The notes below the pieces were generated by a model that worked only from the letters and a program-made list of their open reading frames with translations, was not told where the DNA came from and ran no database searches. From NCBI GenBank assembly GCA_054600435.1, contig BAAIJX010000019.1, positions 186,001-250,000 on the forward strand: 64,000 bases of DNA, given 5' to 3'. Positions within the stretch are counted from its first letter, which is position 1. Every line of letters starts with the position of its first letter. Positions 1 through 64,000 of the stretch are shown one piece after another. The translations under genes and the position numbers were made by a program. Origin of the DNA: Neophaeotheca triangularis. Its lineage: Eukaryota.

Positions 1-3000
1 TTGTTCTGATTTCATTATTCCTTATCCTATTCTTTCCCCATGCAACACATCCCGCACTCGGAACGCAGTACTGCTGTCGACGCCTCACGACGATTGCACG
101 ACCAGAAGACTAAAGAGTAGCGCACCATGTTTTCGCAAAAGCTATTATGGTGCGAGTCGAGCCGATTAATATGCAAAAAAGGTCACAGAAGATGCACTCA
201 AGTCTTGCGAGCCTTCCCGCAAACAATCCACTATTTCCGCCGCACCGGCCGCTCAGCCGCATTGCAACGTAGACTACTCAACTCTCGATCTCTTGAGCCC
301 CAGGCCAGCTATCATTATGCTCAAGCCACCAAAGGCACGGCCTCCGGAAAAGGGATGAGAACGGAACACCGCCCACCTCCCAAGGCTCGCAGAGTCGCGG
401 GCCTTTGCGGCTCCGCTATGGAGACAAGAAAGCCGACCACAAAAGAGGCCAATTGTGGATCTGGAGATGCAGCATCTTGAATCATGGCCTGCAATGAAGA
501 CGGCCGAACAACAATTGGCGACTTTCATCGCTTGTCCATGTGTACAACATTCCGACGCTCCCTGCGACCGCTACTGTGTCTACGTCTCTCTCTCACCCGC
601 ACGACACCGCAAAGAAAGCTGGAAAGAGTAGAAGGGAACCGGTAAGTAAATTTGCGGGAGGAGGCTTTCGAAAATCGAACAAGACACTTCTTGATGTAGG
701 GAGCGTAGACGGAGCGCGCAGAGCACCGATACTTGATGAAGCCTGTCTGGGAATCCTCACCTCCCTAGCTCCCACGCTTCTTACTTGAGGCCATTGCCCC
801 TCCTCGCGAACGGCCAGAGCTGGAAAGTAAGGAACCGAGTAAGAGCTGGGGCAACAATGAAGGTTCAGTAATTGCAGGCGGAAGCTGTGAACAATCGGTA
901 GGATTTTGCAGCGACAATAGCTGGGTTGGGAAGCAAGAGACGGAAGCAATCATACCGAGATGTTCGCGTGTCCGAGCATGCTGGATATTTGGCACGGCAA
1001 GAGCATGTTGGTACAAGCACGGAGGGGCAATGAGCACCCCCGGGTCCGAGTAAAAGCGACGGTGAGTTTCCACCGCTCAAGATCCAGAAAATAACAAGCG
1101 AGGTGTGTCTACGCTGGGGCTATCCAGCCTTGACACTCGAGAGCTCTGTTCGATATCGAGATTGGAGCCTAGGCCTCATTTGAAACACTATCACACCACA
1201 TGATCTGTCACGCTTTTCGCGCTATTGGGCTGCTTGGGTGATCGTTGTTATGGGCCGCTGACAAATGCGGCTCAGGAGTCAGACGCATTCCCCTTGCCAC
1301 TGCGTCGGCCGCCCATCTTTCCAAGACTCCTAGTCAGATCAACAAAGTTCTTCGAAGCATCCGTTTGTCAACTTGGCTCGCGAGAGGCGACTGGCGCTTG
1401 AGCATCATGACAAAGTCAAGACTCCATGTCTTCGAGAAGAGAGATGTGTTGCGGGCATCCGCTGACCCATAGCCAGACTAGCTGGGCTCTCAGAGCCGTA
1501 AACGAATCAATGAGGGTTTCGGACACCATGTACGGCATTGACGAGCCTTGGCAGCTCGCGTCGCTATTGCCCTGAGAATGCCCAAATCACATGGCCGAAC
1601 AGTGACAGGCCGAAGCAAGGTCGTAAGCAGCTTACCCTTCAAATGGTCTCTGCCTCGCCCGGCCGGAGGTTCGTCTACCAAGGTCAAAGCTACCTGGTAC
1701 AAGGCTGCTGTTATAGGCCTCACCACAGCCACCACGTCTCTCTTGATGCTGTCTTCCGTCCTCTCCACTAAGCCCCTCTTCCCTCCCGAGTTTCCGTCCG
1801 AAATACCATGCCTTTGAAACACCACAAGAAGCCGCGACAACCTTCTCCATGCCCAGAGGGAAAAGATCAAAGGAAGGAAGAGTTCGGAAAGATATGGGGA
1901 AACAATATAGCGGGGAGAAAGAGACACTCGGCGATGTTGGCGTCGAAGTCATAGGGAAAAGCTGGCGAGATGTCAAGAGGAGATGACAATCACAAGGCTT
2001 GGAGCGCAGTGGGCCTATTAGGCTCGCCAACAATGCGCGGTATTGGTAAAGGAGAAGCCGTGGACGCAAAAGAAAGAGAACAGGTATGCAATGGGCGCGA
2101 GGCTCGCCATTGGCGTCAGTTCATCGCACTCGGGGGCAAGCCTTTGCGTTGCCAAGATGCGGGATATGCCTGGACCGGCAGATCGCATCAGAAATAAGGT
2201 AAGAAGGAACATAATGTAGCTTCACTTGCTCTCGCACTGCGATTGCTCTGCAGGCGGAGATGGTTTCCTTGCTAACGAGAAGCTCGCGTGTTGAATCCAA
2301 CCTGTTACTACCCGCAACGTGCTAGAACAGCGGATGGCTTGCAGCGGCAGTCATGTTAGCAGTCATGCATCACTTAGCTTTGCTGTCCGAATGTTCTATG
2401 CTCCGGGGCGATGGCCGAGTGAATCGAGGCCAGCTCCGAATGCTCGGGTAACGGGCGCAGTGTCCTGCCTCTTCCTCACTGCTCGCATACCATGTACTCT
2501 TTCAATCATCTTCGAAGCCGACGGCCTTGATAGCATCGTGGTAGTGGTGTGACAAAAGTCATGCTCCACCGGCAACACCACGTCGCGCACTACCTCTGTT
2601 GGGTCGCTTCGCTCGGTCGCAGGGAGTGCTGCTCGTTCGGCTTTCAGCGACTGCCCAGTTCACTCAGCATCTGGACATCGGCCAGTGTTATTCGCATCGA
2701 GCACGAGAGCACCATCGGAAAGCATCTCAGGGGATAAGAAGACGGCAAAGCTGGGCAGGCAACGTCGATGAACTGTATGCTAACGGTGAGGCAGCTGGGA
2801 ATAGGAGGTAGAGAAGGGACGAGACTGAGACGCAGCTGCAGTTGCCCGCAGGCTTGCCAAGGCCGCCAACTTTACGCTGTTTTTGGTAAAGCGTGAGAAA
2901 GCTTGTCTGGACTTCGTCCTTTCTTGCTGTTGCGTCAGACGCTCGTATCAAGAGCGACAAGCATATACTCCTCACTTGTACGGTTCTCCGAGACAGTAGA

Positions 3001-5199
3001 AGGTCAGCTTCTAGTAGTTAACCTTGGTGGTAGACCTCGGGCACTTTTTGTTGGGGCTCTGGACGGAACCTGTGTTCTTTGTTCTGCCCTACCGCATCCG
3101 GCAAAGCTTCTTTCGCGACAGAGAATGCACCAAACTTGGACGTGTCTAATACAATCTAGGCTTGAAATTCTCATGCTTCCATTACGTCAATCGGCGCTTG
3201 GAACCGAAGTGGTTCTTAACCTCGACCTGCGGGTTTCCCGCCTTCTTGACGAACCATGGGATAGGCCATACGCTTCGGCGGCAGAGTTTCTTCTTGAACC
3301 GGACCGAAGTGCTGCTCCTATAGCTGGTCTGTCTTCAAACTGCTCACATCAAGCTGAAAACTTTCCAACAGCAAAGTCGGCTCAACCTCTGGAGCCTTTA
3401 GCTTTTCTGTTCGGCAACGAGCTTCCTACTGAATGGATGCTGGGTACGAAGGAGCGCGGTTCGCAGATTGGATTGGACTGAGCCCATAGCCCCTGCTCGA
3501 CCCCCTATAAGTCGTCGTTGATGCTCTTAACCTCCGTTTTATGACGAGAGCAAGCCATTGCTCGAAAGCCTGCGACGCTCGGACGGAGATACAGCGCCCG
3601 GTTAAGACTAAAGCATGCGGCCGCTGGGGATGCTCATGGGTCGGCGTTGTCGTTGGTATCTTGACGGCCGCTTGCCGCTGCTTCAGTGCAGTCTCCTCTC
3701 GAATTCAGGGTTGATTTAGGGTGGAACGTGATTTGTACATATGCTAGATAGAAGCTGGATTACCTTCGAGCAAACAGATCCGCAGCTTTGTCGCTCTTTC
3801 CAGACCCTCTGGAACTGGGACTGCCCTACACATACCACTATTTGTGGTTTTTCATCGCCTCTCTTTGCTGCTGACTCCATATAAGAGCTTAGCCTGGCTG
3901 CAAATAAGGGTTGGAGCCAAGTGGAGGGTCAGCCGGCGGGCATTTACGGAGTTGATATGTTTAAAAGTGTCGGTGCAGATCTGAGTCTCTACGAGATGAT
4001 CGGGCTGAGAGCGGTCTCAAACGTCTCCAAGGAGGGAAACAAGGATGAGGGGAAGAGAACCACAACTAAGGCTCTTTCAAAAGATCGCGGCTTCGGCGTG
4101 AATATTAGCTATCTACCTTGCCTTTACGTATGCAAGGAGTATAGGCCACTACACAGTACTCTGTTTGTCAACCTCGAGAGACTCTCGAAGACTAGATGTG
4201 CGTAAGGTCAAGCTGCTGCAACGGTGCGTCTCTCGTGGCGGGCAAAGGAACCTCCTGAGCGGTTACCCGTGAAAAACGCTTTACAAGACACGCACTAGCA
4301 AGATGTTTGCTTGCGCTATCATCATCTTTCTTCCTTCTACAATGCTGATCTTGGACAAAAAGCGTAGCTGGCCTAGTGGTCGCTCTAATAAAGACTCCTA
4401 CGATTACTTACGTTGTGGTCCCTGTATATATACATATATCAGAATGCGTTGCAAATACCACCCTCGCACACCGTACCGCATAGTCCTCTTTTAAACTTTA
4501 TGTGATCTTATAAACCAAGGCAACCGTATAAATCGACAGTATCGCGTCAGAAGCTCACAAATATGTCTTGGGGCGACAGCGTTCAGATTCCGCCAACAAT
4601 AGGGTGATAGGGACAATCAACCCATCACCCGGCCTCATCGAACCCTCGTCCGTGAAAGACGTTATGGGAGAGTTCCCGCTCAGACACAACCAGAACACAG
4701 CGGTCGAACTGCAGGTTGACTCGGTGTGTTACCCGCTCTACTATATATATGATTGATGACACCTGACTTATACGCTGTCTCGAAGCACATCAGTGGATAA
4801 CATGAACATACCGTCCGGCGCTCACACATGTGCCTGTCGAAGTGAGTAGTGTTCAGCAGAAGGGCAATTCCGACGGTCTGTGCACGTCAAGATGCCGACA
4901 CTTCACTTTCAAGGAAGCCTGACGTCCCCGTTTCGAGGAAGGCACGACCTCTTCTTTGGCTGCCCCCTCTATACCTCAACTTAACATCTACCACCACCAC
5001 GACCACCACCACCACAGTACCACCATCTTTGCAGATATCTCTTCGGTCCATCCAAGGTTAACACTCCTGACGTTCCGGAACTGCCTGCAGAAGTACGACA
5101 TACGGAACTTCGTGAGCAAAATACTCCCGACTGTCGATCGATTACTTTCAACCTGCTAACGACAATAGCAGTAGCTTGTCAGCTAGAGACAATCCTGAC

Positions 5200-7149
5200 A
5201 TGCAGCGTTCCAAGATTTCCAGCCACCCTCACCTCCCAGAGGCTGGCCCGAACAACGATATGCAGTACAACCACACTTTTGCGTCTGACCCTCGGAGAAC
5301 AGACGGCACCCACTCCATGAAACAAGATGTGCAATCACACTTTGACTCCGGCGTGAACGATCGTGACCACGGGCTCGACGACCATGGCTTTCATAGGCAG
5401 CACGGATCATTCTCCCACAAGCTCGCTGGACAAACTTTCGAGCGTCGAGGCCCCTGCGATGATGGCACTGCCCCCAATTCCCTCGCCAGCAATCAGTGGG
5501 GCGGGTTTGCACCAACGTTGCAACACTCATTCACCAATCGATTCGAACCATCCGGCGAAAAGAACCTCGCTGCTGTCTTTAACGACGGACAGGACGCCTC
5601 AATCTATCATCCCGAGCTTTATTCCACCAACAGGGCTCACAAAGGGGTTCCCCAGACAAAGCAGAATGCTGGCCCGGAGCTCGTTCGGCCGCTGTCAGTG
5701 AGCGAGGTCATGGGAGACTGGCTAGTCGAGCACAATCCAACCGCAACCATCAGTCTGCGGCTAGACGGCCACGTGCGCTTTGGAACAGTCTTTGACTTTG
5801 TTTCACAGTACCCTGGATCGTATGTATCCATCAGGGATCACCTGCTTAAGTGCTGCGGGTTGCCGGTGCAGGGACCCTCTTCTACCGCCAGCCCAGACGC
5901 AACCAGCAAAATCAACGGGAAGACTCGCATGCTCAGCGACAACGGCGGAAGCCCACCTTATTACGAGGTTGATCATAACACCTCGTCGCAACAAGCGGTA
6001 TCAGGCCCTGTGGCAGATTCAAACCCAACGCCAGGTGCTTCGAACAAAGACGCCACCCCTCTCCCAACCGCAGTCTCGCAGCTGGGCATGAAGGCAGGCT
6101 TACCACTGCGCTTCCACAATCTGGAGGAGGCCCGACGTTCTTTCGTGTCAAGGGAGGTCGTGGAGTTCGATCTCGAAGGTGGAGACGACACCGAGAGGGT
6201 GGAGAGAAACATTCGATCTCATGTCTCGACCGTCAAAGATGCCCTCCAGCATATCGCATTCGAAACAACTGTGCCACCGCATCCTTCGCTCACAGTTACT
6301 CAATGCAGTACTACCTGGGCCAATTGGCAGAAGACACAATCCCACGTCGTGACAACAGTCCTGGGTCTATCGGATGGAGATGTGACCGCGGAGATCAGGG
6401 CGTGGGAGCTCGTTGCAGAGGCAATTGCGATTCATCGTGACGGATTCCGCGTCGATTGCAATACTCGCAACAAAAAGGTCAAATGCAGTGAAAGGATCGC
6501 TCTTGTTGTTGGTATGCTGAAGAAGTACGCCATTGCCCGCGTGAGTGTTTTGGACCGCAACAGCATTCAGGGTTTCGTGTCGGATCCCGAGCGCTACTGC
6601 AAGAAGAAGATCAGCAATCTGTGGAACAATACGCGCAAAAAAGTTGATCATGACGCGCTGTCAAGCAACCTCCCAAAGGATCAGGTTGTCGTACAGCCTT
6701 ACGTTGAGCCTAAGCAAGACCCAGCCCAGCAAAAGCTCAAGGAGATCCAGAGACGCAACATGGATGCGGCTGGGACAAAGGAATGGCTGAAACAGAGGCG
6801 CCATGCGAGGAAGGACGTCGGAGAAGTCGCATCTCCATACGGAGGGGTTGATGCGACCGGGCTGGGTGCAGAGCAGGAGCCGCAGTTTATCACCCGTACG
6901 GGCGCTGCACCAAACCACGCTGCCACCATGACGAGCGCATACTCCAACAACACATCGTCGTTGGGGTATGGGCCCTGGCAGAACGCTTTTTCGCAGATGT
7001 CGAGCATGCAGAATGCCCACGGGGGAAGCTTGAATGTGGAGCGAGACACGGACTCAGGTACTGTCTCTGCCAAGCGCAAGCGTGACTCCTCCGATGGTCA
7101 AGATGGCACCGGGGCTCGAGCTTCTAAGCGCCAAAAAGCCAGTGACTGA
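5200..7149 (+). CDS. Hypothetical protein, paralog 1 of local family
   Basis: Long open frame (track ORF 5176..7149, first ATG at 5200). Central domain (WANWQ...AWELVAEAIAIHRDG...CSERIALVVGMLKKYAIARVSVLD...PERYCKKKISNLWNN) aligns by eye with the ORFs at 12080 and 15915. Basic C-terminus. Probable upstream intron GTGAGC 5112..GCTAAC..TAG 5168. Confidence 0.8.
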   Translation: MQRSKISSHPHLPEAGPNNDMQYNHTFASDPRRTDGTHSMKQDVQSHFDSGVNDRDHGLDDHGFHRQHGSFSHKLAGQTFERRGPCDDGTAPNSLASNQWGGFAPTLQHSFTNRFEPSGEKNLAAVFNDGQDASIYHPELYSTNRAHKGVPQTKQNAGPELVRPLSVSEVMGDWLVEHNPTATISLRLDGHVRFGTVFDFVSQYPGSYVSIRDHLLKCCGLPVQGPSSTASPDATSKINGKTRMLSDNGGSPPYYEVDHNTSSQQAVSGPVADSNPTPGASNKDATPLPTAVSQLGMKAGLPLRFHNLEEARRSFVSREVVEFDLEGGDDTERVERNIRSHVSTVKDALQHIAFETTVPPHPSLTVTQCSTTWANWQKTQSHVVTTVLGLSDGDVTAEIRAWELVAEAIAIHRDGFRVDCNTRNKKVKCSERIALVVGMLKKYAIARVSVLDRNSIQGFVSDPERYCKKKISNLWNNTRKKVDHDALSSNLPKDQVVVQPYVEPKQDPAQQKLKEIQRRNMDAAGTKEWLKQRRHARKDVGEVASPYGGVDATGLGAEQEPQFITRTGAAPNHAATMTSAYSNNTSSLGYGPWQNAFSQMSSMQNAHGGSLNVERDTDSGTVSAKRKRDSSDGQDGTGARASKRQKASD

Positions 7150-8199
7150 AAAGTGCAATGGGCGGCAAGGGGCGCACTGGAGGTAACCTGGGTTGAGAGA
7201 TAGAAGCGCCTCTTTTCAACCAGCTGACTACTTGTCAGCGATTGCTACGTTGCTGGAAAGCGCTGTTCTTTTTTCGCAGGTGGTGAGTCCTCGCTGCATT
7301 GGAGTCGAGGAAAAGGAGTACGCAAGTCTTGGCGAAGTGCACGATAAGAAAGAGACGGACGGAGCGTGCCGTGCATACTTGAATAGTTAGAAGTCAGAGG
7401 GGCTCTCAGCATCGGTTCAAAGACGAAGTTCATCTCAAGGTAGAGCAATCGAATAAAGCAGGCACTGTCTATATCAAAACACTAGCACTCGTAGGAGCGT
7501 CGCTTACGCAACAAATGATGCCAGGTAAACACTGCTGCTATTTGAAAGCTTTCCCACTCCATACTTCATAGCTCCATTTCGCAGCAATGGTGTTTTTGGT
7601 AGCTAGTTTTCCCCATCTGTATCCCCCCGAACCTTCGGTTGTATGTTGCCTGAAGCAACCCGCGAGCAAAATAGCAATAACCTTTCCAGTACTGACAACA
7701 TAAGCCCCAACAGCACCGATCTATCGAAATCGTTCTTCAGACAAAGGTTTGGGTGTTGTCGTCTTCGTCCGCTTACCCGGTTCAAGAGCCAGGTCCCTCA
7801 TCTACCAGGCTTTGGTGACCTCAGCAGCAGCTTTCCACTAGCCCGCAAACAGTTCTGGTGACAAGGGTATCAACTTCACCTCATCTCGAAACCGCTGGTA
7901 TGGCTATCGGCATTGTGGGGCCTATTAGGCCCGAGAAGCTTCAGGTGACTGTCTTTGTAGCTGCTGTTCTCCATACCGCATTATTAGTACCTACTAAATA
8001 GATCTTATATGATCCCAAGAGCTAGGACACCGATCTCAAGCTATTACGTAGCAAGGACATTAGTAGTAGAAGGGCGCGTAAACAAGACTCACAAAATGAA
8101 TCAGAGAAAGAAACACAAGATAAAGAGGAAGTACAAACAGCGGATCTTAGAACATGGGATGGGCAGACTGAAACAGTTGATGAGGTGGAGGTCAGTCAG

Positions 8200-8814
8200 G
8201 TTCGTTACTCAGTCCTCGACATCAAAGCCGCAAATTTACGTCCAAGCGAAGATCACAGACGTCTGGTGCAACTTTGACAAGAAACGCCATAACAATACCA
8301 AGGATGCGGAAGTTCGGAGTGGTGAAGAAGAGGGCGTCGCGGATTTTACTGGCGAGGAGGACGAGGAAGGCGCAAAGAATCAGATGGATGCAGCGTAGGA
8401 GAACAGCCTGGGAAGAGCTGGAGCTGGTGGCATTGTAGACATTGAGACTCGCCACGACTCGGAGGCTTTTGCGGCTACCGAGAAGCCCAGCCCCTCGACT
8501 TCTGATGCTAGAGAAACTTCCCTGGGAACTGCCCTCGTTCCTCTAGAGAGCGCAAACCCCACCCCCACATATGCCGTGGCCTCGAAAAGATCAAGCATAG
8601 TCGCTCGCACGCTCGGTCCCAAGTCTCGCAGCTCGAAGAGGGGTACAAAATCAGGGGAGAAGCGGTGAAGGGCATTGGAAAGGAGGTCTCTGATAGCACT
8701 GCGTCAGTCGCAGGGTTTGACGAGGCGAAAACACAAGGCCGGGGCGACCAGGATCCCCTTCTTGACTACAGCTCTGGTGGCGTGGGCCGTGCCAAACGTC
8801 GCCGCTTTGCTTGA
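8200..8814 (+). pseudogene. Degenerate 3' remnant of another family paralog
   Basis: VRYSVLD (8200-8220), then in another frame PQIYVQAKITDVWCNFDKK (from 8228), matching paralog 1 ARVSVLD...PERYCKKKISNLWNNTRKK. Acidic stretch, in-frame TAG at 8396-8398, a frameshift, and a basic end AKRRRFA* (TGA 8812-8814). Confidence 0.5.
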
Positions 8815-11800
8815 ACTGCAGCCAGCGACAGGCCTCACCATTCATACTTTGGCTTGTTCACAAGGGGAAGATCAAAGTGTAGGGGATTGGGAATGACGTG
8901 GAGGAATGCATGGTGGAGGACGAGGCTAGCGCAAAGTTGCAAGATATCAAGGTACAAAGTAGAGCTGTTGTTTCCGTTTATACCATACCTGGTGACCGGT
9001 GACTGCCTCTCAAGTAAACCGCCATCCCGACAGCCTTAAGCTCTTAAGATACCACATTGCTCGGTTTCTTCACTAAATTATCTCTGCGCAGCCACCCGAC
9101 CAACTCCAAGGGGTTCCTTTGTCTCCAAAACTGTGCTTTCCCCGTATCGGTTGCTTGGGTCGGTAATTGGCTTTGTTGTACCTGGCTCTATTCTTTCAGT
9201 CTTTGTCGTCAGACACGCTCGGCTGGCTTTACACTTCGAGGAGAACAATAGTATGATGCAAATGCTTTTCACCACTGTCTGCCTTGATAACTACGGCCTC
9301 TTCGAGGCCAACATCATCCCAATCGAAGCCAACCATGTTTGCCAATATCACAGACTCATCGCAAGCAGATCTACCTTGTATTTCATGCTCGGGTCTTGGA
9401 TTTTTCCCTTACTTGATCGTCCTCCTCTTCATGACGATTTGCGAATACCTGCAGCGCCGCAATCGACCAACAACTGACCCCTGACCCTCAGCTGCTACGA
9501 TCCTGCCCTTTATCAAGCAAGACACGCGATTGCGAGGTTCTTGAACCGACTCGAGCCGACATCAAGTCATCCGCTGAAGGCAATCAAGGAATGCTCCCGC
9601 TCTTTTTTGGGTTATTTTACCTTCTCGAGGCTATCGAGGGCCAAAGCTACGAGGCGTTTTTGACGAGTACAAAGGCAGAGCTAGGACCACAGATGGAATG
9701 GCTGGTCAATATCGCGCTGTAATCTTTGCGGACGGCCCCTGATGAGGCTGAGTCCCCTGAACAAAATGTTTCGCTAGCGCCTACGGACTTCTTGGGCTTC
9801 ACACGTACCAGGAGTTCCGAGTACACTCTGGGTATCAGGCCATGCAAACGGGTCGAAAGGACTCTAATACAAGGAGGATAGGCAACTTATGGCGCAAGCG
9901 AATGTCAGTTAGTCACAACTCTCTTGGTCATTCGGGGGCTAGTCGGAGGAAGCAGCTGGCTGCAGCGGGTTCGGAGAAGTTGGAAAGACTGACGACAGTG
10001 TTAAAGAGGCGGCGCAACTCCAACCGCAGGAGATATTCTGGCTTTGGAGAGGGAACACGTGGACTGGGGACTTGTTAGGGAGTGTAGAGGTGGTCCTGCG
10101 AACTTCGAATACACGGCCCTAGCTACCAAAGGGTATGCCATGGGAGGTATCTCAGCAGAGTGGGTTTGCAACCGAGCGCTACTCGCGCCGCGCGGACCCT
10201 GGCGTTTATTCCGTCTGTACGACACAAGAGCTGTGATCTATCCTCCAAGTCCGCTTTGCTAAGTGCAAAAGCTGGCTGTTACCCTGTGCCTGCCACACGT
10301 TGTCGATAGTACCCTTTCCCATTCGAGCTCCTCTATGGGTACTTGAAAGGAAATGCTTCATACCGCATTGATAGTCGCACTTACGCATGTGGAGCGGTAA
10401 AGCCGTGGCGAGCGCACGTTGAAGATGGTAATCGGGGACTTGGTGAAATGTCGAGTGTTGGAATAGACTCGAGACGTGGCTATTGGGGGGGACGAGTGGC
10501 CGTGTCTCGAAAAAAGCTTTAGTCGGTAGCTCTGGAAGGAGGATCGATCCGTTCGCTCGGATTTTCAGGAAAGCCTCAGGGATGCGTGTTCGTGGAAGCA
10601 ACACGGCAAGAAGTGACTACTTTTTTATTGGGGAGCACATGCGACTGGGATGAATAATAGTCCCGCCTCCAGCCTGTCGAATGATGTTTTTGATTCGAGC
10701 CAAGGTGGATCAGTAGATAGATAGTCATGTGATGAATGAAGTCACAAAAAGAGGTCCCTCTGCCAATATTCGAACGCGCGTAGTTACTGACTGTCTGGCT
10801 CAAAAGGGCAAAAAAGTTTAGTAGCTCACTTTACTTGCATGTGTCATCCTTAGTGCAGGGGCCATGCTAATCTTCTCTGTATTGTTTCAAATTGACCAAT
10901 TGCCCGAAGGCGAAAAGCATGGCTGGGTGTCACATATGTACCCTCAGTTCGTAAGCCTCGTCGACAACAGCACTTCGATTTCACCGGATATCTTCCCATT
11001 TACTGCATGGTCTGTAGACTTTATCTTTCTGAAGCTCCGTGCACTCTTGTGCACTAGTGGCACGCTGCTAGCACACTGTCTGGCTCCGCCAGTTGAGATC
11101 TGGGTGCAATCCTGCTTTTAGTAACCCATATCGACTATCATTATTTGTCGCAATCGCAACGGCTTCTGGAATATCAGGGTACTTCACTTAGACGCCCGGG
11201 TAAGAGCGAGCAAGGGCTTGCGAGGGTCTTGATATCAAAGTCTCGTCTCATGAGGTTGTATCCAGGATCCTTCGCGGCGCATCATCGTGCTCATCAAAGT
11301 TCCGTTGACCCCAAGCAATAATGCCTACCTCTTGTTCTTTTTCCCATTTATAAACGCATCAACAAAGCCAGATCTCAAGACCCGCAATCAACAAACCCAG
11401 ACGCTGGTCCGCTACCTAGCATTTGCTATCTAGCAACAAGGTTTTGCTCTTCCCTCCTGCCTCGAAAAAATCAGACGCTTAAAAGGACATCGATCAGATC
11501 GCCGCCATCATGGCTTTGGTCTTTATGATTGCTTATCTGGAAAATAACAATGCAGACAATGTTCATTCATCAGCCCCATGCCAGCTCACAAATTTGAGGT
11601 GCTCTGCCATTAAGAGACATTTGTATGATCAAACGACGACTAGACCGTCGTTGATGGGCCGTACATACTGTAGACATGCAGGGTGACTTGTCAGCGAGAC
11701 ATTCTTATTTTTTTCCGATACATCGATAGCAAGAAACGGCCGTGAGTCGATTAGCTTTTGAAATTCCCTTCACTTTAGTTATACCTTCACATGCAACAAT

Positions 11801-12079
11801 ATAGCTTCTCAAGTGAGCCTGTATACTCACTTGGGGTCTGTGCTGCTAGCGCATCTCAGCACGCTCTTGTTCAGCTCTCTAGACTACTCTTCAGCTCCTC
11901 CGAGTCTTCAAAAATCACACCTTCTTACTTTCTCACCGTCTGAGCAAACGAGTCTTGACCAGCTCGCCTCGATCTTCCCAGCTACAACGCCCGCAACTGT
12001 GACAGCCTAAAAGGTCTGTCAAAACAACGCGACCGATCGATAAACTATCACTAGCAACCGTTCTCAGTCCTGAGCTGTC

Positions 12080-13897
12080 ATGGACTCCGCCGTCGACCCT
12101 TTCGAGGACATGACGTTGGACGAATTCTTGGACTCTCTCGACGAATTCATGAACGATGGGTCTCGCACGAAACTTCAAACATCCACCAGCAACAGCCGAC
12201 AAAACACTCAAACAGCCTCCCAGGTTCCCTTTTCTACAGACCGCAATCTCCAACAGAACTCACACGAGACCTCCAACGCGAGGTCGAGCACCCACATGTC
12301 TGCTAGAAGTCAGTCACGTCAGTCACCAGAAGCGGGCCTTCAAGAGCGTGTGGCCGCCAGGAAACAGAATGTCACGTTCAAGCAATCAACTGCACCATGT
12401 CAACCGGTTGAGCAGCCTCTTCCTGGCAAGGACAAAGCTACTCGCAACATCGAATCTTCGCCTATTGACCAGCAGAAAGAGTTTGATTCCGGGACGCCAA
12501 GCAACATGCACTACTCAACACTCGAGGAAACTGAGAGAGTTTGGAAGCCTTTCGAACCGTTGGATATTCTGAGCGATGATATCGAGGCCGTTGAAGCAAA
12601 GAAGTACGAGTACATCCAGAAGATCGCAGCCGCTCTCGCATTCACCAAGTATGAGGCTCCGCCAACCAAGTACACTACTGGAGCCAGGCTTTCGGTCAAG
12701 GAGAAACAAGCCTGGACAGCGTGGCAGAGGAAAGCTTGCGGTGATGTACGGGTGTTCCTCGCACAAAAGGTGAAGCATGGAGCCATGTCCAGCTTCTTCG
12801 AATACAACGCACACAAAATCTTCGAGAGTCTGCTGGAGCTGCACAAGCGCGGCTACGATCGCAACAGGTTTGCGCCGAAGGAGATCGAGACCAAACTCCG
12901 AGCTTCTGAACGCCTTTCTGCCGTCACTCGTGGACTCAAATACTATGCCATCATCCGCCTGAATGCTCTCAAGGGCGAGAAGATTACAAATTTGGTAGCC
13001 AGCCCGGAGTACCACGCTGACCGCAAGTTGGGCTACTGGAGCAGCAATGCAAAACGGGGCAAGAAATTCGACAATAAGACACGCAAAACCATAAAAGGCG
13101 GAAAAGGCGAAGTCGCAAAATCGAATTCGGATTCTGAAGATGAGGAATTGAATGGAGACGGCGTTTCGCTTCCCGTCGAAAAGAGAGAGGGTGCCAAGAG
13201 CGTCAGATTGAAGAAAGATGGCCCGAAGAGGCTCGTCTTGCAGGATGGAGAGGTTGAAGATGGCGAAGGATTCGGGGAAGAGTCCGACGAGGAAGAAGAT
13301 GGACTTGGACTGGATGCTGACGATGAGGAAGAAGACAACTCGAACATCATCGGGCAGCAGTATGATCGAGTTGGAGACGGAAAAGGTGGCTGGCAGGGCG
13401 AAGCTTGGGTTGACGATGAGCTGGTCGAGCTCCGCGAGAGGTTGGAGAGCGACGATTACGAGGATGTCGAATCGGATATGGCTGAAGACGATGGGTCGGT
13501 TATGGAGGAGATGGCCGATACACCGGAAGTGGTGGCCCACACGAGCTTCGACATTCTGGGCATACCGGACTTTGTCCGCAGACCAGGGGCGGACAAGGTC
13601 TCGGGCGGCGAAGAAAGATCCAAGGGTACTGGGCACTTTCATGGCGCTGGAGGAGATGCTGTCGACGCAGGTGATCGGGAGTCCCCGTTCCAGCTTTCCG
13701 GGCCCTTCGATTCAGACGCCAGCTCTACGCGCAGGACCGAGGGTAGACGCGACACAAAGATTGCAGAGAATGAGAGGCTCGCTCTCAATAGCATCGTTCG
13801 CAAGCGTGCTGCTTCCGAGCAAGTGATTCGATCGGCAGAGTTCAGTAGAATCGACCCCTCCAACTCCTCGGCCAGGAAGCGCATGCGCCATCACTAG
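12080..13897 (+). CDS. Hypothetical protein, paralog 2 (605 aa, acidic tail, basic C-terminus)
   Basis: Single long ORF with the family domain: AWTAWQRKAC...AHKIFESLLELHKRG...ASERLSAVTRGLKYYAIIR...LVASPEYHADRKLGYWSSNAKR. Confidence 0.85.
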   Translation: MDSAVDPFEDMTLDEFLDSLDEFMNDGSRTKLQTSTSNSRQNTQTASQVPFSTDRNLQQNSHETSNARSSTHMSARSQSRQSPEAGLQERVAARKQNVTFKQSTAPCQPVEQPLPGKDKATRNIESSPIDQQKEFDSGTPSNMHYSTLEETERVWKPFEPLDILSDDIEAVEAKKYEYIQKIAAALAFTKYEAPPTKYTTGARLSVKEKQAWTAWQRKACGDVRVFLAQKVKHGAMSSFFEYNAHKIFESLLELHKRGYDRNRFAPKEIETKLRASERLSAVTRGLKYYAIIRLNALKGEKITNLVASPEYHADRKLGYWSSNAKRGKKFDNKTRKTIKGGKGEVAKSNSDSEDEELNGDGVSLPVEKREGAKSVRLKKDGPKRLVLQDGEVEDGEGFGEESDEEEDGLGLDADDEEEDNSNIIGQQYDRVGDGKGGWQGEAWVDDELVELRERLESDDYEDVESDMAEDDGSVMEEMADTPEVVAHTSFDILGIPDFVRRPGADKVSGGEERSKGTGHFHGAGGDAVDAGDRESPFQLSGPFDSDASSTRRTEGRRDTKIAENERLALNSIVRKRAASEQVIRSAEFSRIDPSNSSARKRMRHH

Positions 13898-15457
13898 AGC
13901 ACTGGCATGGACTTTCAGACCGTTTGGAAGATATCGCTCAAGCAGTTCAGACAGCTAAAGGCGCTCGCTCAATACTCCACAAAACGCTGCGTTTAAGCGA
14001 GAGTTTCAGGGCGTTCGAGGGGATTTCGCTTATCTAGAGGGAAGCATGATTTGGCAGAAGGAACTTACATTTTGGCAAGCTCAGTTGACATCACAAACGT
14101 CTTGAGACATGCTTTTGTAGCTTAATGATGTAGCACCTAAAGGAATCACTTGCAAGAATCACCTGTAGAGAAACAATTTCCCCTTTGGGCCTGATTCTGC
14201 ATGTAAGTCTCAAGAGATAAAGTAAGTCCAACCCCTGAATTCAGCCGCCTTCAACACCCATCACCCCATAATTAGGTCAATTTGAGCGCGACGGTCGAGT
14301 TCCCATCTACCTCTCACGGGCCGGCCAAGGCAACTCGTCATCTCGATGTCATCGCGTCAGGCAAGTTGCTTATGGTGCCTCCAAAACCAGCAGTATTAGC
14401 CAAGACTCCCGCGCAAAAAGAGACATTGCTGGATACATCGCGGAAGTGGAACGAGAGAGTTCGTTTTGACTTTAAAATCTCGCCAAATCACGCCGCTCAC
14501 TCCAGTCTTACAGACACGAAAATCTTGACTTGCGGGGTAACTCGAAAAGGGTTTTGGCTCGCTGCACCAGCATTGCCTTGATTCTCAGCGGTATCAGGCG
14601 TTTGAGGTCGCCGGGTTATCTATTATTGTTGCGTGTAGCGGAACACATGGCGAGGACGATAGGAATGGCATGTTTCAACCTAGAAGCTTAACGGGAAAGC
14701 GCGAGGGGACCACAAGAGTCTAGATACCTGTAGGGATGGAAGGGGACCATACTGAGGGGAGAAAGTCCCAGCGTATTAGTCAGGGTAATTATGGAAAACA
14801 TGGCTCGATGCAGCACCAAATGCCCAGCAACAGTAGAGCTCGAGAGACACCATCTTCAATCTAAGACCGAATACATGCAGAACAGTAAGACTTGGGGCAT
14901 GGTAGATGCGAGAAATGCAGTAGGGCCGACCCTTCCTGAAGTGAATCTACTAGTTTACAGCAAATTTCGAAGCAAGGTCTTCTATTTAACCATTGTCCGA
15001 CCTATGGCACTATGTAACATTGATTGCAGCAAACGATCGACCGTTAACACAAAAAAGATATAGTAGTCTAAGACAATCGACTGTCGTCCATTACGGCTCC
15101 TATTAATCGACCTCTTATACATTCGGATGACCACCTTTACAAATTACAACACGGTATCGCAGCCTTTAGGTTTCGTCTCTAGCACTTCACTGCTATTATG
15201 CATGGAAAGTGTATATATCGCTATCGATATGAGTGTTACAGCTTTCACTTGATGGTCCGTGCGTCAAGCGAGCTCTTCTAGGCCTACCGGGTCACGCGCA
15301 TCTTCCTCGATATCTACCTAACCTTTGTGAAACTTCACCTAGCCTTCTTAGCAATTGTGATCAAGCTACTACCTGTCCAAGCCCTCGGTATTCCGTGAAA
15401 CCTACTGGACGACCATACCTACGGTCCTACACTGCATTTGTCTTTCTCAATCTCACG

Positions 15458-17296
15458 ATGTCGCCACCGAAGCGCGACGGTGAGGTTCTCCATCATGTAA
15501 ATGGAGAGAACTACAACGACCTATATTCGGGCCTGGTCGACCCGAACAACTCTGGCCACAGCGTGGTCAACAACACCAATACGGGCATCAACTTCAATAC
15601 CAGCATGCTTAGCACAAGACGCCAGGTTGTGAGTGAGACCGTATCTGACTGAAAGACGCTCGCCTTTGCTAACCTCTATTTGAGAAGGCTGGTCGTCTTC
15701 CGTCTTACAGACTTAAGTCTTACTACCTGGGAAACAACGACGACTTGTATCAGCAGCAGCAGCGTCGCGTACGTGACGGCATGAGCCAGTCGTCCTTCGA
15801 CGATCCCAAGTCTGTATCACACCGCATGGCTGTTTCGATATCTACACACGTGAGCTATCTTTCATTCCTCTCATATGTTGTTGCTGCTAATCCAAAGAAC
15901 AAAAGGGCTCCTTATTGGCCCCAGCGTCGCAAAACCCTTTCGAGGAGTTTATCCACCAGGACCAATTCGAAGATGCAGGCCGCAACGATACCCAGTCTCA
16001 AGACCATCTCGAACCCAATTTTCAGCGTCCCAACACAACATTCCAAACGCCTTCGCATCCCGTGCAGAAGCAAGTCCATAGCATGAGCAGCTACTTACCG
16101 ATCGCTGCCGCGTCAACTACAGCTCTCCATCATCCTCAAGTCAACGTCGCATCGATTCCTCGCCCCCCTAAGCCCGATAACATGACTTTCGGCTCTCTCT
16201 TGCAGGGCAAGGCCTTCTGGGAACCCACGAATCTTCTTGCGGTTCCCACCGACAAGGACGATATTTCGGTTGTGATTGCCAACCAATGGCAACATGTCGA
16301 AAACCTTGCTCGGGCCCTCTCGAGTAAAGAATTCAAAGCCGCTCCAAACACCTGGTTCGATACCACCGGTGCTTTGACGGACAATGAGAAAGCTGCTTGG
16401 GCAAAGTGGCAGACAAACGCTTGCAAGAGGGCCGCGAATGTGTTGGCTAAAAAGCAGAAGAAAGGGGTTGAGTTGAGCTTCATTCATTTCACTGCTCTCA
16501 AGATATTCGAAGCGGTTCTGGAGCTCCACTATCATGGCACCACTCTTGAGAGCGTTGATATGGAGAAGGAAATTCCAGCCTCTGAGCGACTTGATACCGT
16601 GACAAGCGTTCTCAGCGAGTACGCTATCGTGCGTTTCGACACGCTGAACGACGGGTACAGGATCGAACGATTGGTCGCCGGGCCGAATAAGCTCGTCATC
16701 AAGAAAATCGACTTCATGACAAGCAACGGTAAGCGAGATGGCAAGTTCGCGGCGAAGAGTCCAGGGCCGCGAAAGAGGAAGGCCCCAGAAGATACTGATG
16801 GGGATAGGGGAGAGAGTTCGGTAAAGAGGCACAAGAAAGGCAGCGAATGCGAACCTGCCCTGAAGAGGACAGACAAGAGCTTCGGAGTCTTATCGCGAGC
16901 TGCGGGAACAATTAGCAGCTCCCAAATCGGGCGGGGCGGTTTGAAGCAGCATGGGATCCACGGGTTGCCGCGATCGGGACCGCTTGCCCACGGGAGCCAC
17001 CGGTATGAGCAGCAGGCCCAAGCGGAAAGCGACATGGAGCATTCGCATGAGACAACAAGGGCGCCTATTCTGCTGAATGCCGAAGCCCAGGGCGACGTGT
17101 ACGGTCACAACATCCAGCACCATCACACCATGGCTGGCAATCCCCCATACTTCGGCAAAGGCGGCCCGAGCGGCCCAGTACTTGGCTTCATGCAACCATT
17201 TTGGCCGGAAGGGGATGCTGTTGCTGGTGCTGAACGTGTGGTTGGTGGCATAGCGGATGGAGCGACGGCGAACGGCACGAAGTTAGACAGTGCTCG
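15458..17296 (+). CDS. Hypothetical protein, paralog 3, 5' portion (interrupted by the TE nest)
   Basis: ORF 15915.. has the family domain (AWAKWQTNAC...ALKIFEAVLELHYHG...ASERLDTVTSVLSEYAIVR). Tentative upstream exons 15458-15628 and 15688-15849 (GTGAGT/GTGAGC donors, GCTAAC/GCTAAT branch sites; acceptors uncertain). The frame now reads into the Copia LTR and stops at 17357. Confidence 0.75.
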
Positions 17297-17468
17297 TGTT
17301 GATGTGATTGGCCTGAGGCTCGGTCACGCTAGCTTAGGGCTGCACTGGTGGTGTTAGGTGGTCACGTGTTGTGTCACATGACGCGGCTTTGTGAGCCACT
17401 CCTACTTCTTCGTCTTGTCGTAGCTACCTACATACTTTGAATACTATGACACTTCATACCATTCAACA
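17297..17468 (+). repeat. Copia 5' LTR
   Basis: TGTTGA...TCAACA; differs from the 3' LTR at only 4 TG/TA positions. Confidence 0.95.
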
Positions 17469-17480
17469 GGTTATGAGCCC
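17469..17480 (+). promoter_or_regulatory. Copia primer-binding site
   Basis: GGTTATGAGCCC directly after the 5' LTR, a motif commonly seen at this position in fungal Copia elements. Confidence 0.7.
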
Positions 17481-18647
17481 GGGTTTTACGCATTGTTACG
17501 CGCGCTAAAAAAACCCTTCTTATTAGTGTTCATTAACTAGACTACATTACAACGTGGTACGTTACGCAGTATTTCGAAAAACGACGGATTTCAATCCTTC
17601 TTTCGTCTCAACTAGTTTTTTATCGACACCCTATACGGTTTTACCCTTAACGGTAATATGCATTTAGGGACTATAAGATCGACTACAGTAGGTACTTTAG
17701 TAACTTCTTCGAAGGACGGTAGGTTATTAGAACCAAAATTACCGTACTACTAAAGACATAGCCGATTCATATAGAGACACTAGAGTAGATCTTAATAAGC
17801 TATTTAAGCTCTAAGGACCTAAGACCTTCGACAGATAGTACGACGCTATCTAGGACTATTTAACTAATAAACGACTACCTAAAATCGTTAACGGTAAAAA
17901 AGAGAGACTAAAAAGAGAGGCCTTTAGTAATGCTCCCCCTAGTAAGATAAGGGTAGAAGAAGACGAAGCTTTTAAAGAGGCGGATAAGAACTAGCTAGTA
18001 AAGGATACTAGGGCTAAGAACATACTCCGTTCGACTATCTCTAATAAAATCGTCATTAACCTAAAGGGGAAGGACACTACCTATAAGATGTTCATTTACC
18101 TATACTCTATATATAAGCCTAACGGTATCTCATATAAGATAAGTATATAGTATACTTATATACGATACCACTTTAATGGAGTAGACATTACGGACTTCTA
18201 TAATAAATATAGTAAGTGTCTAGATAACATGAAGGGTATTAGTATTAAGTTTCATGAGTACCTTACTCTCTACTAGTTCCTATTCTGTCTTATAGACCAT
18301 TACCTATAGTTTATAGCAAACATTAGGAACTAGCTTCGATAGGCTAAGAGGAGTAGAGGCAAACTACTATTACTAGAAACCGTCATGAGAGATATATGTA
18401 ATGAATCGAAGTAGATCAATAATAGCGGTACTAAGACAGCATTAATAGCTAAGAGTACGTACTCTAGTAAGGGCGATAAAGGTAAGAATAGTAGTAGTAG
18501 TAAAAAGGGCTAAAAGTGCTCTTACTATAGTACCTAACATGACATTAGAGAGTGCTAGAAGAAGCACCCTAAGAAAGTACTAGAGTAGTACCTTAACTAT
18601 AGTAATAGTGAAAAGAGTAAAGGTAAGGGAGTAAAGGGCTCTAGTAA

Positions 18648-19030
18648 TGTCGTGGTGACTCCCGTACTACATTTATAGGCATATAGGTTTTACGGTATTT
18701 ACTTTATTATTACCCCTTTATATACTTATACCTCCCCCTACACTAGTACTTATATCTTAGACCTATCTACTACCTAGACAGACATATATAGAATGAATTA
18801 TAACTACTTGAATTAGCCTCTATATACTATAACTAACCTAACTAATTTCTAACCCCTAACCTATTATTCGTAACTGTTATAAACAATCCCTAATTCTCGA
18901 CTATACCTAATCCCTAACTCTCGACTATACCCGATTCCTAATCCTACTACATTATTCATAACTGTTATAAACAATACCTCCCTAAGCAAAACTAGTCTCC
19001 TAGCTTCTTAAGTGCTCTCGCTACTCGACA
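18648..19030 (+). repeat. Gypsy copy B 5' LTR (383-bp variant)
   Basis: TGTCG...TCGACA; contains two 27-bp palindromes and a 23-bp tandem duplication. Confidence 0.95.
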
Positions 19031-22000
19031 TATTTAGAGCTAAAGGTAGAGCGACTATATATTGTCTTCGTCCTAATAGCCGAACCTATACTCTAGGAAT
19101 TATACTTACTATAAGACTACCCGACTTATAGAACTTACCCTTCGATAAGGGGACTAGAAAAGGGGCTCGATAATGCGATAGTAGCGCTATAGTTAACCCT
19201 AAGAAACCTACTACTCTACCTTACTATTCTCCTACCCTAACGAAACGATAATAGCGGCTTCTAGATAACCTAGACTACTACTTACTACTTTAGCTTTCCT
19301 CGCCCTTACCGTTCTACTTAGCCTAGATGTAGTTATCTATACTATGTAAGGTTTCGGACTGTTCGGTATTATCGCCGAAAACTTAATAGAGCTTTAAAAA
19401 TGTAGAGGCTAGAGTCCCCTATAATGACGCTCGTCTCATTCTAATAGAGGTAAACCCTCTATATACTACTAGAGAATCCGGACCTTTAGGACCTCTAGTA
19501 GAGAAAAGATATCATCTCGGCTATAGATCGAAGAAAGACTATAAGGTACTACTTAAGATTAACTTCGTAAATTCACTACTAAGAATATCGCTTACATTCT
19601 CGGCTTCCTTACTCGGTCTATTACTTATATGTTCTAAGATTCTACTATTTTACTTATACCTCCTCACTATTATCACTATTCCTAGAAAACTAAACAAATA
19701 ACTAAAAATATGTCTAACTCCCCTCTCGACATTTCCCTTACTCTAGAAGACATGTAAGACATAGGGCCTACTACTTCCTCGGCACTATCTACCCCTATAC
19801 TTACCTTAAGATCTAGTAGAGATAGCCCTAGGGCGTCCCTACCGTCGCGTCTTACTAATACCCTAGGGTATGTGATTATAGTACCTCCTCTAAGTCCCTA
19901 TAAGCCTAGGGCGGCCTACTTCGATAGTAGTAACCTTACGAGCTTTATATAGAAGTATAAGAAGATATGTATACGGTTTAGGTTCGACTCCCGTTATATA
20001 GCCGAACTACTCGACAGCTACATTAGTAATGAGGTCTAGGCCTAGGTATTAGACCTTAAGCACGACAGCTCGTTAGTAGACATCTTCGCTACTATAAAGG
20101 TTAAGTTCGGGGATTTCGACTTAGAGTAGCTTACTAGAAGTATAGAAGCACTTATGGGTTTTATAGCTAAGAGTAAAGCCGCTAGCTATCCGAACGGGAT
20201 CCTAGAGTATGTTCGCGGTTTCGAGAGCATTATCTATAAGGCTAAAGATTAGGGGTACCCTCTTAGGGGACTAGAGATTGTAAAGTACTTCCTCTATAGT
20301 TTACCTTAGAACTTATAGGAGCGTCTTATCTAGCGGTTCTAGATTAATCTACTCATGCCTAGTAAGTCTATCGAGTACTAATAACTATTTAGGGCTGTCG
20401 AGGATAAGGTCTATACTAACTAATCCTTAGAGATGTTAAATTTAGTTCATAATACGATAGCCTATATAGAGGCTAGCGAGAAGCCTATCGTGTATATACT
20501 AGTCCCTACTATAGCATTCCTAGCGCCGGCTTTTAGGAGTAAGGGACGTCCTATACCTAATTTCCCTAAACAGCCTACCTCTAAAAAGGAAATAGACGAA
20601 CTAGTAGCTAAGTTTAAGACGCTCAAGTTGAACGCTATAGACCTAGCTATTATAGTTAAGAATGCGGGCTACTATAGATTTACTATGTCTAACATTCTAG
20701 CTAGCGCCGCGACTAATGTCTTCTAGGTAGCTCTATAACCTTCCTTTCCCGAACGGTCTACTTATGCCTCTACTACTACTACCTCTAATTTTAATAACTA
20801 TATACAGTATCCTAGTTAGGGTTATGGCGCTCCTAATACTACCTATAGAATAGCGCTAGAAGGCTACTTTATATATAGTAGCCTATATAGATAGATAACT
20901 TACCCCGGATTTCTCGAGCTTATTAATAAGGGACTCGTGTACTCTAACCTAAGTAGTAAATGTATCTAATAGGGATCTGTTTAGAACCTAGGAGATGAAC
21001 TCTAAAGGCTTTTACGGGAAAAATAGCTCGATGCTATTAAGTAGAAGATTGAATAGAGCGAGAACTAGTTCGTACCTATCGCCGCGTAAGGGCCTATAGT
21101 TCGCTTTATAACTACACTCCCTCTATCATCCTATTCTAACACCTCCGAGGATGAGGACGATACCTCTTTATATCTAATATAGACTCGATCTAGCCTAGGG
21201 CTAGTTCAAGACCCGGACGCGAGAGTGTATAAGAAGCGAGCTACTCCTAAAGTCTACGTAACGAGGCCTAGCGAGTACGAGAAGCTAGTAGATAGCGCGG
21301 CTTATAAGAGAAGCTAGACTATTCCCTACGACTCGCTAATTGATTAGCTAGTCGAGGAAAGGGACACTAATAATAAGGACTAGTAATGGCTAGCGCTACT
21401 AGCGATAAAGTAGCGTACCTCGAGGTATATAAAGCTCCTCGATGTCCTTATCTAGAATTAGTACGATGACGCTACGATACTAGAGATACTCCTTAGCGGC
21501 GATGTTACTATAAACTATATAGATGTCTTAGCGAAGATGCCGGGTATCTAGAAGCTACTATTTAGCCTACTACCTAAGGGGTTAGCTAACGATATATAGC
21601 GAGAAATAGACATGACTACTACATAATAGCGTCTCGCCCGTAAAGCGAAGAAGTCTACTACTAGAGGTACTTCTATGTTGCCTACTATTACTATAGCTCA
21701 TGATTCGGTTAATAGATGTTAATAGAATGCTACTATATTGAACACTACATTACTCTATATAACTACTCGTAACATTAACGATCTTATGGGAGAGGACCTA
21801 GTTTATCATAACGACTCCCTAGTTTACGAGATAAGGATTAGGAAGACTAATATAACTATACTCCTCGACTCTAGCGTAGATGTTAATGTCATGACGAGAG
21901 ACATTACTAAGTGCGCTCCACTACCGATTATAAGGTTACTATCTTCTATTAGTCTAGGTATTATAGTAGCGAACGGAGATGCGGTCACCTTTATTAGGTA

Positions 22001-22382
22001 GGTTCCTAACGCGCCCGTTTAGGTTAGCTAAGTCGTCATTCATATACTAATACTAGTAGTAGAGTAGTTATTAAAACCCTATATCCTCGGAGAGCTATAT
22101 ACCTATCGCGCTTCCCTCGAAGTTCGGAGAAATCCATTAGGTAAAGTCATCTACTAGGTTACTAGCGAGGATAGTTTAGCGACTATAGACTTTATCCCTA
22201 GTATAGGAATTCGTCGACTAGTGGGCTCGGATTCTAAAGCTAGAGACCATTTCTCCCTTAATGGTATTAGTATATATATAGTACATGTAGATCGGAGCAT
22301 ATCCTCTATTCATTCGTTAAAAGGTAGGGCGGACAAGTAGGTTCGATTACTACTACTAATACCTACTAAGAACTAAGCAAAT

Positions 22383-22640
22383 CATTATTCATAACTATTA
22401 CGAACAATCCTACTATTCGCGAAGCGACTAATAATACTATGATGACCCGAGCATTATTCGTAACTACTATGAATAATGCCTCTAGTCATGTAATATCTAC
22501 ATGCTCTACTAACTCCGCGACTAGTACCTAAGTATTGTTCGTAACTACTATAAATAATGTCTCTAGTCATGTAATACCTAGACGCTCCGCTAACTCTATG
22601 ACTAGTACCTAAGCATTATTCGTAACCGCTACGAATAATG
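22383..22640 (+). repeat. In-frame array of 4 palindrome-containing units in the protease-RT linker, copy B
   Basis: CATTGTTCGTAACCG(C/T)TACGAACAATG-like cores at 22383, 22452, 22533, 22614 (spacings 69, 81, 81). Confidence 0.9.
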
Positions 22641-24983
22641 CCCTAGGTAGGGTCTCCTATATATAGAGGTCTAGCATAATAGCGGATAGTGTGAAGCTCT
22701 TATAGAGTGTAAAACCTTTAGAACTTATAGCTCTCGCCTCTAACCCTACCTCACTACTAAAGGAGAATTTCAGTGTTATAACTATAGCTAAACGGAAGGC
22801 GGATAAGGTAGTGCCTATTAACGACTCGAGTACTATCCTGTCCGAAATTCCTAGTAGATAGTTAGATTAGCGAAAGAAAGCTATAGAGCGCTAGATTAAG
22901 AGTATACCGAAAGATCTTATCGCTTACTCCGATTATAATGGCCACTTCGAACCACGATATACACGAGAGCTAAGAGGCTATAGGTTAACCCCGGAGTAGA
23001 TAGTAGAAGTAATAGTTAACATCATACTCTTACTAGAAGAACGTTAGCTATTCGAAGCGATATTAATAGCCTATAAGCTAGTCCTTACATAGGACTTTAA
23101 GGAGTGTAGTATAATCTATGAAGACATATACCCTCCGGTTAAGATAAGAATAGTACCCTATAAAGCCTAGTAGGCCAAGACATATCCTATGCCGAAAGCT
23201 TTATCTAGGGAGCTCGTCGAGATATTAGAAGACTGACTAAAAGCCGGTGTCCTTAAGTATAGCTAAGGACAATACTAGAATCCTTAGTTTCTAGTTAAAA
23301 AGAAGAACAGCAAATATAGGCTAATTAACTTAGCTACTATCCTAAATTCAGTTACGGTTCGAGATGCTATAATGCTACTAGATCTCGTAAGCTTCGTCTA
23401 CTATATTATGGGTAGACTACTCCTCTCACTATACGACGTTTTCTCTAGATATGACGAAATCCGGTTACACGAAGAAAGCCGCGACATGATAGCCATCATG
23501 ACTCTATTAGGGCTCCTAAGGCAGATAACTTTACTAATAGGCTAGATAAACTTAGTAGCCATCTTTTACCGGGTCATGATGTAGATACTCATAGTACTAT
23601 ATCTACATAATACTATCCTATATGTTGACGACATCATCGCTATTAGCGACTATAGTGACTCCTAGGGCGACCCTAACCCTTTACCTAGTATTAGGCTCCT
23701 AGTCTATAACTATATCTAGAAACTAGACCGACTACTCGCGGACATAGAGCGAGCTAGATGTACTGTCGCTATAGGGAAATCGTACTTCCTTTCCGAGGAG
23801 CTTAAGGTTATCAGCTTTATATACATGCCTAGTAGTACGAAGCTGTCGCGCTTAAAGGTTAAAGCTATCACTAAGTAGACTAAGTATCGTATATTACGTG
23901 AAGCTCGTAGCTTCATTAGAATATGTATATACTATAAGTAGTTGATCTAGGGATTTATATAGTATATAAGACCGATTATTACGCTTATGTAGAAAGATGT
24001 GCCTTTTATCTAGGGACCGGAACAAGCCGTAGTAATAGTAGACCTAAAAGAGTAGCTAATGAAATTCCTAATCGTAGCCCTAGTTAAATATAGCGTAGAC
24101 ATAGGCTAACTAGTTCTTATAGTCGATACATGTAGTACTAGCTAGGGACTTTACTTATAACAAGAAGTTACTAGCGCGAAAAGACGAGTTATCTAGTATA
24201 ATAGTAGTCTCTAGAACGAGAGCGAGTAGAAATATAATGCTATTAAGCTCGAGTGCTAGGCGTTAATAATCGCTCTTAAAAGGTTACAGCTATACCTTTA
24301 TAGTACGAGGTTTATGGTCGAAATAGATACTAACATGCTAGTTGCCTAGCTTAATAAGGTTGCCTTAGACGTGCCGAATACTATAGTAACTCGCTAGCTA
24401 GCTTAGATTTAACTATTTGATTTCGACGTGCGACACGTCGCTAGTACGAAAAACATCATCGCTAACGGCCTATCCCGGAAGTCTAATAGGCTAGCTAATA
24501 CTAAAGATATCGATAACTAGGTTAATATCTATCTCGACAGCATTTCAGTAGGGCTACCCCTAGCGCTAGTCCTAACGTATACTAGTAACGAAAATCGAGG
24601 ATCTACCTTTGTAGTAGGGTTACTCCTAGTATAGGGCCTAATGCCTACGAGTAGCGAAGACGGAGCTTTAACTCCTTCTAATAGGGAGGGGGAACCTACT
24701 AACGACAATGTGCTCGACTCTACCTACTCTAAGTACTCTCAAAATGTCGCCCGCTAGCTCACGACTATACGAAGGCCTATAGACCTATCTAAATCGGAGT
24801 TCCGAGCATTTAAGCGACAAGTAATATGATTCCTAGTCCATAATGACTAACTATTTCGCCATATAAATAGGAACTAGCTATTAACTCGTATAGTAGATAG
24901 AGAGCGGAACTGACTACGAATAATAAAGGAACTTCATGATAAGGGTAGTTACTATAGAAGAGAAGGGACATATCGGAAAGTGG

Positions 24984-25343
24984 TGTCGAACGGCGAGAGT
25001 ACTCGAGAAGCTAGGAGACTAGTTTTGCTCGGGGAGGTATTATTCATAACGGTTACGGACAATGTAGCGGGATTAGGAATCGGGTGTAGTCGAGAATCAG
25101 GGATTGTTCGTAACGGTTACGAACAATGCATTAGGGGTTAGAGATTAGTCAGGTCGGTCATAGTATATAGAGGCTAATTTAAGTAGTCGCAATTCATTCT
25201 ATATGTGTCTGTCTAGGTAGATAGGTAGGTCTAAGATATAAGTACTAGTGTAGGGGGAGGCATAAGTATGTGAAGGGGTAATAATAAAGCAAATACCGTA
25301 AAACTAGTACGCCTATAAATGTAGTACGGGAGTCACTACGACA
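24984..25343 (-). mobile_element. Inverted solo LTR (360-bp variant) of the same Gypsy family, in the integrase of copy B
   Basis: Reverse complement of LTR 28551-28910. TSD GTGG 24980-24983 / GTAG 25344-25347 (RIP change). The empty site is visible in copy A near 42150. Confidence 0.95.
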
Positions 25344-26614
25344 GTAGTAGATAGGTACTAGTAGGAAGGCATATATAATACTATTATAGTATATGTCAAA
25401 ACCTACTAGGAGTGTTAGCTATATGTATAGAACTGATTAGAAGAACCACTATACCCTACCTATATAAATGTAGTGGGTAGGAAGTAGGCCGTCGACCTAG
25501 TACGAATACTAGAATCCCGTACTTTCTAGTACATTACCCTTACCCGGGAAGACGTGTCTAGCTAGGTAGAAGGCTAACCACTATATAACACCGAGAGCCG
25601 CGGGCTAGCTCGCTTCCTTTATGAGGATATCGTTACTCGACATAGAGTGTTTAGGAAACTAGTCTACGATAGAGGCCTAGAGAACTAAGGGTAGACTACT
25701 ATCCTACTCGAAGGATATAGTATCTAAGACATCACGATCTCGCCATATTACCCCTAAGCTAATAGTATAGTAGAACGAGGCTACCTAACTATCGTTAATG
25801 CATTAGCTAAAGCAAGTCGAGATACTAGATGACTATAGCTAGACCTACTCTATAGCGCGCTCTAGGCTAATAGGACTACTATACGAGCTACTACTAGTAT
25901 GACTCTAGTAGCCGTGATCTATAGTAGGGAGCCTATCCTACTAGTAGAGTTATTATTCCTAACCTAGCACAATATTGACTAGAACGGCGTTTAAACGACG
26001 GAAGACCTACTAGTAGCGTAGATAAAGTAGCTCGAACGTTAGGATGAGAAGATAGACGAAGCCCTTCTATACTTATAACGCTACTACGAGTTTAATAAGG
26101 AGTACTTCGATAAGACTTACTAGATAAGGCTAGAGGAACTAACTATTAGTGATCTAGTGTTACTCTTCGACTCGGTACGTAATACTAATATGATAGCGAA
26201 CCGTAAATTCTCCCCTCGCTAGCTCGGTCTATATCGTATCAAAACTGTCTAGGAGAATATAGGCTTATACTGTCTCGAGGAGCTTAACAGGATAGTACTA
26301 GATAAGCTATATACTAGTCGACTATTAAAACTGTTCTACCTAAGGTATAATGCACTCGCGATATAAGACGAGGATAACGTGGACCTAGTAGAAGAGTACT
26401 TAATGTCGGGGGGTAACATATCTAACCCTAAGGACATCGTCCTAGCTATATAGGAAGGGCCTCGTAGGAGCTAGTAGTTATAACTGACTACCGATGTTAC
26501 GCCGGTACCGAGACGAAGTAGTACTAGTTTCGTCTCGATTCCTAGTATTTAGTACGACCTAATAGAGTACGAGCAATTTAGGGACCTAGAGTCCGATGAA
26601 GATTAGTGTGGCTA

Positions 26615-27010
26615 TATTATTCGTAACTATTATAAACAATACTAGGCCCGACACCGCGCCTTCTCATAACACCTTAGTAATGCTAACGAGACTCGTTACA
26701 TTATTCGTAACTATTATGAACAATGCTAGGCCCGACACTACGAATCCTACCTATAGTGTTATCGCTATAGCCGCGTTATATTATTCATATCCTTTACGAA
26801 TAATGTCTTCCGTTACCTCATAACACCTTGTCGTCACATTATTCATAACCGTTATGAACAATACTAGGCCGTTACCCTATAGTGTAGTGTTATCGCTACG
26901 GCCGCGTTATATTGTTTATATCTATTATGAATAATGTTACCCGTTACCTCATGACACCTTAGTAGTACGCGCCGAGCTCGTCATATTATTCGTAACCGTT
27001 ACGAATAATG
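26615..27010 (+). repeat. Array of 6 palindromes with 31-57 bp spacers downstream of integrase, copy B
   Basis: Cores at about 26615, 26699, 26779, 26837, 26910 and 26984. Confidence 0.9.
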
Positions 27011-27140
27011 CCTTTACCTCCGTGACACTTTAGTGTTATATACTACATGTTAGCTAACAACGTGTAGTCACTACTCGTATTACTAGCGCATGAGTTAGTA
27101 ACATGTAGTCGACACGTGCTCTACTAGCTAACGTAGCTAC

Positions 27141-27150
27141 CTATAAAAGA
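27141..27150 (+). promoter_or_regulatory. Putative internal TATA box for ORF3, copy B
   Basis: CTATAAAAGA followed by a CT-rich leader; the same motif is at ~43823 in copy A. RIP can create TA dinucleotides, so this is tentative. Confidence 0.5.
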
Positions 27151-27302
27151 GGCCTCCTCTTCTACTCTACTCCCTCTACCTCTCCTCTCTCTCTAATAGT
27201 AACCACTACTACTACTATTACTCCTTCTTCTCTTTCTTATACCAAGACATTATTAACACTAACTATACTATACCTAGCTAACTAGCTGTTATTAGTACTA
27301 CT

Positions 27303-28550
27303 ATAAGAACCTTCGAGTAGTTTAGCTTCACTTCTAGATAAGCCTTAAAGTAGCTACTCCCTCCGACCTTTACGACCTCTTTAACCTTATCGATACCTCT
27401 AGTACTTACTACTCTAATACCTCCGTCCTTTAGTGTCTATACCTACTTCCTTACTTCACATTCTCCTAAACCTACGACTTTACTAACACCTTTTCACTTT
27501 AATACTAACACTAACACTAATACTAATACCGACACCTAACACATCTCTATGACATACTAAGTAACTAACTCTACTTTTCTTCTTCTCCTTACTTTCACAT
27601 CTCTCTCTCTCTCTCTTTCCTATAGTTAAGATTAAGATTGCTAACTATAGTACCTAAGTAGTCTACTCCGAAGCGTCTACATATAGGTTCCTAAGCTAGC
27701 TCTAGATTAGGTAGTTCGAATGAACCCGTAGCTCCTAAAAGCCTATGCCTTACTCGTAGTAGCTAGGCTACTACGCGCCCTACCGCTACCTTAGCCGCGC
27801 TTACGACTACGACTACGACCGTATCCGCGCCTAATATTACTATAGTAGCGAGGTCTACCGATATGAGCGTCTACCGAAACTAGGGAGTAACTAACGACTA
27901 GAGAGCTCCTATACTCGACATATAGCGATACACCTTGAGCTTTTCTAGTATATAGCTTAAAAACACTATAAAGGAGATGCTATAAAAGATCACTACGATG
28001 ACTAACCTATGCGCCCGAGACGCTATATAGCTCGCTATACTTAAGACAGTACATAAAGCTAGTAAAGACTAGGACATATTAGTATATATAGTAGATAACT
28101 ATATATGAAGCGACTCTATATAGGCCCTAAAAAGAGCTAAGTTTAGGAAGGTTAAAGATATAGCTACCTATAGCTGTCGCGACCTATACATTACTCGAAA
28201 GGAGAACTTCCTCTCTTCGTGTAGGCTAGTTAATGCCGCCGAAGCCGTCGCTTCGGAAACCATTAACCGTATCTTTATAGCTCCGGAGAATGTGTCCTAG
28301 GGATTTATCGATCTCGCTAAACATACCTAGACATCCGAGTAGACATTCTAGAAGCTACGTACTACTACTAGCATCTAGCTTATGTATAGGCTTATTAAGG
28401 AAACTCCTATAGGTTAACCGACTAGTAGGAAAGGGAAACCACTCTACGCGTTCTTCTATACTAAGGCCGACTTTAATCATGTAGTAGGTATAGACTAGAT
28501 ATCTAAGTTTACGACTAAGCGTACTACTAACGAGCTATAAGACATAGTAG
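27303..28550 (+). pseudogene. ORF3 of copy B, N-terminal part (split by insertion of copy A)
   Basis: Colinear with 43985-45230; resumes at 47781 after the TSD. Confidence 0.75.
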
Positions 28551-28910
28551 TGTCGTGGTAACTCCTATACTACATTTATAGGCGTACTAGTTTTGCGGTA
28601 TTTGCTTTATCATTACCCCTTCACATACTTATGCCTCCCCCTACACTAGTACTTATATCTTAGACCTACCTACCTACCTAGATAGACACATACAGAATGA
28701 ATTACGACTACTTGAATTGGCCTCTATACACTATAACTAACCTAACTAATCTCTAACCCCCGACGCATTATTCGTAACCGTTACGAACAATCCCTAATTC
28801 TCGACTACACCTAATTCCTAATCCTACTACATTGTCCGTAATTGTTATGAATAATACCTCCCTAAGCAAAACTAGTCTCCCGGCTTCTCGAGTACTCTCG
28901 CTATTCGACA
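28551..28910 (+). repeat. Gypsy copy A 5' LTR (360-bp variant)
   Basis: TGTCG...TCGACA followed by the same TATTTAGAGC junction as copy B. Confidence 0.95.
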
Positions 28911-31900
28911 TATTTAGAGCCGAAGGTAGGGCGATCGCATATTGTCTTCGTCTTAATAGCCGAACCTACGCTCTAGGAATTATACCTACTATAAGACTAT
29001 CTAACTTATAGAACTTACCCTTCGATAAGGGGACTAGAAAAGGGACTCGACAACGCGATAGTAGCGCTACGGTTAACCCTAAGAAACCCACTACTCTACC
29101 CTACTATTCTCCTATCCTAACGAAACGATGATAGTAGCTTCTAGACAACCTAGACTACTACTTACTACTTTAGCTTTCCTCGCCCTTACCATTCTACTTA
29201 GCCTAGATACGGTTGTCTACACTACATAAGGTTTCGGACTGTTCGGTATTATCGCTGAAAACTCAATAGAGCTTTAAAATTATAGAGGCTAGAGTCCCCC
29301 GTAACGACGCCTGTCTCATTTTAATAGAGGTAAACCCTCTACACATTACTAGAGAATCCGGACCTTTAGGACCTCTAGTAGAGAAAAGATATCATCTCGG
29401 CTATAGATCGAAGAAAGACTACGAGGCACTACTTAAGATTAACTTCATAAATTCACTACTAAGAACATCGCTTACATTCTCGGCTTCCTTACTTAGTCTA
29501 TTACTTATATGTTCCAAGATTCTACTGTTTTACTTACGCCGCCTCACTATTATTACTATTTCTAGAAAACTGAATAAACAACTAAAAATATGTCTAACTC
29601 CCCTCTCGACGTTTCCCTTACCCTAGAAGACATATAGGACACGGGACCTACTACTTCCTTAGCACTATCTACCCCTACGCTTACCCTAGGATCTAGCGGG
29701 GACGGCCCTAGGGCGTCCCTACCGTTACGTCCCGCTAATACCCTAGGGTATGTGATTACAGCGCCTCCCCTAAGTCCCCACGAGCCTAGAGCGGCCTACT
29801 TCGATAGTAGTAACCTTACGAGCTTTATATAGAAGTATAAGAAGATATACATGCGGTTTAGGTTCGACTCCCGTCGCGTAGCTAAACTACTCGACAGCTA
29901 TGTTAGTAACGAGGTCTAGGCCTAGGTATCGGACCTCGAGCACGACGGCTCGTTAGTAGGTATCTTCGCTACTATAAAGGTTAAGTTTAGGGATTTCGAC
30001 TTAGATTAGCTTACTAGAAGTGTAGAAGTACTCATAGGTTTCGTGGCTAAGAGTAAAGCCGCTAGCTATCTAAATAGGATCCTAGAGTACGTTCGCAGTT
30101 TCGAGAGCATTGTCTATAAGGCTAAAGATTAGGGGTACCCTCTTAGGGGACTAGAGATTATAAAGTACTTCCTCTATAGTTTGCCTTAGAATTTGTAGGA
30201 GTATCTTATCTAGTAGTTCTAGATCAATCTACTTATACCTAGCGAGTCTATCGAGTACTGATAACTGTTCGGGGCCGTCGAGGACAAGGTCTATACTAAC
30301 TAATCCTTAGAGATATTAAATTTAGTTCATAACGCGATAAACTATATAGATACTAGTAAGAAACCTGTCGTGTCTACACTAGTCCCTACTATAGCATTCC
30401 TAGTACCGGCTTTTAGGAGCTAGGGATGTCCTATACCTAACTTCCCTAAACAGCCTACCTCCGAAAAGGAAATAGACGAACTAGTAGCTAAGTTTAAGAC
30501 GCTTAAGTTAAACGCTATAGACCTAGCTATTATAGTTAAGAATGTAGGCTACTACGGATTCACTATGTCTAACATTCTAGCTAGCGCTACGACTAATGTC
30601 TTCTAGGTAGCTCCTTAACCTTCTTTTCCCGAACGGTCTACTTATGTCCCTACCGCTACTACCTCTAATTTTAACAACTACATGTAGTATCCTAGTTAGG
30701 GTTATAGCGCTCTAAATGCTACCTATAGAACGGCGCTAGGAGGCTACTTTATGTATAGCGGCCTATATGGATAGATGACTTACCCCGGATTTCTCGAGCT
30801 TATTAATAAGGGACTCGTATACTCTGACCTAAGTAGTAAACGCATCTAATAGGGATCTGTTCAAAACCCGGGAGATAAACTCTAAAGGCTTCTATAGGAA
30901 AACCGGCTCGATACTATTAAGTAGAAGATTGAATAGGGCGAGAACCGGTTCATACCTATCGCCGCGTAAGGTCCTATAGTTCGCTTTATGACTATACTCC
31001 CTCTATTATCCCGTTCCGACACCTCTAAGGACGAGGACGATACCTCTTTATATCTAATATAGACTCGATCTAGCCTAGGGCTAGTTTAAGACCCGGATAC
31101 GAGAGTGTATAAGAAGCGAGCTACTCCTAAAGTCCGCGTGACGAGGCCTAGTAAGTACGAGAAGCTAGTAGATAGCGCGGCTTATAAGAGAAGCTACACG
31201 ATGCCCTACGACTCGCTAATTAATCGACTAGCTAAGGAAAGGGACACCGATGACGAAGACTAGTAATAGCTAGCGCTACTAGCGATAAAGTAGTAGGCCT
31301 CGAGATGTACGAAGCTCCTCGATATCCTTATCCGGAATTAGTACGATGACGCTACGATACTAGAGATACTCCTTAGCGGCGATATTACTATGAACTATAT
31401 AGACGTCTTAGTAAAGATACTAGGTGTCTAGAAGCTACTATTTAGCCCGCTACCTAAGGGGCTAGCTGATAATGTATAGCGAGAAATAGACATGACTACT
31501 ACATAAAGACGTCTTACCTACGAAGCGAAGAAGTCTACTACTAGGGGTACTTCCGTGTTACCCACTATTACTACTACTCACGATTCGGTCGATAGGTAGT
31601 AATAGAATGCTACTACGTTAAACACTACATTACTCTATATAACTACCCGTAATATCGACGATCTTATGGGAGAGGATCTAGTTTACTATAACGACTCTCT
31701 AGTCTACGAGATGAGGATCGGAAAGGCTAACGTTACTATACTCCTTAACTCTAGTACAGATATTAATGTCATGACGAGGGACGTTACTAAGCGCGCCTAA
31801 CTACCTATTATGAGATTGCCGTTATCTATTAGCCTAGGCATTATAGTAGCGAATAGAGATGCGGTTACCTTTATTAGGTAGGTCCCTAACGCGCCTATTT

Positions 31901-32262
31901 AGGTAGACTAAGTCGTCATATATATACCGATACTAGTCGTGGAATAGTTATCGAAACCCTATATCCTTAGAGAGCTATATACTTACTACGCTTCCCTCGA
32001 AGTGCGAAGAAACCTATTAGGTAAAGTCACCTACCGAGTTACTAGCGAGGATAGTTTAGCGACTATAGACTTTATCCCTAGTATAGGGATTCGTCGACTA
32101 GTGGGTTCAGATTCTAAAGCTAGAGACCACTTCTCCCTTAATAGCGTCGGTATATATATAGTACATGTAGATCGGGGCGCGTCTTCTATTCGTTCGTTAA
32201 AAGGTAGGGTAGATAAGTAGGTTCGATTACTACTACTAATACCTACCGAGAACTAAGCAAAT

Positions 32263-32601
32263 CATTATTCGTAACCTTTATGAACAATCCTACTATTCGC
32301 GAGACGACTAATAACGCGACTAGTACCTAAGTATTATTCGTAACTACTACGAATAATGCCTCTAGTCACATGATATCTAGACGCTCCGCTAACTCTATGA
32401 CTAGGACCCGAGCATTATTCGTAACTACTACGAATAATGTCTCTAGTCACGTAAGACCTAGGTACTCTACTAACTCCGCGACTAGGAACTAAGCATTGTT
32501 CGTAACCGCTACGAATAATCCCTCTAGTCACATAAGACCTAGGCACTCTACTAACTCTATGACTAGGACCTGAGCATTATTCGTAACTACTACAAACAAT
32601 A
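32263..32601 (+). repeat. In-frame array of 5 palindrome-containing units in the protease-RT linker, copy A
   Basis: Cores at 32263, 32332, 32413, 32494, 32575; one more 81-bp unit than copy B. Confidence 0.9.
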
Positions 32602-34572
32602 CCCTAGGTAGGGTCTCCTACATATAGAGGTCTAGTATAATAGTGGATAGTGTGAAGCTCTTATAGAGTGTGAAACCTTTAGAACTTATAGCTCTCGCCT
32701 CCGACCCTACCTCACTACTAAAGGAGAATTTCAGTGTTATAACTATAGCTAAATAGAAGGTAGACAAGGTAGTGTCTATCGACGACTTAAGTACTATCCT
32801 GTCCGAGATTCCTAGTAGATAGTTAGATTAGCGAAAGAAAGCTATAGAGCGCTAGATTAAGAGTATACCGAAAGATCTTATCGCTTACTCCGAGTATAAT
32901 AGCTACTTCAAACCGCGATATATATAAGAGCTAAGAGGCTATAGGTTAACCCTAGAGTAGATAGTAGGAGTAATAGTTGATATCACGCTCTTACCGGAAG
33001 AATATCGGCTGTTCGAAGCGATATTAGTAGCCCGTGAGCTAGCCCTTATATAGGACTTCAAGGAGTATAGCATAATCCACGAAGACATGTACTCTCTAGT
33101 CAAGATAAGAATAGTACCCTATAAAGCCTAGTAGGCCAAGACATATCCTATACTAAAAGCTTTATCTAGGGAGCTCGTTAAGATGTTAGAAGACTAACTA
33201 AAAGCTAGTGTCCTTAAGTATAGCTAAGGACAATACTAGAATCCTTAGTTTCTAGTTAAAAAGAAGAATGGTAAACATAGGCTAATTAACTTAGCTACTA
33301 TCCTGAATTTAGTTACGGTTCGAGATGCTATAATGCTACTAGATCTCGTAAGCTTTATCTACTATGTTATAGGTAGACTACTCCTCTCACTATATGACGT
33401 TTTCTCTAGATATGACGAAATCCGGTTACATGAAGAAAGCTACGACATGATAGCTATTATGACTCCATTAGGGCTCCTAAGGTAGACAACCTTACTAATA
33501 GGCTAGATAAACTCGGTAGCTATCTTTTGCCGAGTCATGATGTAGATACTCATAGTGCTATATCTACATGACGCCGTCCTATATGTCGACGACATCATCG
33601 CTATTAGCGACTATAGTGACTCCTAGGGCGACCCTAACCCTTTACCTAGTATTAGGCTCCTAGTCTATAACTATATCTAGAAACTAGACTGACTACTCGT
33701 AGACATAGAGCGAGCTAGATATACTATCGCTATAGGGAAATCGTACTTCCTTTCCGAGGAGCTTAAGGTTATTAGCTTTATATACACCCCTAGTAGTACG
33801 AAGCTGTCGCGCTTAAAGGTTAAAGCTATCGCTAAGTAGACTAAGTGTCGCATATTACGTGAAGCTTATAGCTTCATTAGAATGTACACATACTATAAGT
33901 AGTTAATCTAGGGATTTATATAGCGTATGAGACCAATTATTGCGCTTATGTAGAAAGATGTGCCTTTTATCTAGGGACCGGAATAAGCCGCGGTAATAGT
34001 AGACCTAAAAGAGTAGCTAATGAAATTCCTAATCGTAGCCCTAGTTAAGTACGGCGTAGACGTAGGCTAACTAGTTCTTATAGTCGATACATGTAGTACT
34101 AGCTAGGGACTTTACTTATAACAAGAAGTTACTAGCGCGAAAAGACGAGTTATCTAGTACGATAGCGGTCTCTAGAATGAGGGCGAGTAGAAATACGATA
34201 CTGTTAAGCTTAAGTGCTAGGCATTAATGATCGCTCTTAAAAGGTTATAGCTATACCTTTATAGTACGAGGTTTGTAGTCGAAATAGATACTAACATACT
34301 AGTTACCTAGCTTAATAAGGTTACCTCGGACATACTAAATGCCATGGTAACTCGCTAGCTAGCTTAGATTTAACTATTTGATTTCGACATACGACACGTC
34401 GCTAGTACAAAAAATGTTATTACTAACGGCCTGTCCTAGAAGTCTAATGGGCCGGCTAATACTAAAGACATTAACGACTAGGTTAACGTCTATCTCGACA
34501 GCATTTCGGTAGGGCTGCCCCTAGTACTAGGCCTAACGTCTACTATTAGTAGAAATAGAACACCGGCCTTAG

Positions 34573-34991
34573 TGTTGCGATCCTACAAGGTAGTCTTATA
34601 GGTAGAGCTCATAGCAGAAGAGGAGAGATATCGAAGAAGGCTAGTAAGGGTGTTTCCTTTATCATAAGGATTTCAAAGATACGTGAAGTGTCGCTATAGA
34701 CCTTTTAGTAAGATTGTAATATGAGTTAAACACAAATCTCTACCTAGGAAACATCGCTAGCTATATACATAGGAGATTCGTGTTAGATTAGTCCTTAACT
34801 AATCCATCGTGCTTAGGATTAGACTGATCCTAAGTGCCCTAGCTTAGACTTAGTCTAAGTCTAAGCGAGTATACTTAGTTAAAGTCTAAGCGAACGTCTT
34901 AGCTAGTTCTAAGATCACGTGACTAGTAAGCTTTAGGGTTAGACCCTAGCTTAGACTAGGGATTCTAGTTCTACTTAGCTTAGCTGTAACA
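34573..34991 (-). repeat. Chromovirus 3' LTR
   Basis: Direct repeat of 41296-41714; adjacent to the polypurine tract. Confidence 0.95.
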
Positions 34992-35075
34992 CTATCCCCC
35001 TTTCAGCCTAGCTTCGTCCTCGAAGCCTGATAAAGTTCCGTTATTCCCCACATCGTTTTGTTATCAAGTTTCGCG

Positions 35076-35675
35076 ATGTCTTCTACCCTATCCCATAAAC
35101 AGTAACGTCTTAATCTTTCGGCTAAAATCGAGAAGTCTAGAACAACTAACATAGCACCCTGTTTAGCCTACCGATCTACGAGGAAATCGCCTTTAGCCGA
35201 ACTAGTACGATGTGTGATTAGTGCTCGATCTAGTCAGTGTTCGGAATATATATGTAAAGGGTATACTAAGTGTAACATAAAGCTTAGTTGTCCTAAGTAG
35301 GAAAAATGGAGAGATTCATGCAACAAACTGTAATAGTAGTTAGAGGAGTGTAAGGAGGAGGAGCTCAAGCTTTTATAAAAGCTACACGAGCGTTATTCGA
35401 AAAAGTTGCGGTTATAGAAATAGCTTCGTCATGCTAAGGGTCGCACGGAAACCGCGGTGTCTAGAGAGTTAGAGGATTTAGAGTAAGTAGATCGGTTAGA
35501 GGAAGATCTCTTAGGTCTAGTTAACACTAGGGTTGAGGTTGTATAGCGTCTAGGCTTTATTAGTATTCTAGAGATGTCGACGTAGGACTAGAGTGCTATC
35601 GACAGCTTAGATCTTCCTTCCGAGCTTTAGGATTTCGGTCCTAATAATATTGTTGTAGGGCCTTCTAGTAGTTAA
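35076..35675 (+). pseudogene. Antisense accessory ORF of the chromovirus: 199 aa, six-Cys Zn-cluster-like motif plus coiled coil, RIP-disrupted
   Basis: 600 nt from ATG to TAA without frameshift. Internal stops are all TAA/TAG, revertible to CAA/CAG/TGG. Motif C-x2-C-x13-C-x8-C-x2-C-x7-C: four Cys intact, two read TAC/TAT. Confidence 0.7.
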
Positions 35676-38600
35676 GTAAGTTGTCCTTAGGTTCCTAAGT
35701 GTTTTTACTTATGTAGTAACCTTTCCATTTCACGAGGTAGTTCTGACCGTCCTTATCTAGAATCTTTTCGACCTCGTACTTAGCTTCTTCCTCTAGTAGA
35801 TCGTAGTAAAAGGTGTCTTAGATTAGTATTTCGGGGTCTACTAGTTCGAGCAAGGATATATGGAAGACTAGGTAGATTCTAGCATCTTTTAGAAGTTAGA
35901 GGAGGTAGTTAACCTTTCCTCTTTATTCTTCAACTAGAAACGGTCCGACTTTGACATGGTCTAGTTTTCGTGTTCGTCTCCTTGTCTTCAGGTTTTTCGT
36001 GAGTAGGTACACCTTATCCCCCTTCTTAAGCTAAGGTGCCGTTTTGGAGTCCTTATGTCTTTATGACTCGAGTCGTCGCTACGACTATGTGATTTTGTCT
36101 TTCGCCTATTCATGTGCTTCCTATAGCTACGAAGACGTTTGTAGGGCTCTTTCCGCGAGTGGTCCTGGCTTTAGTTCTATGAAAATGTTAGGGTCTTTTC
36201 CGAAATTTGCGTAGAACGGAGTTATGCCTGTTGTCTCGGAGGCATTATTGTTGAGTGCGAGTTGTACTATAGGTAAGAGTACTACCTAATTGTCCTGAGC
36301 GTAATTGACGTAATATCGTAAGTACGTTTCGAGGGATTAGTTTGAGCGTTCTGTCTATCTGTCGGTTTCTAGGTGAAATGCTGTTGATAGCTTATGTTTC
36401 ACTCCGATTGCTAAAATCAAGGTCTTCTAGTAGTTAGATGTGAAGAGCTTGTCTCTGTCCGTAATCAGAACCGTAGGAATGCCGTAGTATCATACTAATC
36501 TATCGAGAACAAGGTATCCGAGTTCCTCTATAGTGATTATCTCGTTATAGGGAACGAAATGTGAATACTTCGTGAGTCTATCGACCATGACTAGAATTGA
36601 ATCATAGTCCTTGCTTATTAACGGGTCCTTAGATCTTAGTAACTTGACGATAAAATCCATTATGACCTCGTTCTATAGTAGATCTAGTGGCTCCTAGAAT
36701 TGTAGGTTTCTATACTTAGCATGTCTCGAAGCTTTGTTTTGTTAGTAGCTCATACATTTCTTGATGTACTCTAAGACCTTCTGTCTCATTCTAGGGAACA
36801 CGAAGTTGCGTCTAATGTGTTCTACTGTTCTAGCGATTCCTAGATGTCTATTAGTAGGTCTATCGTGGTAGTCCTAGATGTACTAGCATTCCTTCTCGTT
36901 TAGAACCCTAAACTTCCTATGTTCGATAGGGAATTCTTCGGTGTTATCCCTAAGTACTCGTAGTACTAAGTTAAATTCTTAAGGGTTAGCGCTTAGGCTT
37001 CCGTCCTTATTAACTTTCAGTATATAGTGTTACTATAGAAGGTGCCCTTCTATGTAGTCGCTTCTTCTACTTAGCGCGTTAGCGCGCCTATTGTCTTTTC
37101 TAGGAGTGTAGACTATGTCGAACTTATATTGTCCGAGTAGCTCTAACTATCTACATTGTTAGTGTGATAGTTCCTTAGTAGTTATGAAATATTGCAGGTT
37201 TTTGTAATCTAAGTAAATAGTCAGTCTAGTTACTCCTTCACAGTATACTCTCTAGTATCGCAATACTATAACGATTACGAGCAGTTCTTTGTCGTAGATC
37301 TCGTAATTCTGTTCTGCTAGTGACATCTTCCTTAAGAAGTAAGCGATAGGGTGTCATTTGCTTTTAACCTCCTATGTGAGGCAAGCTCCTATTGCTCTAT
37401 TAGAGGTATCTGTTTCGATTTAGATAGGTCTCTTAGGGTTAAACATCCTAAGCGTAGGGATAGTCGTACATGACTCCTTAAGCTTATCGAAGGATTGTTG
37501 TTAAATCTTTCCTTATACGAATAGTGTGTCCTTCTTCGTGAGGTTAGTTAGAGGCGTAGCGAGCCTTGAGTAATCCTACATGAATTTCTAATTATAGTTA
37601 GCTAATCCGAGGAATGCTTAAATGTCCTTAACTGACTTAGGTATTAGCTATTCCTCGATCGATTGAGTTTTCTTCAGGTCTATTTAGATCCTAGTAGTGC
37701 TAATCATAAAGCCTAGAAAGTCGACTTCCTTCTTATAGAACTCGTACTTCTCTAGTGCTATTCTAAAGTCTACTTTGTTAAGTCGTTCGAACACTATGTG
37801 TATGTCCTTAGTATACTGTTCTCGTGATCCTTTTATGAAGACTAATATGTCGTCGATATAGGCGATGATAGTGATGTCGAGTAGGTCTCGTAGGATGTCG
37901 TTAACGAGTTATTAACAGGTTGCTAGGGCATTCGTGAGTCCTATAGGCATGACCTGGAATTCGTAAAGTCCGTAGCGCGTTCGAAAAGCTGTTTTCCACT
38001 CTTCCCCCCTTACTATTCTAACTAAATAGAATATATCTCGGAGATCGACTTTAGTGAACTAGTGTGAACTAGTGAGTTAGTCTCTTATCTTATCGATATT
38101 AGGTAGTAGATAACGGTTTTTGGTGGTGATCGCATTAAGTCGTCTGAAATCGATAACTATTCGTAGTTTTCCTCCTTTCTTCGGAACGAAAAATAGTGGT
38201 GAAGCGGCTAATGAAGTGGAGGGTCGAATCCATCCTTTCTTCATTTTTTTATCTAGCTATCGTTATTACTCTTCGAGCTCTTTTTCAGATAGCGCGTAAA
38301 GTGGCCCCTATAGTATCTTCATACCGGGCTAAATGTCGATTCGGTAGTCCTATAGTTAATGTCTAGGTAGAGCGGCTACTCCTTCCTCTTCCTAGAAAAG
38401 GCGCTTCTATTTCCTAAATTCTCTAGGGATATCCGAAGGTACGTGACTTCCTTCCTTAACTCTTACTTACTAGTCTGTTTAGGCTAGTTCGGTACCTATA
38501 GAGTCCGATCTAATTCGTATTAGTATCGTAGTCGATTAGCGATATGTTTCGTTGATCTACCTTCTCTTATCTACTGTCGATCGCTACTAGCGCGTAGGGT

Positions 38601-41295
38601 AGGTTGTAGTGACGCAACTATACCTGTCGAATGTAAGTACTCGTTTTCTCTAATCCACTATAGGATTATGTCGTTCTAACTAAGGAGTGCCTAGAACAAC
38701 GTCATGTCTAGCTATAGGTATAACGTCTAGGATAATTCGCTCGTGATGCTTTTAGAAGATAAGTAGTAGCGGTACTGTTTCGCTATCTACGTTAGGTAGT
38801 GATGAGCCGTCTACAGCTATCAGTTCGTACCCGCTATCTGTTTTCTTCTAGGTAGCTAGCCTATACTAATATACGAATGTTTCCGAGATAAAGTTTCCGC
38901 TAGCTCTAGAATCTATTATGGTAAAGGTTTCATATCTGTCGACAGTACATGTTATTTAGAAGACCGTTCCTAATACTATTTCGTGTTAAGCATTTGTGCT
39001 GTTTAGTTCCTAATGCTCGCTCTTAGTAACAGGTCCTATTCGTTTTTTGAGAAGTAGGTAGATGAATCTGCTATTTCAAGAGAGACTTCCTAGTAAAGGG
39101 GTCCGTCTCGAGGTTTGATCATAACTTTTCCTTAGATTACGTGTGTAGTGATAGGTCCTCGTGTAGTTGCTTTAATGTGTCCGAGAATCATTCTCTAGTC
39201 GACTAGTAGTAGAAATCTTTCGTATAGTACTATCGTCTATTAGTCTAAGGAATCCTGTACTTGTTTCTTCATTTCTTGAAGCGTGATTTCTTCTTCTCTC
39301 TATTGCTCCTAGATGAGCTAGAATTCTCTATAATGATTCTTGACTATCTTAACTTGTTGTCTCATCGTGTATAGGATTCGTATCCTATCTAGCGTAATGT
39401 AGCCATTTTCTCTATAGAAGGTACTTCCTATTAGTGGCCTATCCTAGACAAAGGTAGCGGTGTCATACTCGACAGCGACCTTTTAGTAGTCCTAGAACAT
39501 TACTCGTAGTCGTATAAGTATAGCTTTAAACTGGTTAGGTTCCAAGCATCGTTTACCTTAGATCCTTGGGAACACTTCTTCGTACGATTATACGATATAG
39601 GTAACCATTTTCTTGATTAGTGCGGGTCCTTCTACAATGAACTCTAAGGTATCGTTGTCGTCGGGTTCTTCGTCGTTAGTATATTCGTATTCGGAGTCAT
39701 CTTCGGAATCTATCACTATTATGTCTTCTTAAGATTCTGGAATTTCTAGAGGCATCGATAGTCTTAAGGGGCTAATCTCTAGTATTAGTACGATCATAGT
39801 AAGTTCTAGTGTCTAAGATATTTCTTCGTTGTCTAAGTCGGGTGTTAGTAGTACTATTATTAGTAATAGTACTTAGTTTTCTTACAGTTTGTCGTCCTCC
39901 TATACAAATAGAGGTAGGGACCTTCCTTAAGCTACATTGCTATCGTCCCTTAACTACTATAGTGGTTAGCGTCTTGACATCATGTTGAGTTCCTTCTAAG
40001 GTTTACGTAGTTGTTTAAGTTCCTCCTCTACTTTAGCCTTAATCCTATGATTCAGGTTTGCTATCTGATTAGCTACTTAGATCATAAGGTTAAAGTGTTC
40101 TTTAGTCTACTCCTCATAACTAACTAAGTCATTATGAAACTCCCTAAGCTTCTAGTATTGCTCGATTAGCGTATCCGTTCCGGACTTTAGGGTAACTCGT
40201 TCGTTAACGTTCACTTCCTTCCGAGGTCTAATAGGTATTCCGTTAGTCACTAGTCCCTGACTTTTATGTACTAAACAGTAATCCCTCTTATAAAACCTCT
40301 AGTGAAGTTCGTCGTACTCTAGTTCTTTATAGGTTCTAGTGATGTCGTAAGCTCTATAGCTCTTATCGGTAGGAGAGTCGTTATCCTATCAGGTCAAAAT
40401 CGCATTAACCTCCTAGTGTGGGCGCATCTGTTTCCTATAGTAGTCTCGTATATAGTGCCCTATCTTATAGTAGTTATAGCATTCCGGTCCGTTCCGTTTC
40501 TTGCCTAGGGCGTTCTGTTTACCCTATCCTCTATCCCTACCCTTTCTAGGATACTATTACATAGAGTCGAGTTCTATCGCATCAGGATCGCGACGTTGCT
40601 AACCGACAGGCTAGCTGCTAGTAGTATAGCTAGTTCGTCTACGAAATTGTCTAGTGTGGCGTTTTTCCATAAACCGTTCGTAGAGCGCGTCGTCAACTTC
40701 GATCGCCGATTTGATCATTCCGGGGAGAGTTAACTAATCGCCTCCGTAGCGCATGAGTTCGTCCTTCATGTTGTCCTTAAGTCCTCGGTAGTACATGGTT
40801 ATGAGAGCGTTATCGTCCTAGTTAGTCTTAGCTAAGTGCTCCTAAAACTTAGTGGTATACTAAGAGGTAGACGTTTTCTATGTGAGGTACTGAATCATTT
40901 AGATAGCAACTTGTCGATCGTTGCTCAATCTATAGACGTTACGGATAACCTTAACAAAAGACTTCTAGTTCGAGAATAGTCCTTTAGGGTCGATTCGTTC
41001 TATGAGGAAATCCGTAAGCTTAGGGCGGATCTAGTGTTAAGCTTCTCCTCGAAGGAAAGAAGTAGTAGTAAGAGGTTGCTTCTACTTACTAACGCTCTCT
41101 ATGAGAAAGAACATTATTATCTAGTTAACCTAGTCATCTAGCTTATTGCGTTCGCCGTAGAAGTAGTCCGGTTTGGTAACCTTATTAGTTGTTATAGTCG
41201 ATACTCCTCGTTAAGTGCTAGCGACACTTACGTCTTAGTTATCAGATAGGGACATACTTACCTATTAATCTCTCTTTCCTAGAGGATATTCAAAG

Positions 41296-41714
41296 TGTTA
41301 CGATCCTATAAGGTAGTCTTACGGGTAGAGCTCGTAGCGGAAGAGGAGAGATATCGAAGAAGGCTAGCAAGGGTGTTTCCTTTATCGTAAGGATTTTAAA
41401 GATACATGAAGTGTCGCTATAGACCTTTTAGTAAGATTATAACATAAGTTGAACACAAATCTCTACCTAGGAAACATCGCTAGCTATATACATAGGAGAT
41501 TCGTGTTAGATCAGTCCTTAACTAATCTATCGTACTTAGGATCAGACTAATCCTAAGTGCCCTAGCTTAGACTTAGTCTAAGTCTAAGCGAGCATGCTTA
41601 GTTGAAGTCTAAGCGAACGTCTTAGCTAGTTCTGAGATCACGTGACTAGTAAGCTTTAGGGTTAGACCCTAGCTTAGACTAGGGATTCTAGTTCTACTCA
41701 GCTTAGCCGTAACA
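41296..41714 (-). repeat. Chromovirus 5' LTR
   Basis: Followed on the minus strand by CTTTGAA rather than a TGG tRNA primer-binding site. Confidence 0.95.
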
Positions 41715-43428
41715 CTTAGCGATAGGGCTGTCCCTAGAGCCGGTCCTAACGTATACTAGTAACGAAAACCGAGGATCTACCTATATAGTAGGGTTACTCC
41801 CGGTATAGGGCCTAACGCCTATAAGCGATAAAGATAGAGCTTCGACTCCTTCTAATAGGGAGGGGGAACCTACTAACGATAATGTGCTCGACTCTACCTA
41901 CTCTAAGCACTCGTAAAATGTCGCCTACTAGCTCACGACTATACGAAGGCCTATAGACCTATCTAAATCGGAGTTCTAGGCATTTAAGCGATAAGCGATA
42001 TGATTCCTAGTCTATAGTAACTAACTGTTTCGCTACATGAATAGGAACTAGCTATTAACTCGCGTAGTAGATAGAGAGTAGAACTAACTACAGATAATAA
42101 AGGAACTTCATAATAAGGGTAGTTACTATAGAAGAGAAGGGACATACTAGAAAGTAGTAGATAGGTACTAGTAGGAAGGCATATATAATACTGTCACAGT
42201 ATATGTCAAGACCTACTAGGAGTATTAGCTACGCGCATAGAACTGATTAGAAGAACCGCTACACCCTACCTACATAAACGTAGTAGGTAGGAAGTAGGCC
42301 GTCGACCTAGTACGAATACCGGAATCCCGTACTTTCTAGTACATTGCTCTTACCCGGGAAGACATATCTAGCTAGGTAGAAGGCCGACTACTACGTAATA
42401 CCGAGAGCTGTAGGCTAGCTCGCTTCCTTTACGAGGATATCATGACTAGACATAGAGTGTTCAGGAAACTAGTCCATGATAGAGGCCTAGAGAACTAAGG
42501 GTAGACTACTATCCTACTCGAAGGATATAGTATCCAAGACATTACGATCTCGCCATATTACCTATAAGCTAATAGTATAGTGGAACGAGGCTACCTAACT
42601 ATCGTTAACGCGTTAGCTAAAGCGAGTCGAGATACTAGACGACTATGGCTAGACCTACTCTATAGCGCGCTCTAGGCTAATAGGACTACTATACGAGCTA
42701 CTACTAGTATGACTCTAGTAGCTATAATCTATAGTAAGGAGCCTATCCTACTAGTAGAGTTGTTATTCCCGACCTAGTATAACATTAACTAGAACGGCGT
42801 TTAAACGACGGAAGACCTACTAGTAGCGTAGATAAAGTAGCTCGAATATTAGGATAAGAAGATAGACGAAGCCCTTCTATGCTTACGATGCCACTACGAG
42901 TTTAATAAGGAGTACTTTAATGAGACTTACTAGATAAGGCCGGAAGAATTAACTGTCGGTGATCTAGTGTTGCTCTTCGACTCGGTACGTAATACTAATA
43001 TAACGGCGAACCGTAAATTCTCCCCTCGCTAGCTCGGTCTATATCGCATTAAAACGGTCTAGGAGAATATAGGCTTATACCGACTCGAGGAGCTTGACAG
43101 GACAGTACTAGATAAGCCGTATACTAGTTAACTATTGAAATTGTTCTATCTAAGACCTAATACACTCGCGAGATAGGACGAAGACGACGTAGACGACATA
43201 GAGGAGTAGGACTCGATGTATAGGGGTAACGCGTCTAACCCTAAGGACATTATCCCGGCTATATAGGAAAGGCCTCGTAGGAGCTAGCGGTTATAACTAA
43301 CTACCGATACTACGCTAGTACCGAGACGGAGTAGTACTAGTTTCGTCTCGATTCCTAGTATTTAGTACGACCTAATAGAGTATGAGCAATTTAGTGACCT
43401 AGAGTCTAATGAAGATTAGTGTGGCCAC

Positions 43429-43692
43429 ATTATTCGTAACCGTTATGAACAATACTAGGCCCGACACCGCGCCTTCTCACAACATCTTAGTAATACTAAC
43501 GAGGCTCGTCACATTATTCATAACTGTTATGAATAATGCTAGGCCTAACACCGCGAATCCTACCTATAGTGTTATCGCTATAGCCGCGTTATATTGTTCA
43601 TATCCGTTATGAACAATGTTACCCGTTACCTCATGACACCTTAGTAGTATACGCTGAGCTTATTACATTGTTCGTAACCGTTACGAATAATG
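43429..43692 (+). repeat. Array of 4 palindromes downstream of integrase, copy A
   Basis: Same array as 26615-27010, lacking two units (~131 bp). Confidence 0.85.
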
Positions 43693-43984
43693 CCTTTACC
43701 TCTATAACACTTTAGTATTACATGCCGTATGTCGGCTAATAATGTGTAGTCACTACTCGTATCACTAGCGTATAAGTTAGTAACACATAGTCGACATATG
43801 CTCTACTAGCCGACATAGCTACCTATAAAAGAGGCCTCCTCTTCCGCTCTACTCCCTCTACCTCTCCTCTCTCTCTAATAGTAACCACTACTACTACTAT
43901 TACTCCTTCTTCTCTTTCTCACACTAAGACATCATTAACACTAACTACACTACACCTAGCTAACTAGCTGTTGTTAGCACTACT

Positions 43985-46900
43985 ATGAGAACCTTCGAGT
44001 AGTTTAGCTTCACTTCTAGACAAGCCTTGAAGTAGCTACTCCCTCCGACCTTTACGACCTCTTTAACCTTATCGATACCTCTAGTACCTACTACTCCGAC
44101 ACCTCCGTCCTTTAGTACCTATACCTACTTCCTTACTTCACATTCTCCTAAACCTATGACTTTACTAACACCTTTTCACTTTAACACTAACACTAATACT
44201 GACACTAACACTAACACCTAACATATCTCTATGACATACTAAGTAACTAACTCTACTTTTCTTCTTCTCCTTACTTTCACATCTCTCTCTCTCTCTTTCC
44301 TATAGTTAAGATCAAGATTACTAACTATAGTACCTAAGTAGTCTACCCTAAAGCGCCTACATACGGGTTCCTAAGCTAGCTCCGGATTAGGTAGTTCGAA
44401 TGAACCTATAGCTCCTAAAAGCCTATACCTTACTTATAGTAGCTAGGCCACTATACGCCCTACCGCTACCTTAGCTATGCCTATAACTATGACCGCGACT
44501 ACGTCCGCGCCTAACACTACTATAGTAGTAAGGTCTACTAATATGAGTATCTACCGAAACTAGGGAGTAACTAACGACTAGGGAGCTCCTATACTCGACA
44601 TGTAGCGATATACCTTAAGCTTTTCTAGTATATAGCTTGAAAACACTATAAAGGAGATACTATAAAAGATCACTACGATGACTAACCTACACGCCCGAGA
44701 CGCTACATAGCTCGCTATACTTAAGATAGTATATGAAGCTAGCGAAGACTAGGACATGTTAGTATACATAGTAGATAACTATGCACGAAGCGACCCTACG
44801 TAGGCCCTAAAAAGAGCTAAGTTTAGGAAGATTAAAGACATGGCTACCTATAGCCGTCGCGACCCGCGTATTACTCGAAAGGAGAACTTCCTCTCTTCGT
44901 GCGGGCTAGTTAATACTACCGAAGCCGTCGCTTCGGAAACCATTAACTACATCTTTATAGCTCCGGAGAATGTGTCCTAGGGATTCATCGATCTCGCTAA
45001 ATATGCCTAGGTATCCGAGTAGACGTTCTAGAAGCTACGTGCTACCGCTAGTATCTAGCTCATATATAGGCTTGTTAAGGAAACTCCTATAGGTTAACCG
45101 ACTAGTAGGAAAGGGAAACCACTCTATACGTTCTTCTACACTAAGGCCGACTTTAATCATGTAGTAGGTATAGACTAGATATCTAAGTTTACGACTAAGT
45201 ATACTACCGACGAGCTATAGGATATAGTGGGGGAACTAATCGAAAAATACAAAAAGATGTGCCCGAATAATCGCGTCCTATACTGAGGACAGGATAGCTA
45301 GCTCTCTTTCCTTACCCGTCCTATAGCCCTAACGACACCTAAAGCCCTAGAGACCCCACGATAAGAAGGGCGCTTCGTTAGCACTATCTCCCTAAGCCCT
45401 ATAGGGTAGCTACGATCTCGAAACACTAGTATGCTACTAATGCCTACGATTAAGGAAGATATAGCATCTCTAGTGTCTATGTTAGAGGAGCTTCGTCGCT
45501 AGCTCTAGGGGTATTACTAGCTAACTTAGTCCTTACCTATGCCTATGTCTACTACCTTAGCCCTTCGTACTCGTACTTATACCCGGTCTACTAGTATAGG
45601 AATGTTAGCTACGCCCCTAGGTATAGCCCTAATATAGGTAGTATAAGGACTATAGCTTAGCGAGTTGCCCTCTCTAAAGCCGGAAGAGATCCGAGTAGTC
45701 ATAGAGGCCTAGTTTACTAGTAATACTACATGCGGTAGTCTACGCGGCGGCCGATGTATATGTGAGGTAGATAAGATAGCCCTACTATGGTTACGGGTTA
45801 TGCTTAGAGCCGATAACGACTAGCGAACCGGTTTCCGCATTACTATAGAAGATAGGGATCGCATAGAGTTATGTACTAGCTATAGTACCTACTACTATGG
45901 CGTGTATACGACCTACTAGAGACTAGTAGCGTAGAGTCTTGGGCTAGTTATCTAAGGGAAAGATGCGAAGACGACTAATAACTACATCTTCTACATCATA
46001 AAACTCCTAAAGCAATCCTAGAAAAACGTCGTTTATAGTAGTATCTACTAGTTTCTAAACACCGAAGTCTAATGCCTACTAGGGATCTCGGCTAATGTTA
46101 ATGACCTAGAGACTTTCGCGTATAAACTAGTTAAGTCCGGCGTGATACGCTACCTCGATAATAACTAGAAAGCGAGGATTGTAGAAGGACTTAGCATCAT
46201 AGTCGCCTAGTATAGAGAATGGGAAAGGAACGGTACTATTAACATTCCGGATTTATTCCCTAAGCTACTAGAGGTCGAGGATCTAATTAAAAGCGAGTTT
46301 AGCATGTATAACGTCTACCTACAAAACAACATGTCTAACCGGGGCTAGTATAGGAACATGTACTATAGCCTGATTTAACAGTACCTTCGCTAGAGCCTAG
46401 TACTAATCCTACTATATGCTCTCTTATACGATAACGGCCTACTTTAGCTAGTGTCCTACCCATATTACACTAAGAACTAGCACCCTAGGGACTCTACTAG
46501 ATTTAGGTATATCGATCTAAACCTAGTGTTTACATAGAATAATAGTACTAGCGTGTACACTATTTAGGGTAGCGTTAGTATCCTTAATGAGTTTAAGGAT
46601 AACTATACTATAGTGGTTAAGGGAATGTACTAGCGCCTAGAGGAGTAGACGAACTTCCTCGTCGCTAATAACCTAGACTATAAGAAAGAGATTATAGCTG
46701 TCGACGACGCGAACCTACCGAAAGACTAGCTCTTAGCCCGGGGTTTAAAATGGTAGCTAGTCCCTTATAAGGCCTTCGAAGTTCGTATTTCTAACCTACG
46801 CCTACCCTATAGCACTACTACGTCAAAAGCCGTTCGCTAACGCATAACCATCCTACCCTAGTTCGTAGGAATCGACTAAGACCATGAGTACCTTTAGAAT

Positions 46901-47416
46901 ACTACTAGTAGAAAGTGGAGCGACATTACTACTACATACCGCGACTTCGTGCCTAGCCCGTTAAGTGTCTCTAGTTACACTACTAAGTATAGAGCTCCTT
47001 ATGTACTATTTCCCGCGACCCTATATCTAGCGATATAGGATGTATTGTCTAGAGTAGCTGTCAGCGAATTGCGGTATACGAGCCCTAACGTCTAGCTAGC
47101 TCTATGTACTATTACTATAGCTAGCCCGTATCGTATCTAGGAGTATATTCGGGGAGTCCGTTAAGACGCTACTAAGGCGTACGAGCGAGCCTAGAGACAT
47201 TAGCGAGACGAAGAGAAGAGGGTGTATTAGAATAAGTCGTTCTACTATTCGGAAAGTTCTAGCTCTACTCTACTACCGTAGGATAAAGGAAAGAGGGGCA
47301 TAATACTAGTAGGATAAGAGGAGCTTGTAGAGGAAATGTAGATTAAGGAGAACTCGATAGTAGTTTAGGGTAGCGCGGTTGCCACGGAGTAGCGAGACTT
47401 TCTAGCTAGGGAGGGA
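43985..47416 (+). pseudogene. ORF3 of copy A: >1000-codon protein with a C-terminal probable 2OG-Fe(II) dioxygenase (PhyH-like) domain, RIP-disrupted
   Basis: One frame from 44342 to the 3' LTR with only RIP-revertible stops. Two-copy de-RIPed consensus: SYPYYTK..GDSTGFRHIDLN (46508-46516)..IQGSVSILDEFEDDCT.VVKGMH..VPCKAFEVRISNPRLPHG (46808)..R (46841) ITILPWFVG. In-frame ATGs at 43985 and 44231; probable intron 44243-44341. True start and stop are uncertain. Confidence 0.75.
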
Positions 47417-47776
47417 TGTCGTAGTAACTCCTATACTACATTTATAGGTGTGCTAGTTTTACGGTATTTACTTTGTTATCACCCCTTCATATACTTACGC
47501 CTCCCCTTACACTAGCACTTATATCTTAGACCTACCTACCTACCTAGACAGACATATATAGAATGAATTACGACTACTTAAATTAGCCTCTATACACTAT
47601 GACTAACCTAACTAATCTCTAACCCCTAACGCATTATTCGTAACCGTTACGAACAATCCCTAATTCTCGACTACACCTAATTCCTAATCCCGCTACATTA
47701 TCTATAACCGTTATAAATAATACCTCCCCGAGTAAAACTAGTCTCCCGGCTTCTCGAGTACTCTCGCCGTTCGATA
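47417..47776 (+). repeat. Gypsy copy A 3' LTR
   Basis: 360 bp; terminal CA changed to TA by RIP; preceded by AGGGAGGGA. Confidence 0.95.
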
Positions 47777-47780
47777 GTAG

Positions 47781-50029
47781 GGGAACTAATCGAAAAATAT
47801 AAAAAGATATACCTAAATGATCGTGTCCTATACTAAGGATAGGATAGCTAGCTCTCTTTCCTTACCCGTCCTATAGCCCTAACGATACCTAAAGCCCTAG
47901 AGACCTTATGACGAGAAGGGCGCTTCGTTAGCACTATCTCCCTAAGCCCTATAGGGTAGCCGCGATCTCGAAACACTAGTATATCACTAATGCCTACGAT
48001 TGAGGAGGATATAGTATCTCTAGTGTCTATGTTAGAGGAGCTTCGTCGCTAGCTCTAGGGGTATTACTAGCTAACGTAGCCCTCGCCTATACCTATATCT
48101 ACTACCTTAGCCCTTCGTACTCATACTTATACCTAGTCCGCTAGTGTAGGAACGTTAGCTCTACCCCTAGGCATGTTAGCTCTACCCCCGGGCATGTTAG
48201 CTACGCCCCTAGGCATGTTAGCTATACCCCTAGGTATAGCCCTAATGTAGGTAGTATAAGGACTACGGCTTAGCGAGTTGCCCTCTCCGAAGCTAGAAGA
48301 GATCCGAGTAGTCATAGAGGCCTAGTTTACTAGTAATACTATATATAGTAGTCTATATGGCGGCCGATATACATATGAGGTAGATAAGATAGCCCTACTA
48401 TAGTTATAGGTCATGCTTAGAGCTAATAACGACTAGCGAACCGGTTTCCGTATTACCGTAGAAGATAGGGATCGTATAGAGCTATATACTAGCTATAGTA
48501 CTTACTACTATAGTATGTACGCGACCTATTAGAGGCTAGTAGCATAGAGTCTTAGGCTAGTTATCTAAGGGAAAGATGCGAAGACGACCGATAACTACAT
48601 CTTCTATATCGCGAAACTCCTAAAGCAATCCTAGAAAAACGTCGTTCGTAGTAGTATCTACTGGTTTCTAAACACTAAAGTCTAATGCCTACTAGGGATC
48701 TCGGCCGATGTTAATGACCTAGAGACTTTTATATATAAACTAGTTAAGTCTAGCGTGATATACTACCTCGACAATAACTAGAAAGCGAGGATTACGGAAG
48801 GACTCGGCATCACAGTCGCCTAGTATAGAGAATGGGAAAGGAATAGTACTATTAACATTCTAGATTTATTCCTTAAGCTACTAGAGGTCGAGGACCTAAT
48901 CAAAAGCGAGTTCAGTATGTATAACGCCTACCTATAAAACAACATGTCTAATTAGGGCTAGTATAGGAACATATACTATAGCCTGATTTAATAGTACCTT
49001 CGCTAGAGCCTAGTACTAATCCTACTATATACTCTCTTATACGATAACGGCCTACTTTAGCTAGTGTCCTACCCATATTATACTAAGAACTAGTACCCTA
49101 GGGACTCTACTAGATTTAGGCACATTAATCTAAACCCGGTGTTTACATAGAACAACGGTACTAGCGTGTACACTATTTAGGGTAGCGTTAGTATCCTTAA
49201 TGAGTTTAAGGACGACTATACTATAGTGGTTAAGGGAATGTACTAGCGCCTAGAGGAGTAGACGAACTTCCTCGTCGCTAACAACCTAGACTATAAGAAA
49301 GAGATTATGGCTATCGACGACACGAACCTACTAAAAGACTAGCTCTTAGCCTAGGGTTTAAAATAGTAGCTAGTCCCTTATAAGGCCTTCGAAGTTCGCA
49401 TTTCTAACCTATACCTACCCTATAGCACTACTATGTCAAAAGCCGTTCGCTAACGTATAACCGTCCTACCCTAGTTCGTAGGAATCGACCGAGACTATAA
49501 GTACCTTTAGAATACTACTAGTAGAAAGTGGAGTGACATTACTACTACACACTACAACTTCGTGCCTAGCCCGTTAAGTACCTCTAGTTATACTACTAAG
49601 TATAGAGCTCCTTATGCACTATTTCCTACGACCCTACATCTAGCGACATAGGATGTATTGTCTAGAGTAGCCGTTAGCGAATTGCGGTATACGAGCCCTA
49701 ACGTCTAGTAAGCTCTACGTACTATTACTATAGCTAGCCCGTATTATATCTAGGAGTATATTTAGGGAGTCTATCAAGATGCTACTAAGGCATATAAGCG
49801 AGCCTAGAGACATTAGCGAGACGAAGAGAAGAGGGTATATTAGAATAAGTCGTTCTACTATTCGGAAAGTTCTAGCTCCGCTCTACTACTATAGGATGAA
49901 GGAAAGAGGGGCGTAGTACTAGTAGGATAGGAGGAGCTTATAGAGGAAATATAGATTAAGGAGAACTCGATAGTAGTTTAGGGTAGCGCGGTTGCCATAG
50001 AGTAGCAAGACTTTCTAGCTAGAGAGGGA
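47781..50029 (+). pseudogene. ORF3 of copy B, C-terminal part including the dioxygenase-like domain
   Basis: Colinear with 45231-47416. Keeps the His codon CAC of HxD at 49121-49123. Has a 63-bp in-frame repeat expansion at 48152-48235. Confidence 0.75.
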
Positions 50030-50412
50030 TGTCGTAGTGACTCCTATACTACATTTATAGGCATATGGGTTTTACGGTATTTACTTTGTCATCACCCCTT
50101 TATATACTTATACCTCCCCCTACACTAGTACTTATATCTTAAACCTACCTACTACTTAGATAGACATACATAGAATGAATTACGACTACTTGAATTAGCC
50201 TCTATACACTATAACCGACCTAACTAATTTCTGACCCCTAACCTATTATTCGTAACCGTTACGAACAATCCCTAATTCTCGACTACACCCGATCCCTAAC
50301 TCTTAACTATACCTGATTCCTAATCCTACTACATTATTTATAACCGTTATGAACAATACCTCCCTAAGTAAAACTAGTCTCCCGGCTTCTTAAGTGCTCT
50401 CGCTACTCGATA
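50030..50412 (+). repeat. Gypsy copy B 3' LTR
   Basis: 383 bp with the same 23-bp duplication as 18648-19030. Confidence 0.95.
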
Positions 50413-53400
50413 GTAAGACGACAACTAAGAGAGGCTCGGATAGTGAGTCTACTAACACTACCTCTCACTATGTCTTTATAGCTTTATAGGTAGAGTATGT
50501 CGACGAGTACTTAGAGTAACTACTCCTGTCTTCTACTATAACTAATAGATAGATTGTTGACTTAGGAGCTTCATTACATTTTACGTATGACTTTACTAGT
50601 ATAAGTAAGGTCACACCCTATAATATACTTGTTCGTATTAGTAAGGGCAATATTAGAGCGACACATAAAGGCTCCGTGATGCTTAAAGTTAAAAGTAAGA
50701 GCTAGGAGAAGTATATAGTAAAGAGCTTAGAGTTTACTAGGGTGCTATTTGTCGCTAGTTTAAGCGCTAACCTACTATCGACTTAGGTCTTAAAGTAAAA
50801 GGGCCTATTTTACCGTAACGACAATAATGTCCTATTTAGTAAAGATAGTGTCATGGCCTCTATAGAGGACCATAATAGCCTACTATAGCTAGCTCTAGCT
50901 AGCGGTACTACGTATACTTACACTACATCTTTAAAGGACATCGTACTAGCTAAAGGAAGCGATAATCTCTAGTACCTATACCTTAGCTATACTACACATA
51001 AGAAGCTCCTTACTATAGCTAGTAGTAGAGTAACTAGTATGAGTATAACTAACTCTAAGAACCGCGAGTACTCTATATATATAGAAGTAACGGCTAAAAA
51101 GGTAGTTAGTAGGGTACCTACTCTATACTCTAGATAGCCTTTTAATAAGGTATTAGTAGATATTGTCATAGTAACTATAAATGGTAAGCAAAAGTACTTT
51201 ACCCTAGTCATAGACTCTACTACTATATATAGGCATATCTATAAGCATAAGCTTAAAGGGGGAGCTAAGGTAGCTCTTTAGTAGTACATCGAGTATATTA
51301 AAACATAGACTAGTAGCTATATTAAGGCAATTCGAATTAATAGAGGCCTTAAATTTAGTGGTAATAAGCTCTATACATATTACTAGGACCGCGGTATCTA
51401 CCTATAGGTCATAACCCCCTATAGCTCCTTTAAGAATAGTAGGGCTAAGGTGTCTAACTACCTAGTAGTAACTATAGCACGTAAGCTTATACTAGCTAGT
51501 AAGGTACCAAAACATCTTTAGCTAGAGGTAGTCAAAACTACTGTTTTACTACTAAACTTACTACTCTCTAAAGCTACTAAAGGCATACCTTATACCCTAC
51601 TAGCTACTACTCTAGACTAGAAGGTGAAAAAGCCTTATGTTAGTAACCTTAAGGCCTATAGATATACTACCTATATACTAGATAAGAGTATTACTTAGGG
51701 AGACAAACTAGCTCCTAGAGCTATAGCTAGCTAGCTAGTTAGCTATAAAGGGCATAATATCTACCGTGTCTAGATGCCTTAACTACGTAGGGTTGTCTAT
51801 ACCTTAAACTACAACTTTTAAGAAGGTTCTAGGGGTACTAGTAATACTATTACATAGAACGACGACATTGTCTTTCTCGAAGGTAGCTTACCTTCTAGGG
51901 GTAATAGCGATAAGTACATAAGACTACCGTAATAGCATGACACTACTCTAAGTAGTACATCTCCGACTAGCGACGCTTTATAGACTAGTAACGCTCTAAC
52001 TAGCGACGTACCGTAGACTAGCGATGTTCCGTAAGAGTATAAAGCTTCGACGTATAAGACGTAGCCTACTAATAACGAGCTATAGATGTATATTCTAGAC
52101 TTTAGCTATAAGCGAGAGGGCACTACTAAGTCATAAGCTGAGTTAGTTAGTACTAGCGTAAGACGCTCTAGACGAGTTCGTAAATAGACTAAGAAGGCCA
52201 TTAAATCTTAGTAGTAATAGTAAGAGTAGGACATAGTATGTAGTAGGCTACTAAGGAGTGTATATATAGCGCTAGTTATGGCTATTAAAGAGTATAGAAT
52301 GGGACAAGCTACTCCGGATACCTATAACGAGGCTATTAACTCGGTTAATAGTGAGTACTAGATTAAGGCTATAGAGACTAAGATCGAAGCTTATTAGAAG
52401 CATAGTACCTAGAAGCTTATCTAGCTACTAAAGGGTACTAGACTAATAAGCGGCAAATAGGTATTCACGCTTAAGACCGACGTAACGGACGGCTCTTATC
52501 GGTTCAAGGCTCGCTAGGTAGCTCGTAGTTTCACTTAGACTAAGGGAGTTAATTATAGCGAGACATATATAGCTGTTATTAAGCCTTCGACTATATGTAT
52601 ATTGCTTATAGTAGCTATAGCTGAAGACCTTAAGATCTATTAGTTTAATGTTGTTATGGCCTTCCTAGAAGCCTTAATAGGTAACTAGAAGGTGTTCGTG
52701 TAGTAACTAGTCGGTTTCGAGCAAGGTGACTTAGTTTACTAGCTCTAAAGAGCCCTATATAGCCTTAAGTAGTCTCCGCTCTTATAGTATAAGTAGCTTA
52801 CTAAATACCTCCGTAACCTCCATTTTAAGCCGCTCTAGTCTAATACATATCTGTTTAAACACTAGCTAACTAGGGGCTTCGTTCTTATCTATATAGATAA
52901 CCTACTAGTTATTACGAAGAAGCTTAGCGACATGTAAGACATAGCTTAGGCTCTAAAATAGCGTTTTAACCTTAAGGAGCTTAGGGAGGTTAGTAACTTC
53001 CTTAGAAGCCGTATTATTAGAGACTACTCATAACGTATGATCGACATAGTGTAAGATGTGTACATTAAAAGGACCGTAAAGGCTCTACACCTAGCGGATC
53101 ACAAACTAGTGTACACTCCCCTAGACGCTCGTTTCAAGTAGCTTAAGGACGATATAAAGGCCCTAAAGTCACTACTTAAAAAGTATTAGAAGCTTATTAG
53201 TAGTCTTATGTGGCTAGCAATTAGTACTCGACTAGACATTACTTATATAGTGGGCCTTATAGTAAGACATATAGCTAACCTAACGGAATAGTAGTACGAG
53301 TAGGCCGTACGGTACATATAATACCTAGACATAACTCCGCTTATAGGGATACGACTTAGTAGCTCTAATAAAGGGTAGGAGATGTCTATAACCTACGAAC

Positions 53401-53993
53401 TTACTAGCTATGTCGATATGTCTTATAGCGACGACTTAGACACTAGAAGGTCAACTAGGGGCTACATCTTCTTCCTTAACGGCTTACTAGTTACATAGAA
53501 GTCTAGCTACTAACCTATTATCACTATATCTACTACTAAGGCCGAATATATACAACTTACCATTATAGTAAAGGAGGCCGCTATACTACGCCTTTTACTT
53601 AAGGAGGTAACTAGTTAGTTACTAACGGTATTACTCTATAAGGACAACTAACTAGCTATTAACCTACTAGCTAAGACTAGTAATACCGGTAGGAGTAAGT
53701 ATATCGACCTCTACTAGTACTACATTCGTTAAGAGATAGATAAAGGAGCCGTTATGGTAACTAAGGTAGACACTACTAAATAGGCTATAGACAGTCTCAC
53801 TAAGCTACTAGATAGGTATAAACTAGACATATCTAAATAGCTTATAGACATGATTGAGTGTAAATCTATTTGAGCTGACCCGACGGACACCTACCGGCTT
53901 GCCTTAGTACATGAGTAACTAGTGCTAAACTAGTAGTATGCGGTATTCGTCTAGTATAGGCATAGAAGCCGCAGGTCAGGTGACATGGGGGTG

Positions 53994-54165
53994 TGTTGAT
54001 GTGATTAGCCTGAGGCTCGGTCACGCTAGCTTAGGGCTGCACTAGTAGTGTTAGGTGGTCACGTGTTGTGTCACATGACGCGGCTTTATGAGCCACTCCT
54101 ACTTCTTCGTCTTGTCGTAGCTACCTACATACTTTGAATACTATGACACTTCATACCATTCAACA
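53994..54165 (+). repeat. Copia 3' LTR
   Basis: 172 bp; preceded by ATGGGGGTG and followed by TSD GCTCG. Confidence 0.95.
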
Positions 54166-54170
54166 GCTCG

Positions 54171-54480
54171 AGGAGTTACCGGTGGCATTCGATTTGACAG
54201 CACGAGAGACTATGGCAGTATCTGGGGTTCTGACGCTGGTGGAGGTCAAGGGGGTCTCACGGGGTTCAGAGCGCACGGTCCGCACGGGAGTTATGGCGGC
54301 TTTGGGGGACCGGGTGGCCACGGAAGTGGCAGCGTTGACCAAGTGTATGGGGAATCTGGGGAGCAAGGTGGATGGGAGGTTTTGGCCGCCAGAGCTCTCG
54401 TTCGCAACCGCCCTCTCGACGACGTTGGGCAGACCATCAACCCACGTGTGCTCACGAAAAGCACGAAGCATGCTCGCTGA
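54171..54480 (+). pseudogene. Displaced 3' end of paralog 3
   Basis: Joining 17296 to 54171 restores ...KLDSAR-GVTGGIRFDSTRDYG...LTKSTKHAR*: 102 open codons, TGA at 54478-54480. Confidence 0.85.
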
Positions 54481-55652
54481 TGGGATTAGGCGTCGCTGTT
54501 TCGCAGTCGCTTGGGACATCCTCTTAAGCTACGCGAGAAGCTTTCGACACCTCGATTGTTAGACATTGATACTCCACAGAAACCTCAGTTCAAGACATGC
54601 CTCACATTCCAGGGCCTTGGGGCTCAGCTTCGAGTTACAGTCTAGTACAAGTGCCATCAAATTTACGATTGCGAACGATTTGAGAAAAGCAGATTCAACA
54701 AGCTATAGCAGATTGACAATCGTGGCTTAGATGGTAATCAGATCGTGGATGGAGGACGACGAGTCACGAGGTTCTGTAGCCCTATTGGTAGTACAAAGCA
54801 GCTCATTCATCTCACTGTCTTTCGATCTCTACAAGTAAACTGCGTTGTCTATTACCGATGTGGACCAACTCAGAGTCTGTACGGATACAGATGTATCCCG
54901 CTTACAGCTCATGCATAGTTCTAGACACGGAGAAGATTAATGTTTTTCTCCAAAGCCGCTGATCGTTGATAGAGCATTGTGCCTGGGAATACTTTAAAGC
55001 AATCAAGGCAGTGCGATTCGGTAGCAGCGGTACAATGCACGCCATCGACGGATGACAAAGACCGCCTTTGTTCAACACTTCGATGACACAATGTTTTTGT
55101 GTATACTTAGAAGAACCCTAACATGTCTTGCGTATAGACGTAATCAACTGCAATACGGAAAAGACAAGTATCAAACCACCTTTGAGCAGCTGTGGAGGAT
55201 TGTCTTTTTCAAACCCGATCTCCACCCATCGATGAGCTCTGAGCGAAATGGCCGTCTCTTCAGAGTGAAGTCGAGCGAACGTCAGGTTGATTATTTATTG
55301 TAAACCACATTCTATGCGGTTACGTCTGTATTCATGAGTGCCACTAATATGCATAGATTGATATTCACTTGAGGACCGGGCCCGTGCGCCCAGCGCTATG
55401 CAGCCTATAGACACAAATTCCAGTTGCTCGAAACTAAACTTTATCTCTACTATTTGGCATTGCAGATTGAGTACATGGTAAACTCAACACACTTGACAAT
55501 TCACACCACTTTTGAAGCGACTGCGATCTTTAAACTCTTGCCAAATATGGCGCAGTCTGGTCGCAACAACCAGAACCCAGGGAGCTGCTTCAACGGTGGG
55601 AAGTGAAAGACGGGGTCGTCCTCTCCGCCCCCAGATTCGTCCTGCACCATAA

Positions 55653-56300
55653 CACTATCAACGACTAGGCTCCGACGACACCGAAGACATCTCAGACGTC
55701 AAGTCCAACATGTGGACCCACGTTAAGCAGCTCGGCGAGGCGCCGAAGACGACGGCCTCGAAAGACGCTCCAGATGTGTGGGAGACTACCGGCGGCAACT
55801 TGAAAGCCGAAAAGAAGGATGCCTGGGACAGATGGCAAGTCAGAGCTTGCATCAAAACCGTGGAGTTGCTCTCAGGACTCGATTTGAAGGATAGATTCAA
55901 TGCCCAGGCAAAGAGCTACGTCCACTTGACGGTACTGAAGGTCTTCGAGGCTACTGTCGATCTCACCACAGACACTAGCGGGGACATGCAGAGCACCAAC
56001 AACATGCCTTCGACCTTCTCGCGGTCCCGCAGCGAAGACATGCCCGCTATCCGGCGCCCTCCTGCGCAGGCCGTGTTCGAGAATAAGCCCTTCATGTTCC
56101 AGGAGATCGGAGTTGGGCTTGGACAGGAGGACTTCCTCCGCGAGCGGCCTGCGGGTAAGGCAGAGCCCGTCGCTGGCCCTCATGCGCTCACTCAAGACCA
56201 TAAGCGCGCTCGGATGGGTGATCAGTGGTCGCTGCTTGGTACTCGCTCGTCAGATCAAGGTTCCTCTCCTCCGGGGAGGCAACGCGAGCGCGGCTCTTGA
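55653..56300 (+). pseudogene. Internally deleted family paralog 4
   Basis: EDISDVKSNMWTHVKQL...KKDAWDRWQVRAC...YVHLTVLKVFEATVDL matches paralog 3 (DDISVVIANQWQHVENL...KAAWAKWQTNAC...FIHFTALKIFEAVLEL). The SERL/YAIxR half of the domain is missing; upstream in-frame TAA at 55650. Confidence 0.7.
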
Positions 56301-56880
56301 GGGTGCGACGAATTGTTCTTGTTTCCCGGATAGACACATATATAGGATAGAAGCAAGAAGAGAGACCGGCTTGGTCATCTGGCCGAGCTAAGATAAGCAA
56401 TATCGTACCACCATACCACGCTTCTACAATACGAGGGCCGTCCCAAGCTCTTTTACATTTCTTGCAAGCAATTCGACTGTAGCCATTTCAGGTCTAGGTC
56501 AGATGGGAAGACCGCACATCAAAATGCCCAGGAGGCGGAAGTGACGCTCATGTGTTCAGGATTGGGCTGTCTGGAGGAATTACGAGGTTCCAAGCCTGCA
56601 TCTCCGACTCAAATCGAGTCTTCAGAAACTGGAGAGATAAATCTGGCAATTCGGCGCGGAAGACGGGGAAAGGTTTCACGTAGTGGAGAAAGCTTACTTC
56701 CCTTGTAGACAAACCCCATGAGACCGCCATAGCTCCCCTGAGGAGCCCGCTAACCTAGAAGCCCCCACCCTTCCCATGATACCATGAACACCATCGTCCG
56801 GTGACCCGAACTCACATGCCGCAAAACCCCGCACCGAAAACCCTCAACGCCCATCACTCACATCTCCTAACGCGAACCGC

Positions 56881-59600
56881 TTAAATGTCCCCCAAATCCA
56901 CCTCCCCATCATCCACGACCCTCGCCCCAGCCGCAGGCGCACCGTCCCGGCCCTCCGCCAGCGCGGAAAGCTCATCCAGTTCATCCATACCCTCTCCACC
57001 ATCCCCACCATCACCACCCTGCCCATTCCCAGCCCTCAATTCGGCAACCTTACTAGCCTCCGGCCCCGCCTTAGCAGCCACGAACCCAGCAGGCGCACGA
57101 GCCTGCCGCTCCAAAGCGGCCATGGCGTCGAGTTCCTCGCCGCCTTCGGCCAAGATGGCGGTGGCAGCGTTGTCGATTTCGGACTCATCAGGGGCAGTGG
57201 AAGTGGAAGTATTGTTGCCTCCGGCGGAAGCGCGTTGACGAGCGAGAGCCTGGGCGGCGATGAAATTGACGTCGGTGCTGAGAAAGGCGTTAGTGTTAGT
57301 GAGATGTTTGGGGGGAGGGTGGGGGGGTGAAAAGGGATGGGTAAGGCGCACTTGTGCTCGGCAGTAACACTACGCTTGACGCGGAGCATTTCCTTGTAAG
57401 TGTCTTCGTTGCCGTGCTGGACTTCAAACCGCTCCCAGCCGGACCAGTATTCGGGGTTAGTGCGCGGGTCGCAGAACTGGGAGCCGTGGCCCCAAATAGC
57501 TCTGGCGCGGTCGATTTCGCCGAGGCGGCGCTCGACTTCCGCGAACTTGACGCACATTGCTGCAGCTTCTTTATCGGGGAGGGAAGCGATAGCTTCCTCG
57601 TAGATTTTGCGGGTGGATGGGACGCCGAAGTTGGAAGTGGACTTCGTGATATAGAATTCGTACATGGCGGCTTTGTCGGCGTCGGCAACGGCGCGGGTGG
57701 CGCGCTCGTAGATGCGCATGGCATGGCGGGCCAGGCCGCGGTCTTCTTCGAGCGCACCGTACATTTGGAAAATGGGGCGCGCGAATTTCGGAGGCACGCC
57801 TTCGAGGGCTTGTTCGAAGAGGTCGCGGAGCCGTTCGATGCTGATGCGGCGGTCGACAGCTTTTTGGAGGTAGGAATTCCAGAGTTCGAAGGCGACAGGG
57901 TAGGAGAAAAGGTCAAGGCCGCGTTCATAGATGCGGAAGGAGTCTTCGTGGTAGCCATGCTCTTCGAGGAGGTTGGCGTAGTTGACGACGGTTTGTGGGG
58001 TGGCTATGCGGAGTTCGAAGATGCGGTCGTAGATTGCGCGGGCTTTTTCGAGGGGTTCGGTAGCTTCCACTAGATCGACGTAGAAAGACCAGAGCTTCCA
58101 GGATTTGTGCACGCGCTGTTGTGGGGTGAGAGTTTCGTCGAAGTAATCCACTGTGCTGCGCTTTGGCGCCATCGTCGCGGTGGCCATGATCTGTACAGCG
58201 CGTTCAGGTTGATTGGCGCGACATTCCAGCTCTGCCCACTCATTCCAAACTTCGGCAAGTTCTGCAACGGATCTGAACGGGACCTTAACGGCTTTTTCGA
58301 AGATTATACGGGCGTTGCGGAGGTCGCCGCCTTCTTCGTAGAATTTGGCGTAGTGGATCCACAGTTCTTCAAGTTTTCCAGAAGCTCGTTTGGGGTTGAT
58401 TGCCGCGATTGCATCGGTGTACGTCTGCACGACCATTTCTTTATTATCGCCCCACAGAGCCACGCGCTTCTGCCATTCATTCACGTTGTGCGGATTTTGT
58501 CGCAGGTAGACGTCGTTGACCAAGAACGGCCTGCGGTCGATGAGCTGCTCAAAACGCATCATGCGGATATTAACATCGGCCTCGGCATCTTCATCTTCAA
58601 CTCCCTTGCTCTTCTGGGAGGCCAGCTCATCCATCTTGATGCCAATGAGCGTTTCCTCGGCTTCGGAGTAGGTGTCAAAAACAACAGAAAAGTCGCGAAT
58701 AGTTCCAACAGTAGTGATGCCCTCCTCAAAGATGTCGCGAGCTTTTTCGTAGTTCCCGAGATTGATATAGTACCGCGCCAAACCAACGCGCAGGATACCG
58801 CTCTGGTCAGGAAAGCGGTCGAGACCGCTTCGGATGATCTTATCGACGTGCACGCTGGAACCGGAAGTGAGAGGCACCGGGTTCGGTACTAGGCGGGCAT
58901 GGTCGATCAGAATCTCCAGCATCTCAGTCCAGAGTTGAAAGGGACCCTTCTGCTCCTTGGACCGAAAGCGCGGGTTGTTCAGAACATCGATGTAGCGCTG
59001 CACGGCTTCCGTGTAATGCTCTTCGCGCACCAAAAGGAAAATATAGTCCTCAATGTCCTCCGGGTACAGCTGTGCGTAGCGCTTCCAGATCTTGACAGCC
59101 GTCTCGCCTCCAGCGGCATTCGCAAAAGGCTTGTAAAGCGCCCAGATACGGTTGTGCTGCGTCAGAGGCAGCGCGCGAAGAGCGCGGTCGAAAGTGCGGC
59201 GGGTGAAGGTGAGGAGGGGTTGGGTGCAGAGGAACGCAAGGTACATTTCCCAGATCTTCGGCATCTTGTTCAGCAAGACGAGGGCGCGCTCGAAAAGAGC
59301 ATTGACCTTCTGGTATTCACCCTTATAGCGCGCGGGTACTTTGCCCTTGAGATGTGCCGTCCGAAGTTCAAGGTAGATTTTCCAGATTTTGTAGCTGCGT
59401 GGCAGAGCGACACACGCGCGCTCCAGCACAAAGCATTGCTCGACCAAGGAGCCCGTCTGCCTCTTGAAGTTGATGTAGTTCAGCCATGGCCGTATCTCCC
59501 CAGGAGCCTTGGCGATATCCAGCTCGTAGATCTCATCGTTCTGGCCGATGAAGTGCAGTTGCGACTGCTGCTGCTGTTGCTGGGTGGAAGTTTGCGCCAT
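56881..59600 (-). CDS. SYF1: Pre-mRNA-splicing factor SYF1 (HAT/TPR repeats)
   Basis: ERACVALPRSYKIW, FDRALRALPLTQHNRIW, LRQNPHNVNEW, FEVQHGNEDTYKEMLRVKRSV. ATG at 59600; intron 57278-57351 restores HNTDVNFIA. Confidence 0.95.
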
Positions 59601-60088
59601 CTTGGACGATTGCGATTCTTTTCGTGATCTTCCGAGTGAGAGGGTGAAGGGCGGTGTCAGCGTTCGCAGCAGCTCGCCGGGCATCATCCGACGGGATGAG
59701 GGGGGAGAGGACGACGTGGATGAGACCACTTCTTCGTACGCCTGGACACGTCAAGTGAATGAAGTGAACATTGGAAGTGAGGTAGGGTAAGGTAGGGTGA
59801 GGTAGCTGAAGTTAAGATTGTCTTATCGCTAGACCCGCATCGGTCGGGCTGTTTTCGATGCCAAGACCGGAGAGCTTGTCCAAGCTCCAGCAGCTTGGGT
59901 TGACGTCGCCCGGTGCTGCTTCTGGATACGGTAACTACGGTATACCTCATATATACCTTAACTCCTCTACTTCCACCACCTGCACCTCTTCCGCCACCGC
60001 GATTCTACTGCGCTTTGAGCTACCTGATCCACCGCCGGCGAAGAAGCCCCCTAAAGCACTCATCTGAACCCCCCACTACTCGCCCACC

Positions 60089-61053
60089 ATGTCGGGCAAG
60101 GCAAGTCCCCCTCCAACCGAAGCCAAATCACGACCCCAGCACCCATGATCTCCATTACCTCTTCTCAAGATCCCACTAACCCCTTCCCTTCCAGGACCGC
60201 GAACCCGTCTTCCCAACCCGACAATCCCTCGGCGCAATGAAATCTAAGCTCAAAGGCGCGCAAACCGGACACGACCTCCTCAAACGCAAATCCGAAGCCC
60301 TGACCAAACGCTTCCGCGAAATCACCAAAAGGATAGATTCCGCCAAACAAAAAATGGGCCGGGTGATGCAGATCGCCGCCTTCTCGCTCGCCGAAGTCAC
60401 CTACGCCGTCGGCAACAACCAAGTCGGGTACCAAATCACTGAGAGCGTGCGGTCCGCGAAGTTCAGAGTGCGAACCAGGCAGGAGAATGTCAGTGGTGTG
60501 TTTTTGCCGCAATTTGAGAGTTTTCAGATGGAGGGGGGCAGTGAGTTCGGGATGATGGGGCTGGGAAAGGGTGGACAGCAGGTCCAGAGGTGTCGGGAGA
60601 CGTACACGAGGGCTGTGGAGACGCTGGTTGAGTTGGCGAGCTTGCAGACGGCGTTTGTGATCCTCGACGAGGTCATCAAAGTCGTGAATCGCAGAGTCAA
60701 CGCCATGTACGTTTGCCTCCTCATCCCTTTCAATCCTTCTCGCTTGCTCACGCTTTGCTAACTACCCCCACAATAGCGAACATGTCATCATCCCCCGCAC
60801 GGAAAACACGATCAAATACATCAACAGCGAACTCGACGAGCTCGACCGTGAGGAATTCTTCCGGCTCAAAAAAGTCAAAGGCGTCAAGGAGAAGGCCAAA
60901 GCGGCCGAGGAAGTCGAATTGCGCGCCAAGCGTGCCAAAGAGCAAGGAAAACAGGGCTCTGCTGCTGGTAGCAGTGACAAGGAGAATGCCGATGGCCAGC
61001 AGGGCAGTGGTAATGTGCTGGGTGAAGAGGGTGATGAGGATGTGATTTTTTGA
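60089..61053 (+). CDS. VMA8: V-type ATPase subunit D
   Basis: Exons 60089-60100, 60195-60706, 60777-61053 give MSGKDREPVFPTRQSL...[61 protein letters not shown]...DEDVIF. Confidence 0.95.
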
Positions 61054-61788
61054 ATTGGGCGGGGTTATGGGGGTGAATTTTTTTACTCTGTTTGCCAGCC
61101 CGTGGCTTCTCTGCTGGCTGGCCTGGGACCCCCAGGAGTTTTTTTGTTGTCGTTAATGGGAGCGTTCCTTGCCTTTGAAGCTGTTGTTCTTTCCGTGTGT
61201 ATAGCGGGATATTTACTGCGAGCGAGAACCTGAACTGTGCCTTTCATTCGCGGGCTCCTGTTTCCTTTCCGTGGCACCCTTTGCGAAGTCGGTGAACTCG
61301 TGAAAGCGCCCAGTCGGACCAACTTGATCAGGCTTGCCCGTTTGATCAATGCTGAAGTCGGGCTCTCGAAAAACCGCAGGTGAGCCCGATTTGAACGGCA
61401 GACACAACATGGTGTAGCGTACGCTCGTTCGTACTGGTTTATACCTTGTATCGACAGCCCTTTTACCCCTGTGGGAAAGCAATAGATATACAGGCCCAGT
61501 CGCCTATGCACCTGGTCATGGGGTCTACGAGCCGCTCTTCCCGCATCAGCCATGTTTGGCCCACCACCTCACCCTCAATAGAAAGTGAAAACAAGCAAGC
61601 CTGGTATATCGACCCAGAACGCCTTCCATGCCCAGCCGCCCAGCACCCGGCACCCTGTGAACCACAACCACCCACCCCCAAAACACCTTCTACGCACCAA
61701 GTACCCAGCAGCCCGCTCTCAAGAACCGCAAACCACATTTCACGGCCTTCTTTCCCTCAAATGTATCTCACTCCCGGCCAAAAACCTC

Positions 61789-63816
61789 CTAATCGTCCAA
61801 CAAAATCGCCCCATCGTCCTCAACCACAAAAACCTCCTCAGCCTTCTCGCCGCCCGTCTTGAGGTTACCTTCTTTTGCGCGTTTCGCGCCCTCAAGCTCA
61901 TCAGGCGAGTGGGAGCGTTTGCGCTTCTGCGTAGTCGCCGGCTGCACGTCTCCGTTGTCACCGTTGGCAGGAAGGGCACGGGGTTCGGGGGCAGCGGGTT
62001 TGGCTGGTTTGAGGGGGAGGGAGAGGGCGGAGGGAATGAGGGTGAGAGTGTCTGAAGCGGTGGTGGAGTAGCTGAGCACAAGGTCGACTTTTGGCTCATC
62101 AGCGTCGTCGGTGACGGTTATGAAACCTGGAGTTTGCGGGTCGATGCCTAAAGACGACAAGGTTTGGGGCAGGTTGTCTTCGAGATCGGGGTCGTAGATG
62201 AGACCGGCCGAAGTGGTGATGGAGAAGTCTTCGTAGTTAAGATGGTCGCGGAGGAGGGTTACGAGGGCTTGGAGGGTTGGCGGGGTGGCGGGGGAGGGGA
62301 GCTGAAGTTTGGCGTACACTGGGGAGCAAACAGGGCAGTGCGGGTTGGGGGGCGAGAGGTTTTCGGTGGCGATCATGCGCTCCGTGTGTTTGGAGGTTAA
62401 GAAGACCATCTTGGAGCCGCCTAACAGGGCGCCGCCGAGTTTGTTAGTGCTGAGTTGGGCGGAGGCGTTCGGGAGGTGGTTGTTTGCGGTGGCTTTGGCC
62501 ATTGCGCCGTTGGCAATGGCGGTCTGGGAGCGCAGGATTTTGAAGGACTGTAAGACGCAGAGGCTGGCTGTGAGGGCGTTGGAGGTGGCTATGGCAGGGA
62601 TGATGTTGCCAGCCATTTGCTTGATGCTCCATTCGCTGTGGAGAGGGATGCTGAAGATGAGGGAGCGCAGGTTGGCGGCGGAGGCTACAAAGTCGAGAGT
62701 GCCCTTGTCGTCCTTGTCGAATTCGATAACGCTCTCACCAGCTTGCATGCGGCTGCTGAGGATGTCGAGGCTGTAGCAGAAGACTGCTAGGTTCTCCTGT
62801 GGTGTCCACGTGCTCTGATCTTGCGAGGAGAGAGCTTGGCCCGCCCTGACGAGATCACTACCCGCACCCAGCTCCATGAAGCGCAACGAGTTCGGTGGTG
62901 TTCTACTCTGCCACATCTCCTCCATAGACCGCAGACGCTCGATGTCGTCGTAGAAGACCTTGTCAAACACCGCCTCCGCGAACCCTTCTGTACCCATCAT
63001 GCTCCGTATCTTCTTCAAAGCCTGCGACTCTTCCTTCAACTTGGCCACCTCTTCGGCATTATCGCCCTCCGTCACACTCATGTCCGCAGAATCCTCCTCG
63101 CTAGTCCCAAATAGCTCCGGGAAGAGATATGATTTGGCCCAAACTATGCAGTGAATCGGCTGGCTTGGGGTGGAACGGATAGTGCAGATTGGAAAAGACT
63201 TCTGCACTGGTTTCGGGTTGCAATCATAGCACTCTGTCACTCCCTTCTGAATTGCCTGAACCTGCCCGTTGAAGCCTGTAGTCCCGCTTTCGATCAACGG
63301 CACGTTCGCAGCAAGACACATCTTGTTGACGTGACGCCTGGCCGCGAGATTGTCCAGCGCGTTGAAAACGACATCAAACCCCTCGAAGAACTCCACGTCG
63401 TATTCGTTATCGAAAATAGAGCCATGGCGCGCATCGATAGTGACGCTTGGGTTGAAGCGCGACGCAGTCTCCTTTGCGACTGTAGCCTTGGGCTGCTTGA
63501 TGTGCTGTTTGCGGAAGAGGAACTGACGGTTGAGGTTGCTGAGATCGATGGTATCAAGATCGACGACTACAATTTCCGGTTTGCGCGCGGGAGGCGAGGC
63601 TGCGAAGCCATTCTGAGGAAGAGGCCCATTGTAGGGGCTACCGAAACCGCAGCAGACAAGGTTCTTGAGTACTTCACAGCCAATCCCACCAGCACCAACG
63701 AGCAGAACCCGACTTCCGTGAACTTGCTGCGTCAAACCGGCACCGAGTGTCCTGTTCAGTCCTTTGGTACGGTTTGATATCGGTTTCGGCTGAGGGGGAG
63801 CGGAGTGGGCGTCCAT
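61789..63816 (-). CDS. UBA2: SUMO-activating enzyme E1 subunit 2
   Basis: VLLVGAGGIGCE, DLDTIDLSNLNRQFLF, catalytic FPICTIRSTPSQPIHCIVWAK, MAGNIIPAIAT, CPVC. Confidence 0.95.
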   Translation of the reverse strand: MDAHSAPPQPKPISNRTKGLNRTLGAGLTQQVHGSRVLLVGAGGIGCEVLKNLVCCGFGSPYNGPLPQNGFAASPPARKPEIVVVDLDTIDLSNLNRQFLFRKQHIKQPKATVAKETASRFNPSVTIDARHGSIFDNEYDVEFFEGFDVVFNALDNLAARRHVNKMCLAANVPLIESGTTGFNGQVQAIQKGVTECYDCNPKPVQKSFPICTIRSTPSQPIHCIVWAKSYLFPELFGTSEEDSADMSVTEGDNAEEVAKLKEESQALKKIRSMMGTEGFAEAVFDKVFYDDIERLRSMEEMWQSRTPPNSLRFMELGAGSDLVRAGQALSSQDQSTWTPQENLAVFCYSLDILSSRMQAGESVIEFDKDDKGTLDFVASAANLRSLIFSIPLHSEWSIKQMAGNIIPAIATSNALTASLCVLQSFKILRSQTAIANGAMAKATANNHLPNASAQLSTNKLGGALLGGSKMVFLTSKHTERMIATENLSPPNPHCPVCSPVYAKLQLPSPATPPTLQALVTLLRDHLNYEDFSITTSAGLIYDPDLEDNLPQTLSSLGIDPQTPGFITVTDDADEPKVDLVLSYSTTASDTLTLIPSALSLPLKPAKPAAPEPRALPANGDNGDVQPATTQKRKRSHSPDELEGAKRAKEGNLKTGGEKAEEVFVVEDDGAILLDD

Positions 63817-64000
63817 TGTCGCGGTTGTCGCGTGAGGTGGATAGGTAGGAGGCGAACTCGGAGGAATGGAAGTTGGTGGGTTGGGTGATGTTCGAGGGTG
63901 TTAGGAAGAAGGCACAGGCGCCGAGTGAAGACCTGGTCCAGGCAGCTACATGTCAGCATTGTGAGCGTGTCGCATGTGAAGGTGATGGGTGGGTGGGTGG

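Follow-up and report, generated by a model that had tools for sequence, protein, structure and literature searches.

A 27-bp palindrome reiterated in the LTRs, the protease–reverse transcriptase linker and the pol–ORF3 spacer of a RIP-degraded Ty3/Gypsy family with a predicted PhyH-like dioxygenase gene

In yeast Ty1, enhancer elements are located in the coding region, where several host factors are bound at different single sites close to the 5' end of the element, and in Drosophila gypsy the sites for Su(Hw) form a single cluster within the 5' untranslated region. An array of Su(Hw) binding sites is a described feature of gypsy (PMC3384341). The VANC21 motif of Arabidopsis is 9 bp long, asymmetric, present in one orientation and arranged in tandem arrays of variable copy number in non-coding parts, while the binding of VANC and the accompanying hypomethylation were demonstrated experimentally (PMC5735166). 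In foamy viruses, the protein Tas drives both the LTR and an internal promoter (PMC8670036, PMC13220597). Finally, some mobile elements carry accessory 2OG-Fe(II) dioxygenases: Ty3/Gypsy elements of orchids have an AlkB-type m6A demethylase domain (PMC9289625), and certain DNA transposons of fungi have TET/JBP genes, with no retrotransposon encoding TET/JBP found in the corresponding survey of 2025 (PMC12730594). These enzymes were proposed to counter silencing or to modify the nucleic acid of the element itself (PMC9289625, PMC12730594).

Here, we describe a Ty3/Gypsy retrotransposon family of about 12 kb, now dead through RIP, in a window of 64 kb (i.e., the whole stretch of DNA that was analysed). 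Its two copies, A and B, repeat the palindrome CATTGTTCGTAAC-C-GTTACGAACAATG (27 bp, RIP-aware consensus) in three places: the LTRs, the linker between the protease (PR) and the reverse transcriptase (RT), and the spacer between pol and a third gene, ORF3. This feature is real, non-random and family-specific within the window, and its three-place layout is unusual. Regarding its function, we infer, with a probability of roughly 0.4, that the palindromes would be recognised, as reiterated sites, by a protein that binds specific DNA sequences as a dimer, and would serve the LTR and an internal promoter of ORF3 as enhancer modules. No description of palindrome arrays in fungal LTR elements was found in open-access texts.

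The element belongs to none of the VANC, foamy-virus Tas and gypsy Su(Hw) systems, even though it shares traits with each of them. With VANDAL21/VANC21, the likeness lies in a short family-specific word that has many copies in one family, is rare elsewhere and is accompanied by an accessory gene, and also in the tandem formation of the arrays, the copy number of which differs between copies. However, VANDAL is a Mutator-like DNA transposon, whereas the present family is Ty3/Gypsy, its palindrome is 27 bp long and one of its arrays is coding; moreover, no similarity between ORF3 and DNA-binding proteins was detected, and ORF3 falls outside the VANC type. With foamy viruses, the element would share a second regulatory region upstream of 3' accessory genes and one recognition element for the LTR and the internal region, but those are vertebrate retroviruses in which Tas is a known DNA-binding activator, whereas the binder, the promoter and the transactivation are putative here, and the present element has a third cluster, in the PR–RT linker. 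Gypsy is likewise a Ty3/Gypsy element with reiterated sites for one (host) sequence-specific protein in a transcribed internal region; its sites differ in being non-palindromic and in having an insulation function, while the clusters here are three and include the LTRs. Similarly, Ty1 has transcription-factor sites downstream of the LTR and inside an ORF, but these are different single sites, whereas here one palindrome is arrayed in tandem within the pol linker. As for the orchid AlkB and fungal TET/JBP cases, the common point is a mobile element with an accessory 2OG-Fe(II) dioxygenase, but ORF3 matches PhyH rather than AlkB or TET/JBP.

The flanks of the window are host-like DNA (~53% G+C) and enclose a block of 36.7 kb at ~40% G+C (Table 1). 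The host genome itself looks ascomycete-like, with RIP. The enclosed block is a nest, which was resolved by self-comparison, LTR alignment, Pfam scans (with X at stops) and junction reading: a Ty1/Copia element was hit by element A, and element B, a member of the same family as A, is inserted within the ORF3 of A and not beside A. The integrase region of A additionally received a reverse solo LTR from this family, while B was in turn hit by a minus-strand chromovirus. The pairing of the LTRs agrees with this order, since both LTRs of A are 383 bp long with their motifs 88 bp apart, and both LTRs of B are 360 bp long with a spacing of 64 bp. Every insertion has short target duplications at its flanks, and those of 4 bp were read for A (GTAA), B (GTAG) and the solo LTR (GTGG/GTAG). 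No ORF of at least 120 codons survives between 17.3 and 54 kb. When the contigs of run X1 were aligned to A (1459 contig pieces), 1725 transitions were counted vs. 131 transversions, an excess that indicates both a RIP signature and a multi-copy family in that run. Among the sequencing runs, only X1, which is probably the source, contains the stretch; X2 and X3, which bear the same organism label, gave no alignment at 80% likeness, which may be a false negative.

Table 1. Features of the 64-kb window (positions are those of the window; PR, protease; RT, reverse transcriptase; RH, RNase H; IN, integrase).
Feature	Position	Strand	Details
Host DNA	1-17295, 54167-64000
Ty1/Copia, outermost element	17296-18647, 50413-54166		RVT_2; 174-bp LTRs 17296-17469, 53993-54166
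A 5' LTR	18648..19030	+	383 bp; palindromes 18862-18888, 18950-18976; 88-bp spacing
A protease region	21852..22196	+	mod 3 = 0; tblastn P0158 residues 1028-1143, E 3e-5 (small database)
A linker array, 4 palindromes	22383..22640	+	starts 22383, 22452, 22533, 22614; spacings 69/81/81 bp
A RT, RNase H, integrase N-part	22730..24973	+	mod 3 = 2; -1 relative to PR
Solo LTR in the integrase region of A	24984..25343	-	palindromes 25038-25064, 25102-25128
A pol–ORF3 array, 6 palindromes	26615..27010	+	starts 26615, 26699, 26779, 26837, 26910, 26984; spacings 84/80/58/73/74 bp
TATAAAAG and CT-rich tract	27143..27200 (A); 43825 onwards (B)	+	read directly
A ORF3, N-terminal part	27662..28546	+	cut by B
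B 5' LTR	28551..28910	+	360 bp; palindromes 28766-28792, 28830-28856; 64-bp spacing
B protease	31732-32076		protease of the relative mapped by tblastn
B linker array, 5 palindromes	32263..32601	+	starts 32263, 32332, 32413, 32494, 32575; spacings 69/81/81/81 bp
B RT-RH-IN	from 32736		tblastn with P0158
Chromovirus, outside the palindrome family	34571..41716	-	RVT_1, RNase H, H2C2, SH3_Tf2-1, Chromo
Chromovirus LTR palindromes	34809-34837, 34842-34866, 41532-41560, 41565-41589
B pol–ORF3 array, 4 palindromes	43428..43692	+	starts 43428, 43512, 43592, 43666; spacings 84/80/74 bp
B ORF3	44342..47416	+	one frame (X at stops) that reaches the polypurine tract; FRYIDLN, LPYST
B 3' LTR	47417..47776	+	palindromes 47632-47658, 47696-47722
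A ORF3, C-terminal part	47777..50029	+	FRHINLN, LPYST
A 3' LTR	50030..50412	+	palindromes 50244-50270, 50332-50358

Several lines of evidence identify A and B as Ty3/Gypsy elements. Their LTRs (383 and 360 bp) read TGTCG...CGACA, are direct and have short target-site duplications, while the order of pol is PR-RT-RNase H-integrase in both copies. Pfam recognised RT_RNaseH in A and B (E 2e-12 and 1e-11) and, weakly, Integrase_H2C2 in B alone, whereas tblastn with the related protein P0158 recovered PR followed by RT-RH-IN, collinear in both copies. The pol relatives carry the domains RVT_1, RNaseH, H2C2 and rve. A purine run (AGGGAGGGA / AGAGAGGGA) adjoins both 3' LTRs, and the sequence after the 5' LTR showed no recognisable primer binding site of the tRNA type.

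A search for the exact palindrome consensus with up to three mismatches returned 13 strand-matches at 9 places, vs. none in 100 shuffles, while its RIP-tolerant IUPAC form with up to two mismatches returned 55 strand-matches at 29 places (shuffle mean 0.00). In a separate scan, in which C>T and G>A were scored as RIP and the other mismatches counted, 29 places had 0–2 other mismatches and the next best of the 64 kb had at least five, which amounts to a clean separation. All 29 palindromes lie within copies of the one RIP-degraded Ty3/Gypsy family, and the RIP-scored scan found 0 sites in the host DNA, the Copia element and the chromovirus of the window, an absence that an earlier note on this DNA had already reported. 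Its figures of 13–14 copies per element and two per LTR are also correct: A has 14 (the inserted solo LTR excluded) and B has 13, and the pair is present in five LTRs out of five. The reverse solo LTR contributes two sites (25038 and 25102) that were missing from its list. Beyond the window, a 25-mer gave 0 matches in viral contigs and a 19-mer core gave three single matches in prokaryote genomes, judged to be at chance level. The RIP-tolerant 25-mer retrieved 72 metagenome loci with one exact match each; upon re-scanning, 68 had one site and four (L011, L019, L035, L052) two weak sites, and no palindrome array was seen among the 72 loci, the best sites reaching 22–23 of the 27 letters (10 of the 72 inspected in detail). 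The metagenome matches are mostly AT-only palindromes on low-GC contigs.

In the element, one cluster of palindromes stands before each reading unit, i.e., gag-PR, RT-RH-IN and ORF3. In LTRs of the B type, the two motifs occupy LTR positions ~216–242 and 280–306 and are followed by 54 bp of CT-rich sequence up to the LTR end, while a 24-bp tandem duplication separates the two motifs in the 5' LTR of A. Instead of U3, the LTR palindromes could occupy R/U5, which is transcribed. What looks like a TATA box near LTR position ~150 was discarded as a RIP artefact, the least mutated copy reading CACATACAG.

The second cluster had been described as lying inside pol, with a copy number that is right (four in A, five in B) and a location that has to be corrected, as the array occupies the protease–RT linker, where the RT frame runs through it. 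The spacings are all multiples of 3, the RT frame is open across the array (RIP stops allowed for) and the palindromes translate as ALFVTATNN in this frame. The array is a tandem repeat of 81-bp units with 81–82% matches. In P0158, a pol relative of 2596 aa, ~385 residues separate PR from RT, which indicates that the linker is long and probably repeat-tolerant.

The third cluster, upstream of ORF3, was found as previously noted, with six sites in A and four in B. It begins shortly past the decay of the integrase frame and is non-coding, since its spacings are not multiples of 3. In both copies, TATAAAAG is located 133 bp past the last palindrome and is followed by a CT-rich tract, then by a leader of ~700 bp. 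Read from the sequence, TATAAAAG and the CT-rich tract form a candidate core promoter, which may be a RIP artefact (CA>TA). Alternatively, splicing of an LTR transcript could provide for the expression of ORF3, with a putative acceptor AG near 44306, a pyrimidine tract and an AG being present at ~44285–44306. A CCTATAWAWAGAGGYC box supposedly shared after both internal arrays was rejected: it follows the linker array only (three matches vs. 1.0 expected), and the ORF3 box is one base shorter.

Comparisons across compartments (305 pairs) yielded a purine/pyrimidine identity of 0.97 in the core vs. 0.53/0.56 in the 30-bp flanks, and a nucleotide identity of 0.79 vs. 0.27/0.31. The purine/pyrimidine identity is below 1.0 solely at core positions 12, 15 and 27, and two pyrimidines are invariably found 3' of the core. 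The likeness thus ends at the core edges, as expected from the earlier claim that the flanks differ between compartments. Within the pol–ORF3 arrays, the cores are 0.97–0.98 alike, while the spacers are 0.71–0.75 alike (shuffled spacers: 0.65 +/- 0.06), and Tandem Repeats Finder detects the linker arrays only, not the pol–ORF3 arrays. Taken together, the unlike flanks, the near-random spacers and the intact cores indicate that the core was kept while the surrounding DNA drifted, and this retention is the main argument for a function. An origin of the internal arrays as LTR remnants was rejected, their flanks being without likeness to the LTR.

At face value, the palindrome might be a neutral by-product, that is, a hairpin-prone word copied by slippage or RT template switching, which seems conserved because the copies are young. 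The linker array, a young tandem repeat of 81-bp units, fits such an origin, as do the 24-bp duplication in the LTR spacer and the array copy number, which varies among genomic copies (A vs. B, and contigs of run X1 that skip 81, 105 or 126 bp); other X1 contigs join an LTR motif to a pol–ORF3 motif (18981>26907, 26658>18950), even though these joins may be assembly cross-overs. Yet, slippage carries the flanks along, while the flanks are random across compartments up to the very edge of the core, and the pol–ORF3 spacers are near random while their cores are intact. Moreover, the layout is common to both elements and all five LTRs, which implies that it was already present in the transposing master copy. 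Hence, we hold a neutral by-product to be improbable.

The chromovirus of the nest provides a useful comparison. Each of its LTRs bears a pair of palindromes (12+1+12 and 14+1+14 bp) separated by five bp, which differ in sequence from the 27-mer and are located ~40 bp upstream of a TGTATATAGC box (element orientation), whereas internal palindrome copies and ORF3 are both absent from this element. LTR palindromes therefore need no ORF3, and the idea that ORF3 binds the LTR sites is weakened as a necessity. Within the nest, two long odd-centred palindromes per LTR are not special to the ORF3 family, but internal arrays are. The UAS-like position suggests that LTR palindromes are a regulatory habit here, though the pattern fits either a regulatory or a structural habit. 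Palindromes as family "address labels" may also be common in this genome, at which the chromovirus palindromes hint.

A structural role would be that of RNA hairpins, each copy forming a 12-bp stem-loop, or two genomic RNAs pairing through their self-complementary copies, with packaging, dimerisation, strand transfer or a control of translation where ORFs meet as the possible outcome. Six copies were folded: the best-preserved ones (four out of six) reach -9.7 to -14.9 kcal/mol, with z from -4.3 to -7.0, but the other two behave like shuffles (z -1.5 and -0.4). It is in keeping with a role in RNA that the internal copies are necessarily all within the full-length RNA, that one cluster precedes gag, another lies at the PR->RT frame change and the third precedes ORF3, and that the chromovirus palindromes have a similar size and an odd centre with another sequence, as if shape mattered. 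The frame change itself deserves attention: in A as well as in B, the RT frame is -1 with respect to that of PR, and the first linker palindrome has a TAA in the PR frame. However, no slippery heptamer was found 5–9 nt upstream of this palindrome and the stretch after the sole slippery candidate, GTTAAAA, folds like shuffles (z -1.1); a frameshift stimulator in the linker was dropped, as it folds no better than shuffles. Covariation is absent too, all measures falling within the range of the shuffles (85.9% of cells paired vs. a shuffled mean of 86.5%; score 0.112 vs. 0.111), in a test that is weak, the variation being mostly post-inactivation RIP. In addition, the pre-RIP variants break pairs and show no compensation: position 16 is T>C in seven of the nine linker copies (so that the centre of these seven is not symmetric), LTR motif 2 has T>C at position 7, and three pol–ORF3 copies have A>T at position 11. 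Rfam gave 0 matches at E<=0.1 over positions 17000–55000, and a hairpin role would not demand the same 26 letters, loop included, in every compartment. On balance, RNA hairpins appear rather unlikely as the explanation of the feature.

ORF3 had been taken for a short ORF, but it is actually ~950–1000 codons long. A profile built from its three pieces retrieved 360 proteins at E<=1e-3, including 19 at E<=1e-30 (best: 1.7e-39); these homologues are mostly 800–1000 residues long, and the alignment covers the C-terminal ~350 residues. One of them is an "uncharacterized protein" of Rhinocladiella mackenziei. The Pfam family PhyH (PF05721) matches 11 of 64 homologues, seven of which lie above the curated cut-off (best: 36.1 bits), as well as 17 of the 45 alignment members at E<=1, and no other family recurs. 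Likewise, a protein language-model look-up returned PhyH for the three nearest atlas clusters (scores 0.95–0.96). The motifs FRHIDxN (H620, D622) and LPHGS (H720) and the residue R730 are kept invariant or nearly so in the ORF3 family and read as the HxD...H + R signature of a 2OG-Fe(II) dioxygenase. Hence, the C-terminal third of ORF3 is predicted to be a PhyH-like 2OG-Fe(II) dioxygenase domain. This domain is preceded by an invariant CxC...CxxH motif and by long helical/acidic regions. That the copies of the window lack a Pfam match is attributable to RIP damage, and RIP-type losses are visible at the motif residues (FRYIDLN in B, FRHINLN in A, LPYST in both), which implies that both ORF3 copies are inactive now. 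TET/JBP profiles were absent from the Pfam matches of the 64 homologues and from the first 25 of the 27 families listed for the 45 alignment members at E<=1. In viral contigs, 70 pattern matches to ORF3 were obtained and none was confirmed. A PhyH-type dioxygenase in an LTR retrotransposon was not found described in open-access texts.

PhyH-type enzymes act mostly on small molecules or proteins, a generality that speaks against ORF3 as the protein that binds the palindromes. This identification, put forward as a possibility in the earlier note, is not borne out by the domain content of ORF3: its sole recognisable domain is PhyH-like, and Pfam found no known DNA-binding domain in the 64 homologues and the 45 alignment members. 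NCBIfam (seven homologues) and the atlas look-up of residues 340–560 returned no match, while a PDB sequence search returned nothing below E 0.19. Furthermore, no homologue was found fused to pol, the homologues looking like free-standing genes, and an ORF3-like part was not seen in the closest pol relatives found, P0158 being gag-PR-RT-RH-IN only. An element-encoded binder would suppose that the N-terminal or CxC...CxxH part of ORF3 binds the palindromes and brings the dioxygenase to its own family, as a transactivator in the manner of Tas or as an eraser of silencing marks in the manner of VANC. The confinement of internal arrays to the ORF3-bearing family would agree with this, since the ORF3-less chromovirus has LTR palindromes alone, and so would the array directly upstream of ORF3, which would permit a positive loop, the integral position of ORF3 in both copies, where it reaches the polypurine tract, and the CxC...CxxH motif with its helical and acidic regions. 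There are also precedents: VANC21 binds a short motif arrayed in its own transposon (PMC5735166) and Tas is needed for the LTR and internal promoters alike (PMC8670036). All in all, we consider an ORF3 binder highly doubtful. Lower still do we rank, by analogy with these systems, a self-addressed anti-silencing device, in which the PhyH-like dioxygenase would be recruited to the palindrome arrays of its own family, either directly through the CxC...CxxH/N-terminal half or through a dimeric adaptor, and would erase marks from DNA, RNA or chromatin.

We thus return to the binding of a dimeric protein as the preferred reading. Of the corresponding proposal in the earlier note, the part concerning the site is partly supported, in that the whole word of 26–27 bp, centre included, was kept in three places with unrelated flanks, while ORF3 as its binder is not supported. 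Such full-word retention fits recognition by a symmetric factor better than the bare need for a hairpin. The reading is also favoured by the confinement of all 29 sites to family copies, by the promoter-proximal look of the positions, by the UAS-like placing of the chromovirus palindromes, by the lack of covariation and of Rfam matches, and by an array copy number that varies among genomic copies, as it does in VANC target arrays (PMC5735166). According to this reading, the palindrome would be a double-stranded DNA site for a symmetric dimer, with a host transcription factor as the default binder, and its reiteration would let it work as an enhancer/UAS module in three places: as two copies per LTR, ahead of the CT-rich LTR end; as four to six copies located 130–530 bp ahead of TATAAAAG and the CT-rich leader, before ORF3; and as four to five copies in the PR–RT linker, which would constitute an internal enhancer. 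Against this reading, 27 bp is long for a eukaryotic transcription-factor site, and it would be unusual for an enhancer array to lie within coding sequence. Since all copies are RIPed, present-day function is not readable from them. We take the palindrome to resemble HMG-box (AACAATG) and Myb (TAACGG) consensus sites, and the TTACCCG present in spacers is presumably Reb1-like; neither resemblance is used as evidence.

If the sites are what we propose, this family would add a fungal LTR retrotransposon to the few transposons known to have reiterated sites (gypsy, VANDAL/VANC and foamy-virus Tas), from which it would be distinguished by a very long and perfectly symmetric word ahead of all three reading units and by an accessory dioxygenase gene. 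Should the palindromes merely be host transcription-factor sites, they would represent an ordinary, albeit neat, case of enhancer reiteration. Among the by-products of the analysis, the accessory dioxygenase holds the greatest interest. If the palindromes and ORF3 cooperate, they would offer a testable route to the resistance of retrotransposons to silencing in RIP- and methylation-competent fungi, and the ORF3 family (360 clusters, unannotated) would gain its first functional context. Finally, were the anti-silencing reading true, this element would be the retrotransposon counterpart of VANC or Spm-TnpA, with a built-in enzymatic eraser.

The two RIP-degraded copies of the Ty3/Gypsy family, A and B, belong to a four-level nest in which a Copia element encloses A, A encloses B and B encloses a chromovirus, while a reverse solo LTR additionally lies inside A (coordinates in the table). 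All three A/B-family insertions (3/3) have 4-bp flanks of the form GT(A/G)(A/G). The two family palindromes of each LTR are spaced by 88 bp in A-type LTRs, which carry a 24-bp tandem duplication between them, versus 64 bp in B-type and solo LTRs.

In both A and B, the reverse transcriptase (RT) is encoded in the -1 frame with respect to the protease, whereas a 2596-aa pol relative (P0158) has a single continuous frame across the two domains. Read in the protease frame, the first palindrome of the array in the protease-RT linker includes a TAA, and a GTTAAAA heptamer is also found, with no significant structure 3' of it. In the array between pol and ORF3, the spacers hold additional copies of the half-centre CCGTTAC (three in A, one in B), which may be isolated half-sites.

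The ORF3 family comprises 360 unannotated clusters and combines a PhyH-like 2OG-Fe(II) dioxygenase domain with a CxC...CxxH motif that is invariant across the family; RIP has altered the iron-binding residues in both window copies. An in-frame 21-bp repeat of ORF3 reaches 4.2 copies in A, an expansion relative to B, and both ORF3 leaders contain a TAACAC-type microsatellite.

Window coordinates of the features discussed.
Feature	Window positions	Detail
Four-level nest with solo LTR	17296-54166	
Duplication in A-type LTRs	18878-18941; 50268-50324	24 bp
Protease-RT frame change	21852-22730; 31732-32736	
GTTAAAA heptamer	~22316-22322	
CCGTTAC in spacers, A	26797-26950	n=3
CCGTTAC in spacers, B	43618-43630	n=1
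ORF3 leader microsatellites	27499-27536; 44181-44223	
ORF3	44342-47416; 27662-28546 plus 47777-50029	~1000 codons
ORF3 repeat	48147-48234	21 bp
Chromovirus LTR palindromes	34809-34866; 41532-41589	two long palindromes per LTR
Palindromes joined in X1, LTR	18950-18981	
Palindromes joined in X1, pol-ORF3 array	26658-26907	

The unrelated chromovirus has palindromes of its own, confined to its LTRs, none being internal to the element: GCTTAGACTTAG-N-CTAAGTCTAAGC (12+1+12, perfect) and GCACTTAGGATYAG-N-CTRATCCTAAGTGC (14+1+14). A TATA-like box follows about 40 bp downstream in the element's orientation, and CTTAG/CTAAG words are abundant in these LTRs.

In some contigs of X1, probably the source sequencing run of the stretch, an LTR palindrome is joined directly to one of the pol-ORF3 array, which reflects either an assembly cross-over at the common word or real rearranged copies. 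Finally, two metagenome contigs from the RIP-tolerant scan, L011 (1738-1764) and L012 (97-123), of about 51-53% G+C, have in common a 27-bp palindrome (CATTRTTCATAACTATTACGAATAATG) that is near-identical between them. Each has a single copy, directly followed by cccagc, in surroundings unrelated to the retrotransposon, and this palindrome may be an operator-like site from some other organism.

Follow-up and report, generated by a model that had tools for sequence, protein, structure and literature searches.

Ty3/gypsy errantiviruses carry an env gene and have metazoan hosts. Only rarely do LTR retrotransposons have accessory enzymes as fixed components, and where they do, these point to the host defence that the element must beat. 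Ty3/gypsy elements of Phalaenopsis orchids contain an extra open reading frame (ORF) coding for an AlkB-type 2-ODD, an m6A RNA demethylase in vitro that is proposed to act against host surveillance (PMC9289625). Fungal DNA transposons (KDZ and others) and Helitrons carry TET/JBP dioxygenases, with a suggested role in countering silencing or hypermutation, and DNA transposons with TET/JBP are the only source from which dioxygenases of fungal mobile elements are so far known (PMC12730594).

We analyzed a window of 64,000 nucleotides of Neophaeotheca triangularis (contig BAAIJX010000019.1, positions 186,001 to 250,000) containing a RIPed gypsy-type array whose third ORF, ORF3, is very probably the relic of an element-borne dioxygenase of the PhyH clan. 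As in the errantiviruses, this ORF lies between integrase and the 3' LTR, but theirs encodes an envelope glycoprotein and no enzyme, and their hosts are metazoans. The likeness to the orchid system is that of a Ty3/gypsy LTR retrotransposon with an additional Fe(II)/2OG oxygenase ORF; the orchid elements differ in having a plant host and an enzyme of the AlkB clade, whereas here the host is a fungus, the clade is PhyH/DUF1479-like, and a CxC...CxxH module is added (PMC9289625). With the KDZ-type elements it shares a fungal mobile element and its own 2OG dioxygenase; those are, however, DNA transposons or Helitrons with TET/JBP, and by Pfam the enzyme described here is not TET/JBP (0 of 68 homologues) (PMC12730594). 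In this gypsy-type element the env position is occupied by a different dioxygenase clade, and the same layout recurs in an intact relative.

The array occupies positions 18640 to 50415 and consists of two Ty3/gypsy-type copies, E1 and E2, plus a tandem block X', with four direct LTRs of about 366 bp that are 81 to 91% alike, start with TGTCG, and end with CGACA (CGATA where RIPed). By eye, GTAA stands on either side of the array, in line with a target-site duplication; no primer-binding site was recognised in the window element. On the + strand, the 5' LTR of E1 (LTR 1, 18640 to 19030, TGTCG to CGACA) is followed by the E1 internal region (19031 to 28544), which is interrupted by an inverted solo LTR (24984 to 25349), and by LTR 2 (28545 to 28910), common to E1 as its 3' LTR and to E2 as its 5' LTR. 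The internal 5' part of E2 (28911 to 34548, + strand) is 87 to 90% identical to E1 19006 to 24587, and the 3' part of its pol lies at 41723 to 43400 (+ strand; end approximate, from the translation). Pfam searches of the RIPed E1 and E2 translations returned RNase H and the integrase zinc domain only, and no dioxygenase: RT_RNaseH matched 24110 to 24353 in E1 (3.9e-12), and Integrase_H2C2 matched 42088 to 42220 in E2 (E=0.0059, below Pfam's cut-off; counterpart at about 24914 in E1), with the integrase core following. RNase H precedes integrase, the domain order of Ty3/gypsy. RVT_1 had no Pfam match in the RIPed window sequence, and at E<=0.1 the RIPed copies of the window yielded none for gag.

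The ORF3 region follows RNase H and integrase, shares their strand, and extends as far as a purine tract and the LTR. Its putative N-terminal part (43985 to 45223, +), with an in-frame ATG at 43985 and an alternative in-frame ATG at 45257, occurs in both E1 and E2. Block X (45224 to 47416, +), which holds the conserved ORF3 core, is missing from E1 and has been duplicated in tandem together with the LTR. It closes with the purine-rich tract TAGGGAGGGA (47407 to 47416, +), a polypurine-tract candidate identified by eye, as was GGGAGGGA directly before LTR 3 (47417 to 47779, +), the 3' LTR of E2. Block X' (47774 to 50028, +), with its dioxygenase domain at 48794 to 49876 and 63 additional bases in a 21-bp repeat, and LTR 4 (50029 to 50415, +) complete the array. 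In E1 (18640 to 28910) the equivalent of 45223 joins the LTR directly and the 2.2-kb core, 45224 to 47416, is gone; both rearrangement junctions are at 45223/45224. The first-pass annotation had described about 3.4 kb between integrase and the 3' LTR in both copies; the full length is found in E2 alone, and what had been taken for the second copy is the distal 2.2 kb, duplicated in tandem with the LTR. Since E1 persists without the core, the cargo is dispensable for persistence of the DNA. In our best explanation, which we hold with high confidence, the whole array is a RIP-killed derivative of one insertion of a Ty3/gypsy-type LTR retrotransposon of about 12 kb.

The damage in X and X' is RIP-like. 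Between the two blocks there are 196 transitions, 2 transversions, and a single 63-bp indel corresponding to three units of the 21-bp tandem repeat, and the TpA/ApT ratio of 2.22, versus 0.73 and 0.64 in the flanks, fits RIP. Columns with Q, W, or R as the commonest residue hold 9 of the 22 in-frame stops of X and 13 of the 27 of X', against a background of 14% of columns. With 196 of 198 substitutions being transitions and stops enriched at Q/W/R columns, the earlier attribution of the damage to RIP holds. Both gene copies in the window are dead, with dozens of RIP-type stops and with His replaced by Tyr or Asp by Asn at the active site. De-RIPing from X and X' left 43 stops in the ORF3 frame, versus 54 to 74 in the others, a result that is indecisive because most RIP changes are common to the two blocks.

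The coding nature of ORF3 emerged from homology. A phmmer search of the RIPed ORF3 translation against 1.84 billion representatives gave 367 matches at E<=1e-3, 189 at E<=1e-10, and 26 at E<=1e-30 (best, 1.2e-39); among the best 150, which were listed, the best stretch fell inside query residues 594 to 1112, mostly starting near residue 740 (window 46202 to 47285). A profile of 117 homologues, built with the window rows removed, matched 46166 to 47266 at E=4.6e-85 and the tandem copy, 48794 to 49876, at E=1.2e-71; both matches are continuous and free of frameshifts. The RIP-inactivated PhyH-clan Fe(II)/2OG dioxygenase domain predicted at 46166 to 47266 (+) contains 22 in-frame stops in well-populated alignment columns. 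Positions 45755 to 47266, on the + strand and in the frame proposed by the first-pass annotation, are thus, as judged by homology, the RIP-destroyed remnant of a conserved protein. That annotation had read a single frame of more than 1,000 codons: homology upholds about 504 of these (45755 to 47266), while the first 590 or so (43985 to 45754) matched 0 of 246 family proteins at E<=0.1, in a comparison that took 43300 to 45760 in three frames, together with the E1 equivalent. One marginal N-terminal match, to homologue P0083 (E=0.24), had appeared in an earlier comparison.

Stop counts, from which the frame had originally been argued, proved unsuited to the purpose. The ORF3 frame has 72 stops (57 TAG, 14 TAA, and 1 TGA) versus 81 to 155 in the other five frames, but in 300 dinucleotide shuffles neither the core (P=0.12) nor the integrase (P=0.69) nor the N-terminal part (P=0.23) stood out. 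As the core and the integrase are proven coding parts and nevertheless fail this test, stop counts are powerless to establish the frame.

We then turn to the catalytic residues, for which every codon cited in the first-pass annotation was present. The HxD metal-binding motif (46508 to 46516, +) reads TAT ATC GAT, with TAT at 46508 (His to Tyr) and GAT at 46514, and the tandem copy has CAC at 49121 and AAT at 49127. The second motif (46808 to 46843, +), with TAT for the second His, AGC for Gly, and TAA CGC for Arg-Arg, matches the family motif PHGST...RRTxLPWF; TAT AGC is found in both copies (46808/46811 and 49421/49424), and the Arg codon CGC is at 46841, 11 codons past 46808. The proposed HxD...H...R signature was confirmed by the family columns, in which the 117 homologues have H in 111, D in 116, the second H in 112, G in 115, and the two R in 112 and 102; CGC at 46841 occupies the latter column, and the adjacent 112/117 column is TAA in both window copies. 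The first-pass reading had stood or fallen on His rather than Tyr at the 46808 column, which is His in the 112 homologues just counted. All departures of the window at catalytic columns are transitions (CAY to TAT, GAT to AAT, and GGC to AGC). With Y-x-D in one copy, H-x-N in the other, and Tyr at the second His in both, the window gene copies are inactive. The second His is followed, some 10 positions on, by a basic residue that we take to be the ligand of the 2OG C5 carboxylate, as in PhyH-type enzymes. Since intact relatives retain both the HxD...H iron ligands and the Arg for 2OG binding, their ORF3 protein is predicted to be, most likely, an active, element-made oxygenase.

The fold was modelled on a homologue, P0008. 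Its AlphaFold2 model (119 rows; pLDDT, 96.5; pTM, 0.93) is a double-stranded beta-helix (DSBH), the fold that the first-pass reading called for. Foldseek found 111 matches at E<=1e-3 in the PDB, and those listed are PhyH-clan 2OG oxygenases. The best VIA-align matches were GIG2 (6akz) and YbiU (4rgk), with a Z of 17.8 and an rmsd of 3.0 to 3.1 over 254 to 255 residues, followed by a group at a Z of about 12.7 (ColD, SnoN, OkaE, GriE, and FtmOx1). The motif and the model together show the C-terminal domain of ORF3 to be a predicted Fe(II)/2OG dioxygenase of the PhyH clan, with a modelled fold closest to DUF1479 (GIG2/YbiU). Taken as a group, the DUF1479 structures (GIG2 of Candida albicans, 6akz; YbiU, 4rgk, 7twe, 2csg, and 2dbi) align with a Z of 15.5 to 17.8 and an rmsd of 3.0 to 3.5 over 248 to 255 residues, but at 12 to 14% identity, and they are stand-alone cellular proteins without the N-terminal extension or the CxC...CxxH module. 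We know of no established function for DUF1479 proteins, and the likeness is structural only, since, with the thresholds used, none of the 68 homologues matched Pfam DUF1479/Gig2-like (PF07350).

The PhyH small-molecule oxygenases AviO1/EvdO1, FtmOx1, SnoN, and GriE share the DSBH and the HxD...H...R signature (structural Z of about 12), but they belong to biosynthetic clusters and have small-molecule substrates, as solved PhyH-clan relatives mostly do. The second-His/Arg motif of AviO1 (4xaa) aligns with the ORF3 family, weakly, at E=0.052; the profile had weak matches only among PDB sequences, this one and 6ec3 (E=0.27). The Pfam PhyH (PF05721) gathering cut-off of 22 bits was reached by 10 of the 68 homologues scanned (P0006, P0008, P0021, P0087, P0017, P0066, P0093, P0203, P0233, and P0198), while both the ORF3 of the intact relative and the window translation scored below it; the nearest ESM Atlas clusters are PhyH (score, 0.96). 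By these comparisons, the predicted ORF3 dioxygenases appear to form a family of their own that borders on PhyH. The TET/JBP or AlkB connection drawn in the first-pass annotation was not sustained: at the thresholds used, none of the 68 homologues matched Pfam Tet_JBP or the AlkB-type models (2OG-FeII_Oxy_2 or related). The Foldseek and VIA-align rows that were listed contain no TET/JBP entry, though such folds may still be present among the unlisted ones.

Upstream of the dioxygenase domain, the conserved core includes a small, helical CxC...CxxH module (45755 to 45916, +). Its codons in the window are TGT at 45755, TGT at 45761, TAT at 45905 (Cys column), and TAC at 45914 (His column), and the corresponding family columns have C in 73 of 73, C in 71 of 73, C in 73 of 73, and H in 70 of 73. 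A model of this middle module matched no known fold in Foldseek (best E=1.0), and a wide VIA search of 48,161 chains gave a best Z of 4.3 and none at 5 or above.

An intact, un-RIPed element was found in metagenome sequences L001 and L002. The two represent a single element, with 4 mismatches in about 10.8 kb, and have gag, pol, and ORF3 all on one strand. In L001, gag (844 amino acids) matches Retrotrans_gag (3e-10) and Ty3_capsid (3.1e-6), and pol (1,263 amino acids) matches RT_RNaseH (1.4e-15), Integrase_H2C2 (2e-12), and rve (3e-9). Its ORF3 (1,069 amino acids) is fully open, with FRHIDID, LPHGAQ, and RFTMLPWF intact, and had no Pfam match at E<=0.01. Homology, motif, DSBH model, and this gag-pol-ORF3 relative bear out the claim of a third ORF with a C-terminal Fe(II)/2OG dioxygenase in the env position; in addition to gag and pol, the element family has a third gene, on their strand, situated between integrase and the 3' LTR. 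None of the refuting outcomes named in the first-pass annotation occurred; as to the one concerning other copies, L001 keeps the region as an open frame. E1 lacks the core. L001 gag and pol had no match in E1 or E2 by tblastn and phmmer, which gives no sequence support for placing both elements in one lineage. The element contexts seen independently are two, that of the window and that of L001/L002. The literature yielded no LTR element of fungi in which an ORF encodes a dioxygenase or oxygenase (Repbase and subscription journals lay outside the search), and the cargo looks like an apparently unnamed kind of retrotransposon cargo in fungi.

The family is large, unannotated, and spread across Pezizomycotina, and the named relatives encountered are all hypothetical or uncharacterized except for one JGI PhyH label. 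The named homologues include RDW72128.1, RDW66072.1, KAH0563233.1, KAI9765616.1, and KAL9048148.1, entries from Alternaria tenuissima, Sclerotinia borealis, and Botrytis galanthina, and four Geoglossum umbratile paralogues. Ordinary host genes may account for many of the homologues, and the copies in elements may have been captured. On that account, a normal Pezizomycotina host gene family was picked up separately by the window element and by L001, through recombination or read-through, and is useless to the element. The named relatives lie on large contigs of up to 1.9 Mb, retroelement domains were found in 0 of 63 homologues scanned, block X is missing from E1, and a FastTree tree (with long-branch warnings) does not place L001 ORF3 as sister to the window pair, all of which would fit such captures. 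We nevertheless consider them improbable, since the position and orientation of the gene, and its architecture of a CxC...CxxH module plus dioxygenase, agree between two different elements, L001 keeps its frame open over 1,069 codons with the catalytic residues intact, and homologue lengths of 750 to 1,000 amino acids match ORF3. Several 90% clusters comprise 9 to 21 sequences, and at least four paralogues occur in one metagenome-assembled genome, suggesting multi-copy status, and all three visible homologue contexts, including that of P0242, are retroelement-linked.

It is highly improbable that block X stems from some unrelated gene or transposon, a fragment of which came to lie beside the LTR at the window locus only and is foreign to the element. 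The loss of X from E1 and the position of both junctions would agree with such an accident, but X is without terminal repeats of its own, stands on the pol strand in frame with the upstream stretch, and finishes with a purine tract that adjoins the LTR, and in intact L001 this gene occupies the corresponding position. A chance motif in RIP-scrambled non-coding DNA, in which Tyr, Asn, and TAG/TAA are very common and stop counts single out no frame, has practically no likelihood and was rejected, being refuted by the profile matches in the predicted frame and the 367 phmmer matches.

If ORF3 is element-borne cargo, as we favour, the enzyme might hydroxylate or demethylate a macromolecule, which could be element RNA/cDNA, Gag or a host protein, or a chromatin mark; the modification would help the element to replicate or to escape host silencing, and the zinc-type CxC...CxxH module may serve as its targeting part. 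A counter-silencing role of the enzyme, which we infer only, is doubtful at best. We also think it quite unlikely that there is a widespread, unnamed Pezizomycotina LTR lineage that combines a PhyH-like dioxygenase with a new zinc-type module, uses this enzyme on nucleic acid or chromatin marks or on its own RNA/cDNA against genome defence, and accounts by its ORF3s for most of the 367 or more "hypothetical proteins." Were it true, it would be the retrotransposon counterpart, reported as missing by a 2025 survey, of TET/JBP-carrying DNA transposons. Should most of the family prove to be element-borne, the annotation of hundreds of "hypothetical proteins" in fungal and lichen genomes would change to that of retrotransposon genes, and the intact, clonable ORF3 of L001 makes substrate and benefit directly testable.

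Further searches for relatives returned little. A second method of homologous-protein search with the RIPed query found 2 proteins only, and a scan of viral contigs and genome contigs found none. The sequencing-run search listed no RNA run, one DNA run with 0.60 of the query words, and two with about 0.05. Within the window, weak matches to L001 pol occur on the minus strand at 36208 to 38250, in a nested element.

The window holds two copies, E1 and E2, of a RIP-damaged Ty3/gypsy element, resolved by self-comparison and junction sequences into an array with four direct LTRs of ~366 bp (TGTCG...CGACA) starting at 18640, 28545, 47417, and 50029. E1 spans 18640-28910 and is interrupted by an inverted solo LTR (24984-25349); E2 starts at the LTR at 28545, common to both copies, is interrupted by another element at ~34549-41722, and resumes at 41723. 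Pfam searches of the RIPed translation placed RT_RNaseH at 24110-24353 (3.9e-12) and, downstream of it, a weakly matching integrase zinc domain at 42088-42220 (E=0.0059), which is the Ty3/gypsy order. Between integrase and 3' LTR, the first-pass annotation had proposed a third gene, ORF3 (43985-47416), reading through ~3.4 kb in both copies. The full 3.4 kb is present in E2 only. E1 keeps the proximal 1.24 kb and is without the distal 2.2-kb block X (45224-47416), since its equivalent of 45223 joins its LTR directly, and what had passed for a second full copy is a tandem duplicate of block X plus LTR, the duplicated block (X') occupying 47774-50028 between LTR 3 and LTR 4. X lies in the orientation of the pol strand, its 3' end, GGGAGGGA, directly adjoins LTR 3, and self-comparison of the window revealed no terminal repeats bounding X itself.

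The RIPed translation, its stops entered as X, was searched with phmmer against 1.84 billion representatives. At E≤1e-3, 367 proteins matched, of which 189 reached ≤1e-10 and 26 reached ≤1e-30. For the best 150 of the 367, the best stretch fell within query residues 594-1112, mostly from ~740 (46202-47285), the stretch where a dioxygenase had been singled out; the first ~590 codons showed no detectable homology to the family proteins. When 117 of these proteins, window rows excluded, were made into a profile, it matched the window at 46166-47266 (E=4.6e-85) and 48794-49876 (E=1.2e-71). Each match is unbroken in the proposed frame, and there is thus no frameshift there in either copy. The residues of the HxD...H...R signature are the most conserved columns of the 117-protein alignment, and every codon cited for them is present in the window. 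For the first histidine (111/117), X has TAT where X' has CAC; for the aspartate (116/117), X has GAT where X' has AAT. The second histidine (112/117) is TAT and the following glycine (115/117) AGC in both copies; reverting CCC TAT AGC to Pro-His-Gly, as had been suggested, agrees with the family consensus LPHGST. The two arginine columns (112/117 and 102/117) read TAA, then CGC/CGT.

Full-length homologues share a second module upstream of the dioxygenase domain, Cys-x-Cys...Cys-x-x-His, conserved in 73/73, 71/73, 73/73, and 70/73 sequences. The corresponding window codons are TGT (45755), TGT (45761), TAT (45905), and TAC (45914), the last two differing from Cys and His codons by changes of RIP type. 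The module is predicted, with moderate to high confidence, to form a helical domain, for which no match was found in the PDB. Since both module and dioxygenase lie within X, all conserved parts of the gene are inside this block.

The fold was predicted from P0008, a homologue of 347 aa that is essentially the domain alone (119 aligned rows; pLDDT 96.5, pTM 0.93). Foldseek gave 111 PDB matches at E≤1e-3, and those listed were all PhyH-kind Fe(II)/2OG oxygenases, including DUF1479 proteins, EvdMO1/AviO1/EvdO1, TlxI, FtmOx1, SnoN/SnoK, GriE, PrhA/AusE, and EctD. In VIA-align, the DUF1479 proteins GIG2 (6akz) and YbiU (4rgk, 7twe) were clearly on top (Z 17.5-17.8, rmsd 3.0-3.1 over 254-255 aligned residues), the remaining matches scoring Z ~12.7 and below. 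The Pfam PhyH cut-off was reached by 10 of 68 homologues scanned, the ESM Atlas neighbours were PhyH clusters (score 0.96), and a PDB sequence-profile search gave only weak matches, in which the HGS...RR motif aligned with AviO1 and EvdMO1. Taken together, these results indicate that the dioxygenase is a separate, unnamed family within the PhyH clan. The call of an Fe(II)/2OG dioxygenase was borne out by both conserved columns and fold. None of the 68 homologues matched the Tet_JBP, AlkB-type, or Gig2-like Pfam models at the thresholds used, so that by Pfam the family is neither TET/JBP nor AlkB. Most solved PhyH-clan relatives have small-molecule substrates.

The proposed check, whether homologues lie between integrase and LTR elsewhere, yielded one such case. 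Homologue P0002, used in one scan of contigs from JGI metagenomes, led to two loci, L001 and L002. Both carry the same un-RIPed element (4 mismatches over ~10.8 kb), whose assembly is circular at 10,825 bp. L001 has three genes on the same strand: gag (844 aa; Retrotrans_gag 3e-10), pol (1263 aa; RT_RNaseH 1.4e-15, Integrase_H2C2 2e-12, rve 3e-9), and an open ORF3 of 1069 aa, separated from pol by 521 bp. Its CxC...CxxH motif (residues 482-536) precedes the dioxygenase domain (residues ~650-1040), in which FRHIDID, LPHGAQ, and RFTMLPWF are intact. Between ORF3 and gag, a TG...CA LTR can be made out by eye, preceded by a purine tract and followed by TGG. A second gypsy-type element thus carries this gene, intact, at the corresponding position; its gag and pol gave no match to E1/E2 that would point to a common element lineage. 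The window ORF3 may start at 43985, which would put the CxC module at residue ~590 (482 in L001), or it may start at the in-frame ATG at 45257. L002 shows an exact 207-bp terminal overlap (1-207 and 10826-11032; period 10,825 bp), giving a circle with a single LTR, which could mean that assembly collapsed the two LTRs, that the element forms a tandem array, or that a 1-LTR circle was sequenced.

Genomic context was seen for the window, L001/L002, and P0242 only. In P0242 (a protein from a 4161-bp JGI metagenome contig), an open frame of 1179 aa joins a truncated copia-type pol (integrase rve, RVT_2 6.5e-71, RNase H) to family sequence that begins at profile position 483, where the middle module ends, the join cutting both partners. 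We read it as a rearrangement or an assembly chimera, though it may be a real copia-linked copy, and we take it as a sign of the family among retroelements and draw nothing more from it.

The element-borne gene encodes a PhyH-clan oxygenase whose iron and 2OG ligands are kept in intact relatives. Its product would be an active oxygenase, which the zinc-type module might direct to a macromolecule, and the resulting modification could help the element, by analogy with the AlkB of an orchid gypsy element (PMC9289625) and the TET/JBP genes carried by fungal DNA transposons (PMC12730594). Searches of the open full-text literature found no description of a fungal LTR retrotransposon with a dioxygenase ORF. 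We place the window element in the known class of LTR retrotransposons that have captured an accessory oxygenase.

Longer relatives of P0008 at E≤1e-10 numbered 110 (609-2000 aa, most 750-1000 aa), the named ones all being "hypothetical" or "uncharacterized" except for one JGI label, "PhyH." By name they come from lichen-forming fungi, Geoglossum, Coleophoma, Sclerotinia borealis, Botrytis galanthina, Alternaria tenuissima, Chaetothyriales, and Coniocarpon, which we take to be Pezizomycotina. Several 90% clusters hold 9-21 sequences each and one metagenome-assembled genome at least 4 paralogues, in agreement with a repeated element, short of proof. A FastTree tree of 138 domain rows (16 of 154 dropped for covering <250 profile positions) grouped the window pair with P0126 and P0012 (support 96, subject to a long-branch attraction warning for window rows) and placed the L001 ORF3 in a neighbouring group. 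Among the family members, P0087, P0203, and P0230 show further domains, namely a Ulp1 protease (Peptidase_C48, 5.7e-5), DUF3455, and ankyrin repeats, perhaps through fusion of neighbouring genes in the gene models.

Both window copies of the dioxygenase gene have been killed by RIP. GC is 0.37-0.43 from ~17.5 to 54 kb and 0.48-0.58 outside, and this GC-poor block carries strong RIP signatures: over 43985-47416, TpA/ApT is 2.22, versus 0.73 and 0.64 in the two flanks, and (CpA+TpG)/(ApC+GpT) is 0.35, versus 1.23 and 1.20. Between X and X' there are 196 transitions, 2 transversions, and a single 63-bp indel, which corresponds to three copies of a 21-bp tandemly repeated unit. Comparison of E1 with E2 over 3.2 kb shows 299 transitions, 13 transversions, and indels of 3, 131, and 2 bp. 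The proposed frame contains 72 stops in 1144 codons (57 TAG, 14 TAA, 1 TGA), against 81-155 in the other five. An argument for coding from these stops carries no weight: in 300 dinucleotide-preserving shuffles even the conserved core (P=0.12) and the integrase (P=0.69), both shown to be coding, do not stand out; the N-terminal part gave P=0.23. Merging X and X' to revert unshared RIP changes left 43 stops. Of the 22 in-frame stops in X, 9 fell on columns with Q, W, or R in the homologues, as did 13 of the 27 in X', versus 14% of all columns; RIP of CAA, CAG, and TGG codons predicts this. At 44281, a 2-bp (CT)n difference between E1 and E2 shifts the frame in the putative ORF3 N terminus of one copy.

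GTAA, seen by eye in the junction sequences at both edges of the array, suggests that the array arose from a single insertion and then grew by internal duplication. The loss of X from E1 and the duplication of X plus LTR share the junction 45223/45224; the two rearrangements look independent yet use one breakpoint. Close on its 3' side follows a G-rich purine run, GTGGGGGAAC, and the region around it (45215-45235; 28535-28550; 47770-47790) has a short stretch of GAYA/GTRG microhomology to the LTR end; our guess would be an internal polypurine-like site. A tandem repeat of ~135-140 bp separates the integrase end from the putative ORF3 start (positions 43400-43900 and 26693-27009) and is 131 bp shorter in E2 than in E1. 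Nested in E2 is a third LTR element of ~7.1 kb (34571-41716; 423-bp LTRs at 34571-34993 and 41294-41716, 94% alike). On the minus strand it weakly resembles gypsy-type pol (36208-38250), and the family profile search of the window gave no dioxygenase match in it. The whole gypsy array is enclosed by a RIPed Ty1/copia element, with 174-bp LTRs (TGTTG...CAACA; 17296-17469 and 53993-54166, 98% alike), a 5-bp target duplication GCTCG, gag at 17470-18639 (Retrotran_gag_2, E=4.4e-5, below cut-off), and pol at 50418-53990 in the between-LTR segment 50416-53992 (RVT_2 1.3e-32, Pol_BBD, SH3_retrovirus).
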